From Patescibacteria group bacterium UBA3466 (GTDB lineage Bacteria; Patescibacteriota; Minisyncoccia; Phycocordibacterales; UBA918), in assembly GCA_002378195.1 (NCBI GenBank), contig DFRJ01000003.1, forward strand, positions 32,879 to 96,878: a DNA stretch of 64,000 nucleotides, in the 5' to 3' direction. Below the pieces are notes generated by a model, which searched no databases, was not told the origin of the DNA, and saw nothing but the letters and a program-made list of their open reading frames with translations. This document shows positions 1 through 64,000 of the stretch, in pieces. The position numbers and the translations under genes are program-made. Positions within the stretch are counted from its first letter, which is position 1, and the number at the start of each line of letters is the position of its first letter.

Positions 1-1
1 G

Positions 2-412
2 TATGAAGCGTCAGAAATTCCCCGAGAGGAATTGCTCCGTGAACGTTTAACGGCAAGTGCAAAAACAGCAAAAGAGACTTTTTTGCTCGCAGTTTCTGAC
101 CACGGTGATCTTTACGGCTATGTCTTGGTATTCAGTGGTCATTTGTCTCGGAATAGTGGTGTCGGGACCCTCGCACTTGGTGTCACTGAAATCGCTCAAG
201 GGTGTGGTGTTGGATCTGAGCTAATGGCAGAAGCTATCGCTTGGTCTAAGTACCATAACCTCTATAGGTTGCAGCTGCAGGTACAAACCAACAACACAAA
301 AGCTCTTCGTCTGTATCAGAAGTGTGGCTTTCAGATTGAAGGCATATTACGTCGTTGCGCACTGGTAAACGATGAGTATGTCGATAAGTACCAGATGGCA
401 CTTCTGTTGTAA
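2..412 (+). CDS. GNAT family N-acetyltransferase, 5' end cut by window edge
   Basis: Frame is open to the window start. C-terminal ...QTNNTKALRLYQKCGFQIEGILRR matches the GNAT acetyl-CoA binding fold. Confidence 0.6.
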   Translation, partial: YEASEIPREELLRERLTASAKTAKETFLLAVSDHGDLYGYVLVFSGHLSRNSGVGTLALGVTEIAQGCGVGSELMAEAIAWSKYHNLYRLQLQVQTNNTKALRLYQKCGFQIEGILRRCALVNDEYVDKYQMALLL

Positions 413-414
413 CT

Positions 415-455
415 GAAACCCTGTTTACGAATGTATTTCAGGGTTTCCTTTTTTA
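415..455 (+). terminator. intrinsic terminator hairpin (gaaaccctg...cagggtttc followed by a T run)
   Basis: Perfect 9-bp stem followed by TTTTTT immediately after the GNAT stop. Confidence 0.6.
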
Positions 456-484
456 TAAGCTTCTATACAATAATCTTTACTACT

Positions 485-1081
485 ATGAATGAACAACAAA
501 CAAAATGGGACGAGGGTTTTAAAGCCGGTCGGGACTATAATCCAATTAACGAAATTTTACTGGACAGTGTTCTAGCGTACGTCGATAATGAGAAAAAGGC
601 TGCAGTTGACTTAGGTTGTGGTACTGGCGATGCGGTCATAAAACTAGCTAAGAGAGGGCTGACTGTAACGGGTACAGACTGGTCACCAGAGGCACTACGC
701 AAGGCACAGATTCGAGCCGAAGAAGAAGGTGTTGCAGACAAAGTGAACTTTCAAGAAGTCGATCTTGATAAGTTGGCTGAAGCTAATTTAAAGGCAGGAG
801 AAGCAAATATTATTTTATGCAAGCTGGTTATTGCTTTTGTGTCTGACCGGAAAGCGTTCTGTGAAGTAGTTAAGGGACTACTTAGCGAGAACGGCGTATT
901 TGTGATTCAAACACCAGTATTACATGACGGGGTTGAGTATGTCCCCGAAGATAAGCCTAGAATTGCTGTTTCATATAAAGAGTTTAAAGCAACGCTAGAG
1001 GAGGTGTTTACAGAAGTAATTGAATTCGATCATTCTTACTACAGTGATCGCGGAGATTTGGTAACGTTTATTGTGAAGTAG
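485..1081 (+). CDS. class I SAM-dependent methyltransferase
   Basis: VDLGCGTGDAVIKLAKRG is the glycine-rich SAM-binding motif I. The ATG at 431 lies inside the upstream terminator, so the internal Met at 485 was chosen as start. Confidence 0.7.
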   Translation: MNEQQTKWDEGFKAGRDYNPINEILLDSVLAYVDNEKKAAVDLGCGTGDAVIKLAKRGLTVTGTDWSPEALRKAQIRAEEEGVADKVNFQEVDLDKLAEANLKAGEANIILCKLVIAFVSDRKAFCEVVKGLLSENGVFVIQTPVLHDGVEYVPEDKPRIAVSYKEFKATLEEVFTEVIEFDHSYYSDRGDLVTFIVK

Positions 1082-1202
1082 AATCAGTAGACAAATCTAA
1101 GGCGAAGACAATTTTCAGTGTTTGGGACAATAGGGTCTCGTGCGTAGGAACATTTTAGCTATTTTTTGGTTTGTTTTCCTTGAAATACAACACATTTTCA
1201 TT

Positions 1203-1270
1203 ACTCGGTTCGAATCCCATACTCTCCGCCGCCCCGAGCTAGCACGAGACATTACGCTTCGTGCTGGTTT
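1203..1270 (+). repeat. orphan tRNA 3'-end-like fragment (ggttcgaatcccatactctccgcc) followed by a hairpin
   Basis: TTCGAAT T-loop-like motif plus an acceptor-like tail with no upstream tRNA body. Followed by hairpin agcacgag...cttcgtgct and a T-rich tract. Confidence 0.3.
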
Positions 1271-1285
1271 TGTTATATTAAACTC

Positions 1286-2251
1286 ATGAAGTCAGAAAAG
1301 GAATTAATAAAGCTTGCAAGAAGATCTTCGTTTATTAAAAACCCCAAAGTATCTTTTTTGGCAGAAGGGTTCGGTAACGAAAACTACCTACTCGAAGAGA
1401 GTGGAGAGAGATATGTACTACGGCTAAAGAAATCGACCGAATCTCAGTTTTTTGATTCTTTAGAAAAAGAGAATTCATTTCTAAAGTACTTCGAACATCA
1501 AGGTGTAGACTTTTGTCCAAAAGCTCTCTATTTTGATCGTGACGAAAATTTTCTTATTGAAAACTATATCGAGGGTGATCTGGTGCCTCAAAGAGACTTT
1601 TCTGATGATCAAATTGATGTGTTTGCTCAACAGCTACATCAGTTATTTACGCTTAGTGTTCCTGGCTTCGCTATTTTCTGTGAAGAGAATAGTTTGAAGT
1701 GTTTTGATTACGTTGATCAGATTGAAGGCTTGAGGATATATGGATTTAATCGTTTTAATGAAGTAAAGAAAGAAAAACTACCAAAAGAAGTAGTTAATTG
1801 GATTGAGAAGACCTTAAGGGAAAATTTGAAATACCTAGAAAGTGAGAATGAAAATGAATTAGGTTTCACTTGGGGTGACATTCAGTCAAAACTAATTATA
1901 GATTCCAGTGGGAAGATGAATTTTTATGATTTTGAGCACGCTTGCATATCAAATTCGTTTGGACTTTCATATATAAAAATTCACGGAAGCTTTGCTTCAA
2001 AACAGATAGATTTTCTTATAGAAAGGTGCGCTCACTATTTTAAGCGAAGCAAAGAATCCTTAGTTGTTGACATGAATGCGAATGAAAAAATAGTCGGGAC
2101 AAATGATGCTGTGTGGGCTGCTATGAAATGGTCTGCTACTGGTAAGAGAGAATACGAAGACTTGATGTACGCACGAATAGATTTGGTAAAAAATATTAAC
2201 ACTAATAATTCGTTTGAGATACTATCGAACCCCAACCTGAAAAGTAGCTAA
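1286..2251 (+). CDS. phosphotransferase-family kinase (APH/choline-kinase-like)
   Basis: N-terminal FLAEGFGNENYLL...RYVLRLKK nucleotide-binding region and a D-F-E-H-A catalytic-loop-like segment typical of the APH fold. Confidence 0.5.
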   Translation: MKSEKELIKLARRSSFIKNPKVSFLAEGFGNENYLLEESGERYVLRLKKSTESQFFDSLEKENSFLKYFEHQGVDFCPKALYFDRDENFLIENYIEGDLVPQRDFSDDQIDVFAQQLHQLFTLSVPGFAIFCEENSLKCFDYVDQIEGLRIYGFNRFNEVKKEKLPKEVVNWIEKTLRENLKYLESENENELGFTWGDIQSKLIIDSSGKMNFYDFEHACISNSFGLSYIKIHGSFASKQIDFLIERCAHYFKRSKESLVVDMNANEKIVGTNDAVWAAMKWSATGKREYEDLMYARIDLVKNINTNNSFEILSNPNLKSS

Positions 2252-2342
2252 TCAGCCAAGCATGGCTTGGCATTACACGGTTCTCACCACAAGGTCATTA
2301 AAAATTAGGTCAACTCGAGACCGCCCGCAGTTTAGAGAGATG

Positions 2343-2380
2343 TTGTTACGTAGCATGTTACGTAGCATGCTACGTAACAA
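2343..2380. promoter_or_regulatory. 38-nt palindromic element TTGTTACGTAGCATG-TTACGTAG-CATGCTACGTAACAA
   Basis: Perfect 15-nt inverted arms. A related palindrome occurs at 50341-50381. Intergenic. Confidence 0.5.
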
Positions 2381-2384
2381 GGCA

Positions 2385-2425
2385 GGGTCGGAAAGCGAAG
2401 CTTTCCGACCCTTTGCTTTCATTTT
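2385..2425 (+). terminator. intrinsic terminator
   Basis: gggtcggaaagc gaa gctttccgaccc stem followed by a T-rich run. Confidence 0.6.
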
Positions 2426-2526
2426 TCCCAAATATACAGAAAGAGGATAACTATCATTGACGAAATTCAATAATGTTGCGCATAATATAAGCAGCAAACA
2501 ATGTACATTCGTAGAGGAGCATAGCC

Positions 2527-3207
2527 ATGGGCATAGTTCAACAGACTAACCCTTCACAGATGGTTAACTTGCTTGATGAAGTACAACGACTCAAGCAGGC
2601 AAATATCATCAGCGCTGCAATACTAGCGCAAAAAACAGCAGAAATGGTCAAGCTGCAGCGAGAGAACGAAGAACTTCGTAAACTCGTTCATACCGATCGG
2701 CTGACCGGCCTCAGAACTCGTGAGTTCTTTGAGCTCGAGTTTGAGCGGCACCGTCCGAAGGATCGGGTTCTGCCGTCTGAGCGAATTTCGTCTCAGAACA
2801 CCGGTCTCGGCCTCGCCTTTGTCGATGTCGATAAATTCAAATCCATCAATGACAACTACGGTCATCTGCATGGAGATAAGGTCTTGGTGGCAATTGCCAC
2901 ACTGCTTACTGAGAAGGTGCGGTCTACCGACTTGGTTGTCCGCTGGGGCGGTGACGAATTTTTGATTCTGTTTCCGCGCACCAGTATCGATGGTCTGAAT
3001 ATGGTGTCTGAGCAAATCCGGACTGCAGTGGAAGCACTGAAGTTTGGGTTTATGGATCGGTCTGTGGCGGTGAGTATCGGTCTTACCCACACACAGGTGG
3101 ATCATCCTGATTTGGCGAAAGCCATGATCAAATACGCTGATGACGCAATGTATGAGGCCAAAAGAACTGGTAGCAATCGAGTAGTCTTCGGACAAAAGAT
3201 TCCTTAA
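2527..3207 (+). CDS. diguanylate cyclase (GGDEF domain) with N-terminal coiled coil
   Basis: RWGGDEFLILF GGDEF active site, and FVDVDKFKSINDNYGH. Confidence 0.85.
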   Translation: MGIVQQTNPSQMVNLLDEVQRLKQANIISAAILAQKTAEMVKLQRENEELRKLVHTDRLTGLRTREFFELEFERHRPKDRVLPSERISSQNTGLGLAFVDVDKFKSINDNYGHLHGDKVLVAIATLLTEKVRSTDLVVRWGGDEFLILFPRTSIDGLNMVSEQIRTAVEALKFGFMDRSVAVSIGLTHTQVDHPDLAKAMIKYADDAMYEAKRTGSNRVVFGQKIP

Positions 3208-3212
3208 GGTTA

Positions 3213-3246
3213 GCGGGGCGCGCATTTATAATGCGCGCCCCTTTCG
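3213..3246. terminator. bidirectional terminator between convergent genes
   Basis: ggggcgcgcat ttata atgcgcgcccc perfect GC-rich hairpin. Confidence 0.7.
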
Positions 3247-3249
3247 CGT

Positions 3250-3843
3250 CTAGTGAGCGATGGCTAAACAGATTAGTGTAGTGTTGGTGGGAAGATGAGG
3301 CGCGAGCGTAGCTCGCGCCTCTTTTAGGGTGGTGCCAGTAGTCGAAACATCATCCACAATCACGACGGTGTCGTATTCGTTAAGATTGACGCCTAAGTTG
3401 TTGTATGAAAAAACTCCAGTTAAATTATTTAACCTGTCACTTCTGGCTAGAGTGGTTTGTGGAACAGTGTCACGCAGCTTGGTGAGTAGTTGGTATGAAG
3501 CAAGGTTGCCGATTATTCGTTCAACTTGATTGTATCCTCGTTGTCTTTTTCTTTCTTTGCCCAGCGGGATGGGTACAAATAAAATACGTTGAGCTTGCTG
3601 ATCTGACCATTTTTTTAATAAATACTGCAAGTGCTGGCTGGCTAGAGTGTTGTTGTGGAACTTATTTTCGGTAATGAGAGCCTGCGTGGAGGGGTGAGAG
3701 TATGGCGCGAGGTGGGTGATATGGTCGCGAGTTTGAATGCAGAAAAGTTTATCTAAATCATTTACATCAATATTTTGTATCAATCGCTCGCTTGGTCGCG
3801 GTGGAAATATAATATTGAGTAGTGTTGTGAGTAACTGCTTCAT
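3250..3843 (-). CDS. comF: ComF-family phosphoribosyltransferase-domain protein (competence protein F-like)
   Basis: C-terminal VVIVDDVSTTGTTLKEA PRTase motif characteristic of ComF/ComFC. No N-terminal zinc finger seen. Confidence 0.65.
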   Translation of the reverse strand: MKQLLTTLLNIIFPPRPSERLIQNIDVNDLDKLFCIQTRDHITHLAPYSHPSTQALITENKFHNNTLASQHLQYLLKKWSDQQAQRILFVPIPLGKERKRQRGYNQVERIIGNLASYQLLTKLRDTVPQTTLARSDRLNNLTGVFSYNNLGVNLNEYDTVVIVDDVSTTGTTLKEARATLAPHLPTNTTLICLAIAH

Positions 3844-3888
3844 TGCGACATATTAGCACTTTGCCACATGCTAAGATATTAGTAATAC

Positions 3889-4968
3889 ATGAGTTTTTTA
3901 GACACTATTATTTCATCTGTCAAAAATGGCGGTACACCCTCTGGTGTAGTGGGTATTGATATTGGTTCATCATCGATGAAGGTGGTGGAGCTACAGGAAA
4001 AGAAGGGGGTTATTACCATTGCTACTTATGGCGAGGTGCAGCTTGGTCCATATGCTGGTAAGGCCATTGGTGAATCAGTGTCGCTCGAAACCAAGCAAGA
4101 ACAAGAAGCTTTGGTAGATGTGATCAGGGAGTCGTCTGTGTCTGCTCGAAATGCCGTTTTTTCGATGCCGTTATCTTCTAGTTTTGTCACCAACGTTACC
4201 ATCAATGCTGACGAAGACGCCGATTTGTCATCCTTGGTCCGAGTGGAAGCCAGAAAAGTAATCCCGGCTTCTCTCAGCGAAGTTACTTTGGACTGGGCAG
4301 AAGTTGAGTCTAATACAGAAGAAGAGGTAAGTGATAAAAGAAATATATTAATTGCCTCGATTCAAAACGCCGCTCTCGAGCGCTTCAATGTGTTAATGCA
4401 GTTTGCTGGCATGAATAAGCCGCCAACCGAAATAGAATGTTTCAGCACTATCCGCAGTGTGCACTCAGATGATGAGGAGAATGTGGCTATTGTCGATATC
4501 GGAGCGGTGTCTTCGAAGCTATACATCTCGCGTAAGGGATTGCTTATGCGGATGTATAGAATCCGCGCCGGGGGGATGATTGCTACTGAGAATATCGCAG
4601 AGGAATTACACCTAAGTTTTGCTGAAGCCGAAGCAATGAAATGTTCGGCAGATAAAAATGACGATCGGTTTGCGACCATGAAAAAAGCCCATGATCACAG
4701 TTACGATCGAGCCTTTAGGGAGTTTAATCAAGTACTGACCGAATATGAAAACCGAACTGGCGTGAAGGTGAGTACCGTCTATTTGGCAGGTGGAGGAGCC
4801 TTGTTCCCGGGTATCGCTGGTCATCTACGCTCGGTTCTCGATAGAGAGGTGGTGGCAGCTGATCCTTTTTCGAAGGTCGCTTACCCAGCTTTTATGGAAG
4901 ACACAATGCGTTCGATTGGGCCATCGTTCACCGTTGCGGTTGGAGCTGCTTTGCGAGCCTTTGAATAA
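3889..4968 (+). CDS. pilM: type IV pilus assembly protein PilM
   Basis: GIDIGSSSMKVVEL actin-like ATPase N-terminus typical of PilM. First gene of the pilus operon. Confidence 0.85.
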   Translation: MSFLDTIISSVKNGGTPSGVVGIDIGSSSMKVVELQEKKGVITIATYGEVQLGPYAGKAIGESVSLETKQEQEALVDVIRESSVSARNAVFSMPLSSSFVTNVTINADEDADLSSLVRVEARKVIPASLSEVTLDWAEVESNTEEEVSDKRNILIASIQNAALERFNVLMQFAGMNKPPTEIECFSTIRSVHSDDEENVAIVDIGAVSSKLYISRKGLLMRMYRIRAGGMIATENIAEELHLSFAEAEAMKCSADKNDDRFATMKKAHDHSYDRAFREFNQVLTEYENRTGVKVSTVYLAGGGALFPGIAGHLRSVLDREVVAADPFSKVAYPAFMEDTMRSIGPSFTVAVGAALRAFE

Positions 4969-5019
4969 GTGTCCACAGCTATACATATAATTGAACATAC
5001 TGACCGGTATAATTAAGCC

Positions 5020-5760
5020 ATGGCTGATCTTTCGAACTCAAACAGTTCATTTATTCCTAAAAAAGGTCCGAGGAAGCGTAGACCAGGTGCTGGTACACGT
5101 CGGATTTACGTTTTTACGCTATTTGCTTACATTCTTTTGTTTGCAACGCTGCTCGCGACGGGCGCGCTATATTTTTACAATGACTACAATGTTTCGCTAC
5201 TAAATAATGAAGTGAAATTACTGCGCGATGAAGTAGCTGGTTTTACCGACTTTGATACTGACATAGTGGAAGTGGAAGTGTTTGATACTCGTTTGCAAAT
5301 GGTGTCCGATCGCCTAAATAACGCTGCCTCAATGGTTTCTGTTCTGAATCTATTCGAAGAGCAGACTGTACGAACGGTGAAAGTGGTTAGCTTAGATCTG
5401 GCTCGAGAAGGAGACGACCGGTTTACTATTGAAGCAAATGTGGAGACCGACTCATATGATTCAACTATCTTCCAGCGTGATGAGATTGTGGAACTGGTAG
5501 AAATGCAGAAAATTGACGGGGTAGAGATTGAAGATCTGCAGGCTAATAACGTTAACGGTCCTTCAGTGGTTAGTACTTTTGCACCCGCTGAAGATCAGGC
5601 GTCGGTTCGATTTAAGACTGTGTTAAGCGTGCCTTTGAGTGAGATGCGACCAATTATTACAGACGTGTTAGCAGAAGTCGAGGATACAGCGACCACTACT
5701 GAAGTGGAAGTTGAGAGTGATGCAGAGTCAGAATTAGAAGCTAACGAAAACAGCGTATGA
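5020..5760 (+). CDS. PilN-like inner-membrane pilus assembly protein
   Basis: Single N-terminal TM helix after a basic stretch. Position immediately after pilM. Overlaps the next gene by 4 nt. Confidence 0.45.
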   Translation: MADLSNSNSSFIPKKGPRKRRPGAGTRRIYVFTLFAYILLFATLLATGALYFYNDYNVSLLNNEVKLLRDEVAGFTDFDTDIVEVEVFDTRLQMVSDRLNNAASMVSVLNLFEEQTVRTVKVVSLDLAREGDDRFTIEANVETDSYDSTIFQRDEIVELVEMQKIDGVEIEDLQANNVNGPSVVSTFAPAEDQASVRFKTVLSVPLSEMRPIITDVLAEVEDTATTTEVEVESDAESELEANENSV

Positions 5761-6326
5761 TTCCAAATGGTTTATTTACACAAATCGCCATGGTCATACT
5801 GGCCTTTGCCATCATAGCAACCTATATCCAGCCAACCTTTCAAAATATTGGTGAAACTCAGGACGACATTGCTGTTTACAAAGAGCAAAGAGAAAAAGTC
5901 TCAGAGGTGACAGCCCAGTTGGGCCGATTGCAGGATCAGATTGGTACGGTTTCGCTAGCAGATCAGGCAAAGCTGCTAAAATATATGCCTGAAGAAATCG
6001 ACACTATTTCAGTCATCAGAGACATGCTACTAATCTCTAATGAGGCGGGGGTAGTGTTCTTAGATGCTACATCTAATCCTGACAGTGGCCAGGACAGGTC
6101 TACGAACAATGGACAAACGGATGATCAGCTTACCTCTCAAAAATTTGAGTTGAGGGTCGAAGGGACTTATTCCCAAATTAAAAACCTTTTTGCTTTAATG
6201 GACGCCAATGATTATCCGCTTGAGGTGCATGGCTTAAGTATGACCGAATTAGAAGGCGGCTTCTTGGCGGCAAATGTGACGGTTGTAACTTACGCATTTG
6301 GCGGAGCAGATAAAAACAGTAATTAA
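5757..6326 (+). CDS. PilO-like membrane protein
   Basis: N-terminal TM, coiled-coil region, operon position. Confidence 0.4.
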   Translation: MIPNGLFTQIAMVILAFAIIATYIQPTFQNIGETQDDIAVYKEQREKVSEVTAQLGRLQDQIGTVSLADQAKLLKYMPEEIDTISVIRDMLLISNEAGVVFLDATSNPDSGQDRSTNNGQTDDQLTSQKFELRVEGTYSQIKNLFALMDANDYPLEVHGLSMTELEGGFLAANVTVVTYAFGGADKNSN

Positions 6327-6332
6327 AATAGT

Positions 6333-6641
6333 ATGGGTGAAACAGCAAAAAACTTAATAACTGTCCTTGGTCTAATAACCATAGTTATTGGTGCTTACTA
6401 TTTATTTGTGCAGTACCAATCTGCCCAGTCTAATTCGATGAATAACGAGGTGCAAATTCAGGATGATCTTAATAAAGCCAACGCGTTTATTCAAAAACGA
6501 CAGGCGCTTGATGGAATAGAATTAGATTTTGCGGTCTTAAGTAATGATAATTTCAACAACCTAAGAAGTTTCACTACTCCAATTGAAGAGGTGGAAAAGG
6601 GGCGTGATAATCCTTTTTCAGACGTTGGTAATAATTTTTAA
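6333..6641 (+). CDS. small membrane protein (PilP-like position)
   Basis: N-terminal TM helix. Lies between the PilO-like gene and pilB. Confidence 0.3.
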   Translation: MGETAKNLITVLGLITIVIGAYYLFVQYQSAQSNSMNNEVQIQDDLNKANAFIQKRQALDGIELDFAVLSNDNFNNLRSFTTPIEEVEKGRDNPFSDVGNNF

Positions 6642-6646
6642 GGATT

Positions 6647-8485
6647 ATGGATCCACTGCAAGCATTAAAAGAGAGCGGTAAGGTCGACGATTCTTTGTTG
6701 GCTAAAGTCGAACAACAAATGGCGCATGAAGGCGTCTCGCTTGAAGTGGCTTTGCTTGATGCTGGTTTCCCGGCCGATGATTTGCGGAGTTTCATGGCCG
6801 AGTTTTATCAAGTTCCTGCTTTCGAAATTCCGGCTGGCTTTAGTGTCTCGCAAGAACTGCTCGATTACATCTCTGAAGATTCCGCAACTCACTACCGCAT
6901 GATGCCGCTTAAGGTAGACGACGAAGTGTTGATCATTGGAGTTAACAATCCAGACAATCTGCAAATGCGGGAAGCGCTAAACTTCATCAGCACTAAGCAC
7001 AATTTGCCGTACAAGTTGGTGTACATGCTGGATCGAGATATTGAGAAGGTGCAGGAGTTTTATTCCAACCTTGAAGGTGATGTTGGTCAGGCGCTCGAAA
7101 CATTAGAAACAGAACTAGACGCAGAAATTGCTGCCAGTCTCGAAGAGTCATCAGAAAACTCCAAAGAAGCCCTGGATCACATTGAGGAAGATGCGCCAGT
7201 AACAAAAATCGTAGCCACTATTTTGCGTTACGCAGTAGATGGTAAGGCATCAGATATTCATATTGAACCTAATCCAAAGATAGTAAATGTGCGCTTTCGA
7301 GTCGACGGCTCTTTGGCCAAGAGTCTTGAATTGCCCAAGAATGTCCATATGGCAGTGGTGGCGCGAGTAAAGATTCTGTCGTCAATGCGACTAGATGAAA
7401 GAAGAAAGCCGCAGGATGGTCGTTTTTCAGCTTCGTTTGACAATCATAAGATTGATTTTCGTGTCTCAGTTTTGCCGACCAATCACGGCGAGAAGGTGGT
7501 GATGCGTATTTTGGATACTAGTAAAGGGGTGTTGACGTTGGAGCAGAGTGGAATTTCCAGTGCTAATATGGACGTCATTAAACGGATCGTGCAAGAACCT
7601 TACGGTATTATCTTAATTTCTGGTCCTACCGGATCAGGTAAGTCGACAACTTTACGTGGGATGATTCAAGAAGTGGACACCCTGACAAAAAACGTGATGT
7701 CTCTAGAAGATCCGGTCGAATACAACATGACTGGCGTCAGTCAGTCGCAGGTACGGCCAGAGATTGGTTATACTTTCTCGAAGGGCTTGCGGGCGGCTCT
7801 CCGGCAAGACCCCGACATCATAATGGTGGGTGAGATCAGAGACAAAGAAACTGCCCAGTTGGCAATCCAAGCGGCGCTTACTGGTCACCTGGTACTGTCT
7901 ACCATCCACACCAATAACGCTATTGGAGTGATTCCGCGTTTGGTTGATATGGGAGTTGATCCATACCTAATTGCACCGACTCTAAAAATGGCGATTGCGC
8001 AAAGGTTGGCCAAGACTTTATGTGATGGTACCGGAAAAGAAGAGGATGTTGATGGGGCAACTCAAGCGCGGATTGATGCTGCATTTAAGACCTTGCCACA
8101 AAAGTTTCATGACCGCATTCCTGAGAGCCGAACCATCTTGCGTCCTGAAGTAACAGCCACCTGTCCGACTGGGTATAGTGGACGAACGGCTGTGACTGAG
8201 GTGTTGGAGGTTAACGAAGAGATGCAAGAGCTAATCTTGAAGGGAGCTTCCGAAGAAGAATTCTTTCAGTCAGCTCGTAAGAATGGTTTTGTGACCATGC
8301 AAGAAGATGCCATGATTAAAGCTTTACAGCACGAGATTCCGTATGAAGAAATGAATGTCTTTAGTACCAAGATCGGCTTAGATTCAATTGATGAAGCAGA
8401 GTATGAATCAGTCGATGTCGATAACCTCCAAGAGATAGAAATATCAGAGGCTATAATGGAAAGTGATGAAAGTACTACTAGTTGA
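6647..8485 (+). CDS. pilB: type IV pilus assembly ATPase PilB (GspE family)
   Basis: Walker A LISGPTGSGKSTTL, GspE N-terminal domain, acidic C-terminal tail. Confidence 0.9.
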   Translation: MDPLQALKESGKVDDSLLAKVEQQMAHEGVSLEVALLDAGFPADDLRSFMAEFYQVPAFEIPAGFSVSQELLDYISEDSATHYRMMPLKVDDEVLIIGVNNPDNLQMREALNFISTKHNLPYKLVYMLDRDIEKVQEFYSNLEGDVGQALETLETELDAEIAASLEESSENSKEALDHIEEDAPVTKIVATILRYAVDGKASDIHIEPNPKIVNVRFRVDGSLAKSLELPKNVHMAVVARVKILSSMRLDERRKPQDGRFSASFDNHKIDFRVSVLPTNHGEKVVMRILDTSKGVLTLEQSGISSANMDVIKRIVQEPYGIILISGPTGSGKSTTLRGMIQEVDTLTKNVMSLEDPVEYNMTGVSQSQVRPEIGYTFSKGLRAALRQDPDIIMVGEIRDKETAQLAIQAALTGHLVLSTIHTNNAIGVIPRLVDMGVDPYLIAPTLKMAIAQRLAKTLCDGTGKEEDVDGATQARIDAAFKTLPQKFHDRIPESRTILRPEVTATCPTGYSGRTAVTEVLEVNEEMQELILKGASEEEFFQSARKNGFVTMQEDAMIKALQHEIPYEEMNVFSTKIGLDSIDEAEYESVDVDNLQEIEISEAIMESDESTTS

Positions 8486-8831
8486 CGATGATGCGTTTTT
8501 GCGTGATATGTATGCCTTAAAGTTTAAGGGTAGCGGTCACGAAGTGGAGACGGCCGAAAGCGCCGCTTCGGCTTTTCGGTCTTTGGAAACAGAAGATGAT
8601 TTTGATGCAATAGTGCTCGATATGATCATGCCGTCAATGACTGGCGTCGAGATGATTCAGGAGATCAAGGTTAAGTTTCCGAATTCCAAAGCAAAATTTA
8701 TTGTTTTATCAAACCAAGGACAACAGGAAGACATTAATAAGGCTACCCAGGCGGGGGCGATTGGCTACATCATCAAAGCCGAATCGATCCCTAGTGATGT
8801 GGTGACAAAAGTAGAAGATCTTTGTAAATAA
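8466..8831 (+). CDS. receiver-only response regulator (CheY/PilH-like)
   Basis: MKVLLVDDD...D-x-IMP receiver fold. Overlaps the pilB 3' end. Confidence 0.75.
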   Translation: MKVLLVDDDAFLRDMYALKFKGSGHEVETAESAASAFRSLETEDDFDAIVLDMIMPSMTGVEMIQEIKVKFPNSKAKFIVLSNQGQQEDINKATQAGAIGYIIKAESIPSDVVTKVEDLCK

Positions 8832-8835
8832 TATT

Positions 8836-9903
8836 ATGGCAGTTGACTACAAAAAAGAACTAGGATCATTGATCGACATGATCATCAAGGAAAAGGCTTC
8901 AGACTTGCATCTCTCAGTAGGTGCACATCCGCTGATTCGCGTGTCGGGTACGCTGATTCCGCTGATCAAAAAACCGATCCTGACTGACAATGATGTCAAT
9001 TCTTTTGCAAAAGTGTTGATGCGGGAAGATCAGATGAAACGATTCGGTGATTATACCGAAGTAGATTTCTCATACGAAAATGCCGAAGGAGTGCGCTTTC
9101 GAGGTAACGCCTTTCACCAAAGAGGGAAGATGGGTATTGCACTCCGCCTCATCCCAAACGTTATCAGGACTTACGATGACCTAAATCTGCCGCCTATCTT
9201 GGAAAGTTTTACCAAGCGCACTCAAGGTTTCTTCCTGTGTGTAGGTCCAGTCGGACAAGGAAAGTCGACGACCCTAGCGGCTATGATCAATACGATCAAT
9301 AAGACTCGAGCCGAACATATTGTGACTATAGAAGACCCGATTGAGTACGTGTACGAGGAAGAAAAATCACTGATCGATCAACGAGAGGTGGGAATTGACA
9401 CTAAAGATTTTGAAACAGCCCTGACTGCTGCCCTTCGTCAGGACGTTGATGTGATATTGGTAGGAGAGATGAGAAATACCGAAACTATTTCTTCGGCCGT
9501 GACTGCGGCTGAGACGGGGCACTTAGTATATTCGACACTGCATACCAACGACGCTGCTCAAACCATCAACCGTATCGTAGACTCATTCCCAGGTGATCAA
9601 CAAGACCAGGTGCGGGTACAGTTGGCCGGCTCTCTGATTGCCATTTTCTCTCAGCGTTTGATCCCGCACATTGCCGGAGGTCTCGTGCCAGCGTACGAGC
9701 TGTTAATTAACAACAGTGCGGTTTCAAATCTAATTAGAGACAATCGTATTCATGAGATCCCGTCCGTGATCGAGACTGGTCTGGAGCAGGGTATGATCGA
9801 CATGAACCGCTCGCTTGCACGACTGGTACAAAATGGTGACATTACGGTAGAGAATGCTTTTACTTATTCAGTAAATCCAAAAGGACTGGAAAGAATTATT
9901 TAA
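8836..9903 (+). CDS. pilT: twitching motility ATPase PilT
   Basis: Walker A GPVGQGKSTTL. PilT-type retraction ATPase length and motifs. Confidence 0.9.
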   Translation: MAVDYKKELGSLIDMIIKEKASDLHLSVGAHPLIRVSGTLIPLIKKPILTDNDVNSFAKVLMREDQMKRFGDYTEVDFSYENAEGVRFRGNAFHQRGKMGIALRLIPNVIRTYDDLNLPPILESFTKRTQGFFLCVGPVGQGKSTTLAAMINTINKTRAEHIVTIEDPIEYVYEEEKSLIDQREVGIDTKDFETALTAALRQDVDVILVGEMRNTETISSAVTAAETGHLVYSTLHTNDAAQTINRIVDSFPGDQQDQVRVQLAGSLIAIFSQRLIPHIAGGLVPAYELLINNSAVSNLIRDNRIHEIPSVIETGLEQGMIDMNRSLARLVQNGDITVENAFTYSVNPKGLERII

Positions 9904-9912
9904 AATTAAACT

Positions 9913-11130
9913 ATGCTCTTTAACTACAAAGCTGTCGACGCCAATAAAATTCAACGCGAAGGTACGGTTGAGGCTGGTTCTGTAGATGCGGCAATCACCG
10001 CAGTCCAAAGAAGGGGATACACTATAGTGTCGATTGACGAGGTTGGGGCCGAGGGCGGCTTTTCCAATCTGCTGAATATTCAGTTCACGATGTTTCAATC
10101 TGTATCCAATAAAGAGTTGGTTATTTTGTCACGTCAGATTGCTACTCTTTTTCAGGCTCAAGTGTCACCACTAAGAATCTTCAGTCTACTATCGGCTGAG
10201 GTGGAAAATGATCAGCTCAAGAGTGTAATGAATCAAATTGTCGAAGACCTGCAGGGTGGTAGCTCAATCTCAAAAGCCCTGTCTGCTCACCCGGCTATCT
10301 TTTCTTCATTTTACGTAAACCTAGTGAAGTCTGGTGAGGAGTCTGGTTCGCTAGAAAAATCTTTTGACTACTTGGCCGACTATCTCGACCGTCAGTATGA
10401 AGTGATTTCGAAGGCAAGGAACGCTCTCATTTACCCGGCGTTTGTGATCGCTATTTTCATTGGGGTAATGATTATGATGCTCACCTTGGTAATTCCTAAT
10501 ATTGCCAATATTCTGATTGATTCCGGACAAGAACTACCGATCTACACCAAGGTCGTCATTGGAATTTCTGATTTTCTAGTGAACTACATGGCGCTCCTTA
10601 TTATATTGGTGGCGGGGGCTGGCTTTGGCTACTGGCACTTCTCAAAGACCGATCTTGGTAAGCGAACGATTGATGAGTTTATGATTTCGGTACCGTATTT
10701 GGGCGACCTCAAGCGTAAGCTACTCCTGACCCGGATCTGTGACAACATGGCTACCATGCTGGGGAGCGGTATTTCAATTGTCCAAGCTCTAGAGGTGACA
10801 GCCGACGTGGTAGACAATGTAGTCTTTAAGGAAATTATTGAAGAGGCTCTGACTGAAGTGAAGGGTGGAAGATCTTTTGCTGACGCCATTTCTGAATATC
10901 CAGAAATTCCTGGAGTGCTAGCACAAATGGCCAAGGTGGGAGAGGAGACCGGTAGTCTAGGAAAAATCCTCACTACACTATCCAACTTTTACCGGCGCGA
11001 AGTTAATAACGCGGTCGACACCATGATTGGCCTTATCGAACCTGCCATGATTGTGGTGCTGGGTCTTGGGGTAGGGGTGTTACTCGCCTCAGTATTGATG
11101 CCGATCTACAACCTCTCAAGTTCGTTCTAG
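9913..11130 (+). CDS. pilC: type IV pilus platform protein PilC (GspF family)
   Basis: Duplicated GspF domains with three TM segments. Confidence 0.9.
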   Translation: MLFNYKAVDANKIQREGTVEAGSVDAAITAVQRRGYTIVSIDEVGAEGGFSNLLNIQFTMFQSVSNKELVILSRQIATLFQAQVSPLRIFSLLSAEVENDQLKSVMNQIVEDLQGGSSISKALSAHPAIFSSFYVNLVKSGEESGSLEKSFDYLADYLDRQYEVISKARNALIYPAFVIAIFIGVMIMMLTLVIPNIANILIDSGQELPIYTKVVIGISDFLVNYMALLIILVAGAGFGYWHFSKTDLGKRTIDEFMISVPYLGDLKRKLLLTRICDNMATMLGSGISIVQALEVTADVVDNVVFKEIIEEALTEVKGGRSFADAISEYPEIPGVLAQMAKVGEETGSLGKILTTLSNFYRREVNNAVDTMIGLIEPAMIVVLGLGVGVLLASVLMPIYNLSSSF

Positions 11131-11211
11131 GTTGAGTCGTTGTCCCCAACTAAACATACGTAAATAGTGGTATCACCGTATAATAAAGTCAGCCTTGTAC
11201 AACAAGAGCTG

Positions 11212-11246
11212 CTCATTTCAGATACACAGCTGATATCTGAAATGAG
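11212..11246 (+). promoter_or_regulatory. perfect 13-bp inverted repeat in the pilin 5' UTR (ctcatttcagata...tatctgaaatgag)
   Basis: Lies 28 nt upstream of the pilin ATG and downstream of a TATAAT box at 11179-11184. Confidence 0.5.
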
Positions 11247-11273
11247 TATTAACGAAATAATATTTAATCAAAT

Positions 11274-11750
11274 ATGAAAAAGACTCTACAACGAGGTTTC
11301 ACACTAATCGAACTTCTCGTAGTAATCGCTATTATCGGTATTTTGGCGGCAGTGGTACTCGCATCTCTTAACGACGCGCGAGACGGTGGTCAAGACGCTT
11401 CAATCAAGCAATCAATTGGAAACGCTCGTTCACAAGCTGAGCTCGTGTATAACCAAGATGGATTTACTTACGCAGGTGTATGTGCTAGTCAGCCAATTCA
11501 AGATTTGATGCAGGCGGCAGTTGACAACCGAGCTGAAACAACAGCCATCGAAGATGATGATGTTGGAACTGCTACAGAAGTGACTTGTGCTAACACTGCT
11601 GCAGGTTATGGTATTGAAGCTCCATTGAACATCCCTGCGCCAGATGCAAGTGTGCAGATGTGGTGTGTTGACTCAACTGGTTTTGCGGGAACGACAACTC
11701 CTGGATCAATTGATGCTACAGCAGCAGCTGAAGATGTAACGTGTAACTAA
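11274..11750 (+). CDS. pilA: type IV major pilin (class III signal peptide)
   Basis: KRGFTLIELLVVIAIIGILAAV prepilin leader with G/F cleavage site and Glu at mature position 5. Confidence 0.85.
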   Translation: MKKTLQRGFTLIELLVVIAIIGILAAVVLASLNDARDGGQDASIKQSIGNARSQAELVYNQDGFTYAGVCASQPIQDLMQAAVDNRAETTAIEDDDVGTATEVTCANTAAGYGIEAPLNIPAPDASVQMWCVDSTGFAGTTTPGSIDATAAAEDVTCN

Positions 11751-11770
11751 AGTATCACTTTTAGTTGACA

Positions 11771-11798
11771 AAAAAGCGCCTTGGGCGCTTTTTTTGTT
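11771..11798 (+). terminator. intrinsic terminator after pilin gene
   Basis: aaaaagcgcc ttg ggcgcttttttt. Confidence 0.75.
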
Positions 11799-11845
11799 TA
11801 TTAGTAATTATGAGAATAGTATTGTCGCGTTATAATAATGGAGAC

Positions 11846-12256
11846 ATGAAGCGACAAAAAGGATTTACTATTATTGAGCTATTGACCGTAATTACTATTA
11901 TCGGCATCTTGGCCGCAGTGATATTGGGTGCCTTAGGGGACGCTCGTAACGAGGGTATTGGGGCAAAAATTATTTCGGAGATGGATGCTATCTCCAAGCG
12001 AGCCGAGATAGAGAGTGTGACCACTGGTACCTACGATGCCGTGTGTGGCTCTAACGGCTTTGCTACCTCGACGGTGATCGCTGGTATTATTGATTCGATC
12101 AATTCTTTAGCTTCTAGTACGTTGGTATGCAACAGTACTACTTCTGAATATGCGATGTCGGCTCCAGTTCAGGCGGTGCACTGGTGTATAGACAGTACCG
12201 GGCAAAGAAAAGAGATTGGGGCCGAGTTGGGAGGAGGAGTGTTTGTGTGTCCGTAG
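11846..12256 (+). CDS. second type IV pilin
   Basis: MKRQKGFTIIELLTVITIIGILAAV. Start chosen downstream of the terminator. Own TATAAT at about 11825 and a GGAGA RBS. Confidence 0.75.
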   Translation: MKRQKGFTIIELLTVITIIGILAAVILGALGDARNEGIGAKIISEMDAISKRAEIESVTTGTYDAVCGSNGFATSTVIAGIIDSINSLASSTLVCNSTTSEYAMSAPVQAVHWCIDSTGQRKEIGAELGGGVFVCP

Positions 12257-12259
12257 TAT

Positions 12260-13093
12260 ATGATTTTGCTCGATCAGTTTTTACCGCTTGGCCCGATCAT
12301 GGGCGTTATTGCGTTTGGCTTTGGGGTCATTATCGGTAGTTTTCTCAATGTCTATATTTACCGGTTTCATACCGGCAAATCGCTGTCTGGGCACTCACAC
12401 TGTTTGTCGTGCGGAGGTAGACTCAAGTGGTATGACCTGTTTCCGCTATTGTCATTTTTAATTCTACGTGGACGTTGTCGGCACTGTAGTTGTCTGATTA
12501 CCACGCGGTACTTCTGGGTTGAGCTGGTGACAGGCTTATTATTTATGTTGACCCTACTTCTTACTACTGATCTACTGCTAGTTCTGTTGTGGTGGGTTGT
12601 CTTGTCTATTTTGGTGGTGATCACTGTCTATGATCTTAATCACTTTGTGATACCAGACGCACTGACGGCTGCATTGGTGGTTTTGGCTGGTGTGATGCTG
12701 GGGTATAAGTATTTTTATTATGTAGCTGACTGGCAGTACATTGCTCTTACGGTGCTTACGCCTTTACTGGGGGTTTTATTTTTCTTCGGCTTATGGTTTT
12801 TCTCCAAGGGAAAATGGATTGGTTTTGGGGATGTGAAGTTAGCGTTTCCGCTTGGTCTGCTGGTAGGGCCGGCGGCAGTTTTCTCTTTTGTAGTGTTGTC
12901 TTTCTGGATTGGAGCGGCCATCAGTTTACTTATCATTGCCTATACTAGATGGAGCAGGGGAAAATATCGCTTACATTTAGAAGGTCGAGCCCTTACAATG
13001 AAGAGTGAGGTGCCGTTCGCTCCTTTTTTGGTCCTGAGCTGCCTCATAATTCTTTTTACACACTTTGATGTTTTGGAAATTTTCCGTTTCTAA
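12260..13093 (+). CDS. pilD: prepilin peptidase PilD (A24 family)
   Basis: CLSCGGRLKWYDLFP...CRHC zinc-binding tetracysteine and GFGDVKL catalytic-Asp region. Confidence 0.85.
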   Translation: MILLDQFLPLGPIMGVIAFGFGVIIGSFLNVYIYRFHTGKSLSGHSHCLSCGGRLKWYDLFPLLSFLILRGRCRHCSCLITTRYFWVELVTGLLFMLTLLLTTDLLLVLLWWVVLSILVVITVYDLNHFVIPDALTAALVVLAGVMLGYKYFYYVADWQYIALTVLTPLLGVLFFFGLWFFSKGKWIGFGDVKLAFPLGLLVGPAAVFSFVVLSFWIGAAISLLIIAYTRWSRGKYRLHLEGRALTMKSEVPFAPFLVLSCLIILFTHFDVLEIFRF

Positions 13094-13658
13094 TAGAGCT
13101 AATCCGACCAAACAATCTGGCTTTGGCTTGATTGAGTTGATGGTGAGTATCAGCATCATGATTTTGGTGGTCAGTATTGTGGTAACAGGTCAAAGTTCCT
13201 TCAATAGTTCTGTGCTATTACGTAGTGAAGCCTACGATATCGCTCTTCGAATACGTGAGGTGCAGCTAAATGCGGTGAGTGCCAGTAGTGACGGTTCCAA
13301 CGATTTTCGCTCGGTTTTAGGAGTGCACTTTGATGAGACGACCAACAATCAGCGTTTTGCGGTCTTTAAAGATAGCGACGGAGATAATTATTACGACGGG
13401 GTTGGTGAACAGTTTGATATACAAGGAGTGATTAACCCTCGCTTCGTGGTGTCTGATATTAGAGAGGTCGGTGGCACGACGGCAACTCCAGACGAGTTGT
13501 CGATTGTGTTTGAGCGCCCTAACTTTGACGCCAAGTTTTTTGATAGTCCAGGAAACGAATTGACTGGTAGTGCAGTGCAGATTGATCTGCAAGAGATCGA
13601 TACGGGTGATGTGCGTACTATTGAAGTAACGGCTACTGGCCAGATCGGAGTTATATAA
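13065..13658 (+). CDS. minor pilin-like protein
   Basis: QSGFGLIELMVSISIMILVV prepilin-type N-terminus. Confidence 0.6.
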   Translation: MMFWKFSVSNRANPTKQSGFGLIELMVSISIMILVVSIVVTGQSSFNSSVLLRSEAYDIALRIREVQLNAVSASSDGSNDFRSVLGVHFDETTNNQRFAVFKDSDGDNYYDGVGEQFDIQGVINPRFVVSDIREVGGTTATPDELSIVFERPNFDAKFFDSPGNELTGSAVQIDLQEIDTGDVRTIEVTATGQIGVI

Positions 13659-13660
13659 AT

Positions 13661-14326
13661 ATGAAAAATTACCACTCAACACAAAAAGGATTTACTCTAA
13701 TCGAAATGATCGTATCTTTGGCGGTATTTTCCACTGTGATCACTATTGCGGTGGGAGCACTACTGATGCTTATCGGTACCAATCAAAGACTGCAGGACGA
13801 ACAAACAGTCATGACTAACTTGTCGTTTGCTTTAGACAGTATGACGCGTGAGATTCGAACCGGCACCAATTACTACTGTCTTTCAGATGATGATATTGAT
13901 GGAGGTGGTGCGGGCCAACGTATTTTTGAAGATGGAGAAGATTTGGATTTTTCACCAACTCAGGATTGCGTGGATGGAAATAATGACTCTTCCCCAAGAC
14001 GTTATCACGGTATGTCTTTTGTCGAGTCGGGGCAGAGTATTACTGAAGTCGCCAATACTAGGATTGCTTACTTTGTTGATTTAACGTCAGGAATTATGTA
14101 TCGCCGGATTAGCGGTCAGGCAGCCGAGCAAATTACTTCCTCAGGTTTGGAAGTGGTACACGCTGAATTTTTTGTCACTGGTAGTACTAGATTGGTAGAC
14201 GGCGGGGCCGGCGCAGACAAGCAGCCAACTGTTACAATTGTATTGGAGGCCAGAGACCGTACATCGGAGTCGGGTGAGACATATCATGTGCAAACCACCG
14301 TAACGCAACGATCCGCTGATTTATGA
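13661..14326 (+). CDS. minor pilin-like protein
   Basis: QKGFTLIEMIVSLAVFS prepilin-type N-terminus. Confidence 0.65.
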   Translation: MKNYHSTQKGFTLIEMIVSLAVFSTVITIAVGALLMLIGTNQRLQDEQTVMTNLSFALDSMTREIRTGTNYYCLSDDDIDGGGAGQRIFEDGEDLDFSPTQDCVDGNNDSSPRRYHGMSFVESGQSITEVANTRIAYFVDLTSGIMYRRISGQAAEQITSSGLEVVHAEFFVTGSTRLVDGGAGADKQPTVTIVLEARDRTSESGETYHVQTTVTQRSADL

Positions 14327-14905
14327 AATACTACACATCAACACAATCTGGTTTTAGTTTAGTCGAGACTCTGGTGGCGATCACGATTTTGTTGGTGGTG
14401 ATTGTTGGTCCAATGACTATCAGTACATCGACGGCACGCAGTACCAGTTTTGCTAGTGAAAAAGTGACTGCCTTTTTCTTGGCACAGGAGGGAGCGGAGC
14501 TCGTGCAGAAGGTGCGAGACGATTTAATACTTGAGGCTTTTAATACTGGCTCAGCACCCCAAGGTAACTGGGAAATATTCTCTGGCGTTATACCAGGTAG
14601 TCCAGTCTCTACTTGCTACAACGCCGATGGTTGCGGTATTCATCTCAATACAGATGCAGATGCGTCCATTAATGTCGTGTCGTGTGCCTCAGCAGCGAAC
14701 TGCCGACTTTATCTAGACGATTCTAGTACTAGAGCGCGTTTTACTCACTCTTCCCTGGGAGGCAATGAGTCTACTTTATACACCCGAGCAATCACTCTGA
14801 CGCGGTCAGGTAGTAATGATCAGGTTCAGGTTGTATCTACGGTGACTTGGCGGTCAGGTAATTTGGCGGAAGAGCAGCAAGTGTCGGTAGAAACTTTTTT
14901 ACATA

Positions 14906-14922
<17 letters not shown>
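14323..14922 (+). CDS. minor pilin-like protein
   Basis: QSGFSLVETLVAITILLVV prepilin-type N-terminus. Confidence 0.65.
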
Positions 14923-17559
<2,637 letters not shown>

Positions 17560-17575
17560 TATTAATTAGAGTGGT

Positions 17576-17881
17576 ATGCTAAGCACCATGAAAAAGGAAG
17601 ATATTGAGCATCTGGCCTCTCTAGCCAGAATAAAATTAACAGAAGAAGAAAAGGAGGGTTTGGTTGGAGATCTCTCTAGTATTGTGTCTTACGTTAGTGA
17701 GGTGAGCGAGATTGCTTCCGACGATATCGATAGTCAGCCGCAGGTTGGTCCGAGATTTAATGTGTTTCGGGCTGATGAGGTGACTAATGAAGCTGATGAG
17801 TATACTCAAGATGTCCTCAATGAAATGCCAGACACAGATGGTCGATTTATGAAAGTGAAGAAAATTCTTAAAGCTGAATAA
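17576..17881 (+). CDS. gatC: Asp/Glu-tRNA amidotransferase subunit C
   Basis: Small protein with EDIEHLASLARIKLTEEEKE GatC signature. Immediately upstream of gatA. Confidence 0.8.
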   Translation: MLSTMKKEDIEHLASLARIKLTEEEKEGLVGDLSSIVSYVSEVSEIASDDIDSQPQVGPRFNVFRADEVTNEADEYTQDVLNEMPDTDGRFMKVKKILKAE

Positions 17882-17883
17882 TC

Positions 17884-19299
17884 ATGCATACTGTTAAAGA
17901 ACTGAGAGAAAAGTATATTGCTGGTGAACTAACACCGTCTGGTGTGGTGGCAGAAGCGCTCGACAACATCAAGAAGCTCAATCCAGAAATAAATGCGTAC
18001 TTGCATATTTACGATGATGCCGTCGAAGCCGCCAAAGAAGCGGATGCTCTATATAAAGAAAAAGGGGCTGATACACCGAGCTTATTGGGTGTGCCGGTGG
18101 CTGTCAAAAATAATATTTTGATCAAGGGCAAAAAAGCGACCGGAGCATCAAAGATTCTTGAAAATTATACCGCTGTCTATGACGCAACTATTATTGAAAA
18201 GCTGCGCGCGGAAGGTGCTATTTTTGTCGGTTCAACCAACTTAGATGAGTTTGCGATGGGAGGTTCAACCGAGAATTCTGCCTTCGGTATTACTAAAAAT
18301 CCGGTTGATCCAGAGCGAGTGCCTGGTGGTTCGTCTGGTGGGTCTGCAGCAGCTGTGGCCATGGGTTCAGTGCCGGTAGCTATTGGTACTGATACAGGAG
18401 GCTCGGTGCGGCAACCAGCTAGCTACTGTGGAGTAGTGGGATATAAGCCGACCTACGGGGCAGTGTCTCGTTATGGTCTGATGGCAATGGGTTCTTCACT
18501 GGATCAGGCTGGTCCACTCACAAATACCGTGGCTGATGCAGAGATGGTTCACAATATTATGTCTGGACTGGATAAGATGGATGGGACCACAATTGCGGAT
18601 GATACTTATCCAAAGCTAGAGACCAAAGATAAATATACTTTTGGGGTGCCAAAAGATTTTCTAAAAGAGGGTGTCGACGAAGATGTCTTGAGTGCATTTA
18701 ATGCACACGTCGAAAGTCTAAAAGCGGCCGGACACGAGGTGGTAGAAGTAGAGTTACCTTTGTTTGAAAAAGGCTTAGCCGCCTATTACATTGTAATGCC
18801 AGCTGAAGTGTCTTCTAATCTGGCTCGTTATGATGGAATCCGTTACGGCTTGTCAGCTGAGGGTGATGATTTGCTGGATGTGTACGAGCAGTCTAGAGCT
18901 GAAGGATTTGGTCCTGAGGTGAAGCGTAGAATCTTGCTCGGTACCCACGTGTTGTCGTCGGGCTACTATGATGCCTATTATGGTAAAGCAGAGCTGGCTC
19001 GTAAGAAAATGCGAGAGGAACTGGCAGAAGTGTTTGCTGGAGTCGATTTTATCATTACTCCAACCGCTCCAACTCCGGCCTTTAAGATTGGGGAGAATGA
19101 AGATCCGTTATCTATCTACAAACAAGATATCTTTACTGTACCAGTTAATCTAACTGGTGTGCCAGCTATTTCATTCCCGATGGGAACAGTGGAACGAGAC
19201 GGAAAGGAATTGCCGGTTGGGGTACAATATATTGGACCACACGGTGGTGACGCTCGATTGTTTGATGTTGGTAAAGCAGTATACGACGAGCAGAAATAG
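17884..19299 (+). CDS. gatA: Asp/Glu-tRNA amidotransferase subunit A (amidase)
   Basis: Amidase signature GGSSGGSAAAVA and Ser-cisSer-Lys triad context. Confidence 0.9.
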   Translation: MHTVKELREKYIAGELTPSGVVAEALDNIKKLNPEINAYLHIYDDAVEAAKEADALYKEKGADTPSLLGVPVAVKNNILIKGKKATGASKILENYTAVYDATIIEKLRAEGAIFVGSTNLDEFAMGGSTENSAFGITKNPVDPERVPGGSSGGSAAAVAMGSVPVAIGTDTGGSVRQPASYCGVVGYKPTYGAVSRYGLMAMGSSLDQAGPLTNTVADAEMVHNIMSGLDKMDGTTIADDTYPKLETKDKYTFGVPKDFLKEGVDEDVLSAFNAHVESLKAAGHEVVEVELPLFEKGLAAYYIVMPAEVSSNLARYDGIRYGLSAEGDDLLDVYEQSRAEGFGPEVKRRILLGTHVLSSGYYDAYYGKAELARKKMREELAEVFAGVDFIITPTAPTPAFKIGENEDPLSIYKQDIFTVPVNLTGVPAISFPMGTVERDGKELPVGVQYIGPHGGDARLFDVGKAVYDEQK

Positions 19300-19335
19300 G
19301 AGCTGATCAAACTAAGAAGGTCAGTTTCAGAAACT

Positions 19336-19986
19336 ATGGAACCTGATCCAATTGAAATTTCTACTGAAGGGAGCTCGCTTGTAGCTACCACTAGTCCACT
19401 ACCTGAGGTGGGTGGGTTTGATATCTTTGCTTATCTGGGTTCATTGTTTGGAAATAGTGAGACATTTGCTAGTTTGACCACCGGCAGTGGTTTTATGAGT
19501 TTTTTAGCTAGTCTGTGGTTGACTGTTGCGATCATTTCTTCCATCTTTTCAATCTTTTTTTTGGTTATTTACGTTTTTGCTTCCATGCGACGAACACTTT
19601 ATCTGGGACTCTTGGCTCAAGAGACAGTTGACCAAGAAGAATTGTGGGCGCAGTTGTACGGACAGCGGTCAGAAAATAATCGTATTAAGAGTGTTTTGGC
19701 AAACGCAGCTTCGAGTAACCCGAATGATTGGAAATTGGCGATTATTGAAGCTGATATAATTTTAGATGAGACGCTGAAAGAGAGGGGTTTCGTGGGGGAT
19801 TCATTGGGTGAGAGGTTGAAGTCGGTATCGGCTAACCAGCTTGCATCAATCGGCGATGCTTGGGAAGCGCACAAGGTTAGAAATAATATTGCGCACAAAG
19901 GCGCAGACTTTGTTCTCACTAAGAGACTGGTAGACGAAACAATCGGTCGTTACCAAAGAGTTTTTAAAGAGTTTGGATTGATGTAG
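19336..19986 (+). CDS. hypothetical membrane protein
   Basis: Long ORF, one strong TM helix (LWLTVAIISSIFSIFFLVIYVF). No recognisable motif. Confidence 0.35.
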   Translation: MEPDPIEISTEGSSLVATTSPLPEVGGFDIFAYLGSLFGNSETFASLTTGSGFMSFLASLWLTVAIISSIFSIFFLVIYVFASMRRTLYLGLLAQETVDQEELWAQLYGQRSENNRIKSVLANAASSNPNDWKLAIIEADIILDETLKERGFVGDSLGERLKSVSANQLASIGDAWEAHKVRNNIAHKGADFVLTKRLVDETIGRYQRVFKEFGLM

Positions 19987-20041
19987 TTGCTAATCTGAGC
20001 TAAATAGTGTATTTTCTATACCTACTGATTCGCTCAGAAAC

Positions 20042-20096
20042 AGCGGGGTGGAGGAGAGGTACCGAGCGGAAAGATTATCTGACTCATAACCTCCCG
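20042..20096 (+). repeat. partial 5' copy of tRNA-Met (acceptor-5' and D-arm 22/22 nt identical, then a degenerate anticodon-arm)
   Basis: agcggggtggaggagaggtacc is identical to the first 22 nt of the tRNA at 20138. ctcataacctcc recurs. Confidence 0.5.
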
Positions 20097-20137
20097 GGGT
20101 TTCGCTAAAGAGGGAGTAGAAGTAAAAAATAATATCC

Positions 20138-20208
20138 AGCGGGGTGGAGGAGAGGTACCTCGGGAGGCTCATAACCTCCAGACCCCGGTTCGATTCCGGG
20201 CCCCGCAA
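20138..20208 (+). tRNA. tRNA-Met (anticodon CAT)
   Basis: Manual cloverleaf fold. D-stem gagg/cctc, anticodon stem ggagg/cctcc with loop ctCATaa, T-arm cccgg-ttcgatt-ccggg, A73. Position 1:72 is an A:A mismatch. Confidence 0.8.
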
Positions 20209-20210
20209 CA

Positions 20211-20250
20211 AATACAAATAAGACCAGCTTCGGCTGGTCTTATTTGTATT
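20211..20250 (+). terminator. terminator hairpin after tRNA
   Basis: aaatacaaataagaccagc ttcg gctggtcttatttgtatt. Confidence 0.7.
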
Positions 20251-20408
20251 ATGAATGCGGAGGCTAGAGAGCCAACTGCTTGGCTCTCGTCGGAATCGAA
20301 CGGTCGGAGCGGTGTGAGTTTACGAACGAGCGAGACGGGGTCGAGAGTACTTACTAGAATTAGAGCGAAGCGAATTATTATAGTTAGTAACTCGTGACTC
20401 GATTCCGG
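20251..20408 (+). repeat. tRNA-associated structured repeat, copy A
   Basis: About 90% identical over about 97 nt to 23967-24070. Hairpin at 20266-20287. Left part cggaatcgaac is the reverse complement of the tRNA-Met T-loop. Ends with tcgattccgg (20399-20408), a direct copy of that T-arm. Confidence 0.55.
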
Positions 20409-20549
20409 TTGCTACAGAACCAGTACACCTTTTGGAAATTGAAATTTCTCAAAAGGTTTTACAAAAACTTCCCAAGTTTTTTCACCCCGCAACAAGTTAA
20501 CAAAAGGTCGCGAGCAAAGCTCGCGACCTTTTGCTATAATCCAAGCCAT

Positions 20550-21278
20550 ATGCAATGTGTAATTCTAGCGGCCGGAAAAGGAAGTCGCCTAAAACCTTTA
20601 ACAGAAAATACTCCAAAGCCACTAGTAAAAGTAGCTGACAAATCTTTGCTCGACCACATCGTTGAAGCGCTTCCGAGCGCTGTCGATAGCCTCATTATCG
20701 TGACTGGCTACTTAGAAGACCAAATTCGTGACCATTGTGGCGATGAATTTCATGGTCGTAAAGTAACTTACGTGCACCAGGAAGAGCAGAAAGGTACAGC
20801 TCACGCACTCTGGCTGTGTAAGGAGCACTTGATCGGTAAAGGACGTTTTTTGTTTATGTATGCCGATGATCTTCATGGTGCTCAAGATATAGCGAGAGCT
20901 ACTTCGTACTCTCGTTCTATGCTAACGCTGACTACCAATAATCCAGAAAAGTTTGGTATTGTAGTGCGTCATCCTGACGGTACCCTAGCAGAAATGATAG
21001 AAAAACCAGAACATCCGCCTTCAAACCTAGCGTCGACCGGAGTGATGGTGCTTGATGATAATATCTTTAAGTTTGACCCTTACGCAAAGATGACCAAGGG
21101 AGAGTACTACCTAACCGACGTGATTGCTGAGTATGCTCGAGAATATCCGATTGCGGTGGTAGAGCAGGGGTTGTGGATTCCGATAGCTTATCCGGAAGAC
21201 ATTGAAAGAGCGGAAGAGATTTTAGAATCTTTCAAAGGTACTATTGGAGGAAATGTATTGAAGCAAACGACAAAATAG
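20550..21278 (+). CDS. sugar-phosphate nucleotidyltransferase
   Basis: MQCVILAAGKGSRLKPLT...KPLV motif. Start chosen at the ATG preceded by a TATAAT box. The ORF track extension 20394-20549 overlaps the repeat. Confidence 0.7.
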   Translation: MQCVILAAGKGSRLKPLTENTPKPLVKVADKSLLDHIVEALPSAVDSLIIVTGYLEDQIRDHCGDEFHGRKVTYVHQEEQKGTAHALWLCKEHLIGKGRFLFMYADDLHGAQDIARATSYSRSMLTLTTNNPEKFGIVVRHPDGTLAEMIEKPEHPPSNLASTGVMVLDDNIFKFDPYAKMTKGEYYLTDVIAEYAREYPIAVVEQGLWIPIAYPEDIERAEEILESFKGTIGGNVLKQTTK

Positions 21279-21306
21279 TGTACTCTAGCGCCACACAGAG
21301 GAAATA

Positions 21307-21330
21307 ACTTTCCTCATTTGCTGATGTAAG
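21307..21330 (+). repeat. upstream partial copy of tRNA 5' flank (tcctcatttgctgatgtaag)
   Basis: Near-identical to 21391-21410, which spans the promoter-proximal sequence and the first nucleotides of the tRNA at 21400. Confidence 0.4.
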
Positions 21331-21399
21331 CAAAGCTTGCCTCAGCGGCATTCGGAACTAGAATATAAAAGTTAACTTTGATATTCTGATTCCTCATTT

Positions 21400-21473
21400 G
21401 CTGACGTAGCTCAGTTGGTTAGAGCGTAGGACTCATAAACCTAAGGTCGGAGGTTCAATTCCTCCCGTCAGCA
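21400..21473 (+). tRNA. tRNA with CAT anticodon (Met, or Ile2 if lysidinylated)
   Basis: Manual fold. gctgacg acceptor, D-arm gctc/gagc, loop ctCATaa, T-arm ggagg-ttcaatt-cctcc, 3' acceptor cgtcagc, A73. Confidence 0.8.
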
Positions 21474-21506
21474 CAAGAAAATCCCTCCGGGGATTTTTTG
21501 TTGACG
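21474..21506 (+). terminator. terminator hairpin
   Basis: aaaatccctccggggatttttt. Confidence 0.7.
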
Positions 21507-21605
21507 GAGTAAGTGCTGGGAGCACTTACGTGGGGAGTTGAAAAGGTTGCCAGTTAGTTTTGAACGAAGTGAGAAAACTAACGACAACCTGTACTGAACC
21601 TGTAA

Positions 21606-21656
21606 GGTTCAATTCCTCCCGTCAGCACAAGAAAATCCCTTCGGGGATTTTTTGCT
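21606..21656 (+). repeat. direct duplicate of the tRNA 3' half plus its terminator
   Basis: ggttcaattcctcccgtcagcacaagaaaatccc(t)tcggggattttttg matches 21451-21500 with one change. Separated from the tRNA by a 100-nt spacer that contains its own hairpins. Confidence 0.6.
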
Positions 21657-21677
21657 GACTGTTGGTATAATAATCTT

Positions 21678-21905
21678 ATGAATGCAACAACCATTATCGG
21701 AATTATCGGAGCATCTCTTATCCTTGTAGCATTTATTTTAAATCAAACAGGGGAGTGGTCGAAAGACTCGTTCTCATATGACCTTGTGAATGCTGTCGGG
21801 TCAGCTGTATTAATTTACTACGCCTACTTACTTACCAGCTACCCGTTTATGGTTTTAAACGGAGTGTGGTTCGTAATTTCATTTAAAGATTTGCTGAGAA
21901 GGTAG
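21678..21905 (+). CDS. small membrane protein
   Basis: 75 aa with two predicted TM helices. Confidence 0.3.
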   Translation: MNATTIIGIIGASLILVAFILNQTGEWSKDSFSYDLVNAVGSAVLIYYAYLLTSYPFMVLNGVWFVISFKDLLRR

Positions 21906-21968
21906 ATACAATTAATACACATAAAAATGACAAAGCCGCTGTTAAGCGGCTGTAGAAAGTTGTCCCGG

Positions 21969-22808
21969 TTATACACCAGGAGTGAATCCGATGAGTACCT
22001 TCTTGCGATTTGGGTCACCGAGGGATTGTGCTATGAGAGAGGTGTATTTACTCTCCAGTTGTCCAGCAGCGGCTTGGGCTTCAAGCATGCGGATCGTTCT
22101 CTCGAGCGGTATTCCAGCTTTGTACGGTCGGAAGGCCATCAAAGCTTCAAGTACATCAATTACGGCAAAGAATTTACCAGCAAAAGATATCTCTGAAGCT
22201 TTGAGTCCTCTTGGATATCCGCTCCCGTCGAGTCTTTCGTGATGTTCTAGGGCGCAGTCAGACAAAAATCTCACTAAAGGGTTGAAGTCAATTACAGACA
22301 AACCGTTTATTTGATCAATGAAGATGCTGCCACGATTCTCGATAATTTGGCTGGATAGGGTGGTGTGGGCTTGCTGCTCGATCATTTCCTCCTGGGTTAA
22401 TCGGCGATCAAGCTCATAGATCTTGTTCCACTTTGGTTTAGCTATATCGTGCAAGTATGCCGCTAGACCAAATAAAGACCTGCCACATGGGTTTAAGACA
22501 AATCCATCAGGTGTTTCTTCAAAAAAAATACCCTTCAGGATTACATTCTGCAGATATGCGTCAGAAAAAGAATCAACCTCCTCTTCAGACCAGATCAACC
22601 AGCCTGCTACATTTTTTGCAATGAGAGACGTGTTGTGCGAATGATTTCGCATTGAAGTAATCATTTCGACCATATCTACTTCTGCTTGGTCTTTAAACCA
22701 GAGCAAAAATCTAGATAAGTCGGAACATACTTCGTTGACGTCTCGGTTACTTACGGCAACGTTCAAGCATAGACTTATCAGATCTTTAGACATGGTGTTT
22801 AACCTCAT
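21969..22808 (-). CDS. HD-GYP domain c-di-GMP phosphodiesterase
   Basis: HD...HHERLDGSGYP signature. Confidence 0.75.
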   Translation of the reverse strand: MRLNTMSKDLISLCLNVAVSNRDVNEVCSDLSRFLLWFKDQAEVDMVEMITSMRNHSHNTSLIAKNVAGWLIWSEEEVDSFSDAYLQNVILKGIFFEETPDGFVLNPCGRSLFGLAAYLHDIAKPKWNKIYELDRRLTQEEMIEQQAHTTLSSQIIENRGSIFIDQINGLSVIDFNPLVRFLSDCALEHHERLDGSGYPRGLKASEISFAGKFFAVIDVLEALMAFRPYKAGIPLERTIRMLEAQAAAGQLESKYTSLIAQSLGDPNRKKVLIGFTPGV

Positions 22809-22892
22809 GCTGGGTTATTTGTGAAAGATCTACCGCTATAAAAACACTACATTTAAAATCAGGTATCGTCAATAGTAATTTCAAGAGTATTC

Positions 22893-22921
22893 TTTTGTGT
22901 GCGATTGAAGGGATTCGAAAC
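22893..22921 (-). repeat. degenerate copy of tRNA-Asp 3' end (T-arm and acceptor)
   Basis: gcgattgaagggattcgaaac versus gcggtcgaagggattcgaaccc at 23005-23026. Confidence 0.45.
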
Positions 22922-22965
22922 TTACAGTTTCAGTACCTCAAATGTGTGTCCCGCACACAATTTCA

Positions 22966-22999
22966 ATCGACCACAAAAAAATCCCTAACGGGATTTTTT
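22966..22999 (-). terminator. terminator for tRNA-Asp (minus strand)
   Basis: aaaaaatcccgttagggattttttt on the minus strand. Confidence 0.6.
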
Positions 23000-23003
23000 A
23001 CTG

Positions 23004-23077
23004 CGCGGTCGAAGGGATTCGAACCCTCGGCCTTCCGCGTGACAGGCGGATGCTCTAACCAGCTGAGCTACGACCGC
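23004..23077 (-). tRNA. tRNA-Asp (anticodon GTC)
   Basis: Reverse complement folds as gcggtcg acceptor, D-arm gctc/gagc, anticodon arm tccgc-ctGTCac-gcgga, T-arm gaggg-ttcgaat-ccctt. Confidence 0.85.
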
Positions 23078-23141
23078 AAAGAGTGGCAAGAGTATAGCTG
23101 GTTTGCGTAATTTTTGCAATAACTATTGCTATAATTTAAAT

Positions 23142-23741
23142 ATGAAATTAAATCGCATTCAAAAAGGGTTGCTGCTAGTAAATATCGCTGTTGTGGTTGG
23201 GTTTAGTTGGTATTACTTGCAGGCGGCAGATTATGAGTTTCTAGCTTATGCGGGCACGATAGCAGTTGTGACAGCTCTTTTATTCGGTACTCTTAAATGG
23301 TCGCGGTTTTCAAATGGAATTATTCTCGGGGTGACTATTTGGGGACTGTTGCATATGCTCGGAGGTAGTGTGATGACGGCCGACGGAGTATTGTATGCAT
23401 GGCGGATCTTCCCATTTTTTGATGGTGGCGGAGAGTTTTATATTCTGAAGTTTGATCAAGTAGTACACGCGTTCTTGTACGGTATTGTCGGTTTGATGTT
23501 TTATCACCTGTTGCGTGAAGTGGTTGGAGTTAAAACTCACACACTACTAGTAGCAGCGGTAGCTATCTTTGCTGGAGCTGGCTTTAGTATTATCAACGAG
23601 ATCATCGAATTTCTGGCGGCGGTAAATATTCCAAATACTGGAGTAGGGGGCTATCACAATACCGTGCTTGATATGATTTTCAATTTAGCTGGAGCATTGA
23701 TAGCTGTGGTTATTAAGGTGGGTATCGATAAACGTAACTAG
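23142..23741 (+). CDS. hypothetical multi-pass membrane protein
   Basis: Five or six hydrophobic helices. No motif recognised. Confidence 0.35.
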   Translation: MKLNRIQKGLLLVNIAVVVGFSWYYLQAADYEFLAYAGTIAVVTALLFGTLKWSRFSNGIILGVTIWGLLHMLGGSVMTADGVLYAWRIFPFFDGGGEFYILKFDQVVHAFLYGIVGLMFYHLLREVVGVKTHTLLVAAVAIFAGAGFSIINEIIEFLAAVNIPNTGVGGYHNTVLDMIFNLAGALIAVVIKVGIDKRN

Positions 23742-23812
23742 CAAAAGATTTCTCGATTTGTTATGCTATCACGGCTTGTAATACCGAGCGGTAGTTTTGC
23801 TTATTATTACTT

Positions 23813-23885
23813 GCCAACGTAGCTCAGTCGGTAGAGCGCATCCATGGTAAGGATGAGGTCCGCGGTTCAATCCCGCGCGTTGGCT
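23813..23885 (+). tRNA. tRNA-Thr (anticodon GGT)
   Basis: Manual fold. gccaacg acceptor, D-arm gctc/gagc, anticodon arm catcc-atGGTaa-ggatg, T-arm cgcgg-ttcaatc-ccgcg, 3' acceptor cgttggc. Confidence 0.85.
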
Positions 23886-23887
23886 CA

Positions 23888-23926
23888 GCAGCAAAATTCC
23901 CTAGCATCCGCTAGGGAATTTTGCTG
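23888..23926 (+). terminator. terminator hairpin
   Basis: gcagcaaaattccctagc atcc gctagggaattttgctgc, a perfect 18-bp stem. Confidence 0.7.
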
Positions 23927-23930
23927 CCTG

Positions 23931-24091
23931 GCAACGCAGGAAGCAAACTGCTTTGCTTCCGGTAGGGATTGAAGGTCGCAGCGATGTGAGTTTGCGAACA
24001 AGCGAGACGGGGTCGAGAGTACTTACTAGAATTGGAGCGTAGCGAACAATTATAGTTAGTAACTCGTGACCAATCCCGCGCGTTGGCTCAG
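23931..24091 (+). repeat. tRNA-associated structured repeat, copy B, ending in a 21-nt direct copy of the tRNA-Thr 3' end
   Basis: Hairpin at 23939-23960 covaries with the copy A hairpin. gggattgaa is the inverted tRNA-Thr T-loop. caatcccgcgcgttggctcag (24071-24091) equals 23867-23887. Confidence 0.55.
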
Positions 24092-24093
24092 CT

Positions 24094-24124
24094 AAATGCC
24101 TAGCTTCTTGCTAGGCATTTTTGT
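24094..24124 (+). terminator. second terminator-like hairpin after the partial tRNA copy
   Basis: aaatgcctagc ttctt gctaggcattttt. Confidence 0.5.
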
Positions 24125-24140
24125 ATACTCAACTATCACT

Positions 24141-25019
24141 ATGAGTACTGAATTTCAATCTTCAGAAAATCGCATAGCCTCCATTGAGGCAGCCATGCTT
24201 CAGCCAGATTTTTGGAATGATCCGCAAAAGGCACAAGAGTTGATCAAAGAACTGCAAGAGTTAAAGGATTTGGCGGATGGCAAAGGCAAGTATCATCGCA
24301 ATGATGCAATTTTTTCGATTGTAGCAGGGGCTGGAGGTGATGATGCGGAAGACTTCGCGCGTATGCTAGTGGAGATGTATCAGAAGTATGCTGAGAGCAA
24401 GAGTTGGGATGTGGTGATAATCGACAGTAATGCCAACGACCATAATGGTTACCGCAATATCACTTTCGAAGTCCAAGGGAAGGATGCCTACGGCACACTG
24501 ATGCACGAGTCCGGGGTGCATCGTTTGGTGCGTATCTCACCTTTTAATAGTAACGGAAAGAGACAGACTTCTTTTGTCTTGGTCGAAGTGTCGCCGAAGC
24601 TCGAAGATCTGAGTTCAGTGGAGCTGAGTGAAGAAGATTTAGATATTTCTTTTGCGCGCTCTGGCGGCGCTGGTGGGCAGAATGTAAACAAGCGAGAGAC
24701 GGCGGTGCGAATTGTGCATAAGCCAACCAATATCTCCGTCAATATTTCATCTGAACGCTCACAAATGCAAAATCGGGAGAAGGGGATGAATTTGTTGGCC
24801 GGTAAGATATATGCTTTCAATGAAGCGCAGCGCGAACGTGAACTGCAAGGGCTAGCGGTTGAGAAGACTCTTAAAATTGAATGGGGGAGCCAGATTCGTT
24901 CGTACGTTTTGCACCCATATCAGATGGTGAAAGATCATCGTCATGATCTAGAAGTGAGAAATGTAGATAAAGTATTAGACGGTGATATACAACCGTTTAT
25001 AGACATTTATAATAATTAA
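24141..25019 (+). CDS. prfB: peptide chain release factor 2, short form with no evident frameshift site
   Basis: SPF tripeptide (RISPFNS) and GGQ motif ([11 protein letters not shown]). Confidence 0.8.
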
Positions 25020-25043
25020 TCAGCTCATGATATACTGTTAATC

Positions 25044-25727
25044 ATGATTTATTTTGATAACGTTTCGAAGCTGTATAGCGACGGTCGCTCAGCTGCCCTC
25101 CAAGAAGTCACGTTTCAAGTTGCCCCCAAAGAGTTTGTATCAATTGTTGGACACTCAGGGGCTGGTAAAACCACTCTACTCAAGATGATTATTGCTGAAG
25201 ATCAGCCATCAAATGGTCAGGTTTTTTTCGAGTCACTTGATGTGCATCGTATTCCCAAGGCAAAGTTGCCAAGCTACCGTCGCAAGATCGGAACTATCTT
25301 CCAGGATTTCAAATTACTCTCACACAAGACTGCTTATGAAAACGTCGCCTTTGCAATGGAAGCAAATGGTCGTACCGACGCTGAGATTGCCGAGAACGTA
25401 CCACACGCATTGGCTTTGGTAGACCTAGAGGACAAGGCATGGAATTTCCCGGGTGAACTGTCAGGAGGTGAGAAGCAGCGGGTAGCCATCGCCAGAGCGA
25501 TTGTAAATCAACCAGATATTATCATCGCAGATGAGCCGACTGGAAATTTGGATCCGATTGCTACGTACGAAGTAGTACAGATTTTAAGAAAGATTAACGA
25601 TCTTGGCACTACCGTCATCATGACCACTCACAACAAAGGGGTGATTGATGAGATAGAGCGCCGGGTCATCACTATGGATGATGGTCGGATAGTGCGTGAT
25701 GATGCTAGTGGTAAGTACGTTTTGTAA
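25044..25727 (+). CDS. ftsE: cell division ATP-binding protein FtsE
   Basis: Walker A GHSGAGKTTLL and ABC signature LSGGEKQR. Confidence 0.85.
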   Translation: MIYFDNVSKLYSDGRSAALQEVTFQVAPKEFVSIVGHSGAGKTTLLKMIIAEDQPSNGQVFFESLDVHRIPKAKLPSYRRKIGTIFQDFKLLSHKTAYENVAFAMEANGRTDAEIAENVPHALALVDLEDKAWNFPGELSGGEKQRVAIARAIVNQPDIIIADEPTGNLDPIATYEVVQILRKINDLGTTVIMTTHNKGVIDEIERRVITMDDGRIVRDDASGKYVL

Positions 25728-25734
25728 TTAATTT

Positions 25735-26658
25735 ATGATAACTGGATTAAGAAGAGTAGTTAAAGCAGGGTTTGTTGGTTTTTGGCGTAATGCCTACGTA
25801 TCGTTGGCTTCAATTTTTGTACTTACTATCGCACTGTTTGTGATCGGTGTGACAATGTTTTTGAATCAGCTCTTGGAGACTTCACTGGTCAACCTACAGT
25901 CTCAGGTTGATATTAACGTTTACTTTGTTCCCGAAGCTCCTGATGATGAGGTGCAGAGTTTGGTTACTGCTGTGGAGGCTTTGCCTGACGTTGTGTCGGT
26001 CAAATTTACCTCACGGGAACAGGCACTTGAAGAGTATCGACAGCGTAATCAAAATAATGAGATTTCCCTCCAAGCCCTTGAAGAGCTAGATGAAAATCCA
26101 CTTGGCGCCAACATTGCTATTTTGGCTGGAGAGACATCACAATACGAAAACATCTCGCGGTTTATTGAGGAGCAGAGAGATTTGGCGCAATCGCCAATAA
26201 TCAGCAGTGTAACTTATGCCGATGACGAAACGACCCGCGATTCAATCGATCGTTTGACCAGTATTATTAATGCAACCGAACGCGCTAGTTTGATCATTAT
26301 GGGCATCCTGCTACTAGCTGCTGTACTTATCACTTTCAATACCATTCGATTGGCTATTTACACTTCACGGGAAGAAATTTCTATCATGCGTTTAGTTGGC
26401 GCGGGCAATATGTTTATTCGCGGGCCTTTCATGTTGCAGGGGATTATGTACGGCTTTATCTCTGGCTGTTTGGCTCTCTTAATCTTTTACCCGCTCTTGG
26501 TTTGGCTTGGTCCACGCACACAGGAATTCTTCGAATTAAATTTATTCGATTACTACATGGCAAACCTCGGTGACATCTTCGGTATTCTAGTCGGGATTGG
26601 AATTGCTCTCGGCCTTATCTCAAGTACTTTTGCAGTAGCACGATATTTACGAACTTAA
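25735..26658 (+). CDS. ftsX: cell division permease FtsX
   Basis: Four-TM FtsX topology with a periplasmic loop. Follows ftsE. Confidence 0.8.
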   Translation: MITGLRRVVKAGFVGFWRNAYVSLASIFVLTIALFVIGVTMFLNQLLETSLVNLQSQVDINVYFVPEAPDDEVQSLVTAVEALPDVVSVKFTSREQALEEYRQRNQNNEISLQALEELDENPLGANIAILAGETSQYENISRFIEEQRDLAQSPIISSVTYADDETTRDSIDRLTSIINATERASLIIMGILLLAAVLITFNTIRLAIYTSREEISIMRLVGAGNMFIRGPFMLQGIMYGFISGCLALLIFYPLLVWLGPRTQEFFELNLFDYYMANLGDIFGILVGIGIALGLISSTFAVARYLRT

Positions 26659-26669
26659 CTCTCTGATTT

Positions 26670-28343
26670 ATGGCAACAAAAGCAAACAACAAAAGAGCGA
26701 CTAAAAAGAAGTCGACTACTAAGTATATTTTTGTGGTTGGGGGAGTGATGAGTGGAGTCGGGAAAGGGGTCGCTTCTTCGTCAATCGCTACACTCCTAGA
26801 ATCACGCGGACATAATGTGACCGCCATGAAAATCGACCCGTACATTAATGTTGATGCTGGTACCATGAACCCAACTGAACACGGTGAGGTGTTTGTTTTG
26901 AAAGACGGTTTAGAGACCGACCAAGACATGGGTAACTATGAACGCTTTCTCAATAAAGATCTCCCGGCCATAAACTACATGACTACTGGTAGCGTCTATC
27001 AATCGGTGATTAGAAAAGAACGAAACCTGGAGTATAAAGGAAAAAATGTAGAGGTGGTGCCGGACATCCCTCTTGAAGTAATTCGCCGCATTAAAGCAGC
27101 CGGAGAAAATGCTGATGCTGACATTGTACAGGTAGAAGTGGGAGGTACGGTTGGGGAGTATCAAAATGTACTTTTCCTTGAGGCAATCCGTATGATGAAG
27201 ACAGAAGAGCCAGATAATGTAGCAGTGGTGATGGTGAGCTATTTACCAGTGCCTGGTTCAATCGGAGAGATGAAGACCAAACCCACTCAGACAGCAGTCC
27301 GTATGCTCAACAGCGCCGGAGTATTTGCTGACATGATTGTATGTCGGAGTAAAATTTCTGTTGACCAAAAGCGTAAAGAAAAAATTGCAAAGTTTTGTAA
27401 TGTGAAAGTAGAAAATGTTATCTCTGCTCCAGATGTCGACAGTATTTACGATATTCCACTACACTATGAAAAAGACGGCCTTTCCGAAGGCTTGCTTAAA
27501 ACACTTGGTCTGTCTACTAGAAAGGTGGCCGACCTAAAGAACTGGAAACGGTTTGTTAAAAGCTCCAAGAACGAAGGCGACACGGTGAAGATTGCGGTGG
27601 TCGGTAAGTACTTCAATTCAGGTGATTTTGTTTTGTCAGACGTCTATATCTCGATTCTCGAAGCGATTAAGTTTTCTGCCTATAAACTGCGGCTAAACCC
27701 AGAAATTGACTACCTATCAGCCGAAGATTTTGCTGATAAGAAAAACCTGCGTAAATTGAATCAATATGACGGTGTGTTGGTGCCGGGCGGTTTTGGCACT
27801 ACTGGCATTGAGGGGAAATTAAATGTGATCGAGTATGTGCGCAAGAAACGGATACCGTACTTTGGTATCTGCTACGGGATGCAGTTGGCGGTACTGGAAT
27901 ACGCCAAGAACGTAGCAAAAATTAAGAACGCTAGTACCGAAGAGATTGACCCGAAAGCCGACCATTTAGTAATTGGTGTAATGGACGAGCAGAAAGAGAA
28001 GATTGCAAAAGGAGATATGGGCGGCACGATGCGGCTGGGGCAGTATGAGGCCAAGCTGAAGAAAGGTTCGGTGGCCGCTAAGGCATACAAAGCACAATCG
28101 ATAGTGGAGAGACATCGTCATCGTTATGAAGTTAATCCTGAGTATATCAATCGATTGACCGATAAAGGTTTAGTCTTTTCCGGTACCTCTCCTGACGGCA
28201 TGTTGATGGAGATTGCTGAATTGCCACAAGAAGACCATCCATTTTTTGTTGGAGTACAGTTTCATCCTGAGCTACAAGCGAGGCCGCTTGACCCGCATCC
28301 ACTTTTCACAGCTTTCATCAAAGCGGCGTATGAGAGTGATTAG
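26670..28343 (+). CDS. pyrG: CTP synthase
   Basis: VVGGVMSGVGKG synthetase N-terminus and glutamine amidotransferase GICYGMQ motif. Confidence 0.95.
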   Translation: MATKANNKRATKKKSTTKYIFVVGGVMSGVGKGVASSSIATLLESRGHNVTAMKIDPYINVDAGTMNPTEHGEVFVLKDGLETDQDMGNYERFLNKDLPAINYMTTGSVYQSVIRKERNLEYKGKNVEVVPDIPLEVIRRIKAAGENADADIVQVEVGGTVGEYQNVLFLEAIRMMKTEEPDNVAVVMVSYLPVPGSIGEMKTKPTQTAVRMLNSAGVFADMIVCRSKISVDQKRKEKIAKFCNVKVENVISAPDVDSIYDIPLHYEKDGLSEGLLKTLGLSTRKVADLKNWKRFVKSSKNEGDTVKIAVVGKYFNSGDFVLSDVYISILEAIKFSAYKLRLNPEIDYLSAEDFADKKNLRKLNQYDGVLVPGGFGTTGIEGKLNVIEYVRKKRIPYFGICYGMQLAVLEYAKNVAKIKNASTEEIDPKADHLVIGVMDEQKEKIAKGDMGGTMRLGQYEAKLKKGSVAAKAYKAQSIVERHRHRYEVNPEYINRLTDKGLVFSGTSPDGMLMEIAELPQEDHPFFVGVQFHPELQARPLDPHPLFTAFIKAAYESD

Positions 28344-28387
28344 GGCACTGTCTCTCTAGAGAATCCTGAAGAAATGTGATAAGGTAG

Positions 28388-28430
28388 TGGCCACAAAAGA
28401 TGATCAATTACCCGAAAAGTCTAATGGTAA
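28388..28430 (+). repeat. upstream partial copy of tRNA-Gln 5' region including 10 nt of flank
   Basis: gatgatcaattacccga..gtctaatggta matches 28561-28590. Confidence 0.5.
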
Positions 28431-28570
28431 GAAATCGAAGATTTCTTCCTTGGCCGGCACTCAGAAGTAATGAGTAAGTAAACTTTCTCATCTTCCTCGC
28501 TTGGCCAAGTAGGACACCTCGTGTCCTCTATAGACAATCGTGTATAGATATTAAAATTAAGATGATCAAT

Positions 28571-28641
28571 TACCCGATCGTCTAATGGTAGGACACTTGG
28601 TTTTGGTCCAAGTAATCGGGGTTCGAGTCCCTGTCGGGTAG
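28571..28641 (+). tRNA. tRNA-Gln (anticodon TTG)
   Basis: Manual fold. tacccga acceptor, D-arm gtct/ggac, anticodon arm cttgg-ttTTGgt-ccaag, T-arm cgggg-ttcgagt-ccctg, 3' acceptor tcgggta, G73. Confidence 0.85.
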
Positions 28642-28795
28642 CCTGCAAGAAAACACCCTTTTGGGTGTTTTCTGTTTGAGCAGGCTACCCGACAAGAAAT
28701 AATCTGGGGGATTATTTCGTGGGACTCGAAAAGCGGTTTGAGATATTTTGGAGCTAGCGAACAAAATATCCAAACGCTGCACAGAATCTGTAAGA
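28642..28795 (+). repeat. repeat R1, copy a: long hairpin that pairs the tRNA-Gln 3' end, plus a conserved core of about 80 nt
   Basis: tagcctgcaagaaaacaccc tttt gggtgttttctgtttgagcaggctacccgac. About 85% identical to 49152-49285. Confidence 0.5.
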
Positions 28796-28814
28796 TTCGA
28801 GTCCCTGTCGGGTA
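28796..28814 (+). repeat. direct copy of tRNA-Gln 3' end (ttcgagtccctgtcgggta)
   Basis: 19/19 nt identical to 28622-28640. Confidence 0.55.
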
Positions 28815-29002
28815 AACAAGCACTTGGACCCAGGTTTATTTTTTCTTGTGCGAGAACATTTATTCAGTGATCGACAAGTTTTGACTTATATACAAATTAT
28901 TCACAGTTTATGCACAAAAAATTATTGTTGTAGTGTGTTCACATAAAAGCTAATGTTAAAGGGTCTTTTACGCTAGAAAGTTTATACAACTAAAAGTCCA
29001 TC

Positions 29003-32000
29003 ATGTTGCATAAAAATATATGTCGATCTGAATTTATTCGATCTCGTCGTACGCTATTTAAAGCCACATCTCTTCTGATTGTGGTTTCTGTTTTATTAGC
29101 TCCTATAGCTCATGTGTATGGTTTCCATCCAGATAATGATTCCAGCTTAGTGAACAACGACCTGTTAATTTCGAAGAATGTCTCATCATTATCAGATAAT
29201 GGCGTTCAGGTTAATTCTTTTGATGGGTCTCTTTCTTATTCTTACCCTGTCCTTTATCCGTCAGGAGTTAATGGATTCGGCCCTAGTCATAATCTAAGTT
29301 ACAGCTCTAATTCCAAAGAGGAATATTCAATTCTTGGTATTCATGGATGGAATCTCGACATTCCATCCATTAAACTCATTAATAAAACGGGTATAGAAAA
29401 CCTGTATTCAGATCCAGTTTATTATTCTTCAATTTCTGGGGAGTTAGTTCAAGTTGGGGTGAGTTCAGAGTATATTTCAAAGAACGAATCAGGAGATTTT
29501 CATTCGTATACTTTAAGTAATGGTGTTTGGACAATAAGTACAAAATCAGGAGATGTTTATACGCTTGGCAGTACAAGTGCTAGTAGGATAGTTAATCCAA
29601 ATGATAGTAGTGAGATATATGCATGGTATACAAACGAGATAGTTGATACTAATGGAAATTCGATAGATTACTCATACTACAAAGATAACGAATCGTTACT
29701 TATAGATACCATTGAGTATGGCGGTATATACGAAATTGATTTTGAAAGAGTTTCAAAGAATTCAACCTCTACTACCCACGAAGCGACCTTTGAAATCAAT
29801 CAGACGAAGGCGGTTGATAGAATACAAGTCATAGTAGATGGTCAAGATGAGTACTACTATGATCTTACTCTGACTTCAGCAGTGAATCCTAATCATGTAC
29901 TTTTAACTCAAATTGACATGGTAGGTGGTAGTGACCAGCTGACAACCGAATTTACATACAATGATAATTCGCTCATGCCATTTTCTGCTGATCAAGATGA
30001 TGATGGTGCAAACGGTAAATGGGACATTGGAAACGGTAAATGGCTTTATGAAAAAGGCGCTTCAAACAAATGGAGGTTTGTAGATGTGAATGGAGACGGG
30101 TTAGCAGATTTCGTGGGTGATGGAGATGTATACCTCAATGACGGCGAGGAATTTGTTTTTAATTTAACATGGTCAACAGCATTGATTGATTTTATCTACG
30201 ACGATACATTGTCACTACGATTTCCAGATATTAATGGCGATGGCTTGGTCGACATAATCTATTCTACTGACGAAGCATATAATACTGGTTGGTTTAGTGA
30301 CGTTTATTTAAATAATGGATCTGGTTGGACTTATGACGCATCGTTTGACGAGAGCCTTGCAACTAATAGCGCCAGGTTTGCATTTGTTGACACAGATGGA
30401 GTGGATGATCTTGGGTGGAGAGTGATTGACGTAAACGGAGATGGTTTGGCAGATCTAATTCATGATAATGATTTAAATTATCCGGACAACACTAATGCTG
30501 TGTATATTAATGACGGTAGCGAGTGGACTCTGAGTAGTGATTTCATAATACCTGCTGATAACGGATTTGCATTACACAACGCGTATGGATTTATTATAGA
30601 CATAAATGGTGACGATCTACCGGATTTGGTCAGTTCATATGAAGTGAATAGTTCTTGGGTAAAGAGAGTTTATGTGAATACTGGTACTGGTTGGGTTGAT
30701 CATGATGGATTTAAGAATAGTCTACCAGCTGCATTCGTTGACGATCCTGGCAGTAGTTCTAATTTCATAGATCACGGTTATCGTCTTGTTGATATCAATA
30801 ATGATGGATTAGCTGATATCGCTTGGCAAACAGATAGTGGGTCAAATCGCCTGAGATATTATCTCAACTTAGGTGATAGTTGGGACACAACTTTTACAGA
30901 AACTGCATGCTGTAATCCCGGCTGGGGCCAAAAGTTACAATACGGAGCTACAGCTTTTGTAGATATTAATGGTGACTCATTAATCGATATATTGTCGGCA
31001 CATAAAATTAGTAGTAGTAACAAACTTGATTCAATTCATATTGCAGCTGGTGGAAAGCCCGATGTTCTGACAGAGGTGGTAAATCAACATGGTGGAACAA
31101 CAAAAGTTTTCTACAAAGGAAGTCAGGAAACAGTTTCAGGATCACAACGTAACGTAGATCTACCAATTGCATTATATGTTGTGGCGTCAACTACCAAAGA
31201 TAATGGCTTCGGACAGGTTATCGAGACCCTTTATGATTATGATTATGGTGAGATATATTTTGATACCGCAGACTTACGAGATCGACGGTTTGGTGGTTTT
31301 GGTGAGTTTACGGAAGAGGTTGTGGGTCTTAACAAAACCATCGTTAATTTTCACCAAGGTAACGACTTAGATTCTAGCTCAGAAGAAGAAAGTGATGGAG
31401 AGCATTTAATTGGTAGAATGTATCAGACTAAGATAACCAATAACTCCGACAGTCTTTATCTTCTAAATCGAGTTAACTATTCTACAACTAGTCTAGGAGA
31501 CGGAAGTGTATTTACTAAGACTGATAGTGTTGTAGAGCTTGCTTATGATGGAGACGTAGACGAAAGGGCTAAAGCTGTTTCGTATACGTACGATGATACT
31601 CATGGTTCAGTATTGTCTATGGTTGAATATGGAGAAGTAAACGGAAACTCAGACGGTACTTATACAGATTCAGGGACTGATAAGAGGACAAGTCTTTATG
31701 AATATGCGACAAGTTCGGATGGATTGGTAGCTGTAACAAAAGAAACCCTTAATGATAATAGTAATACCAAAATTCAAGAATCAGTCTATTATTATGACGA
31801 TTTAACTTATGGATCTGCTGCTCTTGGCAACCTAACAAAAAGAGAAGATTGGGTTACCGGGGCCACTTTTGTTGACACTGAATGGGACTATAACAGCAAC
31901 GGACTAGTAACTACAGAAACTGACCCAAAAGGAAATGCTATTAATTATGATTACGATACCTATAATTTGTATCTAGCTTCTTCTACAAATGCTGAAGGTC

Positions 32001-35000
32001 ATAGCTCGCTTTATGAATATGATTATGTATTTGGGAATCTTTCAACGACAACCAATCCTAATGGTGAGTTATTTGTAACCGAGTTCGATGATCTTGGCAG
32101 ACCTATCACTATCGTTGGTCCAGACCCGCAAACCGGAAGTCCTGTTGTAATAACTGAATATGAATATACAGATACAGTTGGTGCAGTGAGTACTAAACAA
32201 ATAAATCATTTGGACGAAACTATAAGCAATGATGTTTATTCGTATTTTGATGGATTTGGTCGGATAATTCAGGAGAGAGTTGAAGCGGAGGATAGTAACG
32301 AATATGTGGTCCGAGATATTGTGTATGGAGATAATGGTTTGGTAAGTAAGGAATCGTTACCTTTTTACGATATGGGATCAGCTAGATCCTCCGCGCAGAC
32401 CGATACTGATTTACTCAGTCAGTACACATATGATGCCCTTGGTAGAGTCACTGCTTTAACTACAGCTGTTGGCACATCCAACACTTCGTATGATCAGTGG
32501 AAGGAAACTCATACAGATACAGAGAATAATGATGTAAGCTTTGAATATGATGCGTATGATCAAATCAGTATTGTCACTGAAAATGAAGGTCTAAATAGCT
32601 ATACAACCGAATATGACTGGAACCCAAGAGGAGATCTTGTAACTATTACAGATGCGGAAGGGAATGAGCGAAACATTGTTTATGATGGGTTATCTCGTCG
32701 GACAAGCTTAGAAGATCTTCATGATACTTCAGATACAAGCTTCGGAACTTGGTCGTTTGTGTATGATGATGCTGGTAACTTAACTCAAAAAACTGATCCT
32801 GAGTCCCATGTTGTTAATTACACCTACGATGACATTAATCGTATCCTGACTGAGGACTATACTGGCGAATCTGGAACAGAGATCACTTATTCATACGATT
32901 CATGTACGAATGGTATTGGATATATTTGTTCAATTACTGATACTGATATGACAACTTCTTACGCTTATACTGCAAATGGTCTTACTGAATCAGAAACTAG
33001 ATTATTAAACAGTACTTCATACGTAACAAGTTACGACTATAATCGACAAGGCGATCAAACTGAAGTTACATACCCAGACAGTTCAGTTGTGAAATACACA
33101 TATCATAAGGGTAGAAATGTAGACAAGATTGAACAAAAAGAAGACGGCGATAGCTTCGCAGAGATAATATCTGACCTGAACTATGGACCACACGGGTTAG
33201 TAGAATTCATGGAGCATAGTAATGGTATTGAGACTACAAGGACATATCGTGCCGATGAACTTTATCGATTATCAAACATTGTAAGTGTCGCTACGAGTTC
33301 AGGTACTGGTTCAGGAGGTGATGCTCACCGTACTTTAGAAGCAGAACTTTTCGAGTTAACTGAAGCAATGGTAACTGAGGAGGCTGTTGAGACAGTGGAA
33401 GAATTAGTTCTAGAAGAGCGGGCAGAAGAGAGGATAGTAACTTCAGAAATTGTAGAAGAGGTAGTTGAAGAGATAGAACCAGTTGAACAATCAGCAACCA
33501 TATCTTCTTCTACTGAAGAAATACAGATACAAGATGACATACAAAATGTTGAAACTTCCACTTCGACAGAAAATCTTGAACAAAGCTCTTTCGATAATGT
33601 GATTGAAGAGCCTGTTCTATTGCCTACTCAATCTGATTCAACTGAAGAAATGATAAAAACTGAAAGTAAAGACAAGAAGATATTAGGAAAACAGGAAAAA
33701 GCTAGATTAATTTACGAAAAGACAAAGCGGAAATCACACGATCGAGATAAATACAAAATCGATATTGTAGATATGAATGAGGTGGAAGATGGTGTGGCAG
33801 TCTTTGCAAGAGTTTGGGATAGAGGTGAGCAAATTGGCTTTGGACAGGATGGAACAGTTGATATCGAAAGGTTTATCTTTAAGAATCCGCCGATTAGTGT
33901 GCCAGATAAGAGCGTCACTTATACCTATGAATTAGATGGAGAGACCTTTAGCGCCTATGGTTTCAAAGAGGATCCGGAGGAGGCTCTTCTGCAATCTCTA
34001 GAGCATGTAATTGAAGCAAAAAAACTTAAATTCAATGACGAAAAAATCAAACAAGGAAAGGTCGGGAATACCACTACAACATTCTATCCATCAGCTGGTC
34101 AGAGTAGTCCGGTAGATGGAGGGTTGATACAGTGGTTTGCTGGAGGGACCTCATGGTCATCAATCCGTAACGACACAACTAGTTCGTGGGTTCATGATGA
34201 TATTGATGGAGTTGGAGCATTCAATACTGCTCAGATCTACGACGGATACAATGGAGCATGGAATGGTATGTCCCGAGGGGTATTCGGCTTTGATACCTCG
34301 TCATTAGGCTCCGATACCATAGATGCTGTGACTTTATCAATCCATGGAAGCGCAAAGACTGATGGATACTCAGGTGCAGATGTTGTGGTTGATAGAGTTG
34401 TTCCAGCTAGCAATAGTTCATTGGCAGTAGGTGATTTCGATCTCACTAATTGGGATGAGACACTACAGTCAGACACGAGAATAACAATATCTGCTTGGGA
34501 TAATACTGATTACAATGACTTTGTATTAAATAGTATTGGAGAAGGGAACATTAATTCTTCGGGTATCTCTTGGTATGGAGTCCGTCATGGTATGGACTTT
34601 GATGATGCTGAGCCAACTAGAATCAGTACGAATAGTAGAATTATTACTCGGTACGCAGATGCAAACGGAACTTCAGAAGATCCTAAGTTAATAGTAGAGC
34701 ACACCGGTTCAGCGGCTGGCAGTAGCGGATCAGGTATACAGAGCTTAGAGTACGAGTATGATTCAGTTGGTAACATCACAAAGATTACCGACACTTCGAG
34801 TACAACTCTCTTAGGTGAAGTAGACTATATCTACGATGATTTGTATCGATTAGCTTCTGCATCGACTACAAATTCTGCAACAAGCTCTTATCTCAGAAAC
34901 TTCACTTATAACTCAATTGGTAACATACTGACAAAGACAGGTGGGGGTACCTATGTGTATGCTGGTGACACAGGAACTAATTATGCGAATCCTCATGCAG

Positions 35001-36208
35001 CTACTTCAATCGGAGGAGTGTCAGTTAGTTATGATGACAATGGAAACGTGACAGCTTTCGGTTCTGATTCTTATACCTGGAACTATCGAAATGAGTTAAT
35101 TGAATCAGATGTGAATGGGGCGACTACTACCTATGCTTACGATCATAATGGTGATCGAGTGAGTAAATCATCTGATGGAAATACCACATACTATGTTTCA
35201 AGTATGTATGAAGTAGAGGACAGTGATATTACTAAGCATGTGTACCTTGGAGATATGCTGGTAGCAACCATTGAGTCTGACGGTTCTGCTGATGAGATCC
35301 ATCATAATCACCTTGATCATCTCAATTCAACCAATGTGGTCACTAATGCTTCGGGAACAGTTGATCAACTACTCAGCTACTATCCATTTGGATCGATGAG
35401 GGTAGATCAGAAGTTAGGGACGGTGGATCAGAGCAAGCGCCATACCGGCCATGATTATGATGAAGAAACGGATCTAAACTATATGGGTGCAAGGTATTAC
35501 GCCGGCGACACTGGACGCTTTACCTCTCAGGATCCGGTATCCCTAGCTCTGGGAGATTGGAAAACAGTTCAGGACAAGACTGGAGGTAATTTAGCCTTTT
35601 ATCTTCAAAATCCGCAAACCCACAACTCCTACAGCTACACAGCAAATAATCCGCTGAAGTATGTTGATAAGAATGGTGAATTTATCTGGTTTGCCCCTGC
35701 TGTCATATATGCTCCTCAAATATTGGCTGGTCTAGCAGCTTTGTCGACACCATTAGGTGTGGCTATGTTGGTGGATGATTATCAAACCCTGACTAATAAC
35801 CCTGATGGTCTAGATCTTGCTCTCATTGCTGTACCAGGAGTCTTAGGTAAGGCTGGAGATGTAGCGAAAGTCTCGATGAACAGAAATGCTTGGTCTGCAG
35901 GACGAGCAGGTAATGCTCAGAATAGCTTAACTAATCACTTTAAGGATCATGGGGAATTGTTAGGTGCTAAGTCAGCTCAGGAGTATTACGACAGAGCTAA
36001 TGACGCTATGAAACCAGGTAGTGGTTTTACGAGATTGGAGAATGCTGATGGAAAGGTCGATTATTACAATCCAAGTAACAGAGAGTTGGTTGGCTTAAAT
36101 GAAAAAGGTCAAATATCTACGTATCATAAAGTTACGAATACAAACAAAGCTGAAGGACTTGATTATCGGGTTAAGAAGAAGCAAAATGAAAAGAATGGAG
36201 GAGGATAA
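29003..36208 (+). CDS. giant RHS/YD-repeat polymorphic toxin with SpvB-like N-domain and FG-GAP repeats (fused TcB/TcC-like)
   Basis: Signal peptide/TM. SpvB-like motif at YPVLYPSGVNGFGPSHNLSYSSNS. At least six VDVNGDGLAD-type FG-GAP repeats. Many YDYD/YEYD YD repeats. RHS core ending YMGARYYAGDTGRFTSQDP. C-terminal variable domain of about 230 aa. Confidence 0.85.
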   Translation: MLHKNICRSEFIRSRRTLFKATSLLIVVSVLLAPIAHVYGFHPDNDSSLVNNDLLISKNVSSLSDNGVQVNSFDGSLSYSYPVLYPSGVNGFGPSHNLSYSSNSKEEYSILGIHGWNLDIPSIKLINKTGIENLYSDPVYYSSISGELVQVGVSSEYISKNESGDFHSYTLSNGVWTISTKSGDVYTLGSTSASRIVNPNDSSEIYAWYTNEIVDTNGNSIDYSYYKDNESLLIDTIEYGGIYEIDFERVSKNSTSTTHEATFEINQTKAVDRIQVIVDGQDEYYYDLTLTSAVNPNHVLLTQIDMVGGSDQLTTEFTYNDNSLMPFSADQDDDGANGKWDIGNGKWLYEKGASNKWRFVDVNGDGLADFVGDGDVYLNDGEEFVFNLTWSTALIDFIYDDTLSLRFPDINGDGLVDIIYSTDEAYNTGWFSDVYLNNGSGWTYDASFDESLATNSARFAFVDTDGVDDLGWRVIDVNGDGLADLIHDNDLNYPDNTNAVYINDGSEWTLSSDFIIPADNGFALHNAYGFIIDINGDDLPDLVSSYEVNSSWVKRVYVNTGTGWVDHDGFKNSLPAAFVDDPGSSSNFIDHGYRLVDINNDGLADIAWQTDSGSNRLRYYLNLGDSWDTTFTETACCNPGWGQKLQYGATAFVDINGDSLIDILSAHKISSSNKLDSIHIAAGGKPDVLTEVVNQHGGTTKVFYKGSQETVSGSQRNVDLPIALYVVASTTKDNGFGQVIETLYDYDYGEIYFDTADLRDRRFGGFGEFTEEVVGLNKTIVNFHQGNDLDSSSEEESDGEHLIGRMYQTKITNNSDSLYLLNRVNYSTTSLGDGSVFTKTDSVVELAYDGDVDERAKAVSYTYDDTHGSVLSMVEYGEVNGNSDGTYTDSGTDKRTSLYEYATSSDGLVAVTKETLNDNSNTKIQESVYYYDDLTYGSAALGNLTKREDWVTGATFVDTEWDYNSNGLVTTETDPKGNAINYDYDTYNLYLASSTNAEGHSSLYEYDYVFGNLSTTTNPNGELFVTEFDDLGRPITIVGPDPQTGSPVVITEYEYTDTVGAVSTKQINHLDETISNDVYSYFDGFGRIIQERVEAEDSNEYVVRDIVYGDNGLVSKESLPFYDMGSARSSAQTDTDLLSQYTYDALGRVTALTTAVGTSNTSYDQWKETHTDTENNDVSFEYDAYDQISIVTENEGLNSYTTEYDWNPRGDLVTITDAEGNERNIVYDGLSRRTSLEDLHDTSDTSFGTWSFVYDDAGNLTQKTDPESHVVNYTYDDINRILTEDYTGESGTEITYSYDSCTNGIGYICSITDTDMTTSYAYTANGLTESETRLLNSTSYVTSYDYNRQGDQTEVTYPDSSVVKYTYHKGRNVDKIEQKEDGDSFAEIISDLNYGPHGLVEFMEHSNGIETTRTYRADELYRLSNIVSVATSSGTGSGGDAHRTLEAELFELTEAMVTEEAVETVEELVLEERAEERIVTSEIVEEVVEEIEPVEQSATISSSTEEIQIQDDIQNVETSTSTENLEQSSFDNVIEEPVLLPTQSDSTEEMIKTESKDKKILGKQEKARLIYEKTKRKSHDRDKYKIDIVDMNEVEDGVAVFARVWDRGEQIGFGQDGTVDIERFIFKNPPISVPDKSVTYTYELDGETFSAYGFKEDPEEALLQSLEHVIEAKKLKFNDEKIKQGKVGNTTTTFYPSAGQSSPVDGGLIQWFAGGTSWSSIRNDTTSSWVHDDIDGVGAFNTAQIYDGYNGAWNGMSRGVFGFDTSSLGSDTIDAVTLSIHGSAKTDGYSGADVVVDRVVPASNSSLAVGDFDLTNWDETLQSDTRITISAWDNTDYNDFVLNSIGEGNINSSGISWYGVRHGMDFDDAEPTRISTNSRIITRYADANGTSEDPKLIVEHTGSAAGSSGSGIQSLEYEYDSVGNITKITDTSSTTLLGEVDYIYDDLYRLASASTTNSATSSYLRNFTYNSIGNILTKTGGGTYVYAGDTGTNYANPHAATSIGGVSVSYDDNGNVTAFGSDSYTWNYRNELIESDVNGATTTYAYDHNGDRVSKSSDGNTTYYVSSMYEVEDSDITKHVYLGDMLVATIESDGSADEIHHNHLDHLNSTNVVTNASGTVDQLLSYYPFGSMRVDQKLGTVDQSKRHTGHDYDEETDLNYMGARYYAGDTGRFTSQDPVSLALGDWKTVQDKTGGNLAFYLQNPQTHNSYSYTANNPLKYVDKNGEFIWFAPAVIYAPQILAGLAALSTPLGVAMLVDDYQTLTNNPDGLDLALIAVPGVLGKAGDVAKVSMNRNAWSAGRAGNAQNSLTNHFKDHGELLGAKSAQEYYDRANDAMKPGSGFTRLENADGKVDYYNPSNRELVGLNEKGQISTYHKVTNTNKAEGLDYRVKKKQNEKNGGG

Positions 36209-36509
36209 AACAAAAATAATAGAAAAATACAAAGATGTTCATCTCGGATACTATGATTATAAAGATGATAAGTATCGAATTGAGGATTTCTTAAATGAAG
36301 ATTTTCTTGTGGAATGGATTATAGGTATCGCAGATAAATATGATCAAGGTGTTACTCATCAAGGTCTAGACTTTATCAATGAATACTATGGTATTAAAAA
36401 TATTATTGATAAAGTGCTTGAGAAAAGTCCCCAATTCCCATTCGACGGTGGCGATCCTTACAAATTTCTTGAAGGTCAGAGAGAGCGGAGCTATTCCGCA
36501 AAGGACTAA
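36186..36509 (+). CDS. putative cognate immunity protein (overlaps toxin stop)
   Basis: ATG overlaps the last codons of the toxin gene. Small acidic protein. Position follows the toxin-then-immunity rule of RHS loci. No motif. Confidence 0.4.
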   Translation: MKRMEEDKTKIIEKYKDVHLGYYDYKDDKYRIEDFLNEDFLVEWIIGIADKYDQGVTHQGLDFINEYYGIKNIIDKVLEKSPQFPFDGGDPYKFLEGQRERSYSAKD

Positions 36510-36673
36510 TTGACCTTTCTCAAGAGAGTCAAATCCAAAACTATTAAGGTAGCTTACGTTCAATAAATTCATCGCTACCTTTTGTCAAAACCGACAGATA
36601 GAACGACTGATTGTTTGCTGTCTGGGTAATGATATAGTTTGAAAAATAACAATTAATATGAAATAGTTCCTGT

Positions 36674-38632
36674 ATGAAGGCAGTGCCAACCTCAATCAAG
36701 TTTCTGGTTTTGTATATGGTCATAGTGATTGGCTATATTTTATACGAGATTACTTTAGGAGATAATCAAGCAAAAGAAGCATTCGATCTTTATAACCTCG
36801 GTCTTGTTTATGATGGAATAAACTTTATTGCGGTTGCAGGGGCAGTTTTGTTACTTGTTTTGCTTTGGTTTAAAGAAAAGAATTTTTATCCCGTGGCAAT
36901 GGGTTGGTTGACTATAGATTTCTTCAGCACACTTTTGTTTTGCGTACTCTATTTCATCAATCTAGATGTCTTAATTAGTGCTGAAAATGATCCTGCTCTA
37001 CAGGAATATATGAGTTCTACAGCTGGACTGGTTGCGTGGGGGGTTCAGATATCGCTTTATTTGGCACTTATTCTATATTTCATTTACGCTGTCCATAAAC
37101 ATAAGCTTGTGCTTACTGGAAATGGTCCGATTAGCATAGAAGAAAAAAAGGAGTACAAAAGTTTTGGAATCAAGGTCCTTATAGCTTGCTTAGTGATTGC
37201 TGCTGCAGGTGCAGGAGTGTACATGGGAGTAGCTGATAAGAAAGCTATGAATGAGAGTTTTTATATGAAAGAAAACTCTAATGTTCGCGCTGGAGGAAGC
37301 TTTGCCAGCACTTCTGAAAGTCTTACTGATGAACAACTTAGGGAGTTGTTGGAGAATCCGGAAAGAAATACTCTGGTTATTAGTCTTAATAGTATTGGAT
37401 CAACGATTGTACTTGTTGAAGAAGATTGGATGGGAGACGACCTGTATGTACTTGACCAAGAGCTTACTGTTTATGAGCAAACAAAAAAGGAACAATACCA
37501 GTCATTGAAGGATGAAGTCGAGGGTATTTTTGCTGATGCGGACTTGAAACAAGAAACAATCTCGAACTATCAGTATGACCTGGAGTATTTTAATGATCAG
37601 ATTGTTTTAACAGATTCATTGAACAATGCAAAAAAACAGATAGATGCTGTTGCGGAAAGCTTGGGTGTTCCAAGTGATGATGAGTCTCAGGGAGGTAGCA
37701 ATTGGTGGGAAACAGATGAAGAGTACGTAAATAATCTCAAACTAGCCACCAGTATCACTGAGGATATAAATGCAATATATAAGACCAGTACCAAACTTCG
37801 TGAAGCAATGATCGAGAAGTTAAAAGCTGATGATGTTGAGGGTTCAATTGCTGTCTATAATGATATTCAGGTGATTGATTACATCCTAAACTGGCACAAT
37901 ACAGCATACGAAACACTTGCTAAATCACTGTATGCCACAGAACAAAAGTACGCTGAGCAGGGATTGGCTTCTGAAGATGCACCATCCCACAAACCAACTA
38001 GTCTTATTGATATAAAAGATCAGGTACAGGATATTGTTCAAGATGTTGCAGACATTAGTGAGAACTTGGATGCAGACACTCTTTACTTCAGAGCTCAGGA
38101 CTTTGAAGATGCCGAAGATATAGAAAATGCTGTTAAGTATTATCGTTTAGCTGCTGAAAAATATCCTGAAGACAATGGAGAAAGATATGAAGCACTGGCA
38201 CAGGCTGAGTGGGAGCTTGAGAACCCAGACGGAATCTTGAAATATCTAGAGCAAGGGTATGTAGTAGATCCAACAAACGATTATTTACTCCATACATACG
38301 GACATTTCTTAAACGGTATCTCATTGAGTTCTGCCTATCGTCAAGATCTAGACTTGGCCTTGAAAATCAATCTAGAGTTAGTGAGCTTACTTCCTGATGA
38401 CGAAAACTTAGATAACCTTGCTTACACTTACTTATTGCGTGGTGAGGAAGATAAGTTTGAGGAAACAGTTGGAAGAATGAGCGTTTACGATGAGTCAGAA
38501 CATTATGGTTGGTACGCTAAAATCTATCACCGCCGTGGAAATCAGGAGATGGCAGAAAAGTATAAAAACTTAGCGATTGGTGTTGATGACTGGAATGATG
38601 AGCGTGAACAGTATCTAAGCCTCAGCTTCTAG
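36674..38632 (+). CDS. hypothetical membrane protein with C-terminal TPR-like region
   Basis: About 190-aa multi-TM N-terminus. C-terminal helical repeats (YYRLAAEKYPED...). Confidence 0.3.
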   Translation: MKAVPTSIKFLVLYMVIVIGYILYEITLGDNQAKEAFDLYNLGLVYDGINFIAVAGAVLLLVLLWFKEKNFYPVAMGWLTIDFFSTLLFCVLYFINLDVLISAENDPALQEYMSSTAGLVAWGVQISLYLALILYFIYAVHKHKLVLTGNGPISIEEKKEYKSFGIKVLIACLVIAAAGAGVYMGVADKKAMNESFYMKENSNVRAGGSFASTSESLTDEQLRELLENPERNTLVISLNSIGSTIVLVEEDWMGDDLYVLDQELTVYEQTKKEQYQSLKDEVEGIFADADLKQETISNYQYDLEYFNDQIVLTDSLNNAKKQIDAVAESLGVPSDDESQGGSNWWETDEEYVNNLKLATSITEDINAIYKTSTKLREAMIEKLKADDVEGSIAVYNDIQVIDYILNWHNTAYETLAKSLYATEQKYAEQGLASEDAPSHKPTSLIDIKDQVQDIVQDVADISENLDADTLYFRAQDFEDAEDIENAVKYYRLAAEKYPEDNGERYEALAQAEWELENPDGILKYLEQGYVVDPTNDYLLHTYGHFLNGISLSSAYRQDLDLALKINLELVSLLPDDENLDNLAYTYLLRGEEDKFEETVGRMSVYDESEHYGWYAKIYHRRGNQEMAEKYKNLAIGVDDWNDEREQYLSLSF

Positions 38633-39064
38633 TGGTAAGACAACCTCCTTTTGTCTTTTCCTTTCATTTTCTACTTGTAGAGCTCTATAAAGATATATAG
38701 ACACAAGTCCCCAAAAGATGAGGCTCGTAATGACACTACCCGTAAAAGCCATTATGTACCACTTATCGAATGTGTAGAGGGTCAATAAACCTACGATGCC
38801 CCACCGGTGTCCAAAGTACGTGAATACCATGAAGGGAACGTACATAAGTATTGAAACAAGCATGTCAGCGAGAGTAAAAAGTTCAGGGTAGAACTGAGTT
38901 AATCCGAAGCTCCACGCGAACATAGCAACTAGTATCAATAGAGGTATGCCACGAGCTGATTCGTATACTTTCAAAGTCTTATAATCAGCAACTTGCCTCT
39001 CAAGCTCTTCCTTAGTTAAAGACAGGGAGCTGAATAATTTTTTCTTGTTTGCAGTTTCTTCCAC
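38615..39064 (-). CDS. hypothetical membrane protein
   Basis: Three or four TM helices. No motif. Confidence 0.3.
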   Translation of the reverse strand: MEETANKKKLFSSLSLTKEELERQVADYKTLKVYESARGIPLLILVAMFAWSFGLTQFYPELFTLADMLVSILMYVPFMVFTYFGHRWGIVGLLTLYTFDKWYIMAFTGSVITSLIFWGLVSIYLYRALQVENERKRQKEVVLPLEAEA

Positions 39065-39067
39065 AAG

Positions 39068-40813
39068 CTATTTATAGCATGGTTCTTCTGATTTTTCTGA
39101 GAAGGTGTCAAATTCTTTCCTATTAACCGGAATTGATCCACCGATTGGTCCTTTTGGCTTCTTAAGTCGTTCAGAATAAGGAATTTTATCTTTGATACAA
39201 TACTCGATGTTAGTTGTCTCGATTTTTTTGTTTACTTCAACTTCTACTGGTACCGAGCCGTGGTATTCAACTTTATCATTGTAGTAAACAACCTTGTTTG
39301 TAAAATCAAGGAGAAATTTACGTCTAGTGTCAAAGTCATAGCATTTCCTGTATCTAGCTTTAGCCTCAGTACAGTACTTCTTCACTGCGATATCAACGAT
39401 ATCTTTTTTGTGCAAGAGTGGAATCTTTTTCAGCAACTCTTGTTTCTCCAGTTTTAACTTATTAATCGTATTATCAAGTTCTAGACTCTTATCTACGTAT
39501 TCATTTCTATCAATTTCGCTGGAAGTATAAATATCAATCAGTCGCTTTTTTGTTAGCTCAATCTTCCTCATCTTCTCTTCGTTTGACTTTATTTTCTTGT
39601 TGAACCGTATCTCATTTGCTTGTACTCGACGCTTGAAATGGCTCATGCACGCCTTCAGTTTCCTGTCACTAAACAGATGACTCTCAATCATAGTGAAGAC
39701 TTTCTCCTCAAGAACCGATCCCTTAATAGCAATATTGTCACAAGGTTTCATTTTCGGCCTGTTCTTCTCAGCATGCATATATTTGCTGAATTTATAATTG
39801 CATTTATATGAAAGCTTGTAGTACGCCTTGGGTTTTTTCATACGTTTATCTACGTAGTAACGCCGATTAGCAAAGATGCTCCCGTCACAGCACCCGCATC
39901 GCACTAGGGAAGAAAGCATTTGTGGGACTCTCGGGTTCCTATATCTTTTTCGATTATGTTCTAGTTTCGTTTGAGCCTTATTGAATAGTTCTTTTGAGAT
40001 AATTGATGGTACTGGTACTCCAATCCATTCACTACGATCTCGCTTAACTACCTTGGTTTTATGTTCTGAACTAGTTAAACTTTTCTTTTTCATTGTGTTG
40101 TAGTAACGGACTCCGGTATACATTTCTTGGTTTAGCATGGCTTTGATAAGCGATACTCTCCACAGTCCTCGACCTTGTTTTGTTGGGGCGTTCATTTCTT
40201 CTAATTGCTGACACATTTTGTTCATACCAATTTCACCATTGGTGTAGGTTTCAAATATCCAGCGGACTATCTTTGCTTCTGTTTCATTTATAGTATATGA
40301 AGGAGGTGACGTTTGGGTTCTGCGGTGATGATCATAACCATACACCTGGCATCCATTTCCAGAGAGAGTACCTTGGCTAATACGAAGCTGTTTCGACCGC
40401 ATCACTCGTTCTACAATCTTTGCTCTTTCTAGTTCCGCGACGGCCCCTAGGACAGTAAGAGTAAATTTGTTTTCAGGATTATGAACGTAGTCTTTCCCGT
40501 TGATGATTATCTGTTTTTTGTATTTAAGAATCTCAGCAATAATAATCGTTTGATAGGTCACTTCTCGGGCTATACGATCTGTATTTAGAAAATAGATGGT
40601 ATCAAATTGCTTCGTTTTTAGATCCTCACGAAGCTTATTCATGGCAGGCCTGTCTAACTCAGCTCCACTATAACCATCATCAATGTATTCCTTGACTAAG
40701 ATGTGGCCAGCTTCAGCTATTTGTCTTTTTAATGCTTCAATCTGGCTTTCAATGGTTTTATCCCTTCTTTGCAAGGACGAACTCACCCTTGCATATAATG
40801 TTGCTCGTTTCAT
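39068..40813 (-). CDS. large serine recombinase
   Basis: N-terminal resolvase catalytic domain (LYARVSSSLQ with the Ser nucleophile), recombinase domain, CGCCDG...C zinc ribbon. 581 aa. Confidence 0.85.
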   Translation of the reverse strand: MKRATLYARVSSSLQRRDKTIESQIEALKRQIAEAGHILVKEYIDDGYSGAELDRPAMNKLREDLKTKQFDTIYFLNTDRIAREVTYQTIIIAEILKYKKQIIINGKDYVHNPENKFTLTVLGAVAELERAKIVERVMRSKQLRISQGTLSGNGCQVYGYDHHRRTQTSPPSYTINETEAKIVRWIFETYTNGEIGMNKMCQQLEEMNAPTKQGRGLWRVSLIKAMLNQEMYTGVRYYNTMKKKSLTSSEHKTKVVKRDRSEWIGVPVPSIISKELFNKAQTKLEHNRKRYRNPRVPQMLSSLVRCGCCDGSIFANRRYYVDKRMKKPKAYYKLSYKCNYKFSKYMHAEKNRPKMKPCDNIAIKGSVLEEKVFTMIESHLFSDRKLKACMSHFKRRVQANEIRFNKKIKSNEEKMRKIELTKKRLIDIYTSSEIDRNEYVDKSLELDNTINKLKLEKQELLKKIPLLHKKDIVDIAVKKYCTEAKARYRKCYDFDTRRKFLLDFTNKVVYYNDKVEYHGSVPVEVEVNKKIETTNIEYCIKDKIPYSERLKKPKGPIGGSIPVNRKEFDTFSEKSEEPCYK

Positions 40814-41007
40814 ACATACTTTTAATTTATTAATGCCAGACCAGTATCTGGTGCATAGCTATGCAGAGCAACCGATACGTCACATACTAGGCACAAAGTC
40901 TTAGCAAGATTGAGTGTCAGCGATAGAATTTTATTTGATAGCAGTATTTTGCTATTATGTTCATTACAACTTGACCTAAACCGAGCAACTCCGTTGGCGG
41001 CATGGTC

Positions 41008-41165
41008 CAATACAAAACCGCTACAGTATAGAAGACTCTCCGTCAGAGTCACTGTAGCGGTCGTGTCTGGGAAACCAGATATGGGTCCTCCGGGATCGCG
41101 ATGGCGGGGAGCCTTCTGTCTGAGAGACTCTAGGTTCACCACACTAAATTAAATCCGCTACAGTG
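41008..41165. promoter_or_regulatory. cluster of CCGCTACAGT motifs (two direct, one inverted) in the divergent region upstream of the recombinase
   Basis: 41008-41017, 41041-41050 (inverted) and 41155-41164. The first two flank the palindrome gactctccgtcagagtc. Confidence 0.35.
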
Positions 41166-41169
41166 CATT

Positions 41170-41904
41170 ATGAATACAACAGTAGCTCCCGACTGGGAGC
41201 ATTTTAAGATATTGATACAAGAGCGTATCAAGAACTTTTGGGGTTACGGCAACCTCAACGGCCCATACTGGTTCATCGGTATGGAAGAAGGTTATAACGA
41301 AACAAACGAAATATTACTAGACCGCTTCACCGCTACTGCTCATCAGCAAGTCTGTGATATCTATGATGATCTAAAAGTAGACCCTGGTCATGTTTATTGG
41401 TTTGAAGATGGAGCACCAATACAGCCGACGTATCGTCGGCTGATTGAAATGATGCTCTACTCTCAAAGCAAGGTTCATCCGGATAAGGAAGAAATTAGAC
41501 AGTTTCAAATTGAAAAACTGGGTCGAAAGCAAAGTAACCATGCGCTACTTGAACTCATGCCACTGCCATCAAAGTCTATTGCAGAAAAAGATTGGCTCTA
41601 CGCTGATTCAGGTGTCGAGGGTTTATCCTCTCGAAAAGACTATTTAGAAACATACAAAAGTGAGCGAATTGAGGCATTACGAAACCTAATTCATAAACAT
41701 AAACCTAAGTACGTGATCTGTTACTCACTGTCATACCAAGAAGATTGGCAACAACTAACGGATAAACCGTTTATAGAAGTGAACCCACGTCGGCTCTATC
41801 TAGCGAGAGATACTGACACCACATTCGCTATTACTCCACATTCAGTTGCTCAAGGTCTCTCCAATAATGATTGGAAAATGATTATCGAAGAGCTATTTCT
41901 TTGA
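41170..41904 (+). CDS. hypothetical protein
   Basis: 244-aa ORF with no recognised motif. Confidence 0.3.
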   Translation: MNTTVAPDWEHFKILIQERIKNFWGYGNLNGPYWFIGMEEGYNETNEILLDRFTATAHQQVCDIYDDLKVDPGHVYWFEDGAPIQPTYRRLIEMMLYSQSKVHPDKEEIRQFQIEKLGRKQSNHALLELMPLPSKSIAEKDWLYADSGVEGLSSRKDYLETYKSERIEALRNLIHKHKPKYVICYSLSYQEDWQQLTDKPFIEVNPRRLYLARDTDTTFAITPHSVAQGLSNNDWKMIIEELFL

Positions 41905-42282
41905 GCCCTTCTTGTTCTTTGACACTTTAGCGGTGTGATTCTTGGGAGCGACGATTTCAATCTTCGTTACTGGAGAGAACGTCGGTTGTTCCACCTTTGG
42001 TCTCGGCTTGATGTACGTCTTCTTGTTGTTATCAAGCCAGTACTGAATCGCCCGCAGATTGCCGTTGTTGATATGCGAAATCAGCTTGCTTTCAGCAAGG
42101 TCGTTCACAGACTGAGTGCCGCACGATAGTGCTGTATCCATTCTCGCTTTGAAGTCGGGATCCTCGTTACACCATCGATAGACAGTGTTACGAGCAATCC
42201 CAACTCGTTCACAAGCGAGTGATACGTTAGGTACCTTTTCGAGTTGTTCGAGGAACGGTAGTTCCTTTCGCTTTCGTTTCAT
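41893..42282 (-). CDS. HTH-domain protein (phage small-terminase / transposase-HTH-like)
   Basis: VSLACERVGIARNTVYRWC helix-turn-helix. Small basic C-terminal tail. Confidence 0.4.
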   Translation of the reverse strand: MKRKRKELPFLEQLEKVPNVSLACERVGIARNTVYRWCNEDPDFKARMDTALSCGTQSVNDLAESKLISHINNGNLRAIQYWLDNNKKTYIKPRPKVEQPTFSPVTKIEIVAPKNHTAKVSKNKKGSKK

Positions 42283-43549
42283 GGCGGATTACCTTTGCCT
42301 TGATGCCTGTTTCAGCTTCAAAGCGTTTAATGGTGAGGTCGCAGAAGATTGGTTCAATCTCCACCGCGAACACTCGGCGCCCTAGCTTCTCGGCGGCTAT
42401 CAGGTTACTTCCTGAGCCGTTGAAGCTATCGAGGATGATATCGTCGGTGTAGGTACAGCGACGAATCGCTTTCTCGTAGAGCAAAACTGGCTTCATCGTG
42501 CTGTGTTCGTACTCTTTGGATGAGAGACGAGCTTCAGGCCAGATGGTGAAATGGTCGTGTACTTGGTCAATGAGTGCGTTACCAGTGGTCATATCGTTAT
42601 TCATGATTTCGTTCAGCGAGTTCACCCCTTTGACCAATTTCGGCTTACCACGAGTGCCGTAGGTACACGGTTCGTAGCATTTGTTGAATGCTACCCCTGG
42701 GGTAGGGTTCTGTCCGTTCTTCAGCCACAAGCAGACACGCTTGTTGGTGATACCTAGCTCTCGGTAGAGCGTCTGGATGAGCCAGATGTATGTTTCGTCG
42801 CTCCAGTAGAAGACGTGGGCGTCTGGCTTGGTGACTGCGAGCGCTGCTTCCATGCTGGACTTGAGGAACTGCTTGTATTCAGCGTCTGACTTGCTGTCGT
42901 CTACCGTTCCTCCGTACGCCTGTTTGCCCCCGATACCTTTGTTGTAGTCAACGGCGATGTTATAGATCGGGTCAGACATAATCATGTCCGCTCGTTCGTC
43001 GCCAAACAGGCGTTCAAGCGTCTCAACCTTGGTGGAATCACCGCAGATAAGGCGGTGCTTGCCAAGCTCAATGATGTCACCTGGTTGTGTCGTCGCTTTC
43101 TTAATCTTCTTGAGCTCCTTCTCGGGTTCAAAGTCCTCTCCGACTTTTCCGTTCCAGAGATCGTCCACTATCTTCTGGTCGAATCCTAAATCTAGGAGTA
43201 TCTCAGTACTGAAATTCTTCAGTATCGGGAAGTCCCACTCACCGTCGATAGCGTTACTGGCGATAAGGTAGCGTTTGGCTTCCTCCTCGGTCAGCTTGCG
43301 GTTTGGCACACGGACGTCGATCTTCTCTTCACCGTGCCCGGTATCCTTCAGCACCTTAATACGTTGGTGTCCGGCGAGAATCGTGCCGTCGATGTCGATG
43401 GCGGGAATTTCTACCAGACTGAAGTCGCTGAGGCTCTGCTTCAAGCGCTCTGCCTGTTCCTTGCTAATCTTGCGTGGCGTATCTTTGTGGGGAGTGAGGC
43501 TGTTTACCACTCGCTCCTCGGTGTGCCACTGTAATTGTGTTGTTTGCAT
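42227..43549 (-). CDS. ParB-like nuclease domain fused to an N6/N4 DNA methyltransferase
   Basis: N-terminal ParB/Srx-like region. SDPIYN (DPPY-type motif IV) and DSFNGSGSN (motif I). Start chosen at MQTTQ. Confidence 0.75.
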   Translation of the reverse strand: MQTTQLQWHTEERVVNSLTPHKDTPRKISKEQAERLKQSLSDFSLVEIPAIDIDGTILAGHQRIKVLKDTGHGEEKIDVRVPNRKLTEEEAKRYLIASNAIDGEWDFPILKNFSTEILLDLGFDQKIVDDLWNGKVGEDFEPEKELKKIKKATTQPGDIIELGKHRLICGDSTKVETLERLFGDERADMIMSDPIYNIAVDYNKGIGGKQAYGGTVDDSKSDAEYKQFLKSSMEAALAVTKPDAHVFYWSDETYIWLIQTLYRELGITNKRVCLWLKNGQNPTPGVAFNKCYEPCTYGTRGKPKLVKGVNSLNEIMNNDMTTGNALIDQVHDHFTIWPEARLSSKEYEHSTMKPVLLYEKAIRRCTYTDDIILDSFNGSGSNLIAAEKLGRRVFAVEIEPIFCDLTIKRFEAETGIKAKVIRHETKAKGTTVPRTTRKGT

Positions 43550-43584
43550 ACTATTGTATTGCTTATTTACTAAACAAACGAAAA

Positions 43585-43622
43585 GGGCCCCGCACACCGA
43601 AAATATCGGTTGTGCGGGGCCC
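43585..43622. terminator. GC-rich hairpin between the methylase gene and the upstream minus-strand ORF
   Basis: gggccccgcacaccga aaat atcggttgtgcggggccc. Confidence 0.5.
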
Positions 43623-43832
43623 TTATTTAAAAGGTTACCCAGCGTGGATAGTCACTTTTATTCGTTTATACATCTATTATAACAGGGTGGTTTTTCGTGC
43701 AAATATCCTTATTTTAAGCCATATCCGTTTTTCAAAATCGTTTTAAAATGAGTTGAGAATCGCTTATTCACGGCATTTAAATCACCAAAAAGAAAAAGCA
43801 CGCTCGTCCGACGGTGCTTTTTCAGGGTAGTT

Positions 43833-44114
43833 TTAAAGGTTGTTTTGGATCCATGAACCGACATTGTTTGACAAATTCCACCACGCTGCACTATCGTCAG
43901 TTACGTTAATGACAAGGAGCTTATCGTTCCGGTCGATATACGCACCGACGTCATCTCGAAATTGTTCGGCAGAACGAGCGGTTTTGATTAAGTAGACAGA
44001 GCGTACAGGCTTCGCCCAACTTGAATGCGATTCAAGAAAACCGTGTAGACGTGAGTAGTCCTTTCCGGGAGCCATCAAGTCATATGTCACCAGTAGGGTA
44101 TTCATATTACACAT
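43833..44114 (-). CDS. hypothetical small protein, divergent from the repressor-like gene
   Basis: ORF (start MCNMNTLLVTYDL). Loose resemblance to the Cas2/VapD-type beta-alpha pattern only. No firm motif. Confidence 0.3.
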   Translation of the reverse strand: MCNMNTLLVTYDLMAPGKDYSRLHGFLESHSSWAKPVRSVYLIKTARSAEQFRDDVGAYIDRNDKLLVINVTDDSAAWWNLSNNVGSWIQNNL

Positions 44115-44244
44115 TTTCTTATGCTTGTAATGGAGAACTATTGCTGACCCTATGATACTCCCGTTTGCTAGGGTGTCAAGAGTGTAAAATAACTTGACGA
44201 TATAGGTTACTTTTTTCCTCAAAATATGATACAATAAGGGGGTT

Positions 44245-44886
44245 ATGCATCAACTACAAGAACAATTATTACTTTTGGCGAAGGGTCAGGACTTGGGTCC
44301 TTTAAGCCTCCGTCAGATTGCCAAGCTTATCGGTGCAGACGGTAAGCCACAGATTGTTAAACATCACCTGCTACAGCTCGATAAGCAGGGTCTTTTGCAG
44401 GTGAATCTTGATGAGAATGTAATAAAGCCGATTAAGCGTGGCTTCAATATGCCACAGGCAAAGCGACTATTCTTCTCGCTCCCGATTGTTGGTATGGCAA
44501 ACTGTGGTCCGCAGACTGTATTTGCCGATGAACGTGTTGAGGGGTACCTCAAAGTTTCAGCAAAGATGTTGCCTCGACGAAAACAAGATCTCTATATCTT
44601 GGTCGCTGATGGTCCGTCTATGAACAAAGCAGAGGTTCGTGAGGGAGTGACGATCGAAGATGGTGATTACGTGGTGGTAGACAGTAAAGACGTTACGCCG
44701 AAGGATGGTGAGATTGTCGTAGCTGTGATTGATGGTCTAGCGACCATCAAGCGTTTCCGTAAGGACAATAAGAACAATCGTATTGTTCTCGAAGCTGACT
44801 CTACAGAGAACTACCATCCAATCTACATCTCTGAAGATGATGAGTTCCAGATAAGCGGAAAAGTAGTTGATGTGATTAAAAAATAA
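44245..44886 (+). CDS. LexA/CI-like repressor (winged helix plus S24 peptidase domain)
   Basis: N-terminal wHTH. C-terminal S24 Ser-Lys dyad context GPSMNKA ... ATIKRF. Upstream TTGACG/-10 promoter-like sequence. Confidence 0.8.
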   Translation: MHQLQEQLLLLAKGQDLGPLSLRQIAKLIGADGKPQIVKHHLLQLDKQGLLQVNLDENVIKPIKRGFNMPQAKRLFFSLPIVGMANCGPQTVFADERVEGYLKVSAKMLPRRKQDLYILVADGPSMNKAEVREGVTIEDGDYVVVDSKDVTPKDGEIVVAVIDGLATIKRFRKDNKNNRIVLEADSTENYHPIYISEDDEFQISGKVVDVIKK

Positions 44887-44897
44887 GTAATAAAATC

Positions 44898-45269
44898 ATG
44901 AAAAGAGTATTTATCAGTTTTGCAATGGAAGACAAGACGTATCGAGACTTTTTAGTAGGTCAGTCAAAGAACGAGAACTCTCCATTCACGTTTGTTGATA
45001 TGTCTGTAAAAGAACCTTGGAAGTCAGAATGGAAGACAAAATGTCGTACTAAGATTAAAGGTTGTGATGGTGTAATTGGTTTGATTAGTAAAAATACACC
45101 CGCAGCTGACGGAGAAATTTTTGAGCTCAAGTGTGCATACGAAGAAGATGTGCCAGTAATGCTTATGTACATAAATGATGACCGTCCAGTGTTGCCTGCA
45201 TTTCTAAAAAATAAGCGAATTAATGTGTGGAGTTGGGCAAATATAAAAGCATTTATTTCAAAACTCTAA
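44898..45269 (+). CDS. TIR-like domain protein (MTH538/DUF1863, ThsB-like)
   Basis: MKRVFISFAMEDK N-terminus, about 120 aa, and a conserved Trp/acidic pattern typical of the bacterial TIR-like fold. Confidence 0.5.
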   Translation: MKRVFISFAMEDKTYRDFLVGQSKNENSPFTFVDMSVKEPWKSEWKTKCRTKIKGCDGVIGLISKNTPAADGEIFELKCAYEEDVPVMLMYINDDRPVLPAFLKNKRINVWSWANIKAFISKL

Positions 45270-45271
45270 TT

Positions 45272-46216
45272 ATGAAAAAAGCACTTGCAGTAGGAATTGA
45301 TGAATATCCGACAGCACCTCTGAATGGTTGCATAAATGATGCTTCTGCGTTAGCAAATACTCTCGAAAAGAATGGTGATGGGTCTCCGAATTTTGATGTC
45401 CGTCTCTTAACCAATGTCTCTACCAAATCTGAGTTTATGACAGCCATTACAGAGCTGTTTGAGGGAGATTCTGATATTGCGCTACTTTATTTTTCTGGGC
45501 ATGGGCACTTAGATTCAAAGGGTGGTTTTTTGGTGACACCCGATCATCAAAAGAATGACGAAGGGGTGTCAATGAACACAATTCTTGGGCTGGCTAACAA
45601 ATCTAAAGCAAAAGATAAGATAATCATCTTGGACTGCTGTCATTCTGGGCAATTTGGTTCTCCAGATGTCGCTGGTGAACAAACAGTGACACAAATTGCT
45701 GAAGGGGTAGTTGTTTTGACAGCCAGCAAGAATGACGAGGCGTCTGTCGAAGTTAACGGCCACGGAATCTTTACCAGTTTACTTATTGATGCCTTGCAAG
45801 GTGGTGCCGCTGATTTACGTGGAGAAATCACTCCGGGAAGTGTATACGCATATATCGATCAAGCATTAGGACCTTGGGATCAGCGGCCAGTATTTAAAAC
45901 AAATGTCTCTCGCTTTACTTCGTTAAGAAAAATTAACCCCCAAGTTCCTGCGGAAAAACTGAGAATGATTGTTGAATATTTTGAAAAGCCAGAGTCGGAA
46001 CATAAACTAGATCCAAGTTATGAATTCGATAATAAGGATATTGCTGATCCAGATAAGGTAGAGATTATGAAGGATTTACAAAAATTTGTGAGCGTAGGTC
46101 TAGTTGTTCCTGTTGGCGAAGAGCATATGTATTATGCTGCTCAAAATTCTAAATCATGTAGACTGACTGCACTTGGATATCACTACTGGCGTTTGGTTAA
46201 AGAGAAGAAGCTTTGA
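45272..46216 (+). CDS. caspase-like (peptidase C14) protein with extra C-terminal domain
   Basis: His-Cys dyad contexts YFSGHGH and ILDCCHSGQ in the canonical order and spacing. Start codon overlaps the upstream stop. Confidence 0.75.
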   Translation: MKKALAVGIDEYPTAPLNGCINDASALANTLEKNGDGSPNFDVRLLTNVSTKSEFMTAITELFEGDSDIALLYFSGHGHLDSKGGFLVTPDHQKNDEGVSMNTILGLANKSKAKDKIIILDCCHSGQFGSPDVAGEQTVTQIAEGVVVLTASKNDEASVEVNGHGIFTSLLIDALQGGAADLRGEITPGSVYAYIDQALGPWDQRPVFKTNVSRFTSLRKINPQVPAEKLRMIVEYFEKPESEHKLDPSYEFDNKDIADPDKVEIMKDLQKFVSVGLVVPVGEEHMYYAAQNSKSCRLTALGYHYWRLVKEKKL

Positions 46217-46219
46217 TTT

Positions 46220-46681
46220 ATGAAAACAGTCAAGACAATTTCAGGTGAGATACTTTTGTATTTTTATTTATTACAGAGACAAGATGTGGGACAGCTAAAA
46301 GATGCTCGTGTGAGCTTTGGTTTTTGGCAGTCACGTCAAGATAATAATGTGTCAGGCGTGCAACTTGATAGGCGATCAGAATCAATTTTTGGAGTCGATG
46401 ACTTTAAAGAATATACAGACAATGATTTGTACAATGCAATCGTATACCTAAGTGATTCAGGCTTGATTGATTTTAAGGATTCCCCAGATAATACTGGTTC
46501 AAATTTATTTAATTTCAAAGTTTCGGCATACGGTATTGATATAGTGGAAGGTATCGAGAGAGGTGAAGAAGAAAAGAAAGTTTTTAATATGACTTTCAAT
46601 TTCAATATTAACAATGATGTAACTGTCGAAAGTTTACTTAAAGCAGAATTCGGAGCTTTGTTTAAAGCTTCAGTGCTTTAA
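46220..46681 (+). CDS. hypothetical protein (operonic with the caspase-like gene)
   Basis: 3-nt gap to the upstream gene. No motif. Confidence 0.35.
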   Translation: MKTVKTISGEILLYFYLLQRQDVGQLKDARVSFGFWQSRQDNNVSGVQLDRRSESIFGVDDFKEYTDNDLYNAIVYLSDSGLIDFKDSPDNTGSNLFNFKVSAYGIDIVEGIERGEEEKKVFNMTFNFNINNDVTVESLLKAEFGALFKASVL

Positions 46682-46691
46682 ACTCTGTGGT

Positions 46692-47267
46692 ATGTCTGAA
46701 AACAACGCACACCTCGGGGAAACGTATGAGCAAAGACTGAAGCGGTTTAACGAAAACCACCCAATTGAAGTTATTGAGACGGTCATAAACTCAATGGCGA
46801 ATCATTTTGTAAATGAACTAAGAGCTGTTTTTGATAATCCACCGAATCGTCAGACCACATTGATGTTTCTGGGCACTCACTCAATTGCGCTTACTATCTC
46901 ACATGGAATCTTCGGTGAGGATGGACTGAAGGGTTACAGGTTATTTCTTCAGAATTTTATCGATGGTAAAACCCCCGATACTCAATTCTCTGAAATAGCG
47001 GCGGAGATACATGAGTGGCGTAACGTACTTGCACATAGATGGATAAATGTAGCAGGACATAGTATTAGCTATAACTTTGATATGTCCGAAGGATGGGTTC
47101 GTGATGGAGAATTCTTGATATTGAACCCGCAAGTATATTTGAATCAATATCTGAAAGCTTTTGGTGCAGGTGGAAGAATTTATCGCTACGACCAAATCCT
47201 TACTACTGAGGAGGAATATGAAGCAGCAAAACAAAGGTTCATTTCAAAGTACGAAGACAAAGCGTAA
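46692..47267 (+). CDS. hypothetical protein with HEPN-like R-x4-H motif
   Basis: EWRNVLAHRW contains R-N-x-x-A-H, as in Abi-type HEPN domains. Confidence 0.35.
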   Translation: MSENNAHLGETYEQRLKRFNENHPIEVIETVINSMANHFVNELRAVFDNPPNRQTTLMFLGTHSIALTISHGIFGEDGLKGYRLFLQNFIDGKTPDTQFSEIAAEIHEWRNVLAHRWINVAGHSISYNFDMSEGWVRDGEFLILNPQVYLNQYLKAFGAGGRIYRYDQILTTEEEYEAAKQRFISKYEDKA

Positions 47268-47505
47268 AAACTGTCACTTTTGTCACTTTTTGAGCTAAAA
47301 TAGCTATAGAACAGCTGTCCGTTTCTTGAAAAAAGCACTACGAATTTGTAAAACAATTGACCATTAAGAATTGTGGTGGGTGAGGTGTTTTTTAATGATC
47401 TGCTTCCTGATACTTGTAGTGGTCAAATAGGACAAGCCACAGCTAGTACTTTCTATAATATAGCCACGAGTACAAAATCAACCGGCTGGTGTCGTTCATG
47501 CTGTT

Positions 47506-48174
47506 ATGGGTGCAAGGTATTACGCCGGCGATACTGGACGCTTCACTTCGCAGGATCCGGTAGCATTAGCTCTAGGAGATTGGAAAACAGTTCAGGACAA
47601 GACTGGAGACAGGCTAGGCTTTTATCTTCAAAATCCCCAAACACACAACTCCTACAGTTACACAGCAAATAATCCGCTCAAGTATGTAGATAAGAATGGT
47701 GAATATATTGAGTCTGCAATTGATATAGGGTTCATTGCCTACGACCTCTACAAGATTGGAGAGGCTGTGGTAACAGGTGGTGATGTAAAAGCTGAGATTG
47801 GATACCTAGGACTTGATCTGGCTGGTTTAGCTGCACCGGGTGGTACAGGGTTTGGACTGGCGGCACGAATGGCTCTTAAGAATGGAGATAATTTCTATCA
47901 AGCTGGAAAGATTATAGAAAATATCTCCAGCTCAGATTTGAAGTCGCTCAAGTCGCTAGATAAGCAAATTCAAAATCACCAGAAAAAGCTAAATGATTAC
48001 GTCAAAAATCCAGATAAGTTTGACAACGATGGACGACTTAAAGCTGCCGGAAATAACACTGAATTACGAAATCAAATAATTAATGGTAGAGTTGATAAAC
48101 TAAATCGAGAGATTAAAACCTTTGAGGGTAATGCCGAGAAGATTATTAAAAAGTATGACAAAAAAAATGACTAA
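47506..48174 (+). CDS. orphan RHS C-terminal toxin cassette
   Basis: First about 65 aa (MGARYYAGDTGRFTSQDP...NNPLKYVDKNGE) are near-identical to residues of the giant RHS protein at 35480-35690. The tail diverges. Confidence 0.8.
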   Translation: MGARYYAGDTGRFTSQDPVALALGDWKTVQDKTGDRLGFYLQNPQTHNSYSYTANNPLKYVDKNGEYIESAIDIGFIAYDLYKIGEAVVTGGDVKAEIGYLGLDLAGLAAPGGTGFGLAARMALKNGDNFYQAGKIIENISSSDLKSLKSLDKQIQNHQKKLNDYVKNPDKFDNDGRLKAAGNNTELRNQIINGRVDKLNREIKTFEGNAEKIIKKYDKKND

Positions 48175-48478
48175 AACACTCACAATCAAAGGAGATGAAC
48201 TCAAGAAAGTCCTCGACAGACTTGTGATGGATGGTGATACATTTGAACTTGAAGTCGATTCTTTTTGGGAGATTAACGATGATGAAGTATACAACATTGA
48301 AGAATCTCCAAAGAATTTCAGTATTGGTCAAGTGACAGAAGAATGGGAAATGCTGAATAAGAGCTTAGAGGATGAAGACTACTATCCACTCAATACTGAC
48401 CTGAGAAATCTAGGGAGGATTTTGAAGGCGATTGGGGACACTGTCGATCAGTCAAAGACTAACGAGCAAAGAGATTAA
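48167..48478 (+). CDS. putative immunity protein for the orphan toxin
   Basis: ATG overlaps the toxin stop. Small acidic protein. Confidence 0.4.
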   Translation: MTKTLTIKGDELKKVLDRLVMDGDTFELEVDSFWEINDDEVYNIEESPKNFSIGQVTEEWEMLNKSLEDEDYYPLNTDLRNLGRILKAIGDTVDQSKTNEQRD

Positions 48479-48487
48479 TCTCTCGCC

Positions 48488-48573
48488 TCAGCTCTTAATC
48501 ATTGAGTCATATTCTTTTCTACCAATTTGGACCGATCCACCGATCGGTCCTTTTGGTCTTTTGATTCTGTCTG
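48488..48573 (-). pseudogene. 3' fragment of a second serine recombinase gene
   Basis: Minus-strand translation RIKRPKGPIGGSVQIGRKEYDSMIKS* parallels the C-terminus RLKKPKGPIGGSIPVNRKEFDTFSE of the recombinase at 39068-40813. The upstream body is absent. Confidence 0.55.
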
Positions 48574-48597
48574 CGTAGCGAATTAGAAAAAGCGGGA

Positions 48598-48615
48598 CGA
48601 GTCCCTGTCGGGTAG
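48598..48615 (+). repeat. direct copy of tRNA-Gln 3' end (cgagtccctgtcgggtag), right border of island
   Basis: 18/18 nt identical to 28624-28641. Confidence 0.55.
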
Positions 48616-48706
48616 CAAAGTATTGACATAAAGTACATAATATGTTATGATAAAAAAGTTAGTGAATTCTCACTGACGACGATGACGATGATGATAGGGG
48701 AAAAAG

Positions 48707-49063
48707 ATGAATCATATTCTTGTTGTTAAAGATCGTGTTACAAAGAATGTTCACGTCCGTACCGCTCTGACTGAGGGTACTAGGGAGGTAGATTTCTACT
48801 TACCGCTGACAAGCAAGTCTGAGCAATATCTCAAGAATTTGTCAGATATTGGGCAGAAGCTTGTCAGGGGTGTGGCTTCAATCGAAGGCGTTACGAGTGT
48901 TCGGGTCGACCTTTACTCGATTAAGGTCATAGTGGCACCTCTCTTTGATTGGGATACTGAAATTTCGCACCAAGTCATCAGTGTAGTAAAAGACGCGTGT
49001 TACCCTCACCAAGAAGTGAGTATCACCGAGATGACATTTGATGAATTTAAAGCCGCTAGCTAG
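48707..49063 (+). CDS. hypothetical protein
   Basis: 118-aa ORF preceded by an AT-rich region. No motif. Confidence 0.3.
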   Translation: MNHILVVKDRVTKNVHVRTALTEGTREVDFYLPLTSKSEQYLKNLSDIGQKLVRGVASIEGVTSVRVDLYSIKVIVAPLFDWDTEISHQVISVVKDACYPHQEVSITEMTFDEFKAAS

Positions 49064-49139
49064 AGAATAGCCATACTCGTAAATAAAGCCCCGTGAGTTT
49101 AAATAAAGGGGCTTTTCTTTTTATATAGTAAAAAAGTTC

Positions 49140-49285
49140 TAACGTCGTTTCAGACTCGTAGCCTGCTCAAACAGAAAACACCCAATAGGGTGTTTTCTGT
49201 TTGAGCAGGCTACTCGATAAAAAATAATCTGGAGGATTATTCCACGGGGATCGAAAAGCGGTTTGATATTTTAGTTTTACTACTT
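49140..49285 (+). repeat. repeat R1, copy b: perfect 26-bp hairpin plus conserved core
   Basis: gtagcctgctcaaacagaaaacaccc aata gggtgttttctgtttgagcaggctac. Core aataatctggRggattatt...tcgaaaagcggtttga is shared with 28642-28790. Confidence 0.5.
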
Positions 49286-49352
49286 CAGTTAATAAGAAAT
49301 ACCACTTTTCTTAGTGGCATTTCTTACGCTCTATACTGTAGGTATGTTTACT

Positions 49353-50093
49353 TTAGTAAGGGGCGATACCTATCAAAGCAAGACCCAAATCATTTGTTTG
49401 GTTAGATGTTGACCAGCCCAGTGTATGATTTCCTGCTGTTGAAGCTTCCTTATAACCAAATCCGTAAATACCGTAGCTATAAGTACCGTCTTGAATTGAT
49501 GTATGGTCAGTACCTGTGACTGTAGGATTATTTCCTGTGGTAGCTCCTAATACGTCCAAGATCAAGACATTGTCCTGAGTCGTCGTAATAGTCGTATCAA
49601 TACTATTGTCTGAAGCGCTGTCATATCTTGCTAGACTATCTATCGGATTGTCTAAATCAGCTCCTGTAATAGTGATAGCGGTAGCAATCACAGGTCTTCC
49701 AGCTGCGTATGCTGCCGGAAGAATATCAAGAGACACGGTTTGTGTGCCTGTAGGTGCATCTGCAAGGTAATAAATGTACGCTAACCCTTCGCCGGTTGTA
49801 GATGCAAGTGTCATAGTCTCGCCGCCGTATGTGACGCTTTCAACACTGCCCAACGCATCATATCTGTGTGAAACGAGTACAACTGCGAGTAAGTTTTCTC
49901 CAGAACTATCACCTGTATGAGAAAATGAGAAATCGTTTGTATATATGTTGCTGGTTGTTGTATTGTCGATTTCAGGCATTGCTGATGCCGATGCTTGATT
50001 AGGTAGAAGTGCAGATGCTACTAATACTCCCGATAGTAATGAGAAGAAAATACACGCTCTCTTAATGTAAAACTTTAAAAATAAATGACTCAT
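49353..50093 (-). CDS. secreted Thr/Ser-rich protein
   Basis: N-terminal signal peptide. Thr/Gly-rich body. No catalytic motif. Confidence 0.35.
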   Translation of the reverse strand: MSHLFLKFYIKRACIFFSLLSGVLVASALLPNQASASAMPEIDNTTTSNIYTNDFSFSHTGDSSGENLLAVVLVSHRYDALGSVESVTYGGETMTLASTTGEGLAYIYYLADAPTGTQTVSLDILPAAYAAGRPVIATAITITGADLDNPIDSLARYDSASDNSIDTTITTTQDNVLILDVLGATTGNNPTVTGTDHTSIQDGTYSYGIYGFGYKEASTAGNHTLGWSTSNQTNDLGLALIGIAPY

Positions 50094-50340
50094 AAATGAA
50101 AATAAACTTTATTTAATAAACCTCAGGTAATTACATATTTTTTTCTTAACTATTAAACGGTGTGGCTGCTAAGCGGTTAAAATTACGTTTCAACAATTGC
50201 ATATTTATAAAAACAGTTTTGGCCAGAATATTCAATTGTTAATAATGTGTTAATACTAGAAAAATTGGGAAAATTTAACATGTTACTTATGTATCACTAG
50301 ATTTGAGTAAATATGAAGTGTATAAAGAGTGTCTTTACAC

Positions 50341-50381
50341 TGTTACGTAGCATCATGTTACGTAACATGCTACGTAACAAG
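50341..50381. promoter_or_regulatory. palindromic element TGTTACGTAGCAT-CATGTTACGTAACATG-CTACGTAACA
   Basis: Related to the palindrome at 2343-2380. Sits in a divergent intergenic region. Confidence 0.5.
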
Positions 50382-50476
50382 AATAGGTAACCTAGTTTTG
50401 ATAGCTGTTTAGGGGGTTGATTTATTTAATTTAATATTTATAATGCGATCCCACCAACGGCAGACAAGGAAGAGGC

Positions 50477-50719
50477 ATGGCAGGGGTAGCAGTACAAGAG
50501 TGTGTCCCTAGACCGTTTACGGTTATCTGGAACGATAAGCCTAAGCGGGTAAAAGATATCCCAGGAGGACGCGAGGTGATATGGGGGATAACAAAAGCTC
50601 AAGCATTTTCAGCTAGATTCGGTAAGTTATACTGGATCATCGAGGAAATGGAGATTGTTGATGGTATTCAGCTTGAAGAAGATTCTGAGCCATACGACAT
50701 TCTCGCTGTAGCAGTCTGA
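50477..50719 (+). CDS. hypothetical small protein
   Basis: 80-aa ORF. No motif. Confidence 0.25.
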   Translation: MAGVAVQECVPRPFTVIWNDKPKRVKDIPGGREVIWGITKAQAFSARFGKLYWIIEEMEIVDGIQLEEDSEPYDILAVAV

Positions 50720-50765
50720 TTACCAGAACAGTGACAGCAAAGCCGGCAACTGCCGGCTTTTTTAT

Positions 50766-51158
50766 TTAGCTCATCATCGAACTTCTTACTTTGTTGAGAA
50801 GTTCTTTGTTGGTGGTGTGAGCTTTGATGATATATTCATCGCCACCTTCTTCTACCGCCTTAAATACACTTTCAGCATCGTCGCGATTGGTGAGAAATAT
50901 TACAGTGGCGGTTTTGCCCCAGTTGTCTAGGCGTAGTTTTTGTACTGCCTCGTGACCAGAGATGTCAGGCAACATTACATCCATCAAAATGACGTCGGGC
51001 TTGTGTTCAAGGGCAAGCGCAACTCCTTCTTGGCCGGAAGTGGCCGTGATAGTTTCTATGCCAGCTCCTTCTATTACCGTAGCGTACATTTCACGCAACG
51101 CTTCCTCATCCTCAACTATAAGTATTTTTCGATCGGTCATATAAAAATCATAGCACAA
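50766..51158 (-). CDS. receiver-only response regulator
   Basis: KILIVEDEEALREMY ... DVILMDVMLPDISG ... receiver fold. No output domain. Confidence 0.75.
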   Translation of the reverse strand: MCYDFYMTDRKILIVEDEEALREMYATVIEGAGIETITATSGQEGVALALEHKPDVILMDVMLPDISGHEAVQKLRLDNWGKTATVIFLTNRDDAESVFKAVEEGGDEYIIKAHTTNKELLNKVRSSMMS

Positions 51159-51670
51159 AACAAAACAGGCTCACTGGGAGCCTGTAAGTCGGAGAAAAAT
51201 TCGTTCTCTTTAAGGTGAGACCGGCTTAAGCCGGTCTGAAGTACTTAGAAAAAGTTGACGCGTGTCGCTCGCTCCAAGTAAGGGCTATCTGATTTCTGCT
51301 GGGGTGCAGGGTGTGATTTTCGTAGCAACATTCAATGAAGTTGTGAGAGAAACACATCAGCAATACCTGAAGGTAGTTGTAGAGACCGTATGGTAGCGGA
51401 ATCTGATGAACGATATTTGTCTGTTTAAGAACGGGTTGAGTGTGCATAACCATGACCTCCTATACGCTGTACACTCGTAATACTAATATAGCTTTGTTTG
51501 GTATGGCTGAAAAGCATAACCTGTGAATAGTCCACATAATACTAAGGCAAAAATCACGCGTTTTTTACAGCTAAATGCATATGTTTTCAACAGGTTTTCC
51601 ACAGTTTTTCTGGTTAGTTTGGTCTAAAAATGGCTGTTAGAATGCACTCGAACAGTTAATTAAATTTGTT

Positions 51671-52030
51671 ATGACTACAAAAGAAGTGGCTGAACGCTTT
51701 GTGGAGTTGAATCGAGTCAATCCAGAAGGTAGCTCGCAAGTGTATGAAGAGTTGTATAGTCCAGAGATAGTTAGTATTGAAAACTGGGGTGACCGTGAAG
51801 AGTATCAGGGCATGGAGGCTCTGATGGAAAAGGGGAAGCAGTGGGAGTCGATGCTGGAAGAGATGCATGACTACAAGATTAGCGATCCGTTGGTGGCTGA
51901 TAAGAGCTTTGCTGTGACACACTATATGGACGTTACTATGAAAGAAGGTGGGAGGATGCAAATGACTGAACTTGGCACCTACTGGGTTAATGATGAGGGG
52001 AAGATCGTGAGGGAAGAGTATTGTGCGTAA
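51671..52030 (+). CDS. NTF2/SnoaL-like small protein
   Basis: Length and hydrophobic pattern only. Confidence 0.35.
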   Translation: MTTKEVAERFVELNRVNPEGSSQVYEELYSPEIVSIENWGDREEYQGMEALMEKGKQWESMLEEMHDYKISDPLVADKSFAVTHYMDVTMKEGGRMQMTELGTYWVNDEGKIVREEYCA

Positions 52031-52033
52031 ATT

Positions 52034-52068
52034 AAAAGGCCGCGAGCTTCGCTCGCGGCCTTTTGCTT
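52034..52068 (+). terminator. intrinsic terminator
   Basis: aaaaggccgcgagc ttc gctcgcggcctttt. Confidence 0.75.
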
Positions 52069-52150
52069 GCTTCACGAAATAAAGCGCAAATACAGTAGTA
52101 CTATTTAGTGAAGTCGTGCATTATAAAAAAGTAAAAGCATTAACTTAAAT

Positions 52151-52648
52151 ATGAATGAGACCAGTAAGACAATGGTAGTAGCTGGTGGATGCTTCTGGGG
52201 TCTTGAAGACTTACTGCGTACCCAGTCGGGAGTCCTCGATACTGAAGCTGGTTACTGTGGAGGAGAGAATGACAATCCAACTTATGAAAACCATCCGGGT
52301 CATGCGGAAGCGGTTGAAATAGAATATGATCCACAGGTGACTGACTATAAGAAGTTGCTCGACTTCTTTTTTCAGATCCATAATCCAACCACCCTCAACC
52401 AGCAAGGTAACGACCGAGGAACGTCATACCGGTCAGCGATTTTCTTTGCAAACGACGAAGAGAAGCGAGTTGCAGAAGAAATGATCTTGATTGTGAATGA
52501 GTCTGGACGCTGGGATGATCCCGTCGTCACTTCGCTCGAGCCGCTTACCAGATTCTGGCCTGCTGAAGAATATCATCAAGATTATCTGCAAAAGAACCCA
52601 CGTGGTTATACTTGCCATGCAGTTTATTTTGACTCTTATCTAGATTAA
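52151..52648 (+). CDS. msrA: peptide methionine sulfoxide reductase MsrA
   Basis: GGCFWGLE active-site motif. Confidence 0.9.
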
Positions 52649-52650
52649 TA

Positions 52651-52690
52651 AGAAAAGGCCGGCGCGAAGCGCCGGCCTTTTCTTATTGTT
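52651..52690. terminator. bidirectional terminator
   Basis: aaaaggccggcgc gaa gcgccggcctttt. Confidence 0.75.
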
Positions 52691-53948
52691 TTGGTACAAA
52701 GGTGAGTGCTTCTCCTTTGTTCACCCCGCGTCCAGTTCGACCAATTCGGTGTACGTAATCTTCAAACGTACTTGGTAGGTCGTAATTGATCACATGAGTT
52801 ACGTTGTCGACGTGGATACCGCGAGCAGCGACATCGGTGGCCACAAGCACTCGAGCGTTACCGCTCTTGAAGGCATTTAGAGAACGTTGTCTTTGCCCGT
52901 GCGATTTGTTGCCGTGAATTGATTCAGCTTTGACTCCGTGTTGACACAGTTCGTTAGCTAACTTTTCTACACTGTGTTTCATGGCGCCGAATATCACTAC
53001 TCTCTTCAGATTATCTTTGGCCAAGAGAGCTAGTAGAGTGTCAAACTTATGAGTGTGCTCGTAAGGCACAACATCTTGGGTGATGCTGTTGGTCACATCC
53101 TTCTTTTTAACTGAGACTGTCTCAGGATTGACCATAAAATCATTCACTAGTCTCTCAGCTTCTTTGGTCATGGTGGCAGAGAAGAAAAGCGTTTGACGAT
53201 CTTTTCGCACGTCTTCCAGGATTTTTCTCATGTCATGAATGAAGCCCATGTCGAGCATACGGTCAGCCTCGTCTAAGACTACGTTCGTAATCTTGTGAGT
53301 CTTGATTTCGCCTCGATCTATGAGGTCTAAGACACGTCCGGGGGTACCGATAATAAATTGGTTATGTCGCTTGAGAGCTCTGATTTGCGGACGAATGCTG
53401 GTACCACCAACACAGGTGGTGGCAAACATCTTGAAGTCACCCTTAAACTTACGAAATTCCTGTTCGGCTTGAATCGCTAATTCTCTCGTAGGAGCAAGGA
53501 TTAGTGTTACCTCTTGCTTATTGCTAAGAGTTTTTTGAATAAGGGGAAGTAGGAAGGCTGCAGTCTTACCAGAACCAGTTTCAGCCAGACCAATCACGTC
53601 TTTACCTTTAGCGATAAGAGGAATGATTTGGTCTTGAATAGGGGAAGGGGTCTCAATACCCTGACTGGTCACCGCTTTAACGATTTTGGGATGAAAACCA
53701 AAGTCATTAAAAGTATTTTTGGCCACATACTCTACCTCTTCCACTTCAACCGGATTCTTGTTTATGAATTGTGATGGGTTGAAAGTCGGTTGCTTTCGGC
53801 CACCACCACTTCGTCCTCTACTATTTCGCTGGCGGTGTGAAAAACTGCGACCTGGTCGCTTACGATTAAAAGAATTATTGGCTGGTCCTCTAGAACCAGA
53901 ATAGTTTCGACGTCGTCTTTGCGGACGTCTTGAAGTTTCCGTTGTCAT
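52683..53948 (-). CDS. DEAD-box ATP-dependent RNA helicase
   Basis: AETGSGKT, DEAD and SAT motifs. Arg/Gly-rich N-terminal tail. Confidence 0.9.
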   Translation of the reverse strand: MTTETSRRPQRRRRNYSGSRGPANNSFNRKRPGRSFSHRQRNSRGRSGGGRKQPTFNPSQFINKNPVEVEEVEYVAKNTFNDFGFHPKIVKAVTSQGIETPSPIQDQIIPLIAKGKDVIGLAETGSGKTAAFLLPLIQKTLSNKQEVTLILAPTRELAIQAEQEFRKFKGDFKMFATTCVGGTSIRPQIRALKRHNQFIIGTPGRVLDLIDRGEIKTHKITNVVLDEADRMLDMGFIHDMRKILEDVRKDRQTLFFSATMTKEAERLVNDFMVNPETVSVKKKDVTNSITQDVVPYEHTHKFDTLLALLAKDNLKRVVIFGAMKHSVEKLANELCQHGVKAESIHGNKSHGQRQRSLNAFKSGNARVLVATDVAARGIHVDNVTHVINYDLPSTFEDYVHRIGRTGRGVNKGEALTFVPKQ

Positions 53949-54129
53949 TTAGTTTTTAGTTGAGACTTGTGTCTCAGGCGTGCAGGCGGGTTATTTATAG
54001 AAGCCAATGCAGCCAGCACAAGTACAAAAGCGTTGAGATACAATAATATAAATTAGGAAAGTGTCAAGTTTTAAGTTGTTCACTGCTTAACTTAGCAGTT
54101 CCCTTAAATCACTCTTGTATACTATTTTT

Positions 54130-55521
54130 ATGACACTCAAATTACAGGCAGATTACAACCGCGCCTTTAAGGCGGCAGATATTCGAGGTATTTACCCAAC
54201 AGAAATAGATGATGAGTTAGTTTACTTTATTGGTAGAGCCTTTGTGGAGGAGTTTGGTTATAAGAGGTTGGTGGTGGCTAGAGATATGCGAATACATAGC
54301 GATGGTTTGTATGAAGCTTTTGTTAAAGGAGCAACAGACTCCGGCGCGTCAATTGTAGATGTTGGAATGGTGCATTCTCCGGCACTTTATTACGCTTCAG
54401 GCACGCTCGATCTGCCAGGAGTAATGATTACAGCGTCTCATAGTCCCAAGGATTATCATGGTCTCAAGCTGGTGCACGCTCAAGCGATTCCGCTAACCGA
54501 AAAGACCGGCTTAAATAAAATTCGCCGACGCATCGAGAGAGGGCAGTTTATTGATGCGAAAAAGCGCGGCCGGATCACCAAGAAGAACGTTCTGAAGGGT
54601 TATCAAAAGTTTGTGCTGAAGGGCTTTAAGGCCAAGCAAGTGGCTGGCATGAAAATTGCGTGCGATGCTGGTAATGGTATGGCCGGAGTACTTTTGCCTT
54701 TGCTGCAAGAAAAACTCCCAGCTAAATTTGATGTTATGTTCGGTAAGCTTGATGGGCGGTTTCCCAACCGAGATTCTGATCCCACTTTGAGTAAAAACCA
54801 ACGTCAGCTGAAGGATCGCCTGAAGAAAAAGAAATATGATTTTGGTATCTCTTTTGACGGTGACGGTGACCGAATTGCCTTTTTGGATGAAACTGGCAAG
54901 TATGTAAATAGCGCAGATATTGGAGCGTTGATTGCGGGTAGACTGTTGGCTAAAGAGCCTAAGGCTAAGCTGGGGTATACAATGCTGACTAGTCGATCTT
55001 ATGAAGAAGCAATTAAAGCTGATGGAGGTAAGCCGGTGATTATGCGGGTTGGACACGCTTTCATTAAAGACAGTATGCGAAAAAAGGATGTGATTTTTGC
55101 TTGTGAGCACTCAGGTCATTTTTACTTCAAAGATTACTTCTTTACAGATTCGGTCACTCTGACTTTATTGGCGGTAATGGAAGCTTACGCTGAGGCAAAA
55201 GCTGAGGGTAAGACCTTTGGTCAGATGGTTAAACCTTGTCAAAAGTACAAACAAACTGAGGATGTGATTGTGTTGGTTAAAGATAAAAAGTTGGCCCTAG
55301 CCAAGACCGAAAAATTTATCACCACAAAATTAAAACCAAAGAGCATCAAGAGATTTGATGGCTTAGTGGTAGATTGCGGTGACGTCTGGGGAGGGGTGAA
55401 GGTTAGTGTGACCGAATATGCGCTTAAGGTGATGTTTGAGTCGGCGAACAAAAAGTTGGCCAAGGAGACTCAGGACAAGATCGTCGCCTACATCAAAAGC
55501 ATCGCAAACGCTACCAAATAA
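54130..55521 (+). CDS. phosphomannomutase/phosphoglucomutase
   Basis: TASHSPKDYHG active-site serine loop and FDGDGDR metal-binding loop. Confidence 0.75.
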   Translation: MTLKLQADYNRAFKAADIRGIYPTEIDDELVYFIGRAFVEEFGYKRLVVARDMRIHSDGLYEAFVKGATDSGASIVDVGMVHSPALYYASGTLDLPGVMITASHSPKDYHGLKLVHAQAIPLTEKTGLNKIRRRIERGQFIDAKKRGRITKKNVLKGYQKFVLKGFKAKQVAGMKIACDAGNGMAGVLLPLLQEKLPAKFDVMFGKLDGRFPNRDSDPTLSKNQRQLKDRLKKKKYDFGISFDGDGDRIAFLDETGKYVNSADIGALIAGRLLAKEPKAKLGYTMLTSRSYEEAIKADGGKPVIMRVGHAFIKDSMRKKDVIFACEHSGHFYFKDYFFTDSVTLTLLAVMEAYAEAKAEGKTFGQMVKPCQKYKQTEDVIVLVKDKKLALAKTEKFITTKLKPKSIKRFDGLVVDCGDVWGGVKVSVTEYALKVMFESANKKLAKETQDKIVAYIKSIANATK

Positions 55522-55545
55522 ACACAAACGTGCTAGGATGCCGCT

Positions 55546-56295
55546 ATGAAAAAAGGAACCGAATACATATTTGGTAAACATGCCGCCAAAGAGGTTTTGG
55601 AAACAAGGCCGGATATTGTCGTCGAGGTAGTGTTGGCGGCGGATTTTTCGGATGAGGACATTTTGCGCTTGGTAGATCAGGCCAAAATCCCAGTCAAGGT
55701 CCTAAATCCGAAAAATCCGCCGCGCGGAATTTCTTCTAACGCCGCTCATCAGGGGGTGGTAATCGGGCTTCATCCTGACAAGCTGACTGTGCCGTATAAA
55801 GAGTTTAAAGAATCTTTGTCGGTGGGGGAACATACTGCTTTGTTGGTGTTGGGGGAAGTGCAGGATCCACATAATGTAGGAGCAGTGATTCGCTCAGCGG
55901 CTGCCTTTGGTATTAAAGGGGTGCTGATTCCACCGCATAATCAGGCACCAGTTACTGGAACCGTAGTAAAGGTTTCGGCAGGAATGGCTTTTAAGATTCC
56001 GTTGGTTACCATTCCAAATGTCAACTCAACTATTCGTGACCTGCAAGACAGTGGGTTTTGGGTGTATGGCCTGGAGGGGAAGGGTTCAACTAATTCCGTA
56101 GATGAAAAATTCACTAAGCCGTCAGTCTTTGTGCTTGGTAACGAAGGTTCAGGCTTGCGTGAAAAAACGAAAGAGGTGTGTGACGAATTAATTTCCATTC
56201 CTATTCATTCCCAGTGCGAGTCGCTGAATGCTGCGGCAGCCACCGCCATTGTGCTAGCTAGTTGGAGTGCTCAACACCAAATAGCTTTGTCTTAA
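55546..56295 (+). CDS. SpoU/TrmH-family RNA 2'-O-methyltransferase (RlmB-like)
   Basis: N-terminal substrate-binding domain and C-terminal SPOUT knot motifs (LVLGNEGSGL, IPIHS...SLNAA). Confidence 0.7.
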   Translation: MKKGTEYIFGKHAAKEVLETRPDIVVEVVLAADFSDEDILRLVDQAKIPVKVLNPKNPPRGISSNAAHQGVVIGLHPDKLTVPYKEFKESLSVGEHTALLVLGEVQDPHNVGAVIRSAAAFGIKGVLIPPHNQAPVTGTVVKVSAGMAFKIPLVTIPNVNSTIRDLQDSGFWVYGLEGKGSTNSVDEKFTKPSVFVLGNEGSGLREKTKEVCDELISIPIHSQCESLNAAAATAIVLASWSAQHQIALS

Positions 56296-56370
56296 TAAGG
56301 AGGCTAGTGTAATATTCTAGTTAATGTGATTCGCTGTTACTTAATTGGCGGACTCTTTTAAATAAAACTT

Positions 56371-57165
56371 ATGAATGAGAACGAAACAAAAACCACTACG
56401 CCAGAAGTAACTGCGGTACCAGAACAAGCATCGGTGGCTGCAACTGAGGCGGTGGTTAAAAAATCTAATATTAAATTATACGTAGGGACATTTTTGATCG
56501 TTGGTGTAATTTTCTTCGGGGTACTTTACTTATTGGAAAAAGAAGGCCGGTCTTCGACTAGTATCTTCAGCTCGGTAATCGAAGCGCAAGAAGCCAAAAA
56601 GGTGGTGGCAGTAGTGAATGGAGAAGAGATTATAAACGCTGATTTACAGACCAGTGTAGATCAGTTTAGCCAGATGGCAGCTGCTCAGGGAGTAGATATC
56701 ACCAATCCTTCAGCTCAAGCAGAAATTCGTAGTCAGTCTTTGGAAGTACTAATTAATACTGAGCTATTGTTACAGGAGGCTGATAATCGTCAAATCGAGA
56801 TAGCTCAATCGGAACTTGATGCTCGACTCGATGACATCGTTGAACAAATGGGTGGCCAAGACGCGCTTGATACGAGAATGGTCGAGCTGGGTATCGATGC
56901 AGAAACTCTTCGCGTCGATATTGAAGAGGAGCTTTTGATTCAAGAGCTACTCGACCAAGTTTTTGTAGAGGCAAGTATTGAAGTGACAGAGGAAGAAATT
57001 TTGGAGGTGTACGATACGGCTGGAGGAGAAGAGGGTGGTTTGCCAGCTCTAGAGGAAGTGAGAGAACAGGTTCAGGCACAGATTATTACTTCAAAGGAAC
57101 AATCAGCCATAGATGCGTTCATTGTTGATCTAAAAGAAGGTTCAGACATTGAGATTATTGAGTAG
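56371..57165 (+). CDS. membrane-anchored SurA-N-like chaperone domain protein
   Basis: Single TM. Acidic helical domain with VNGEEIINADL, resembling the SurA/PpiD N-terminal region. Confidence 0.3.
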   Translation: MNENETKTTTPEVTAVPEQASVAATEAVVKKSNIKLYVGTFLIVGVIFFGVLYLLEKEGRSSTSIFSSVIEAQEAKKVVAVVNGEEIINADLQTSVDQFSQMAAAQGVDITNPSAQAEIRSQSLEVLINTELLLQEADNRQIEIAQSELDARLDDIVEQMGGQDALDTRMVELGIDAETLRVDIEEELLIQELLDQVFVEASIEVTEEEILEVYDTAGGEEGGLPALEEVREQVQAQIITSKEQSAIDAFIVDLKEGSDIEIIE

Positions 57166-57173
57166 GTAGTTTC

Positions 57174-57212
57174 AAAAAAGGCCGGCGCCCGGAGGGCGCC
57201 GGCCTTTTTTGA
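57174..57212 (+). terminator. intrinsic terminator
   Basis: aaaaaaggccggcgccc ggag ggcgccggcctttttt. Confidence 0.8.
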
Positions 57213-57257
57213 ATAACCCATAATTAAACCGTGTCACACTTGTTATACTTGAGGCAC

Positions 57258-58511
57258 ATGTCAAAGAAAGAAGTCGATTACGTGAAGTTACTTACATACA
57301 AACCGCAAGAACGAATGCAGATTCTGCGCGGCATGAGTTTGCCTGAGAAAAGTGCGACTTTTGAAAAGTTGTCTCCGTACGTCCAACAATCAATCTTAAA
57401 ACAACTAGCCACTCATGAGATTGTTGATATGTTGGATCATCTCGATATGCAGCAAGCACAACGCATCATCGCGCGTATTAGTAGCGGTAAACGGCGGGAC
57501 AAAATTGTGCAGCGGTTAAAAGGTGATGTAAAAGAAAAAATCGAGTACTTTTTACGTTTCCATCCTAAGGCGACGCTTTCTTTAATTAATTTTAATTATC
57601 TCTTTTTAGATAGTAATCTGACCATCAAGCAAGCGGCTGAAATTATCGGCGAACATTATGAAGAGACCGCTCGTTATCCCGAAGTGCTGGTCCATAAAAA
57701 TGGTGAACTGCTTGGCGAGGTTCAGTTATCGTCAGTGGTGCGAGAGCGTTCTACTAGTAAGTTGGCTAAGTTTGCTAAGCCGGTGCAGACCATGACTTAT
57801 CAATCCGAGGTGAACGAGATTATCGATAATCTGGTTAGTACGAATAGTAAAAAGATGGTCGTGTTGGATCATGATACTAGCGTGCTCGGCATTATTTATG
57901 CTGATTCAGCCCGGATGCTGTTTGGGCATTTACCAGCCGAATCGCTTTATGATTTTGCTGGAGTAGATGATAGTGAAAAACCGTTCGATAGTATTGGTAA
58001 AAAAGTTAAGAACCGGTATCGCTGGTTAATCTTAAACCTAGCCACGTCATTTTTGGCTGGTTCAGTAGTGCTGGCTTTTCAAGACACGCTTGATGTTTTG
58101 ACTATTCTGGCTGTGTATATCCCGATCATTGCCGGTATGGGAGGAAATGCTGCTACCCAATCTTTTGCTATTATGATGCGAGGCCTTACTCTCGGTACCA
58201 TAACTCTGCAGACTTCTCTGCCAGCGATTCTAAAAGAGTTGGTCGCTGGCGTTATCAACGGCTTTATCATCGGTGGTATTGTTGCTCTGATTTCAGCTGT
58301 CTGGAACGGTGAACCACTATTGGGTCTAGTGGTAGGTGCCGCGTTAATTGGCGCGCACACCGTAGCAGCGATTGCTGGTACGTTCGTGCCGTTGTTTATG
58401 AAGCATATTGGAAAAGATCCGGCAGCCACTTCTACGATTTTTATTACCACCATTACTGATGTGCTTGGTTTGCTATTCTTGCTAGGTTTGTCAACGATTG
58501 TTTTACTCTAG
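57258..58511 (+). CDS. mgtE: magnesium transporter MgtE
   Basis: MgtE N-domain, CBS pair, five-TM C-terminal domain. Confidence 0.8.
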   Translation: MSKKEVDYVKLLTYKPQERMQILRGMSLPEKSATFEKLSPYVQQSILKQLATHEIVDMLDHLDMQQAQRIIARISSGKRRDKIVQRLKGDVKEKIEYFLRFHPKATLSLINFNYLFLDSNLTIKQAAEIIGEHYEETARYPEVLVHKNGELLGEVQLSSVVRERSTSKLAKFAKPVQTMTYQSEVNEIIDNLVSTNSKKMVVLDHDTSVLGIIYADSARMLFGHLPAESLYDFAGVDDSEKPFDSIGKKVKNRYRWLILNLATSFLAGSVVLAFQDTLDVLTILAVYIPIIAGMGGNAATQSFAIMMRGLTLGTITLQTSLPAILKELVAGVINGFIIGGIVALISAVWNGEPLLGLVVGAALIGAHTVAAIAGTFVPLFMKHIGKDPAATSTIFITTITDVLGLLFLLGLSTIVLL

Positions 58512-58532
58512 AATGTTATAATCGATACTGAT

Positions 58533-59084
58533 ATGAAAACTGCTGAAAGAGTAGTGATGGTTTTGATTGTGCTGTGCTTTATTTTTGGCATCGCCTATAT
58601 TTTTTATGCGGTTGAGCATGATCGGCAAGAGGTGCGTGATGCTGTAGCCCGTGGTGAATACGAGATACCACTCGATCGAGATGAGGATGATCTTGGCCAA
58701 GAAGCTTGGCGTGAAATTTATCCAAATACTGTTCCATTACAGATAGGGAGGACACGAGTGCGGGCTTCGGTGGCGGATGAATTATCAGAACGTATCCAAG
58801 GTTTGTCCGATACACCCTTTCTGCCCGATGATGTAGTAAAGCTGTTTGTATTCGGAGCGCTCGGCGACCACGCTATTTGGATGAAGGATATGAATTATTC
58901 TATTGATATCATGTGGGCTTCAAAGGAGGGAGACATATTACACATCATTGAAAATGTGTCGCCAGATACTTACCCGGCCTCATTTGGCTCGCCGGTCCCG
59001 TCTTGGTACGTAATAGAAGCGGCTGCCGGATTTGTTGATGCTAACGAAATCGAGGTGGGTGACAAAATTACGCTGATAGACTAG
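58533..59084 (+). CDS. DUF192-family protein
   Basis: N-terminal TM. HAIWMKDMNYSIDIMW ... SWYVIEAAAGF matches the DUF192/COG1430 pattern. Confidence 0.5.
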   Translation: MKTAERVVMVLIVLCFIFGIAYIFYAVEHDRQEVRDAVARGEYEIPLDRDEDDLGQEAWREIYPNTVPLQIGRTRVRASVADELSERIQGLSDTPFLPDDVVKLFVFGALGDHAIWMKDMNYSIDIMWASKEGDILHIIENVSPDTYPASFGSPVPSWYVIEAAAGFVDANEIEVGDKITLID

Positions 59085-59132
59085 TCAGACTATAATATAT
59101 TGCATAAAATCAATATCATTGTATAATATTTT

Positions 59133-59472
59133 CCGCACGATGATCGCCTCATTTCGATGAGGAGGAAAGTCCGGACACGCCCTTTTTATAAGGAGGACGG
59201 TAGCGGGTAACACCCGTCGAACGTAAGTTAGAGATGCGAGCAGAGACGTCGAAAGCGAAAGCGGACGAATTCCTTCGGGAATAGCCAAATAGGTAACTAT
59301 TTGGGTGAAACGGCTAAATTCTTACCTGCGTGCAAGACCGTGTCCCACTGCTCTTTATCCCAATTTGGGATAAAGAGCAGTGGGGAGAGTCGCAAGAGTT
59401 GGTCAGCAATGGCCAGCCTAGGTAAATGATCATCCAGGCTTCGGTCTGACAGAATCCGGCTTATGTGCTGAA
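59133..59472 (+). ncRNA. rnpB: RNase P RNA (bacterial type A-like)
   Basis: GAGGAAAGUCCGG P4 5' strand and ACAGAAUCCGGCUUA P4 3' strand. Upstream TATAAT at 59122. Extended hairpin cccactgctctttatccc..gggataaagagcagtggg. Confidence 0.75.
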
Positions 59473-59502
59473 AAACACCCGTAAGGGTGTTTTTTGCTTG
59501 TG
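59468..59502 (+). terminator. intrinsic terminator after rnpB
   Basis: aaaaacacccgtaagggtgtttttt. Confidence 0.7.
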
Positions 59503-59544
59503 TTAAAATATATCTAATCTTTACAAGAGGGGTATTATTTTTTT

Positions 59545-62079
59545 ATGTCAACTAACCAATTTATTCCAAATTTGCAGTCTGAGACCAATGAGTCTGATAT
59601 GTCAGCAAAATCTTCGGAAGACTCGCTAGTGAGTGCGCTTACTAATTTCGCACAATACATCGTGATGAGTCTATTTGTCTTGATACCGCTCTTCTTCACT
59701 CCAGGTCTATTGGCGTCATTAGGGTTTGATAAAGTTTTACTAGCTGTTGTGTCTACTTTTTCCGTTGTGATCACAGCCTCCTTTATGTCGCTGCGCAAGA
59801 CCAAGGTGATGACAGTTCTACCATTATCTCTCGGCTTCTACTGGCTGATGGTGCTGGCGGCTTTTGTGTCAGCCTTGTACTCGGGTGATGCTCAAGATGC
59901 TTTGCGAGGCAGTGTGTTTGAGGTGCAGACTGTTGGTTTTCTGGCGGTGACCGGACTAGTTATGACGGTACCGCTGGTAATGCAGAATGCCAAGAGAATC
60001 GCTTTAAGGGCAGTTGGCTTATTTTTCTTTTCAGCTTCATTGCTATTGCTTTATGTGTTCTCAAGAATTTGGCTAGGAGCAAGCTTCCTATCCTTCGGCG
60101 CCTTCACAGCTGTGACGGTGTCTCCAGTTGGTAACTTCAATGATCTGGCCATGTTGTCCGGTCTCGTGGTGGTAGCTAGTTTAATTTCGATGTCGGCCTT
60201 GCCACTCCGTACTTGGATGCAGGCGGTAATGGGGGTGGTTGTACTGATTGCACTGCTGCTGTTGTCAGTGGTTAATTTCTTCAATATCTGGGTGATTGTT
60301 GGTTTCTTCGGATTGCTGATGCTTATCTACATTCTGACACAAGACACTTTGTTTGGTCAGCAGCAAGAGAGTGCAAGGGAAGGTTCTCGAGCATTGATAG
60401 TCGTGACTACATTAGTCTGTTTAGTCAGTGCAGTATTTATTGTGGCAGGAGATTATGCCGGTAATTTTGTTAGAAACATTACCACTGTTGAATATGCTGA
60501 AGTGATTCCTTCTAATGAAGGTACGCTAGGGATTGCGCGAGCAGTCTTCGAAGATAGTGCATTGTTGGGAGTGGGTCCAAATCGCTTTGCTGATGCTTGG
60601 CGGTTGCATAAAGATCCGGCTATTAACGAAACTATTTTCTGGGATACAGATTTTAATACTGGTAGCGGATTTATCACTACATTATTTATTAATACCGGTT
60701 TACTAGGTGGACTGGTCTTCCTGGCATTCCATCTGGCGTTCCTGTATTTGGGGTACAAGATTTTGGTCAAGAGTCAAAGTTCAGACCGTAATTGGCGTTT
60801 TATTGGATCAGTATCTTTTGCAATTGCTACGTTTGTCTGGACGATGACTTATGTGTACGAGCCGGGGACGGTGATTATTCTGATCGGTGCCTTATTTACT
60901 GGGCTGACCTTTGTAGCGGCCGGTGCTTTGATGCCTAATTCGGTCAGAAAAGTGTCGCTGGTAACTAGTCGACAGCGCGGATTCGTAATGATGGCAGTGG
61001 TGATTGTACTGGTATCAAATTTAGTGATGTCATTATTGAATGTGAGTAAGCAGTACGTGGCCCAAGCTAATTTCACTCAAGCGCAAAATGAAGCTGCTTC
61101 AATTGATGAGTTTGAAGTGGCTGCTTCAGAAGCTTTTGAGCTTTATCAAGATGACCGGTTTGTAATTGCTCGAGCGCAAATAAAACTAGCTGAATTGAAT
61201 GCTTTACTTAACCTTGAGTCACCAACCGAAGCAGATCAGCAGCAGTTTTTGAGTCTTGTGGAGCAGGCAAGAATCTTTGCTGACCAGGCGATAGAGCAGG
61301 ATGATACCAACCCAAACAGTCACGCTATCATGGCTAGTGTCTATAGTGGGCTAGCGATTGCTGGTATCAACGGCGCTAGTGACCTGGCTCTGGAATCACT
61401 CGAAAAAGCCAAAGCGCTTGATCCAATGAATCCAGGCTACAACATGATGGCTGCTCAAATGGCCGCCAGAATTGGTGATTTAGAACTGGCCCGTGCCGAA
61501 ATTGCGCAATCACTCAACCTGAAGCCAAACTACACCGAAGCTTTGTTCCTCTTAGCACAACTAGATATAAGTGAAGGAAATACAGAATCTGCCATTGAGA
61601 CGACTAGAGCCATCATCACCTTAGAGCCAACCAATCCAACTCGTTACTTCCAGTTGGGTATGTTGGAGGCTTCGGTAGGCAACACCGAGTCGGCTATCGC
61701 CGCTCTTGAAATGGCCATTAGGATTGATCCACAATATGCAAATGCTAGGTTCATGTTGGCTCGTGCTTATGTTGTTACAGGTCGAAACGAGGAAGCGCTC
61801 GATCAACTTGATTTGGTGTCCCAAACGAATCCAGGTAACCCAGCTGTGGAAAGTTTTGTTGAGCAAATTAAATCAGGTGAATTGTCAGACTTGCCAGAAT
61901 TGGGTCTAGATGTGCCATTGCCGGAAGAGTCAGCTGATGAAGAGGATACCGATATCGATGTGAGTAGAGAGACAGGTAGCACTGATTTGGTTTCACCAGT
62001 GAACGCTGTGTCGGATGCGGAAGAGGAGGCCATAGAGCAGGATGAGGAAGCTGTAACGCAACCCGAAACCGAAGAGTAA
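59545..62079 (+). CDS. O-antigen ligase/polymerase-like polytopic membrane protein with C-terminal TPR repeats
   Basis: More than ten TM helices over about 480 aa. Then a TPR-like repeat region (NPNSHAIMASVY..., KPNYTEALFLLAQ...) and an acidic tail. Confidence 0.5.
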   Translation: MSTNQFIPNLQSETNESDMSAKSSEDSLVSALTNFAQYIVMSLFVLIPLFFTPGLLASLGFDKVLLAVVSTFSVVITASFMSLRKTKVMTVLPLSLGFYWLMVLAAFVSALYSGDAQDALRGSVFEVQTVGFLAVTGLVMTVPLVMQNAKRIALRAVGLFFFSASLLLLYVFSRIWLGASFLSFGAFTAVTVSPVGNFNDLAMLSGLVVVASLISMSALPLRTWMQAVMGVVVLIALLLLSVVNFFNIWVIVGFFGLLMLIYILTQDTLFGQQQESAREGSRALIVVTTLVCLVSAVFIVAGDYAGNFVRNITTVEYAEVIPSNEGTLGIARAVFEDSALLGVGPNRFADAWRLHKDPAINETIFWDTDFNTGSGFITTLFINTGLLGGLVFLAFHLAFLYLGYKILVKSQSSDRNWRFIGSVSFAIATFVWTMTYVYEPGTVIILIGALFTGLTFVAAGALMPNSVRKVSLVTSRQRGFVMMAVVIVLVSNLVMSLLNVSKQYVAQANFTQAQNEAASIDEFEVAASEAFELYQDDRFVIARAQIKLAELNALLNLESPTEADQQQFLSLVEQARIFADQAIEQDDTNPNSHAIMASVYSGLAIAGINGASDLALESLEKAKALDPMNPGYNMMAAQMAARIGDLELARAEIAQSLNLKPNYTEALFLLAQLDISEGNTESAIETTRAIITLEPTNPTRYFQLGMLEASVGNTESAIAALEMAIRIDPQYANARFMLARAYVVTGRNEEALDQLDLVSQTNPGNPAVESFVEQIKSGELSDLPELGLDVPLPEESADEEDTDIDVSRETGSTDLVSPVNAVSDAEEEAIEQDEEAVTQPETEE

Positions 62080-62132
62080 TATAATAAATGGTAAAGCGGG
62101 TATTTAATTTTGTATACCGAGAGGTAAGAGGG

Positions 62133-63758
62133 ATGCATCAAGCGGCGTATGTGATCGCGCTATTCTCGGTTGGCTCGCAGATACTAGCTATCGTAAGAGA
62201 CAGACTGTTGGCTCATAGTTTTGGTGCAGGATCAGAGCTGGACTTATATTATGCAGCTTTCAGAGTGCCAGATTTACTGTTTGTGCTGTTTGCCTCGGTT
62301 TTATCGATTTACGTATTGTTACCCTTTGTAAATAAATTTACCGAGGAAGGAGGGGCCGCAGCTGGTGCAAATATTTTGTCGCAAGTTTTCTCGGTGTTTT
62401 TGGTGGTCTATGTGGCTGTGGCTGGAGTGCTGGCTCTCGCAGCGCCTCTTTACGTGCCGCACATGTTCCCAGGTTTTGCTGGTGAAAACGATACCTTGAT
62501 TATGCTAATGCGCATACTGCTCCTACAGCCGTTTTTACTTGGTTTGTCGAGTTTGTGTGGAGTGGTGACGCAAATGAATCACCGGTTTATTTTGTACGCT
62601 CTTAGTCCGCTTTTGTATAACCTCGGTATCATACTAGGAATTATTTTGTTTTACCCTGTATTTGGTTTGTCAGGTTTGGCGTTGGGAGTGGTGGTCGGAG
62701 CAATTGGTCATTTGGCAGTGCAATTGCCGTTCGTGATTAATAGCGAATATAAATTTAATTTACTAAAGAATGTTAATTGGCCAATCATCAAAGATGTATT
62801 GTCTGTATCAATTCCGCGGGCGCTTACGCTGTCAGTTAATCAAATCGTTCTGCTGGTTTTGGTGGGAATTGCCTCAGCCATGTCAGTTGGCTCGGTGTCG
62901 GTTTTTCAGTTTGCGTTTAATCTACAATCAGTACCACTTGCCATTATCGGTATGAGTTATTCGGTCGCCGCTTTTCCAACCTTGTCACATTTATATGCTA
63001 AGAGTGATCAAAACGGTTTCAATAATCAGCTGATTACCGCCTTAAGACATATTATATTTTGGTCGGTACCGGTGATTGGGTTGGTGATCGTACTGCGTGC
63101 TCAAATAGTGCGAGTGTTGCTCGGTAGTGGTGAATTCGATTGGGGAGATACTAGACTGACCGCTGCGATGTTAGCCATTTTTGTACTATCTTTGGTGGCT
63201 CAAGCAGTGTTGCTGCTACTTATTCGGGCCTTTTATGCCGGTGGAAAAACCAAACTGCCATTGTATGTAGCAGCGTTAGGAGCTTCGGTTTCGATTGTGT
63301 CAGCTTTTATTTTGCAGCAGGTATACATCGCCTCAGACACTTTCAAGGTTTGGCTTGATTACATTTTTAGACTATCCGATGTAGCCGGGGCAGAAATTCT
63401 GGTTCTAGCTATTGCTTTCTTGATCGGCCAATTTTGTCAGCTGTTTGTCTTGATGGCAGTATCTCGTAAAGCCTTTGCCGTTAGTTATCGGTCATTATGG
63501 CGTATCACCATTCAGTCAGTTTCAGCCACTATTTTTGGTGCAGTAGCTGCATACGCAACGCTAGTGTTTGTGGTGAGTGGTGTAAATCAGGATACCTTTG
63601 TGGGGATTATGTTGCAGGGTGTGTCGGCTACGGCCGTTGGGGTAGTTGGGGTAGTGTTGGCCTATTTGGCAGTTGGTTCTAATGAGGTGGTGGAAATTTA
63701 CCGCTCTTTTCATAGTCGAATCTTCAAAACAGATGTTATTGCTCCACAAAAGCACTAG
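62133..63758 (+). CDS. murJ: lipid II flippase MurJ
   Basis: 14-TM MviN/MurJ pattern. N-terminus AAYVIALFSVGSQILAIVRDRLLAHSFGAG. Start chosen after a GAGGTAAGAGGG RBS. Confidence 0.8.
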   Translation: MHQAAYVIALFSVGSQILAIVRDRLLAHSFGAGSELDLYYAAFRVPDLLFVLFASVLSIYVLLPFVNKFTEEGGAAAGANILSQVFSVFLVVYVAVAGVLALAAPLYVPHMFPGFAGENDTLIMLMRILLLQPFLLGLSSLCGVVTQMNHRFILYALSPLLYNLGIILGIILFYPVFGLSGLALGVVVGAIGHLAVQLPFVINSEYKFNLLKNVNWPIIKDVLSVSIPRALTLSVNQIVLLVLVGIASAMSVGSVSVFQFAFNLQSVPLAIIGMSYSVAAFPTLSHLYAKSDQNGFNNQLITALRHIIFWSVPVIGLVIVLRAQIVRVLLGSGEFDWGDTRLTAAMLAIFVLSLVAQAVLLLLIRAFYAGGKTKLPLYVAALGASVSIVSAFILQQVYIASDTFKVWLDYIFRLSDVAGAEILVLAIAFLIGQFCQLFVLMAVSRKAFAVSYRSLWRITIQSVSATIFGAVAAYATLVFVVSGVNQDTFVGIMLQGVSATAVGVVGVVLAYLAVGSNEVVEIYRSFHSRIFKTDVIAPQKH

Positions 63759-63794
63759 TTTTTTTACCTATTTGCTGTAGAGTAGTGCCACATT

Positions 63795-64000
63795 ATGCAG
63801 ATTAGAAACTTTAGTATTATCGCCCATATTGATCATGGTAAATCGACCTTGGCTGATCGTATGCTAGAAGCAACCCAAACTGTCGAAGCGCGTAAGATGA
63901 AAGAGCAGGTGCTAGATTCGATGGATCTTGAGCGTGAGCGCGGTATCACTATCAAGATGCAGCCGGTTAGAATGGAGTACCAGTCTGAAGGGGAGACATA
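63795..64000 (+). CDS. lepA: elongation factor 4 (LepA), 3' end truncated by window
   Basis: [21 protein letters not shown]1 motif. Confidence 0.9.

What the first reader, a model, noticed from the sequence alone, without database searches (positions are those of the whole stretch)
20042..28814. Every tRNA gene in the window is flanked by partial copies of itself, and the terminator is duplicated as well
All five tRNAs are followed within 70-180 nt by a partial direct copy of their 3' ends. tRNA-Met 20138 has a 5' partial copy at 20042 and a 3' T-arm copy at 20399. tRNA-CAT 21400 has a 5' flank copy at 21311 and a 3' half plus terminator copy at 21606-21656. tRNA-Asp has a 3' copy at 22893. 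tRNA-Thr has a 21-nt 3' copy at 24071. tRNA-Gln has a 5' copy at 28388 and 3' copies at 28796 and 48598. Downstream 3'-end copies are the usual footprint of tRNA-targeted integration. The upstream 5' copies and the co-duplicated terminators are less usual. Together they suggest repeated cycles of insertion and excision, or an active mechanism that duplicates tRNA ends.
Basis: seen in the sequence. Interest (0 to 1): 0.6.

Follow-up and report, generated by a model that had tools for sequence, protein, structure and literature searches.

The report
Tiny structured inserts flanking tRNA genes
Every tRNA gene in this marine Patescibacteria (CPR) genome piece carries a miniature, protein-less, hairpin-rich insert whose junctions are partial tRNA copies, and the same apparently undescribed insert families sit behind tRNA and tmRNA genes across this phylum.

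Summary
All five tRNAs have exact copies (13-27 nt, or 10+11 nt split) of their T-loop-to-3' end 83-190 nt downstream. Three also have 5' copies upstream. Control windows give at most about 8-11 nt.

Each downstream spacer also holds an antisense copy of the same tRNA segment, and each holds a conserved folded scaffold. Type A lies after tRNA-Met1 and tRNA-Thr. Type B lies after Met2, Asp and Gln.

A type-A pattern scan found more than 120 metagenome loci. Eighty-six of 129 instances lie within 450 nt downstream of a co-oriented tRNA of almost any identity, and others follow tmRNA. The scan found none in viral contigs, and Rfam has no matching family.

The scaffold shows strong covariation. 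Close relatives have different types, or no insert, at the same tRNA. One near-identical contig pair differs by an exact 184-nt insert bounded by a 19-nt tRNA repeat. No integrase or transposase is linked.

Best reading: these are non-autonomous, site-specific insertion modules that keep the tRNA intact. The mechanism is inferred to be a folded single-strand intermediate acted on by an enzyme encoded elsewhere. A co-transcribed structured RNA remains a serious rival.

The parts
20042..20137 (+). 5'-side module of tRNA-Met1. It holds a displaced copy of tRNA positions 1-22 (20042-20063), an anticodon-loop piece (20083-20094) and a spacer.
20138..20209 (+). tRNA-Met (CAT), initiator-like; intact.
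20210..20301 (+). Left part of the Met1 3' module: terminator hairpin 20210-20250, antisense of the acceptor 3' strand 20256-20263, hairpin H1 20264-20289, antisense of the T-loop/T-stem 20290-20301.
20302..20398 (+). Type-A scaffold (two-domain fold), 91-92% identical to the copy at 23974-24070.
   Evidence: 96.3 bits
20399..20495 (+). Displaced tRNA-Met1 3' copy, split in two (20399-20408 and 20483-20495) by an inverted type-B-like module (20409-20482). The same nested arrangement occurs in relative L005.
21310..21389 (+). 5'-side module of tRNA-Met2: displaced 5' flank plus the first 11-12 nt of the tRNA (21310-21331), a small hairpin, a degenerate antisense copy and a second hairpin. Contains a promoter-like site at 21337-21364.
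   Evidence: z = -4.1
21400..21474 (+). tRNA (CAT) Met2; intact.
21475..21654 (+). Type-B 3' module: terminator 21475-21500, anti-acceptor 21501-21507, H1 21508-21530, anti-T 21531-21542, long hairpin 21543-21590, GTACTGAACCTGTAA motif 21591-21605, displaced tRNA 3' copy plus repeated terminator 21606-21654.
   Evidence: (z = -3.4)
22897..23001 (-). Short type-B 3' module of tRNA-Asp: terminator 22975-23001, antisense 22962-22974, hairpin 22940-22961, GTACTGAAACTGTAAG motif 22921-22939, displaced and diverged 3' copy 22897-22920. The antisense segment pairs better with the displaced copy than with the tRNA.
23003..23077 (-). tRNA-Asp (GTC); intact.
23813..23886 (+). tRNA-Thr (GGT); intact.
23887..24122 (+). 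Type-A 3' module: terminator 23887-23927, anti-acceptor 23928-23937, H1 23938-23961, anti-T 23962-23973, scaffold 23974-24070, displaced 3' copy 24071-24092 (starts at T-loop C56), second terminator 24093-24122.
   Evidence: z = -3.9; 103.5 bits
28397..28559 (+). 5'-side module of tRNA-Gln: displaced 5' flank plus tRNA positions 1-24 (28397-28432), 'U' hairpin inserted at the D-loop (28433-28509; 75% identical to L006 448-516), a D-stem/anticodon-stem piece (28510-28527) and a spacer.
   Evidence: z = -4.0 and -4.6
28571..28643 (+). tRNA-Gln (TTG); intact.
28647..28814 (+). Type-B 3' module: terminator 28647-28677, anti-acceptor plus trailer 28678-28694, H1 28695-28719, anti-T 28720-28730, long hairpin 28731-28778, motif 28779-28795, displaced 3' copy 28796-28814.
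   Evidence: (z = -6.2)
48598..48616 (+). Second displaced copy of the tRNA-Gln 3' end, about 20 kb downstream. It bounds an island that carries a large serine recombinase.
49155..49272 (+). Orphan left part of a Gln-type module (acceptor-like end, terminator, antisense, H1, anti-T). It is 85% identical to 28676-28749 and has matched changes on both arms.

Best explanation
The partial tRNA copies are the junction repeats of miniature (about 80-260 nt), protein-less, strongly folded insertion modules. These modules occupy the T-loop or 3' end of tRNA and tmRNA genes in Patescibacteria. A second, mirror-image kind occupies the D-loop or 5' end.

Shown:
- A 3' module reads: tRNA up to T55, then S1 (C56 to the 3' end), often a terminator of its own, then an antisense copy of S (often split by a conserved hairpin, H1), then a conserved scaffold, then S2 (the displaced original end), then the native terminator.
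- Two scaffold types occur in the window. Type A has two domains and is about 95 nt. Type B has a long hairpin followed by a small hairpin with a CUGUAAG loop.
- The tRNA stays functional because S is present twice.
- Modules are gained, lost, nested and stacked into arrays.

Inferred:
- The unit moves, or once moved, as a folded single strand. This could be a dumbbell or circle in which S pairs with its antisense copy, with the terminator/H1 and the scaffold forming the two loops.
- It joins the tRNA top strand at T55/C56 (variant 1) or at the extreme 3' end (variant 2) through a single strand exchange.
- The enzyme is encoded elsewhere in the genome. This is analogous to integron attC sites and to CTX-phage/Xer integration.
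- Loss occurs by recombination between S1 and S2.
For: Architecture and fold:
- All five window tRNAs show the architecture.
- The modules fold better than shuffled sequence, with z from -2.3 to -6.2.

Distribution of type A:
- The type-A pattern gives more than 120 metagenome loci.
- Of 129 instances, 86 have a tRNA within 450 nt upstream, always on the same strand, covering nearly all anticodon families.
- Several of the remaining instances follow tmRNA genes.

Fold conservation:
- 97.8% of cells in the alignment are paired.
- 173 cells show changes on both sides of a pair, against 52 in shuffles (0 of 500 shuffles reach the observed value). Structures slid by one to three columns pair only about 30%.
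- Helix P1 is fully Watson-Crick in 77 of 87 sequences, using six different base combinations.
- The tRNA-sense strand folds better than the opposite strand in 115 of 115 cases.

Mobility or turnover:
- The same tRNA-Thr/prfB site carries A, inverted B, C or nothing in different relatives.
- The two window type-A scaffolds are 92% identical but have different antisense segments. An 88% identical core occurs in L039, whose prfB is only 56% identical.
- Arrays, nested modules and a module with a cargo gene (L246) occur.
- L202 and L292 differ by an exact 184-nt insert. It carries its own terminator, and the native terminator stays behind S2.
- L274 has an extra 138-nt unit compared with L258.

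Antisense copies look templated:
- A perfect 12-nt antisense match is found in 93 of 390 tRNAs, against 1 of 322 controls.
- In variant 2 the antisense copy includes the locus-specific trailer.
- G-T and A-C mismatches between antisense and sense copies are equal, 27 versus 21.

Not phage-borne:
- 0 hits in viral contigs, and no hit in the phage or plasmid collections.

The insertion points (T-loop, extreme 3' end, tmRNA) are the sub-sites that integrases of genetic elements are known to prefer in tRNA and tmRNA genes. This last point is from my own knowledge of Williams 2002 and was not re-read here.
Against: - No enzyme was identified. There are only 4 Xer-like tyrosine recombinases in 1.79 Mb of Patescibacteria DNA, none next to a module and none in the window. 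No IS200 or RAYT homologue was found.
- No excised form or true insertion event was observed. The filled/empty pair is better read as a precise loss, because the antisense arm of that module is already imperfect.
- How a module acquires both S and its antisense for a new tRNA is unexplained.
- The strict co-orientation with tRNAs, the strong RNA-like covariation and the invariant G-U pair fit a transcribed RNA equally well.
- The modules are fixed and 100% identical across the marine population that the window comes from.
- Helix 3 of the alignment is invariant partly because the search pattern required those bases.
Confidence: 0.5

Rival explanations
1. The scaffolds are genes for a new family of structured non-coding RNAs expressed as tRNA-RNA dicistrons. 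Plant tRNA-snoRNA genes processed by RNase Z are a precedent. In this reading the antisense segment pairs with the tRNA 3' end or trailer, or with the decoy copy S2, to close the fold or to direct processing. The tRNA copies would then be functional parts of the RNA rather than scars.
For: - 82 of 84 type-A-like scaffolds that have a nearby tRNA lie on the same strand and downstream of it.
- Covariation is strong, there is an invariant G-U pair, and the tRNA-sense strand is more stable in 115 of 115 cases.
- Many modules have no terminator between the tRNA and the module, for example type C in L012 and L013.
- The Met1 module, including its nested part, is retained between the window and L005 even though prfB is only 76% identical.
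- The modules are fixed in the clonal marine population.
- The Asp antisense segment matches the diverged displaced copy better than it matches the tRNA.
- tRNA-snoRNA dicistrons are cited in PMC12045711.
Against: - Most modules are preceded by a strong terminator hairpin, and the L202 module brought its own. That is an odd design for an RNA that depends on read-through.
- No promoter is evident (the scan was weak).
- Presence is patchy: 21 of 204 tRNAs in 13 of 58 loci.
- Type B occurs in inverted orientation (L005 Thr, window Met1).
- Modules are nested, stacked and truncated like selfish DNA.
- Mismatches between antisense and S show no wobble bias.
Confidence: 0.28
2. These are classical footprints. 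Integrase-encoding phages or genomic islands integrated into the tRNA genes, and almost all of each was later deleted, leaving attL/attR repeats with a short remnant between them.
For: - Direct repeats of the tRNA 3' part, starting in the T-loop or at the 3' end, are the known signature of such integration.
- tmRNA genes are also targeted.
- The pair 28796/48598 does bracket a 20-kb island with a large serine recombinase, a methylase and defence-like genes.
Against: - The remnants are not random leftovers. They belong to conserved families with a covarying fold.
- Their sizes cluster tightly. The scaffold core lies 100-140 nt from the tRNA end in 59 of 86 cases.
- 31 of 33 upstream repeats lie within 450 nt.
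- The type-A core has 0 hits in 2.9 million viral contigs.
- No integrase is linked.
- The internal antisense copies and the 5'-side modules are not explained.
Confidence: 0.1
3. No mobile element is involved. The sense-antisense-sense pattern arises from local replication errors, such as fold-back or template switching at tRNA and terminator hairpins, which are strong structures in highly transcribed genes.
For: - The order S, hairpin, antisense, S is the form expected from two template switches.
- The S1-terminator-antisense stretch forms one long palindrome centred on the terminator loop.
- The antisense copies look templated and then decay neutrally.
Against: - The DNA between the copies is not local. 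The same 95-nt scaffold (88-92% identical) lies behind different tRNAs and in distant genomes.
- The terminator inside the L202 insert differs from the native one.
- The junction positions are specific to each scaffold type.
Confidence: 0.07

Closest known systems
Integron gene cassettes with folded attC sites (and CTX-phage/IMEX integration by host Xer recombinases)
   Same: - The unit is an imperfect inverted repeat (antisense ... sense) with a variable or structured tip.
- One specific strand folds.
- Units stack head-to-tail into arrays next to a fixed site (L253, L212).
- Some units carry a single cargo gene (L246).
- No recombinase is encoded inside the unit.
- Sequence identity with the target starts abruptly on one side of the junction only, as expected for a single strand exchange.
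   Different: - The attachment site is a tRNA or tmRNA T-loop or 3' end, not attI or dif.
- There is no GTTRRRY core; the junction is ...CTCGTGAC|C.
- No IntI gene was found.
- The 'tip' is a large, sequence-conserved two-domain scaffold.
- The arms are copies of the target gene and differ from one tRNA to the next.
tRNA/tmRNA-targeting integrative elements and their non-autonomous derivatives (CIMEs, satellite-like remnants)
   Same: - Insertion into the T-loop or the extreme 3' end of tRNA and tmRNA genes.
- The gene is restored by a copy of its 3' end.
- Direct repeats bound the insert.
   Different: - The inserts are 10-100 times smaller.
- They have no integrase and no viral or plasmid counterparts.
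- They contain an internal antisense copy and a conserved folded scaffold.
- A mirror-image family sits on the 5' side.
REPINs, MITEs and IS200/IS605-derived palindromic elements (PATEs)
   Same: All are short, non-coding, multi-copy, hairpin-forming elements that depend on an enzyme encoded elsewhere and lie in intergenic DNA next to terminators.
   Different: - No RAYT or IS200-type transposase was found in 1.79 Mb.
- The insertion site is strictly tRNA/tmRNA-linked and co-oriented.
- The terminal repeats derive from the target, not from the element.
Dicistronic tRNA-ncRNA genes (plant tRNA-snoRNA, mascRNA-type processing) and retron msr/msd RNAs
   Same: - A structured RNA lies directly downstream of, and co-oriented with, a tRNA.
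- The ends are closed by an inverted repeat, as in the a1/a2 repeat of retron RNAs.
   Different: - No box C/D motif or k-turn pattern was recognised by eye, and no reverse transcriptase gene lies next to the modules.
- Most copies are preceded by a terminator.
- The copies are patchy, nested and sometimes inverted.

Membership tests
tRNA-targeting integrative element (tyrosine-integrase island or prophage) | Direct repeat of the tRNA 3' segment at both ends of the insert, with the gene restored | tested here: met
tRNA-targeting integrative element (tyrosine-integrase island or prophage) | Integrase gene inside or next to the insert, and a kilobase-scale element | tested here: not met
   The inserts are 80-260 nt. 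A phmmer search with XerC found 4 hits in 1.79 Mb, none adjacent to a module and none in the window. Pfam scans of the window ORFs that were tested found only one large serine recombinase, at 39068-40813.
tRNA-targeting integrative element (tyrosine-integrase island or prophage) | A free (phage or plasmid) form that carries the attP sequence | tested here: not met
   0 matches to the type-A core in viral contigs. No BLAST hit in the phage or plasmid collections.
Integron cassette / attC | Imperfect inverted repeat that folds on one strand, with units in arrays | tested here: met
   Antisense and sense arms. Strand asymmetry in 115 of 115 cases. Arrays in L253, L212 and L274.
Integron cassette / attC | Conserved R'/R'' core (GTTRRRY / RYYYAAC) and a neighbouring intI gene with attI | tested here: not met
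   The junction is CTCGTGAC|C (type A) or CTGTAAG|N (type B). No tyrosine recombinase lies nearby.
IS200/IS605-derived PATE or REPIN | Cognate Y1 HUH transposase or RAYT present in the genome | tested here: inconclusive
   There was no phmmer hit in 1.79 Mb of Patescibacteria loci.
Any Rfam 15 RNA family (including ribozymes, HEARO and tmRNA-like families) | Match to a covariance model | tested here: not met
   The gathering scan and the E<=10 scans of the window modules and of L013, L229, L244, L246 and L253 returned only tRNA, tmRNA, RNase P and LOOT, plus chance-level hits elsewhere.
Retron ncRNA | Reverse transcriptase gene immediately downstream of the ncRNA | tested here: not met
   The downstream genes are an NTP transferase, prfB, a small membrane protein and an RHS-type giant protein.
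Retroviral-type primer-binding site | Complementarity to the mature tRNA 3' end including CCA | tested here: not met
   The antisense copies continue into the genomic trailer and not into CCA, for example 28678-28694.
Guide-RNA mobile systems (IS110 bridge RNA, TnpB/IscB omega RNA, TIGR-Tas) | Cognate effector gene next to the RNA; guides held in internal loops or arrays | tested here: not met
   No effector ORF lies next to the modules. The internal loops are small and conserved. TIGR arrays differ in form (PMC12045711). Effector families were not searched with profiles.

The most novel reading that the evidence does not exclude
Patescibacteria carry a previously undescribed, abundant class of gene-free cassettes that use tRNA and tmRNA T-loops as a universal docking site. 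Each cassette is a self-folding single strand, DNA or RNA. Its stem is a copy of the target paired with its antisense, and its loop is a conserved about 95-nt two-domain scaffold. The insertion process itself templates the inverted and direct duplications of the tRNA end. In effect this would be an integron-like platform anchored on tRNA genes, driven by an unknown host enzyme or by the scaffold RNA itself.
Probability: 0.3. Interest if true: 0.85.

Novelty: new variant of a known kind. Interest (0 to 1): 0.7.

Why it matters
If the modules are mobile, they are among the smallest site-specific elements known. They would also represent a new solution to inserting into an essential gene without harm: the element carries or copies the gene's end, together with its mirror image.

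They are numerous in a phylum with very small genomes, where non-coding DNA is scarce, so something must maintain them. The conserved scaffold is a ready-made handle for finding the responsible enzyme by phylogenetic profiling. It is also a candidate new structured RNA or single-stranded DNA motif for Rfam-type catalogues.

There is a practical consequence too. These modules create pseudo-tRNA fragments, repeated terminators and assembly or annotation traps around tRNA and tmRNA genes in metagenome-assembled genomes.

Tried and rejected
- Type-B motif scan of viral contigs: 120 hits, all chance; only 1 was followed by a T-loop-like sequence, and it lay in coding-like DNA.
- Rfam at gathering and permissive thresholds: nothing on the modules.
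- BLAST of the scaffold against phage and plasmid collections: no match.
- Literature searches: no description found, and exact core strings are absent from 8 million papers. TIGR-Tas was read and set aside. The LOOT search was uninformative.
- Consensus promoter/terminator scan: uninformative. It missed the obvious terminator hairpins.
- Tyrosine recombinase, IS200 and RAYT searches in 1.79 Mb: no linkage.
- GIY-YIG small ORFs: they sit near tRNAs in several relatives and inside two inserts (L036, L053). They are absent from the window and from most modules, so they are probably separate hitch-hikers.
- Structures considered by eye and dropped: k-turn or box C/D, hairpin and HDV-like ribozymes, T-box, RNase P guide sequences, group I and II introns. 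The conserved loops do not fit and Rfam gives no support.
- Primer-binding-site idea: dropped because the antisense copies follow the genomic trailer, not CCA.
- Population variation at the window's own loci: none. Ten contigs are 99.97-100% identical.
- Walking along the 152-kb source contig to reach further tRNAs: not possible under the tool rules. L331 added 4 kb with no tRNA.

Full report
**1. Origin of the window**

The window is from a Patescibacteria (CPR) genome. Its prfB (24141-25016) is at most 80% identical to Paceibacteria and Nomurabacteria genome bins. Contigs that are 99.97-100% identical occur in several marine (Tara Oceans) assemblies, so the source population is clonal.

**2. 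Checking the observation**

ARAGORN and Rfam agree on five tRNAs.

Exact same-strand copies of the T-loop-to-3'-end segment lie 83-190 nt downstream of each tRNA:
- Met1: 10 + 11 nt
- Met2: 27 nt, extending through the terminator
- Asp: 13 nt
- Thr: 22 nt
- Gln: 19 nt, with a second 19-nt copy at 48598

Copies of the 5' flank plus the first 11-24 nt of the tRNA lie upstream of Met1, Met2 and Gln.

Control windows 1.5 kb away give common substrings of 4-11 nt. With an 18-nt probe, 32 of 216 tRNAs score at least 14/18, against 0 of 205 controls.

**3.

Between each tRNA and its downstream copy there is an antisense copy of the same tRNA segment. Exact antisense matches are at 20291-20301, 23965-23973, 28680-28694 and 28721-28730.

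The common order is:
- tRNA
- a terminator hairpin (usually)
- antisense of the acceptor 3' strand
- a hairpin, H1
- antisense of the T-stem and T-loop
- a scaffold
- the sense copy, S

The antisense and sense copies pair with each other, which closes a multi-branch fold. Folding z-scores are -6.2 (Gln), -3.9 (Thr), -3.4 (Met2), -2.3 (Asp) and -1.3 (Met1, whose S is interrupted).

The window has two scaffold types.
- Type A lies at 20302-20398 and 23974-24070. The two copies are about 92% identical although they serve different tRNAs.
- Type B lies after Met2, Asp and Gln. It consists of a long hairpin, then GTAC(T/A)G, then a 4-bp stem with a CUGUAAG loop that abuts the T-loop copy.

In Met1, the displaced copy is itself split by an inverted type-B-like module. 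The same nested arrangement is present in relative L005.

The 5' modules have the mirror-image design: displaced 5' piece, small hairpin, degenerate antisense, second hairpin, then the real gene. They also fold well, with z about -4.

**4. Distribution beyond the window**

In 58 prfB-anchored Patescibacteria loci that contain tRNAs, 21 of 204 tRNAs have a displaced 3' copy that is not a neighbouring paralogue. These 21 lie in 13 loci. This window, with five of five tRNAs occupied, is unusually rich.

A third scaffold type, C, is seen in other lineages.

Of the 129 instances:
- 86 have a tRNA within 450 nt upstream, always on the same strand. Almost every amino-acid identity is represented.
- Several of the 27 apparent exceptions follow tmRNA genes.
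- A few follow other sequences.

The same pattern has 0 hits in 2.9 million viral contigs. BLAST finds nothing in the phage or plasmid collections. No Rfam 15 family matches any module, even at E<=10. Literature searches, including exact core strings, found no description.

**5. The scaffold is a conserved single-strand fold**

In 42 aligned type-A scaffolds, RNAalifold predicts 25 pairs, 12 of which show compensatory double changes. Further measures:
- 97.8% of cells are paired, against about 30% when partners are slid by one to three columns.
- 173 cells have changes on both sides, against 52 in shuffles (0 of 500 shuffles reach this).
- The long-range helix P1 uses six Watson-Crick combinations and is intact in 77 of 87 sequences.
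- The tRNA-sense strand folds better than its complement in 115 of 115 cases (mean -48.3 versus -39.3 kcal/mol). One G-U pair is invariant.

One caveat applies. The invariance of the basal helix of domain 2 is partly imposed by the search pattern.

A covariance model built from this alignment recovers the two window copies. It also recovers ten more diverged copies in the unbiased loci, in the same loci, and mostly at the same positions, as the tRNA-adjacent modules already found there.

**6. Two junction variants**

In variant 1, the scaffold ends ...CTCGTGAC and the sense copy begins at T-loop C56, most often 19 nt from the tRNA end.

In variant 2 there is no long sense copy. The order is tRNA, trailer, terminator, H1, antisense of the acceptor end plus trailer, then the scaffold. 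Here the antisense segment pairs with the real tRNA end and its locus-specific trailer.

The T-loop, the extreme 3' end and tmRNA genes are the sub-sites known to be favoured by integrases. This statement rests on my own knowledge of Williams 2002, which I did not re-read.

**7. Evidence for turnover**

- The tRNA-Thr upstream of prfB carries type A here, an inverted type B in L005, and nothing in L004 and L002. Type C follows tRNA-Thr genes in the prfB-anchored loci L012, L013 and L031.
- An 88% identical type-A core occurs in L039, whose prfB is only 56% identical.
- Modules are stacked or nested in L006, L033, L205, L221, L225, L244 and L253. Composite scaffolds occur in which type-B parts lie inside type A.
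- In L246 a 221-aa ORF sits between the tRNA and the antisense-scaffold-S unit.
- Contigs L202 and L292 are at least 99.9% identical around a tRNA-Gly. L202 has an exact 184-nt insert made of S (19 nt), a terminator that differs from the native one, antisense, H1, antisense and scaffold. The native terminator follows the right-hand S. The antisense arm of this module is already imperfect, so the difference is more likely a precise loss than a fresh insertion.
- L274 has one extra 138-nt unit compared with L258.

**8. Are the antisense copies selected or templated?**

A perfect 12-nt antisense match to the tRNA 3' region lies within 230 nt downstream of 93 of 390 tRNAs, against 1 of 322 controls. 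That set is enriched for type A by design.

In variant 2 the match includes unique trailer sequence, and it is also found at a non-tRNA site (L207). Selection alone is therefore an unlikely origin.

Mismatches between the antisense copy and S show no wobble bias: 27 G-T against 21 A-C. This suggests the stem is made by copying and then decays. The scaffold behaves differently and is conserved.

**9. No enzyme found**

- The window ORFs that were scanned include no integrase, transposase, reverse transcriptase or GIY-YIG gene near the tRNAs.
- In 1.79 Mb of Patescibacteria loci there are four Xer-like proteins, none adjacent to a module. There is no IS200 or RAYT homologue.
- Small GIY-YIG ORFs lie near tRNAs in several relatives and inside two inserts, but not generally.

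**10. Interpretation**

The most economical account is a set of non-autonomous, site-specific insertion modules that keep the target gene intact.

The sense-antisense-sense order has a conserved hairpin module at each turn. This is what one obtains by opening a closed, self-folded single strand, made of a stem of S paired with its antisense and two loops, at the scaffold/S junction, and joining it to the tRNA top strand between T55 and C56. The model accounts for:
- the strict orientation relative to the tRNA;
- the one-sided identity at the junction;
- the terminator that the module carries;
- the arrays.

It parallels integron attC sites and CTX-phage/Xer integration. This mechanism is inference only. 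No intermediate and no enzyme were seen, and retargeting to new tRNAs is unexplained.

The main rival is a functional structured RNA co-transcribed with the tRNA. It explains the orientation, the covariation and the long retention. It fits poorly with the upstream terminators, the inverted and nested copies, and the patchy distribution.

The classical phage or island footprint reading explains only the repeats, with one exception. The pair 28796/48598 brackets a 20-kb island that carries a large serine recombinase.

Pure replication error cannot explain the shared scaffolds.

**11. Verdict**

The modules do not pass membership tests for integrase islands, integrons, IS200-type elements, retrons or any Rfam family. 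They work most like attC-type cassettes or very small non-autonomous integrative elements.

I rate this a new variant of a known kind, with about a 30% chance that it is something more unusual.

Noticed in passing
window 28815-48597: About 20 kb lies between the tRNA-Gln module and a second displaced tRNA-Gln 3' copy at 48598. It holds a 2401-aa RHS/YD-repeat/SpvB-type protein (29003-36208), a TPR protein, a large serine recombinase (39068-40813, minus strand), an N6/N4 DNA methylase, an S24 peptidase, a weak ThsB-TIR-like ORF and a caspase-domain protein. It looks like an integrated island, or cargo bounded by tRNA-end repeats.
   Followed up: partly
window 40973-41097 (+); also L253 1-114 (-): A LOOT RNA (Rfam RF03000, 55 bits) lies immediately next to the start of the large serine recombinase gene. 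A second LOOT copy occurs in an unrelated Patescibacteria contig. The link to the recombinase was not examined.
   Followed up: no
window 49155-49272: An orphan left half of a Gln-type module (acceptor-like end, terminator, antisense, H1, anti-T). Both arms carry matched differences (ctcgtagcc / ggctactcga), as if it once served a different tRNA. No tRNA is adjacent.
   Followed up: partly
window 20330-20372, 24002-24044, 28750-28762, 48578-48588: The apical loops of the scaffold hairpins carry GCGAAGC or GCGTAGC-type motifs (GAGCGAAGCGAA, GAGCGTAGCGAAC, GAGCTAGCGAAC). These match the d(GCGAAGC) class of very stable DNA mini-hairpins (from my own knowledge), which may hint at a single-stranded DNA role.
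   Followed up: no
L036 16689-16934; L053 94-291; L050, L060, L069: Small GIY-YIG nuclease ORFs (about 75-85 aa) sit within a few hundred nt of tRNA genes in several Patescibacteria. In L036 and L053 they lie inside inserts bounded by partial tRNA copies.
   Followed up: partly
L253 13154-13577 and downstream; L226, L250, L272: tmRNA genes carry the same type-A modules as tRNAs. In L253 these form an array of at least three units.
   Followed up: partly
L229 4292-4580; L246 1080-1290; L228; L231: Composite scaffolds occur in which type-B hairpins and an extra GGGTGAGAA...CGCAAGAC hairpin lie between the two domains of type A. Either type B inserted into type A, or a larger ancestral fold exists of which A and B are reduced forms.
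   Followed up: no
window 59128-59479: RNase P RNA, class A (126 bits). It is ordinary and has no flanking module.
   Followed up: no
window 3889-11130: A type IV pilus gene cluster (PilM, PilO-like, two T2SSE ATPases, T2SSF). This is typical of Patescibacteria.
   Followed up: no
window 19141-30019 compared with L321-L330: The tRNA region is 99.97-100% identical in ten contigs from different marine (Tara Oceans and other) assemblies. The population is clonal, and all modules are fixed in it.
   Followed up: yes

Follow-up and report, generated by a model that had tools for sequence, protein, structure and literature searches.

Folded non-coding elements behind tRNA and tmRNA genes of Patescibacteria: candidate site-specific insertion cassettes

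Several kinds of mobile DNA make use of the ends of tRNA and tmRNA genes. Genomic islands, whether driven by a tyrosine or serine integrase, of the tycheposon type or integrase-less and cis-mobilizable, insert at these 3' ends and occasionally at that of a protein gene. They bring in a replacement 3' end, leave a partial copy of the original behind and stack up by repeated insertion; tycheposon-like islands typically show stacked insertions together with partial tRNA repeats (bioRxiv 10.1101/2020.12.28.424599). A second group acts through folded single strands and includes integron attC sites, the CTX phage attP, IS200/IS605 elements with their miniatures, and REPINs. These are strand-specific, structured, non-coding and dependent on functions supplied in trans; they are cut beside hairpins at positions set by base pairing and occur as many small copies per genome. 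Pairing also governs group I introns (the P1/P10 guide) and group II introns (exon-binding sequences), in which a strand of the element pairs on both sides of the joint, as well as IS110 elements, in which a non-coding bridge RNA at the element end specifies the target.

The DNA analyzed here (the window) is a stretch of 64,000 nt from Patescibacteria group bacterium UBA3466. It contains two segments, both on the plus strand, of what is termed here family A: previously undescribed, phylum-wide folded non-coding elements in Patescibacteria, located behind tRNA or tmRNA genes. The segments behave as small insertion cassettes and not as ordinary spacer DNA. Each is best explained, with a probability of roughly one half, as a non-coding, non-autonomous, site-specific insertion cassette. 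The features of the two copies are as follows.

20138..20209, plus strand: tRNA-Met (CAT), target gene 1 (ARAGORN; Rfam tRNA 56 bits), without encoded CCA; read as a putative initiator from its unpaired 1-72 position
20190-20209, plus strand: gene-proximal copy (A1) of tRNA-Met, T-loop to 3' end
20211..20250, plus strand: perfect 18-bp hairpin directly 3' of tRNA-Met, terminator-like in appearance
20251..20266, plus strand: degenerate distal arm, antisense to the tRNA-Met acceptor 3' strand, pairing imperfectly with 20199-20209
20267..20288, plus strand: accessory hairpin gagagccaa-ctgc-ttggctctc with a CTGC tetraloop
20291..20301, plus strand: proximal arm cggaatcgaac, antisense to tRNA-Met 53-63 (T-loop and T-stem 3' strand); perfect 11-nt inverted repeat with 20188-20198
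20302..20398, plus strand: family-A core 1, a three-way junction (covariance-model score 104.3 bits)
20399..20408, plus strand: distal copy A2, tcgattccgg, repeating the T-loop and T-stem of tRNA-Met in direct orientation, identical to 20190-20199
23813..23886, plus strand: tRNA-Thr (GGT), target gene 2 (ARAGORN; Rfam)
23868-23888, plus strand: copy A1 of tRNA-Thr
23888..23927, plus strand: perfect 18-bp hairpin 3' of tRNA-Thr
23929..23938, plus strand: distal arm tggcaacgca, antisense to the tRNA-Thr acceptor 3' strand
23939..23960, plus strand: accessory CTGC-loop hairpin ggaagcaaa-ctgc-tttgcttcc
23965..23973, plus strand: proximal arm gggattgaa, antisense to ttcaatccc (23866-23874) of tRNA-Thr
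23974..24070, plus strand: family-A core 2 (covariance-model score 111.3 bits)
24071..24091, plus strand: distal copy A2 of tRNA-Thr, caatcccgcgcgttggctcag, C56 to the 3' end, identical to 23868-23888
24094..24120, plus strand: second hairpin and T-run after the tRNA-Thr A2, just 5' of a gene for release factor 2 (from its PCRF and RF-1 domains)

All elements reported by the first-pass annotation (cores, hairpins, arms and direct copies) are present in the sequence, including the inverted T-loop copies beside each tRNA and the direct copies 3' of the cores. Its estimate of about 90% identity between the core segments holds, the two 97-nt cores aligning without gaps at 92%, but its start of the second core at 23967 is corrected to 23974. 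A 30-mer from the core has only two sites in the window, where shuffles expect 0. Both stem strands of the CTGC-loop hairpins differ between the copies with pairing kept, as described before; the strongest covariation, however, lies inside the core. Core 1 terminates in ...ACUCGUGAC, and the A2 copy behind it, which pairs with the arm to give P1, stops after 10 nt, with the identical truncation in the relative L132. The tRNA-Thr A2 is a perfect direct copy of 21-22 nt. Each 18-bp hairpin forms the apex of a longer hairpin that joins the tRNA 3' end to the arm. The region 20186-20303 folds at -74.5 kcal/mol (z = -13.2) and 23864-23975 at -67.9 kcal/mol (z = -8.3), which for a read-through RNA makes pairing of the arm with the upstream tRNA end far more stable than the modelled junction, at -36 and -43 kcal/mol.

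The distribution of family A was assessed with one pattern scan of species-representative genomes. Because the pattern was fixed on 21 core bases, the invariance of those bases in the sample is built in. The scan returned at least 120 loci, almost all labelled Patescibacteria; the exceptions are a single chance match, a contig assigned to a Patiriisocius bin, and several entries with no label beyond "bacterium". A same-strand tRNA (96) or tmRNA (8) lies within 450 nt upstream in 104 of 117 assessable copies, which bears out the suggestion that copies abut tRNAs, and one copy sits in the 3' end of a protein gene. Divergent copies, found independently, are likewise downstream of a same-strand tRNA or tmRNA in 22 of 32 cases, and most of those with a recovered 3' end terminate in GAC. 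Of 183 tRNAs taken from family-A loci, 62 have their 3' end directly repeated downstream and 2 upstream, and an antisense 12-mer lies downstream of 65 and upstream of 3. The layout seen in the window is shared by more than 100 further genomes. Given this recurrence, the downstream bias of the repeats and the match of the arm to its own gene in 86 of 88 loci, the tRNA-flanking arrangement exceeds chance. The window also holds a second family (B), with an unrelated core and the same layout, behind its other three tRNAs, and all five window tRNAs carry a cassette of family A or B.

Related genomes show gain and loss of cassettes. The tRNA-Thr(GGT) site is filled in the window and empty in L132 and L136, in line with the expectation that relatives with empty tRNA sites should exist. 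The tRNA-Gln gene is followed by family B in the window and by family A in L132, and tRNA-Asp by a short family-B-like form in the window and by family A in L134. Near-identical cores bear different arms behind different tRNAs, as in the window pair and in L017 versus L087. Tandem and mixed arrays occur, as do orphan and truncated copies. Within the window's own population, the release factor 2 protein is carried by 19 contigs, and at 10 of the 10 places listed the spacing around the tRNA-Thr copy is the same, with no empty allele; the predicted empty tRNA-Thr site gave zero matches in a metagenome scan. The copy behind tRNA-Met, in turn, is kept in place between genera: its ortholog in L132 has undergone at least 4 double compensatory changes that preserve the fold, although the neighbouring spacer DNA is unalignable. 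That a resident copy is under purifying selection suggests that it has a function at its site and counts against a purely selfish, already-inserted element.

These observations bear on the possibility that family A is a host RNA module of tRNA operons, serving as a processing signal, a stabilizer or a read-through quality control, with duplication and loss giving only the appearance of mobility. The full occupancy of the window's tRNAs, the same signals at about 40% of bystander tRNAs at other loci, the maintenance of the copy behind tRNA-Met 20138-20209, and the 44% of copies without a terminator-like hairpin before the core, which would be co-transcribed, all agree with it. Nevertheless, the same tRNAs lack a cassette in close relatives, different families occupy one tRNA in different relatives, some copies are orphaned or truncated, one target is a protein gene, and an antisense arm would disturb the folding of a tRNA transcribed along with it. 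A host module is considered quite improbable.

Equally improbable is that the copies are leftover ends of integrase-driven, tRNA-targeting islands comparable to tycheposon-like arrays. The core would then represent the conserved end of an island beside attR, such as an attP arm or a small regulatory RNA, and the short cassettes would be derivatives with internal deletions. Partial tRNA repeats and stacked insertions resemble those of such islands (bioRxiv 10.1101/2020.12.28.424599), and two loci offer further points in its favor. At L056, the sole case with a recombinase between tRNA and core, about 6 kb lie between tRNA-Ser and the arm, core and flank, and this insert begins with a large serine recombinase gene adjoining the tRNA. 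In the window, an island of about 20 kb with a large serine recombinase lies behind tRNA-Gln and is followed by a partial tRNA-Gln. However, such cargo occurs in only 1 of 117 copies (an integrase is absent in 116), no recombinase or other protein family recurs beside family-A copies, and the relatives of the recombinase in viral contigs have no core alongside. Decaying relics would not be expected to keep helices by compensatory change, and serine-recombinase joints should share a central dinucleotide, whereas the joints described below do not. A possible decayed tRNA piece 5' of the L056 arm suggests that the island there was inserted later.

The two joints of family A are UU/C and AC/C (the slash marks the joint). 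In class 1 the joint in the target lies in the T-loop between positions 55 and 56, and in class 2 inside the acceptor 3' strand, at about C72. The T-loop proposed earlier as the target is therefore correct for class 1, but the acceptor 3' strand, tmRNA and one protein gene are targets as well. The direct repeat is either short (3-6 nt) or longer (19-22 nt) and stops where the gene does, typically running from C56 to the tRNA 3' end in the longer form; at the protein-gene target (L107) it is 49 nt long and terminates at the stop codon. The arm begins at U54 and the flank copy at C56, so that the arm overreaches the joint by 2 nt, straddling it with 2 nt on one side and at least 9 nt on the other. 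The same overreach is found at acceptor-stem sites and at the protein gene. Complementarity of the arm to the upstream gene runs uninterrupted for 11.2 nt on average (maximum 24), compared with 5.6 nt to the flank, and in the 86 loci noted above the fit of the arm is closer to the real upstream gene than to its copy downstream. Over positions 56-64, mismatches to the tRNA number 27 in the arm and 84 in the flank; downstream copies are often decayed or truncated. The flanks are thus tailored to each target, as the first-pass annotation held, but its account of a core bracketed by inverted repeats covers just half of the arrangement, since the arm pairs better upstream. An arm abutting the flank with no intervening core was not found among the family-A loci.

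The consensus fold of the core obtained with RNAalifold is a three-way junction, with double changes at 20 of 29 pairs. Paired cells amount to 94.3% compared with 76.1% in shuffles, the covariation score is 0.456 compared with 0.125, and slid controls reach 31-35% paired. P2 bears an internal loop, GGA/GA, along with a hairpin that varies, J23 reads GGG, and a long hairpin makes up P3. RRA and GGG form the joining strands, and the 3' joint reads GAC/C. Joining strands and internal loops are invariant and purine-rich, and the helices covary. In 102 of 107 cores the fold of the sense strand is the more stable of the two, and G-U pairs number 216 in sense and 56 in antisense. The CTGC-loop hairpin is optional: 39 of 116 copies have it, compared with 4 in the downstream control, and the L132 ortholog does not.

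One reading of this fold, considered somewhat unlikely, takes the core for a small ribozyme of a new kind and the cassette for an intron-like element with a 3' exon copy of its own. The arm would act as an internal guide, pairing first with U54, U55 and the first bases of the cassette and then with the downstream copy, thereby aligning the joints NN/C and GAC/C for transesterification or for cleavage and re-ligation. Spread would proceed by the reverse reaction into a tRNA, followed by copying into DNA. The RNA-like conservation of purine-rich joining strands, internal loops and covarying helices, the sense-strand folding with many G-U pairs, and a topology of open stem, hairpin, hairpin and joint as in the type I hammerhead are consistent with this, and the 2-nt overreach would place the 5' exon end exactly at the 3' joint. 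There is no protein partner in cis, and the in-place purifying selection resembles that on self-splicing introns; group I introns without a HEG are, moreover, common in Patescibacteria (PMC13011429). Against these points, the upstream tRNA is complete and splicing is never needed, and the frequent decay or truncation of downstream copies would make spliced products useless. A terminator-like hairpin stands between gene and core in 53 of 95 copies, so transcription of the core may be weak. The core lacks the hammerhead core sequences and matches no ribozyme family, a protein-coding gene is among the targets, and the DNA copy step would require a reverse transcriptase, of which none was seen.

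Database searches are in keeping with the earlier statement that the element matches no known family. With Rfam 15, no match overlapped the cores at E up to 1 (positions 19500-24600), and eight diverse loci gave only tRNA, tmRNA and chance matches at E up to 0.1. Phage and plasmid records contained no family-A match, viral contigs only chance matches to the core. No enzyme for the cassette, and no free or excised form of it, was found.

The strand specificity of the fold could also reflect a single-stranded DNA recombination site of a cassette mobilized in trans, for which integron attC, the CTX phage attP, and IS200/IS605-type and REPIN-type elements serve as models. A tyrosine or HUH enzyme from elsewhere would cut the continuous strand at GAC/C, with P3 stacking on P1. 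In agreement with this, the continuous strand passes from P3 directly into P1 at the joint, insertions and arrays exist at the DNA level and include a protein-gene target, the tRNA-end/arm region is an extremely stable hairpin, terminators precede many cores, and no transcription signal of its own was found, there being no promoter-like site 5' of the window copies. Hairpin tips in family-A cores are often GCGAAGC or GCGTAGC, and such tips are very stable as DNA. On the other hand, no recombinase of tyrosine or HUH type was found near any copy or in the window, which also has no Y1 HUH transposase gene. Consensus boxes of the attC type are lacking, insertion of known HUH elements produces no direct repeat, and unpaired positions are conserved phylum-wide, far above attC or REP elements. 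G-T pairs in DNA are less tolerated than G-U pairs in RNA, yet about 2 occur per copy. This reading is judged unlikely.

In the preferred reading, the insertion cassette, followed 5' to 3' on the tRNA-sense strand, begins with a replacement copy of the target's 3' end, from C56 in class 1 and from about C72 in class 2. It continues with a usually present, often terminator-like hairpin, an optional CTGC-loop hairpin, the arm antisense to the target from U54 on, and the three-way-junction core of about 100 nt ending in GAC. It sits between target positions 55 and 56, with the displaced original 3' piece behind the core, and the gene remains intact. The arm probably serves as an internal guide whose pairing bridges the joint, covering 2 nt 5' of it and at least 9 nt 3' of it. 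The junction may stack P3 on this guide helix, which would bring the 3'-terminal C of the cassette beside C56. The folding molecule is most likely RNA produced by read-through from the tRNA promoter, with top-strand single-stranded DNA an admissible second candidate, and joining would be catalyzed by a recombinase from another part of the genome or else by the folded RNA. The cassette reading does not account for the way in which arms become matched to new targets, and this counts against it, as do the failure to find an enzyme, a free or excised form or an empty allele in the window's own population, the lack of a promoter-like site 5' of the window copies, the terminator-like hairpins before many cores, and the higher stability of the arm's pairing with the upstream tRNA end relative to the junction. 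Of the three options offered by the first-pass annotation, a miniature non-autonomous element homing to tRNA T-loops fits best, and its interpretation is partly supported.

Compared with islands at tRNA and tmRNA 3' ends, family A shares the targets, the replacement 3' end, the partial copy left behind and the stacking of insertions, and a direct repeat of the tRNA 3' part is found at both ends. It differs in its size of 150-250 nt, in carrying no gene and in the near-complete absence of an integrase, and its phylum-wide folded core and antisense arm are not features of known att sites. A MITE can be rejected, since shared terminal inverted repeats and a fixed target duplication are absent and the arms and flanks follow each target.

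With attC, CTX attP, IS200/IS605 elements, their miniatures and REPINs, family A has in common that it is strand-specific, structured, non-coding and probably trans-dependent, with a putative cut site beside hairpins set by base pairing and with many small copies per genome. In contrast to attC and HUH elements, its unpaired bases are highly conserved, its arm covers 10-24 nt instead of 4-5 nt, a direct repeat of the gene end is present, and no cognate enzyme was found. An integron attC is rejected: the R''/R' boxes (RYYYAAC...GTTRRRY) are absent, and the arms follow the local tRNA while the core is conserved. As for action of the attC type, the fold is strand-specific, a property open to RNA and DNA alike, and no integrase lies near family-A copies. 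The direct repeat argues against membership in IS200/IS605-type miniatures or REPINs.

Among RNAs, no Rfam 15 family gives a covariance-model match at or near threshold. The likeness to the type I hammerhead is one of topology only (open stem, joining strand, hairpin, joining strand, hairpin, joint); its CUGANGA and GAAA strands and NUH site are replaced by RRA, GGG and GAC/C. IS110 bridge RNA is, as proposed for family A, a non-coding RNA at the element end with target-specifying pairing, but it has two internal loops, split donor and target guides and an adjacent recombinase gene, whereas family A has one continuous arm and no adjacent DEDD recombinase gene, and membership is rejected. A group I intron is rejected as well: the catalytic core (P3-P9, guanosine site, usually >200 nt) is absent from a 97-nt core with two hairpins, a complete tRNA precedes the cassette, and there is no Intron_gpI match. 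Compared with introns of groups I and II, the core of about 100 nt is without catalytic architecture and the gene is not interrupted; compared with group I, the pairing is reversed, with 2 nt on the 5' side and a long 3' side. Like an intron guide, the family-A arm spans the joint, and it could pair alternately with the cassette's own first bases or with the exon-like downstream copy. The guide alignment proposed for family A would follow the principle seen in intron guides and at the ends of guide-dependent transposons.

The window contains five tRNA genes identified with ARAGORN, none of which encodes the 3' CCA (0/5). Two of these genes are targets of family A, a group of cassettes sharing a folded core of about 100 nt (97 nt in the window), and each copy is read here as a non-autonomous insertion cassette. 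The family-A features of the window are the following:

20138-20209, tRNA-Met, family-A target (ARAGORN)
20302-20398, family-A core behind tRNA-Met
23813-23886, tRNA-Thr, family-A target (ARAGORN)
23974-24070, family-A core behind tRNA-Thr

The order of parts is identical behind both tRNAs. A perfect 18-bp hairpin comes first. Next come a region with a weak antisense match to the acceptor 3' strand, a CTGC-loop hairpin, and a 9-11 nt arm exactly complementary to the T-loop and the 3' strand of the T-stem in its own tRNA. The 97-nt core follows, and last comes a direct repeat of the tRNA sequence that starts at the T-loop, called here the flank or downstream copy. The sequence spanning T-loop to arm forms a branched hairpin of great stability (-74.5 kcal/mol with z = -13 behind tRNA-Met, -67.9 kcal/mol with z = -8 behind tRNA-Thr), much stronger than the fold of core plus flank. 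The two cores are 92% identical, and the window holds no further copy. The description in the first-pass annotation is borne out, including the two similar cores; only the start of the second core moves, from 23967 to 23974. Chance or low complexity as the origin of the pattern is ruled out, since it recurs in other genomes and stands out against shuffled controls. Directly upstream of the intact tRNA-Met gene lies a decayed partial copy of it (20042-20137), of which bases 1-22, the anticodon loop, and some of the T-arm survive.

A scan of one genome per species with a two-anchor core pattern yielded at least 120 loci. Leaving aside a single chance match, a contig binned as Patiriisocius, and several entries named simply "bacterium", all carry the label Patescibacteria; among the hosts are Saccharibacteria, Paceibacterota, and Nomura-, Kaiser-, Yonath-, Woese-, and Zambryskibacteria. 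The window belongs to a marine relative of Nomura/Kaiserbacteria: its release factor 2 is 84-86% identical to their proteins, and the contigs matching it are from Tara. A covariance model of family A recovered 32 more, divergent copies. No Rfam family matching the core was found, family A was absent from the phage and plasmid records searched, and the viral contigs searched gave chance matches only, with no family-A core near viral-contig relatives of the recombinases. The literature search for such elements turned up only anticodon-loop group I introns and tRNA-targeting islands. The covariance model of family A offers a ready-made marker for Patescibacteria.

Among the copies listed, 104 of the 117 assessable ones lie within 450 nt downstream of a tRNA (96) or tmRNA gene (8) on the same strand. 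The remainder are mostly array members behind other cassettes, truncated copies, a copy behind a 6-kb island (locus L056), or a copy in a protein gene (locus L107). In L107, the cassette (core at about 3685-3750, reverse strand) sits within the 3'-terminal part of a protein-coding gene, and its perfect direct repeat of 49 nt ends with the stop codon; tmRNA genes precede several other cassettes (loci listed with L107: L066, L085, L110, L079, L096, L098, and L047). The divergent copies again lie behind tRNA or tmRNA genes in 22 of 32 cases, and most of those with a recovered 3' end finish in GAC. A terminator-like hairpin is present in 53 of 95 copies. Partial tRNA matches at L034 (3962-4016, model positions 10-63) and L108 (6602-6661, model positions 6-65) may be interrupted or decayed tRNA genes. 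No protein family recurring beside family-A copies was found among their neighbours; that the copies are the ends of ordinary integrase islands, as the island of L056 might suggest, is very unlikely. A serine-recombinase product is rejected because no dinucleotide is common to both joints.

Comparison with relatives, proposed by the first-pass annotation, does reveal element-free tRNA loci. In L132, a relative of the window, the tRNA-Met ortholog is filled, while tRNA-Met2, tRNA-Asp, and tRNA-Thr(GGT) are empty; tRNA-Gln carries family A in L132 and another family in the window, and tRNA-Thr(GGT) is also empty in L136. The metagenomes scanned for the predicted empty tRNA-Thr allele did not yield an empty allele from the window's own population. 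Arrays of identical or differing cassettes occur in L007, L042, L062, L108, and L134, and near-identical cores are found behind different tRNAs with differing arms and hairpins. Set beside these filled and empty sites, a host RNA module appears highly improbable. The tRNA-Met cassette of the window has its ortholog in L132. The two tRNAs share 99% identity, the hairpins about 85%, and the P3 helices of the core about 78%, with four or more compensatory double changes in P3; the flank is truncated in both, and the next spacer DNA is unalignable. The resident copy is therefore under selection, and in this it is closer to self-splicing introns than to relics in decay.

The relation of arm and flank to the target is informative. 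The unbroken complementarity of the arm to the real upstream gene averages 11.2 nt (up to 24), compared with 5.6 nt to the downstream copy, and is the longer of the two in 86 of 88 loci. The arm starts at U54 and the downstream copy at C56. In a second class, the joint falls within the 3' strand of the acceptor stem, near 71/72; the arm again overreaches by 2 nt, as in the T-loop class, and this overreach recurs in the protein gene of L107. As a rule, the direct repeat extends from the joint as far as the 3' end of the gene, over 19-22 nt, or 3-6 nt in the acceptor-stem class. Over positions 56-64 in 57 copies, the arm is nearly perfect (27 mismatches to the tRNA), compared with 84 mismatches in the flank, whose mutations concentrate close to the joint. 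An arm adjoining a flank without the core between them was looked for across the copies and never found, which rules out a palindromic att site that the core entered later. Fold-back synthesis of the flank from the arm is rejected for the tRNA-Thr copy, since its flank matches the tRNA perfectly over 21 nt and its distal arm is imperfect and broken by a hairpin. Nor was the arm copied from the tRNA's own 5' strands, as its antisense match continues through the T-loop and, in the family-B cassette behind tRNA-Gln, even through the discriminator base. Spare-part repair of damaged tRNA 3' ends is unlikely, given how many downstream copies have decayed or been cut short. In the insertion-cassette reading, the cassette would supply a new 3' end in place of the original, in many copies together with a terminator-like hairpin, and the target gene would therefore remain whole. 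The arm would act as an internal guide spanning the joint, and the core would keep the 3' end of the cassette on the guide helix. The data establish how the cassettes are built, where they occur, how they fold and that they turn over; the guide role, the type of folding molecule and the catalyst are inferred.

An alignment of 100 family-A copies gives a three-way junction. P1 is the pairing of arm and flank and is followed by three unpaired bases and P2, in which G-N-C pairs with G-N'-C and N/N' covary through all four pairs. P2 also contains a GGA/GA internal loop and a variable hairpin, and GGG joins it to P3, a long hairpin whose 3' strand, ...CUCGUGAC, continues unbroken into the flank strand of P1. 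Paired cells amount to 94.3%, compared with 76.1% after shuffling and 31-35% with slid partners, and double changes occur at 20 of 29 pairs. In 102 of 107 cores, the fold of the tRNA-sense strand is the more stable one compared with that of its complement, with four times as many G-U pairs, which indicates that one strand folds, namely the transcribed-sense strand. The simplest reading is that the folding molecule would be RNA, with top-strand DNA as a second candidate. A folded single-stranded DNA recombination site is unlikely, and a new small ribozyme is slightly less so. Protein coding on the opposite strand, prompted by a recombinase ORF running antisense through the core in L056, is excluded by out-of-frame hairpin lengths and covarying helices. 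A kissing contact of the CTGC loop with the GCAG variant of P2 was dropped, as no association was found.

The window also carries a second family, B, and an island with a recombinase:

21475-21659, 22889-23002 (minus strand), and 28644-28816, family-B cassettes behind tRNA-Met2 and tRNA-Gln plus a shorter cassette behind tRNA-Asp
39068-40813, minus strand, large serine recombinase in the tRNA-Gln island

Family B has the same layout as family A (hairpin, antisense arm or arms, structured core, direct tRNA copy from the T-loop) with a different core, which ends in ...GTACTGAANCTGTAA; the shorter tRNA-Asp cassette shares its ...CTGTAA end. Its small hairpin GAAxC-TGTAA-Gx'TTC covaries at x. The family-A covariance model, run on the window, did not detect the family-B cassettes; similar cassettes occur in L080, L108, and L134. 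At the 5' end of tRNA-Met2 (21310-21399), a mirror-image arrangement comprises a displaced copy of the 9-nt leader and tRNA-Met2 bases 1-12, a 3-nt loop, an antisense arm (gcttgcctcagc), and a palindrome; a promoter-like TTGCCT-16-TAGAAT (21337-21364) would drive the real tRNA-Met2. The island of about 20 kb behind tRNA-Gln (28817-49272) also encodes a 2401-aa RHS/teneurin-type protein, a DNA methylase, an S24 peptidase, and TIR and caspase domains. At its end, a fragment resembling the recombinase C-terminal coding region (48506-48584) adjoins a partial tRNA-Gln 3' end (48598-48616), and beyond lies an older truncated family-B left half (49173-49272, 86% identical to 28648-28747). A 213-nt direct repeat (89% identity) has one copy in the 3' part of the giant gene (35482-35694) and the other at the start of ORF 47506-48174 (47505-47717), and a 28-nt palindromic repeat, CATGTTACGTAGCATGCTACGTAACAAG, occurs at two distant sites (2342-2381 and 50354-50381). 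In L056, two large serine recombinase ORFs (119-1801 and 6167-7891) each run antisense into a tRNA-Ser 3' end, one entering the real gene and the other a displaced copy plus a family-A core; integration may thus alter their C-termini.

Patescibacteria account for much of the diversity of bacteria, with genomes that are tiny and tightly packed. Despite this compactness, a sizeable fraction of their tRNA and tmRNA genes bear cassettes. The resulting partial tRNA copies and long palindromes, which the cassettes account for, will mislead the annotation of tRNAs and the detection of islands there. Should the arm truly serve as a guide, this would be a compact, protein-free-looking module of about 100 nt that chooses a nucleic-acid target via base pairing, either a new ribozyme class or a new type of substrate for a recombinase yet to be named.

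A conjectural proposal, less probable than not by a wide measure, is that families A and B form a new RNA class whose very small members act as catalysts or guides, self-contained "exon-carrying introns" in which the RNA itself joins or swaps 3' ends. The internal guide would bring the T-loop or acceptor end of a tRNA into line with the ends of the element itself, and the spare 3' end and terminator would bring the host cost to zero, which would explain the saturation of tRNA genes in highly reduced genomes.

Follow-up and report, generated by a model that had tools for sequence, protein, structure and literature searches.

The closest described relatives of the locus analysed here are toxins that carry their payload in a YD-repeat shell. 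The Bacillus subtilis WapA/WapI pair, an Rhs/YD-repeat polymorphic toxin system of monoderm bacteria, was reportedly described by Koskiniemi et al. in 2013, and work on Salmonella by Koskiniemi et al. in 2014 is said to have identified orphan tip/immunity modules as a general feature of Rhs loci. The gene that we examined, in a 64-kb window of DNA (the whole stretch analysed), resembles WapA/WapI in combining a putative Sec signal, an RHS shell, a core cleavage motif, a C-terminal RNase-type tip and a small immunity gene directly downstream, with neither a T6SS nor a TcA apparently needed. It differs in having a TcB-like N-terminus (SpvB plus FG-GAP propeller) where WapA has wall-binding repeats, in a 475-aa binding-type cassette within the shell and in its host, a Patescibacteria bacterium.

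The BC subcomplex of Tc toxins (TcdB2-TccC3, YenB/YenC; PDB 4igl, 5kis) likewise has SpvB, an FG-GAP propeller, a YD cocoon, an aspartyl-protease core and an encapsulated variable C-terminal toxin, with TcB and TcC here fused in a single chain. Unlike that subcomplex, our locus has no nearby TcA but has a cognate immunity gene, an orphan module and an in-shell insertion, and its payload belongs to the BECR RNases, not to the ADP-ribosyltransferases. Across the distal shell and core (aa 1909-2187), the PDB entry closest in sequence was BiTLP (PDB 9pt5/9ifo; PMC13018210), which also has a surface-exposed YD shell, an encapsulated polymorphic CTD and immunity genes. Display of such bacterial teneurin-like proteins (TLPs) is governed by adhesion domains (PMC13018210). 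TLPs comprise an FN-plug, NHL, YD-shell and N-terminal adhesion domains, whereas here the plug is of SpvB/FG-GAP type, domain profile searches detected no NHL domain in the 2401-aa protein, and the binding module is placed within the shell sequence, not N-terminally. The label 'teneurin-like' used in the initial annotation was thus not apt, since NHL was undetected and the match to the bacterial teneurin-like structure was confined to the distal shell and core. Taken as a whole, the locus is best, and quite probably, explained as encoding an exported, self-cleaved and encapsulated RNase toxin with a displayed cassette and an immunity gene, carried on a mobile island.

Domain plan of the toxin

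The toxin gene (29003..36208; this and the other features lie on the forward strand unless stated) starts with ATG and encodes 2401 aa. Exactly the same protein was found on 12 independent marine contigs (Tara/JGI/ENA marine assemblies), and the DNA of four retrieved loci was 99.995-100% identical to the window; the ORF is therefore real and not an assembly artefact. Pfam and NCBIfam matches to SpvB, RHS_repeat (E 2.6e-24), FG-GAP_3 and Rhs_assc_core bore out the initial proposal of a fused TcB/TcC-like RHS toxin. Judged by its sequence, the protein belongs to the RHS polymorphic toxins of Sec type with fused TcB and TcC parts, and is composed of SpvB, FG-GAP blades, YD shell and RHS core.

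The N-terminus (aa 1-41; 29003..29125) has a basic stretch and, as had been anticipated, a hydrophobic segment (aa ~19-40; Kyte-Doolittle maximum 2.16 at aa 23-35), which together constitute a putative Sec signal peptide or signal anchor. The best-scoring stretch of SpvB, the TcB N-terminal domain (aa 173-231; 29519..29695), matched PF03534 over the cut-off (47.6 bits, E 1.7e-12) and also aligned to the YenB structures 4igl and 5kis. Six FG-GAP blades of a predicted beta-propeller (30080..30988) were recognised from FG-GAP_3 (PF13517), from a DNA repeat family (D3) and from VDxNGDxLxD motifs, found by regular expression at aa 360, 408, 475, 532, 596 and 653, in agreement with the earlier count of at least six repeats. 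The proximal YD-repeat shell, extending to the insertion point (aa 663-1430; 30989..33292), gave RHS_repeat and YD_repeat matches at aa 1254-1286 as well as matches to the Tse5/Tre23 shells, and was aligned in all 120 listed homologues. The distal shell (aa 1906-2125; 34718..35377) aligned to residues 1852-2126 of BiTLP 9pt5_A and to the Rhs structures 7q97 and 8h8a. TcdB_toxin_midN, which is present in homologues, was not detected in the 2401-aa protein at E<=0.01.

The RHS-associated core (aa 2126-2226; 35378..35680) matched TIGR03696 with 56.1 bits over aa 2126-2225 and contains a putative aspartyl-protease triad, R2164/D2177/D2222. These three residues and G2225 were 100% conserved in 116 sequences, among which conservation ends past aa 2226; the core motif YMGARYYAGDTGRFTSQDP begins at aa 2160. 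Self-cleavage of the chain is predicted after approximately aa 2226.

The toxin tip, its putative immunity gene and the tRNA-Gln island

The variable C-terminal domain had been estimated at about 230 aa; a variable tip is indeed present, but its size is reduced to 175 aa because the RHS core extends to about aa 2226. It begins with a hydrophobic pre-toxin linker (aa 2227-2284; 35681..35854; Kyte-Doolittle 1.3-1.8 at aa 2235-2250), for which there was no Pfam match; a comparable hydrophobic segment precedes the toxin in homologue P0133 and in many family members. The remaining 117 aa (aa 2285-2401; 35855..36205) make up a BECR/colicin-D-like RNase toxin domain. No significant match was obtained when the tip, the insert and the small ORF were searched as single sequences against Pfam, NCBIfam, PHROGs and PDB, the toxin domain in particular matching no model in the copy of Pfam searched; all three are accordingly assigned on the basis of family profiles and predicted structures. 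Profile analysis of the C-terminal region returned a toxin domain of BECR RNase type, in which H2312 and H2316 are invariant in the family. This domain was C-terminal in 139 of the 149 top family members, with RHS cores, Hint domains and others as carriers. The closest solved relative of the tip was the CdiA-CT of E. coli O32:H37 (PDB 8EY4; 22% identity), which, like the colicin D tRNase domain (1tfk, 5znm), is a BECR-fold RNase; the carrier here is an RHS protein and not CdiA or a colicin. The substrate of 8EY4 was not found in the literature searched; characterised BECR CdiA-CTs are all RNases and nearly all tRNases (PMC9086364). By its family profile, then, the C-terminal domain is a BECR-fold RNase toxin, with a presumptive RNase activity and substrate.

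The small ORF previously reported to overlap the end of the toxin gene (36186..36509) does exist, and encodes 107 aa, or 104 aa from the ATG at 36195; the overlap with the toxin stop is 23 nt, or 14 nt from that ATG. Its product is acidic (pI 4.8, against 9.3 for the tip) and had no detectable similarity to solved chains. The ORF proved to be conserved beside homologous tips: in loci L006 and L008, RHS genes with 49-75% identical tips are overlapped at their ends by homologues of 70-71% identity, and in L009 a 31% identical homologue comes after P0092, whose tip is 35% identical, giving small ORF/tip identity pairs of 71%/49%, 70%/75% and 31%/35%. An orphan copy lies behind a different tip in L007. 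Co-variation of the small ORF with the tip across four loci, together with its single orphan occurrence, makes it a credible immunity gene, whose product would bind the toxin.

The locus lies in an island of ~20 kb at a tRNA-Gln gene. The tRNA-Gln(TTG) at the left border (28571..28643) was identified by ARAGORN and Rfam, and a 19-nt exact direct repeat of its 3' end (CGAGTCCCTGTCGGGTAGC) at 48598..48616 is a candidate right att site, and part of the repeat recurs at 28796-28814. Within the island a large serine recombinase (39068..40813, reverse strand) has Resolvase and Recombinase domains and is CcrB/XisF-like (E 1e-30). Translation and DNA alignment also revealed an orphan RHS C-terminal module (47506..48174), 11 kb downstream of the toxin gene, that opens at MGARYY. 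Its aa 1-67 match aa 2161-2226 of the main protein and lead into a different tip (pI 8.6) through a linker common to the tips of P0059, P0108 and P0119. At the DNA level the core-encoding sequence is a 213-nt direct repeat (D1), the first copy of which (35482..35694) is 89% identical to 47505-47717, and the homology between orphan and main gene stops at the exact core end. Overlapping the end of the orphan is its putative immunity gene (48122..48478; acidic, pI 4.4), assigned by position only and having no family match. Neither this tip/immunity pair (47.5-48.5 kb) nor the tRNA-Gln island had been recorded in the initial annotation. From the sequence we propose that the 213-nt repeat provides the recombination homology for tip switching.

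It is possible, though we consider it unlikely, that the toxin is an episymbiont's weapon of host exploitation, by which a host bacterium is arrested or lysed for nutrients, and not one of kin or competitor discrimination, the immunity gene serving only against self-intoxication before export. The adjoining CTP synthase places the organism in the Patescibacteria (class Paceibacteria-like), which also lends indirect support to the earlier remark on a tiny genome; the cultivated members of this group, as far as PMC10633639 describes them, are epibionts. The toxin family is moreover concentrated in Patescibacteria MAGs, and modules of glycan-binding and phage-tail-like kind would be apt for recognising the envelope of a host. 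However, orphan immunity genes and tip/immunity modules are typical of competition between relatives that swap toxins, a lone immunity gene behind a different tip, as in L007, benefits a cell only when it meets relatives with the toxin, and little protection before export should be required against a toxin that is encapsulated and Sec-exported.

The insertion within the shell

An insertion of about 470 aa had been suspected at about nt 33290-34700, and it was found to comprise 475 aa (aa 1431-1905; nt 33293-34717). Its boundaries are exact by comparison with 35 insert-less homologues, in which the equivalent of aa 1430 is contiguous with the distal shell, while 83 of the 118 homologues have 207-1126 aa inserted at the same junction. 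The Glu/Val-rich linker described initially is present, but the single domain of the initial annotation is in fact two. The linker (aa 1431-1555; 33293..33667) is acidic (28% D+E) and gave no BLAST match among the 120 listed homologues; homologous inserts likewise open with acidic stretches, and the insert is flanked by Gly/Ser linkers. Domain A (aa 1556-1684; 33668..34054) was modelled by AF2 as a small all-beta domain with a helix (folded core ~1577-1681, pLDDT ~94); it had no Pfam, NCBIfam or PDB sequence match and is present in 28 of the 120 listed homologues. Domain B (aa 1685-1905; 34055..34717; AF2 pLDDT 90.7) was modelled as a beta-sandwich for which Foldseek returned the chondroitin-sulfate CBM 8wab (TMt 0.61) and the alginate CBM 7vbo (TMt 0.51), both with prob 1.0, and BFVD returned CBM96 proteins and phage tail proteins. 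The predicted fold is thus that of the CBM96/DNRLRE modules found in polysaccharide lyases and phage tail proteins (7vbo, 8wab; NF033679), although domain B has no sequence-model match, the NCBIfam DNRLRE model included, and is preceded here by domain A; with moderate TM-scores of 0.5-0.6, we describe it as CBM96/DNRLRE-like.

Among the 83 carriers, domain B occurs in 58 and A+B in 27. Other modules at the junction are Big_7+SLH, DUF2341+LamG_3, Ig+Gly_rich, Sortilin/BNR, CBM_4_9+Ig and DNRLRE+Ig, and P0013 has a genuine DNRLRE domain there. On these sequence comparisons the insertion site is a family-wide hotspot and not a peculiarity of the 2401-aa gene. The A+B cassette also makes up free-standing proteins encoded in phage tail modules: on 49 IMG/VR contigs, ORFs 228-832 codons long (stop to stop) adjoin tail fibre, Dit and minor-tail genes, 'tail-module' being defined by gene neighbourhood only. 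Sequence relationships of this kind indicate that the cassette is common to, and has been repeatedly exchanged with, phage tail-module proteins.

The wall-binding repeats of WapA tie that protein to the envelope of its producer, and the insertion might similarly anchor the toxin to the producer's own S-layer or wall glycans, target recognition being left to, for example, type IV pili or the propeller. One homologue with Big_7+SLH, a classical cell-wall anchor, at the exact site suggests own-wall anchoring, CBM-like domains are able to bind wall polymers of the cell that makes them, the window includes a cluster of type IV pilus genes, and, apart from the N-terminal signal/anchor, no wall-binding domain is present in the protein. 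We nevertheless find self-anchoring doubtful, as exchange of the cassette has involved phage tail-module proteins, which serve to bind other cells, and the extreme variability of what occupies the site is easier to reconcile with diversifying target recognition than with a conserved anchor. That the insertion is a functionless phage-derived passenger tolerated in a loop is highly improbable: its phage relatives, Gly/Ser flanks and long acidic tether would suit loose coupling to the shell, but it is in frame and intact on 12 contigs, has a high-confidence predicted fold with 22 invariant columns across 22 copies, and a folded binding-type module is kept at the site in 83/118 homologues.

Proposed mode of action

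The protein has the SpvB and propeller architecture of TcB, in which the propeller is the TcA-docking gate, and the visible genome is 64 kb only, but there is very little chance that it serves as BC subunit in a tripartite Tc (ABC) toxin with a TcA translocator encoded elsewhere, as no TcA-sized or TcA-like gene occurs in the window, as already noted in the initial annotation, or in six homologous loci, the immunity gene and orphan modules are traits of interbacterial polymorphic toxins and not of Tc, and the payload is a bacterial-type RNase.

In the mechanism that we favour, Sec export would expose the toxin on the surface of an ultra-small marine Patescibacteria (Paceibacteria-like) cell, SpvB, the six-bladed propeller and the YD repeats forming a closed cocoon of TcB/TcC type. 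The core triad would cut after about aa 2226, and the tip, hydrophobic linker followed by RNase, would stay within the shell. Following delivery into a neighbouring cell, by whatever route, the RNase would cleave RNA, most likely a tRNA, and translation would stop, while in the producer and its siblings the acidic immunity product would bind and block the toxin. The acidic linker would tether the insertion at a permissive shell loop and so display the A+B cassette, which most likely binds a surface glycan and would assume the targeting role played by TcA or N-terminal adhesins in other systems. The orphan tip/immunity pair, with its 213 nt of common core, may allow the toxin to be switched by recombination, and the island at tRNA-Gln would carry the whole locus.

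Gene, domain layout and class of the RHS toxin

The main gene of the locus is an open reading frame at 29003..36208 (+) that begins with an ATG and encodes an RHS protein of 2401 aa. The identical protein is present on 12 contigs from independent Tara, JGI and ENA marine assemblies, and four loci that we fetched were 99.995-100% identical to the window across 17-27 kb, so that misassembly of the gene, including its insertion, was rejected. One contig departs from this pattern: L001 (contig NODE_626, ERZ841824) is 100% identical to window 19003-33144, breaks at 33144/33145, about 150 nt 5' of the insertion and about 1 kb from the contig end, and then runs into an unrelated TPR reading frame. 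Its product (P0001; 1675 aa, without the tip) is the same as the main protein over aa 1-1381, and we treated it as a chimera or a rare or structural variant and not as evidence against the main gene. As P0001 is the representative of the main protein's 90% cluster, the tip is hidden from indexed searches, and a word-indexed homology search with just the tip returned no match.

The domain list of the initial annotation proved correct, as Pfam and NCBIfam found an SpvB domain (PF03534, 47.6 bits), FG-GAP repeats (FG-GAP_3 PF13517), YD/RHS repeats (RHS_repeat PF05593, E 2.6e-24; TIGR01643 YD repeat, 54.7 bits; YD_repeat_2x) and an RHS core (Rhs_assc_core TIGR03696 at aa 2126-2225, 56.1 bits against a cut-off of 32.5). 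An N-terminal hydrophobic segment and six VDxNGDxLxD blades of an FG-GAP propeller are also present, and the YD/RHS shell repeats match solved Rhs shells. The core carries a YMGARYY...QDP motif at aa 2160, and its second motif reads D-K-N-G-E instead of DPxGL. R2164, D2177, D2222 and G2225 do not vary across 116 aligned core regions, and conservation ends after aa 2226. The RHS/TcC autoprotease has an Arg and two Asp (PMC13018210), to which R2164, D2177 and D2222 correspond, and self-cleavage is predicted on this basis. Because conservation stops at aa 2226, the true variable tip is aa 2227-2401; the C-terminus is thus variable, as had been proposed, with a size of 175 aa rather than about 230. 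Tips differ among 120 homologues.

An SpvB N-terminus together with an FG-GAP beta-propeller is the layout of the BC component of Tc toxins. The match to YenB was confined to the SpvB stretch, and the TcdB middle domains (PF12256/PF12255) were not reported for the main protein at E<=0.01, PF12256 being present in the homologues P0007, P0089 and P0092. The best solved sequence relative was a bacterial teneurin-like protein (TLP; 9pt5/9ifo, chain 9pt5_A), which aligned over aa 1909-2187 only, that is, the distal shell and core. TLPs are defined by an FN-plug, an NHL domain and a YD-shell (PMC13018210), whereas Pfam reported no NHL in the main protein, and its plug region is instead occupied by SpvB/FG-GAP. 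The label teneurin-like was therefore dropped and the protein is classed as TcB/TcC-like. The hallmarks of Rhs/YD polymorphic toxins are all present (YD shell, core triad, variable tip, putative downstream immunity gene and orphan module), and its toxin type, the fold of its tip and the logic of its immunity belong to known kinds.

Searched as a whole, the protein has over 1100 relatives at E<=1e-10. Each of the best 120 shows the SpvB/FG-GAP/RHS layout, and where a source is named it is mostly given as a Patescibacteria MAG. Some members of the family are already labelled by NCBI as 'DNRLRE domain-containing' or 'FG-GAP-like repeat-containing'. For the neighbouring CTP synthase the 80 best species-level relatives are 60-81% identical, and all the taxon-named ones come from Patescibacteria MAGs (Paceibacteria, Parcubacteria, Kaiser-, Nomura-, Adlerbacteria and others). 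An RHS-like gene lies within 10 kb in only 1 of 80 related pyrG loci, which shows the RHS gene to be accessory.

The predicted RNase tip, its putative immunity gene and the orphan module

As a single sequence the tip had no match in Pfam, NCBIfam, PHROGs or PDB. Likewise, single-sequence scans of the linker, domains A and B of the insertion, the tip and the small ORF against Pfam, NCBIfam and PHROGs gave only sub-threshold matches (e.g. Peptidase_M43, 21.6 bits against a cut-off of 23), and the tip, insert and small ORF, each searched singly against PDB, had no meaningful match. Four RHS homologues share the tip of the main gene, and when these five sequences were made into a profile, 3431 of 1.84 billion representative clusters matched at E<=1e-3. 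The domain is C-terminal in 139 of the 149 best matches. What precedes it may be an RHS core, a Hint domain, a signal peptide or another carrier, a spread that is the signature of a polymorphic-toxin module. No Pfam domain covers the toxin in ten full-length members of the tip family; an ArlS_N match in the member P0133 was taken as spurious.

A 46-sequence tip profile matched PDB 8ey4_A with an E-value of 7.3e-27, and colicin D weakly (E 0.25). The 8ey4_A chain is the CdiA-CT of the E. coli O32:H37 CDI toxin-immunity complex; a literature search found no paper on 8EY4. The tip has the alpha-alpha-beta4 core fold of the BECR RNase toxins, and so shares with this group (colicin D, CdiA-CT 8EY4) both core fold and profile match. 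Two residues, H2312 and H2316, are invariant and W2297, Y2328 and K2376 nearly so, which is suggestive of a candidate active site. The characterised BECR CdiA-CTs covered by one review are all RNases and nearly all tRNases (PMC9086364), and the tip is predicted to be a BECR RNase. The 58 residues preceding the toxin domain are hydrophobic and recur in relatives; we conjecture that they may interact with a membrane during entry. The family of BECR RNase toxins to which the tip belongs is very large (>3400 clusters at 50% identity), and no current Pfam model matched it.

The small ORF at 36186..36509 (+) overlaps the end of the toxin gene by 23 nt, or by 14 nt if counted from its second ATG, and has only three homologues beyond its own cluster in an index of 5.8 billion proteins. 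Two of these (70-71% identity) are in loci L006 and L008, each overlapping the 3' end of an RHS gene whose tip is 49% (L006; over core end plus tip) or 75% (L008; over the last 60 residues) identical to the main tip. The third (61%) is an orphan in locus L007, where another tip, followed by a small ORF of its own, precedes it. In P0092, an insert-less shell from another sample, the RNase domain is 35% identical to the main tip, and a 108-aa ORF that starts 2 nt after the P0092 stop is 31% identical to the small ORF. The more distant tips of P0089 and P0032 are followed by unrelated small ORFs, as expected for immunity diversity. The small ORF therefore co-varies with the tip in four loci and has one orphan copy, which disposes of the objection that it might not be conserved next to homologous tips. 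Its product has a pI of 4.8 against 9.3 for the toxin domain. It behaves as a cognate immunity gene, and neutralisation of the tip is predicted. At L007 4068-4737 and L006 1205-1918 other RHS tips have small acidic ORFs arrayed behind them; the orphan copy of the window's immunity gene lies in the L007 array, and the arrays suggest accumulation of immunity genes in related Patescibacteria. Pattern scans of metagenome contigs, with either the immunity alignment or the single protein, yielded no confirmed locus, possibly because the patterns were too degenerate.

A second tip is encoded downstream by an orphan RHS C-terminal module (47506..48174, +), whose first 67 aa, beginning with MGARYY, equal the core end of the main gene and are followed by a different tip; an acidic ORF (48122-48478, +) overlaps its end. 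By its sequence layout 47506-48478 is a classical orphan tip/immunity module. The 213 nt of the main gene's core end at 35482-35694 recur in direct orientation at 47505-47717 with 89% identity, and recombination between the two copies could switch the toxin and would delete 12 kb.

Repeats of the tRNA-Gln gene (28571-28643) point to an integration hotspot (28397-28816, 48585-48616 and 49173-49272): its 3' end recurs as an exact 19-nt copy at 48598-48616 and in part at 28796-28814, its 5' end has a copy at 28397-28415, and 100 nt 3' of the gene are found again at 49173-49272 (86%). These copies suggest an island of about 20 kb, possibly composite, that carries the RHS locus. The cargo between the repeats comprises the toxin, immunity gene, TPR protein, large serine recombinase, methyltransferase, S24 repressor-like, TIR-like and caspase-like genes and the orphan module; part of the stretch has a lower G+C, and L006 keeps the order toxin-immunity-recombinase-methylase-S24. 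From these features taken together, the locus is most likely on an integrative island. Its mobile or defence-like block (39068-46216) holds the large serine recombinase (-), an N6/N4 methyltransferase (-), an S24 LexA/CI-like protein, a TIR-like protein (ThsB_TIR, weak) and a caspase-like Peptidase_C14, and a LOOT RNA motif (RF03000, 55.3 bits) at 40973-41097 adjoins the recombinase gene. The TPR protein (36674-38632, 652 aa), with a weak C39_PA2778-like match over its TPR part only, lies directly 3' of the immunity gene in all contigs of the marine population and is absent from the related locus L006.

An insertion site in the YD shell and phage relatives of its cassette

The flanks of the insertion (aa 1230-1430 and 1906-2100) were projected onto 118 homologues. 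They were contiguous (gap -4 to +20) in 35, and 207-1126 extra residues stood at exactly the same junction in the other 83, so that the YD repeats have a genuine, sharply defined point of insertion here, which bears out the original proposal of an insertion inside the shell. An insertion at the TcB/TcC junction is unlikely, as shell and core together amount to only about 320 aa after the insert. In the main gene the insertion is bounded by Gly/Ser linkers and begins with an acidic linker without homologues (aa 1431-1555; D+E 28%), after which come domain A (aa 1556-1684) and domain B (aa 1685-1905).

Domain B is present in 58 of the 83 inserts, as A+B in 27 and as B+B in 4. Inserts without A or B carry Big_7+SLH, DUF2341+Laminin_G_3, surface Ig+Gly_rich_2, a Sortilin/BNR propeller, two CBM_4_9 plus Ig_Rha78A_N or DNRLRE+Ig. 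Some RHS proteins have A+B at second sites towards the N-terminus (aa ~200-540 in P0009 and P0012; aa ~930-1520 in P0002, P0007 and P0010), and the cassette is thus mobile within the protein family and not bound to a single loop.

A model of A+B from a 22-sequence alignment had a pLDDT of 90.7 and a pTM of 0.91. With Foldseek, domain B matched a chondroitin-sulfate CBM (8wab; E 3.5e-5, TMt 0.61) and an alginate CBM of CBM96 type (7vbo; E 2.3e-4, TMt 0.51), and was also placed with TGF-beta-prodomain-like sandwiches. It shares its beta-sandwich fold with CBM96/DNRLRE but lacks a match to their sequence models: DNRLRE NF033679 did not match aa 1576-1908 at E<=1, and Pfam gave no CBM96 match at E<=10. 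On the strength of the model, domain B is a CBM96-type beta-sandwich, for which glycan binding is predicted.

An alignment of A+B found copies of 28-47% identity on 49 IMG/VR contigs; a tblastn search of GenBank phages gave no match, the viral relatives being confined to these uncultivated contigs. At the 42 loci examined the reading frames that contain the cassette measure 228-832 codons from stop to stop, and the viral carriers are therefore not RHS genes. Their placement in virion modules is drawn from three contigs with annotated neighbours: the A+B gene lies between a major head protein and a tail-fibre-like protein plus endolysin in L098 (4893-5996), straight after a collagen-like tail fibre in L102 (4905-6020), and after Dit-like and minor-tail-like proteins in L106 (4845-7319). 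The IMG/VR contigs (L093-L141) carry stand-alone phage proteins that are in essence the A+B cassette, in tail or structural modules; L102 and L099 also have a large glycosyltransferase gene a short way downstream. In a viral structure library (BFVD) domain B matched CBM96 proteins, including that of a Brevibacillus phage, as well as pectate lyase, tail and tail-fibre proteins, and two uncharacterised viral proteins matched the whole A+B unit (E 1e-19). In a rough NJ tree lacking bootstrap support, to be read as indicative only, viral and RHS copies were intermixed, 9 of 34 RHS copies having a viral nearest neighbour.

Proposed delivery and targeting, and a possible role of the display site

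Patescibacteria are considered here as bacteria living attached to other cells, and RHS cocoons are usually viewed as sealed containers whose targeting comes from TcA, T6SS or N-terminal adhesins. Our observations bear on the architecture and its conservation, the fold and family, the genetic linkage, the variability of the site and the phage relatives; from them we infer, as the reading that we favour, the following course of export, cleavage, activity, binding and delivery. The RHS cocoon would be exported by Sec to the surface and would cleave itself with the RNase tip kept inside; the overlapping immunity protein would neutralise the toxin in kin, and the in-shell cassette would bind a glycan on the surface of a different cell. 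Elsewhere in the window are ligA, gatA and murJ and a type IV pilus cluster (3889-11130; PilM, PilB/T2SSE, PilC/T2SSF), of a kind typical of Patescibacteria, that may bear on cell-cell contact.

Other readings have to be weighed against this one. The insert could anchor the protein to the producer's own wall, as the SLH insert in one homologue would favour, the insert of the main gene itself being the cassette that recurs beside phage tail genes. The target could be the episymbiont's host and not kin. Tc toxins have a TcA translocator partner, whereas, apart from the main gene, neither a TcA-like ORF nor one of >900 aa was found in the 64-kb window, nor a TcA-like one beside six homologues, in agreement with the initial annotation; a distant TcA elsewhere in the genome is one competing explanation. 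Finally, the insert might be a passenger, a reading to be set beside the exact reuse of one junction by many binding modules.

A more far-reaching reading, which we advance tentatively and rate as less likely than not, is that the fixed YD-shell site is a second, independently swappable specificity locus, and that receptor-binding cassettes have been traded between phages and the RHS toxins of Patescibacteria. Literature searches found no description of a fixed RHS-shell insertion hotspot with interchangeable binding modules, of a cassette common to RHS toxins and phage tail-module proteins, or of the concentration of the family in Patescibacteria. A search combining CPR with Rhs polymorphic toxins found no paper, and the one match for Patescibacteria with RHS repeat concerns another superfamily.

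A Patescibacteria-centred family uses one exact shell loop as a display site for many binding modules, and that of the main gene holds a cassette also present in phage tail-module proteins. If the proposal is true, a cell would retarget its toxin by a change of module, just as it would change the payload by tip/orphan recombination, and the protein would be a delivery device independent of TcA, T6SS and CdiB with its targeting domain in the cocoon wall, a natural modular 'binder plus container plus payload' protein. The marine population provides, in compact and natural form, an RHS locus with an orphan module on a tRNA-linked island. If the site does set the target, specificity for partners or competitors could be read from sequence in ultra-small episymbionts, most of which are uncultured.
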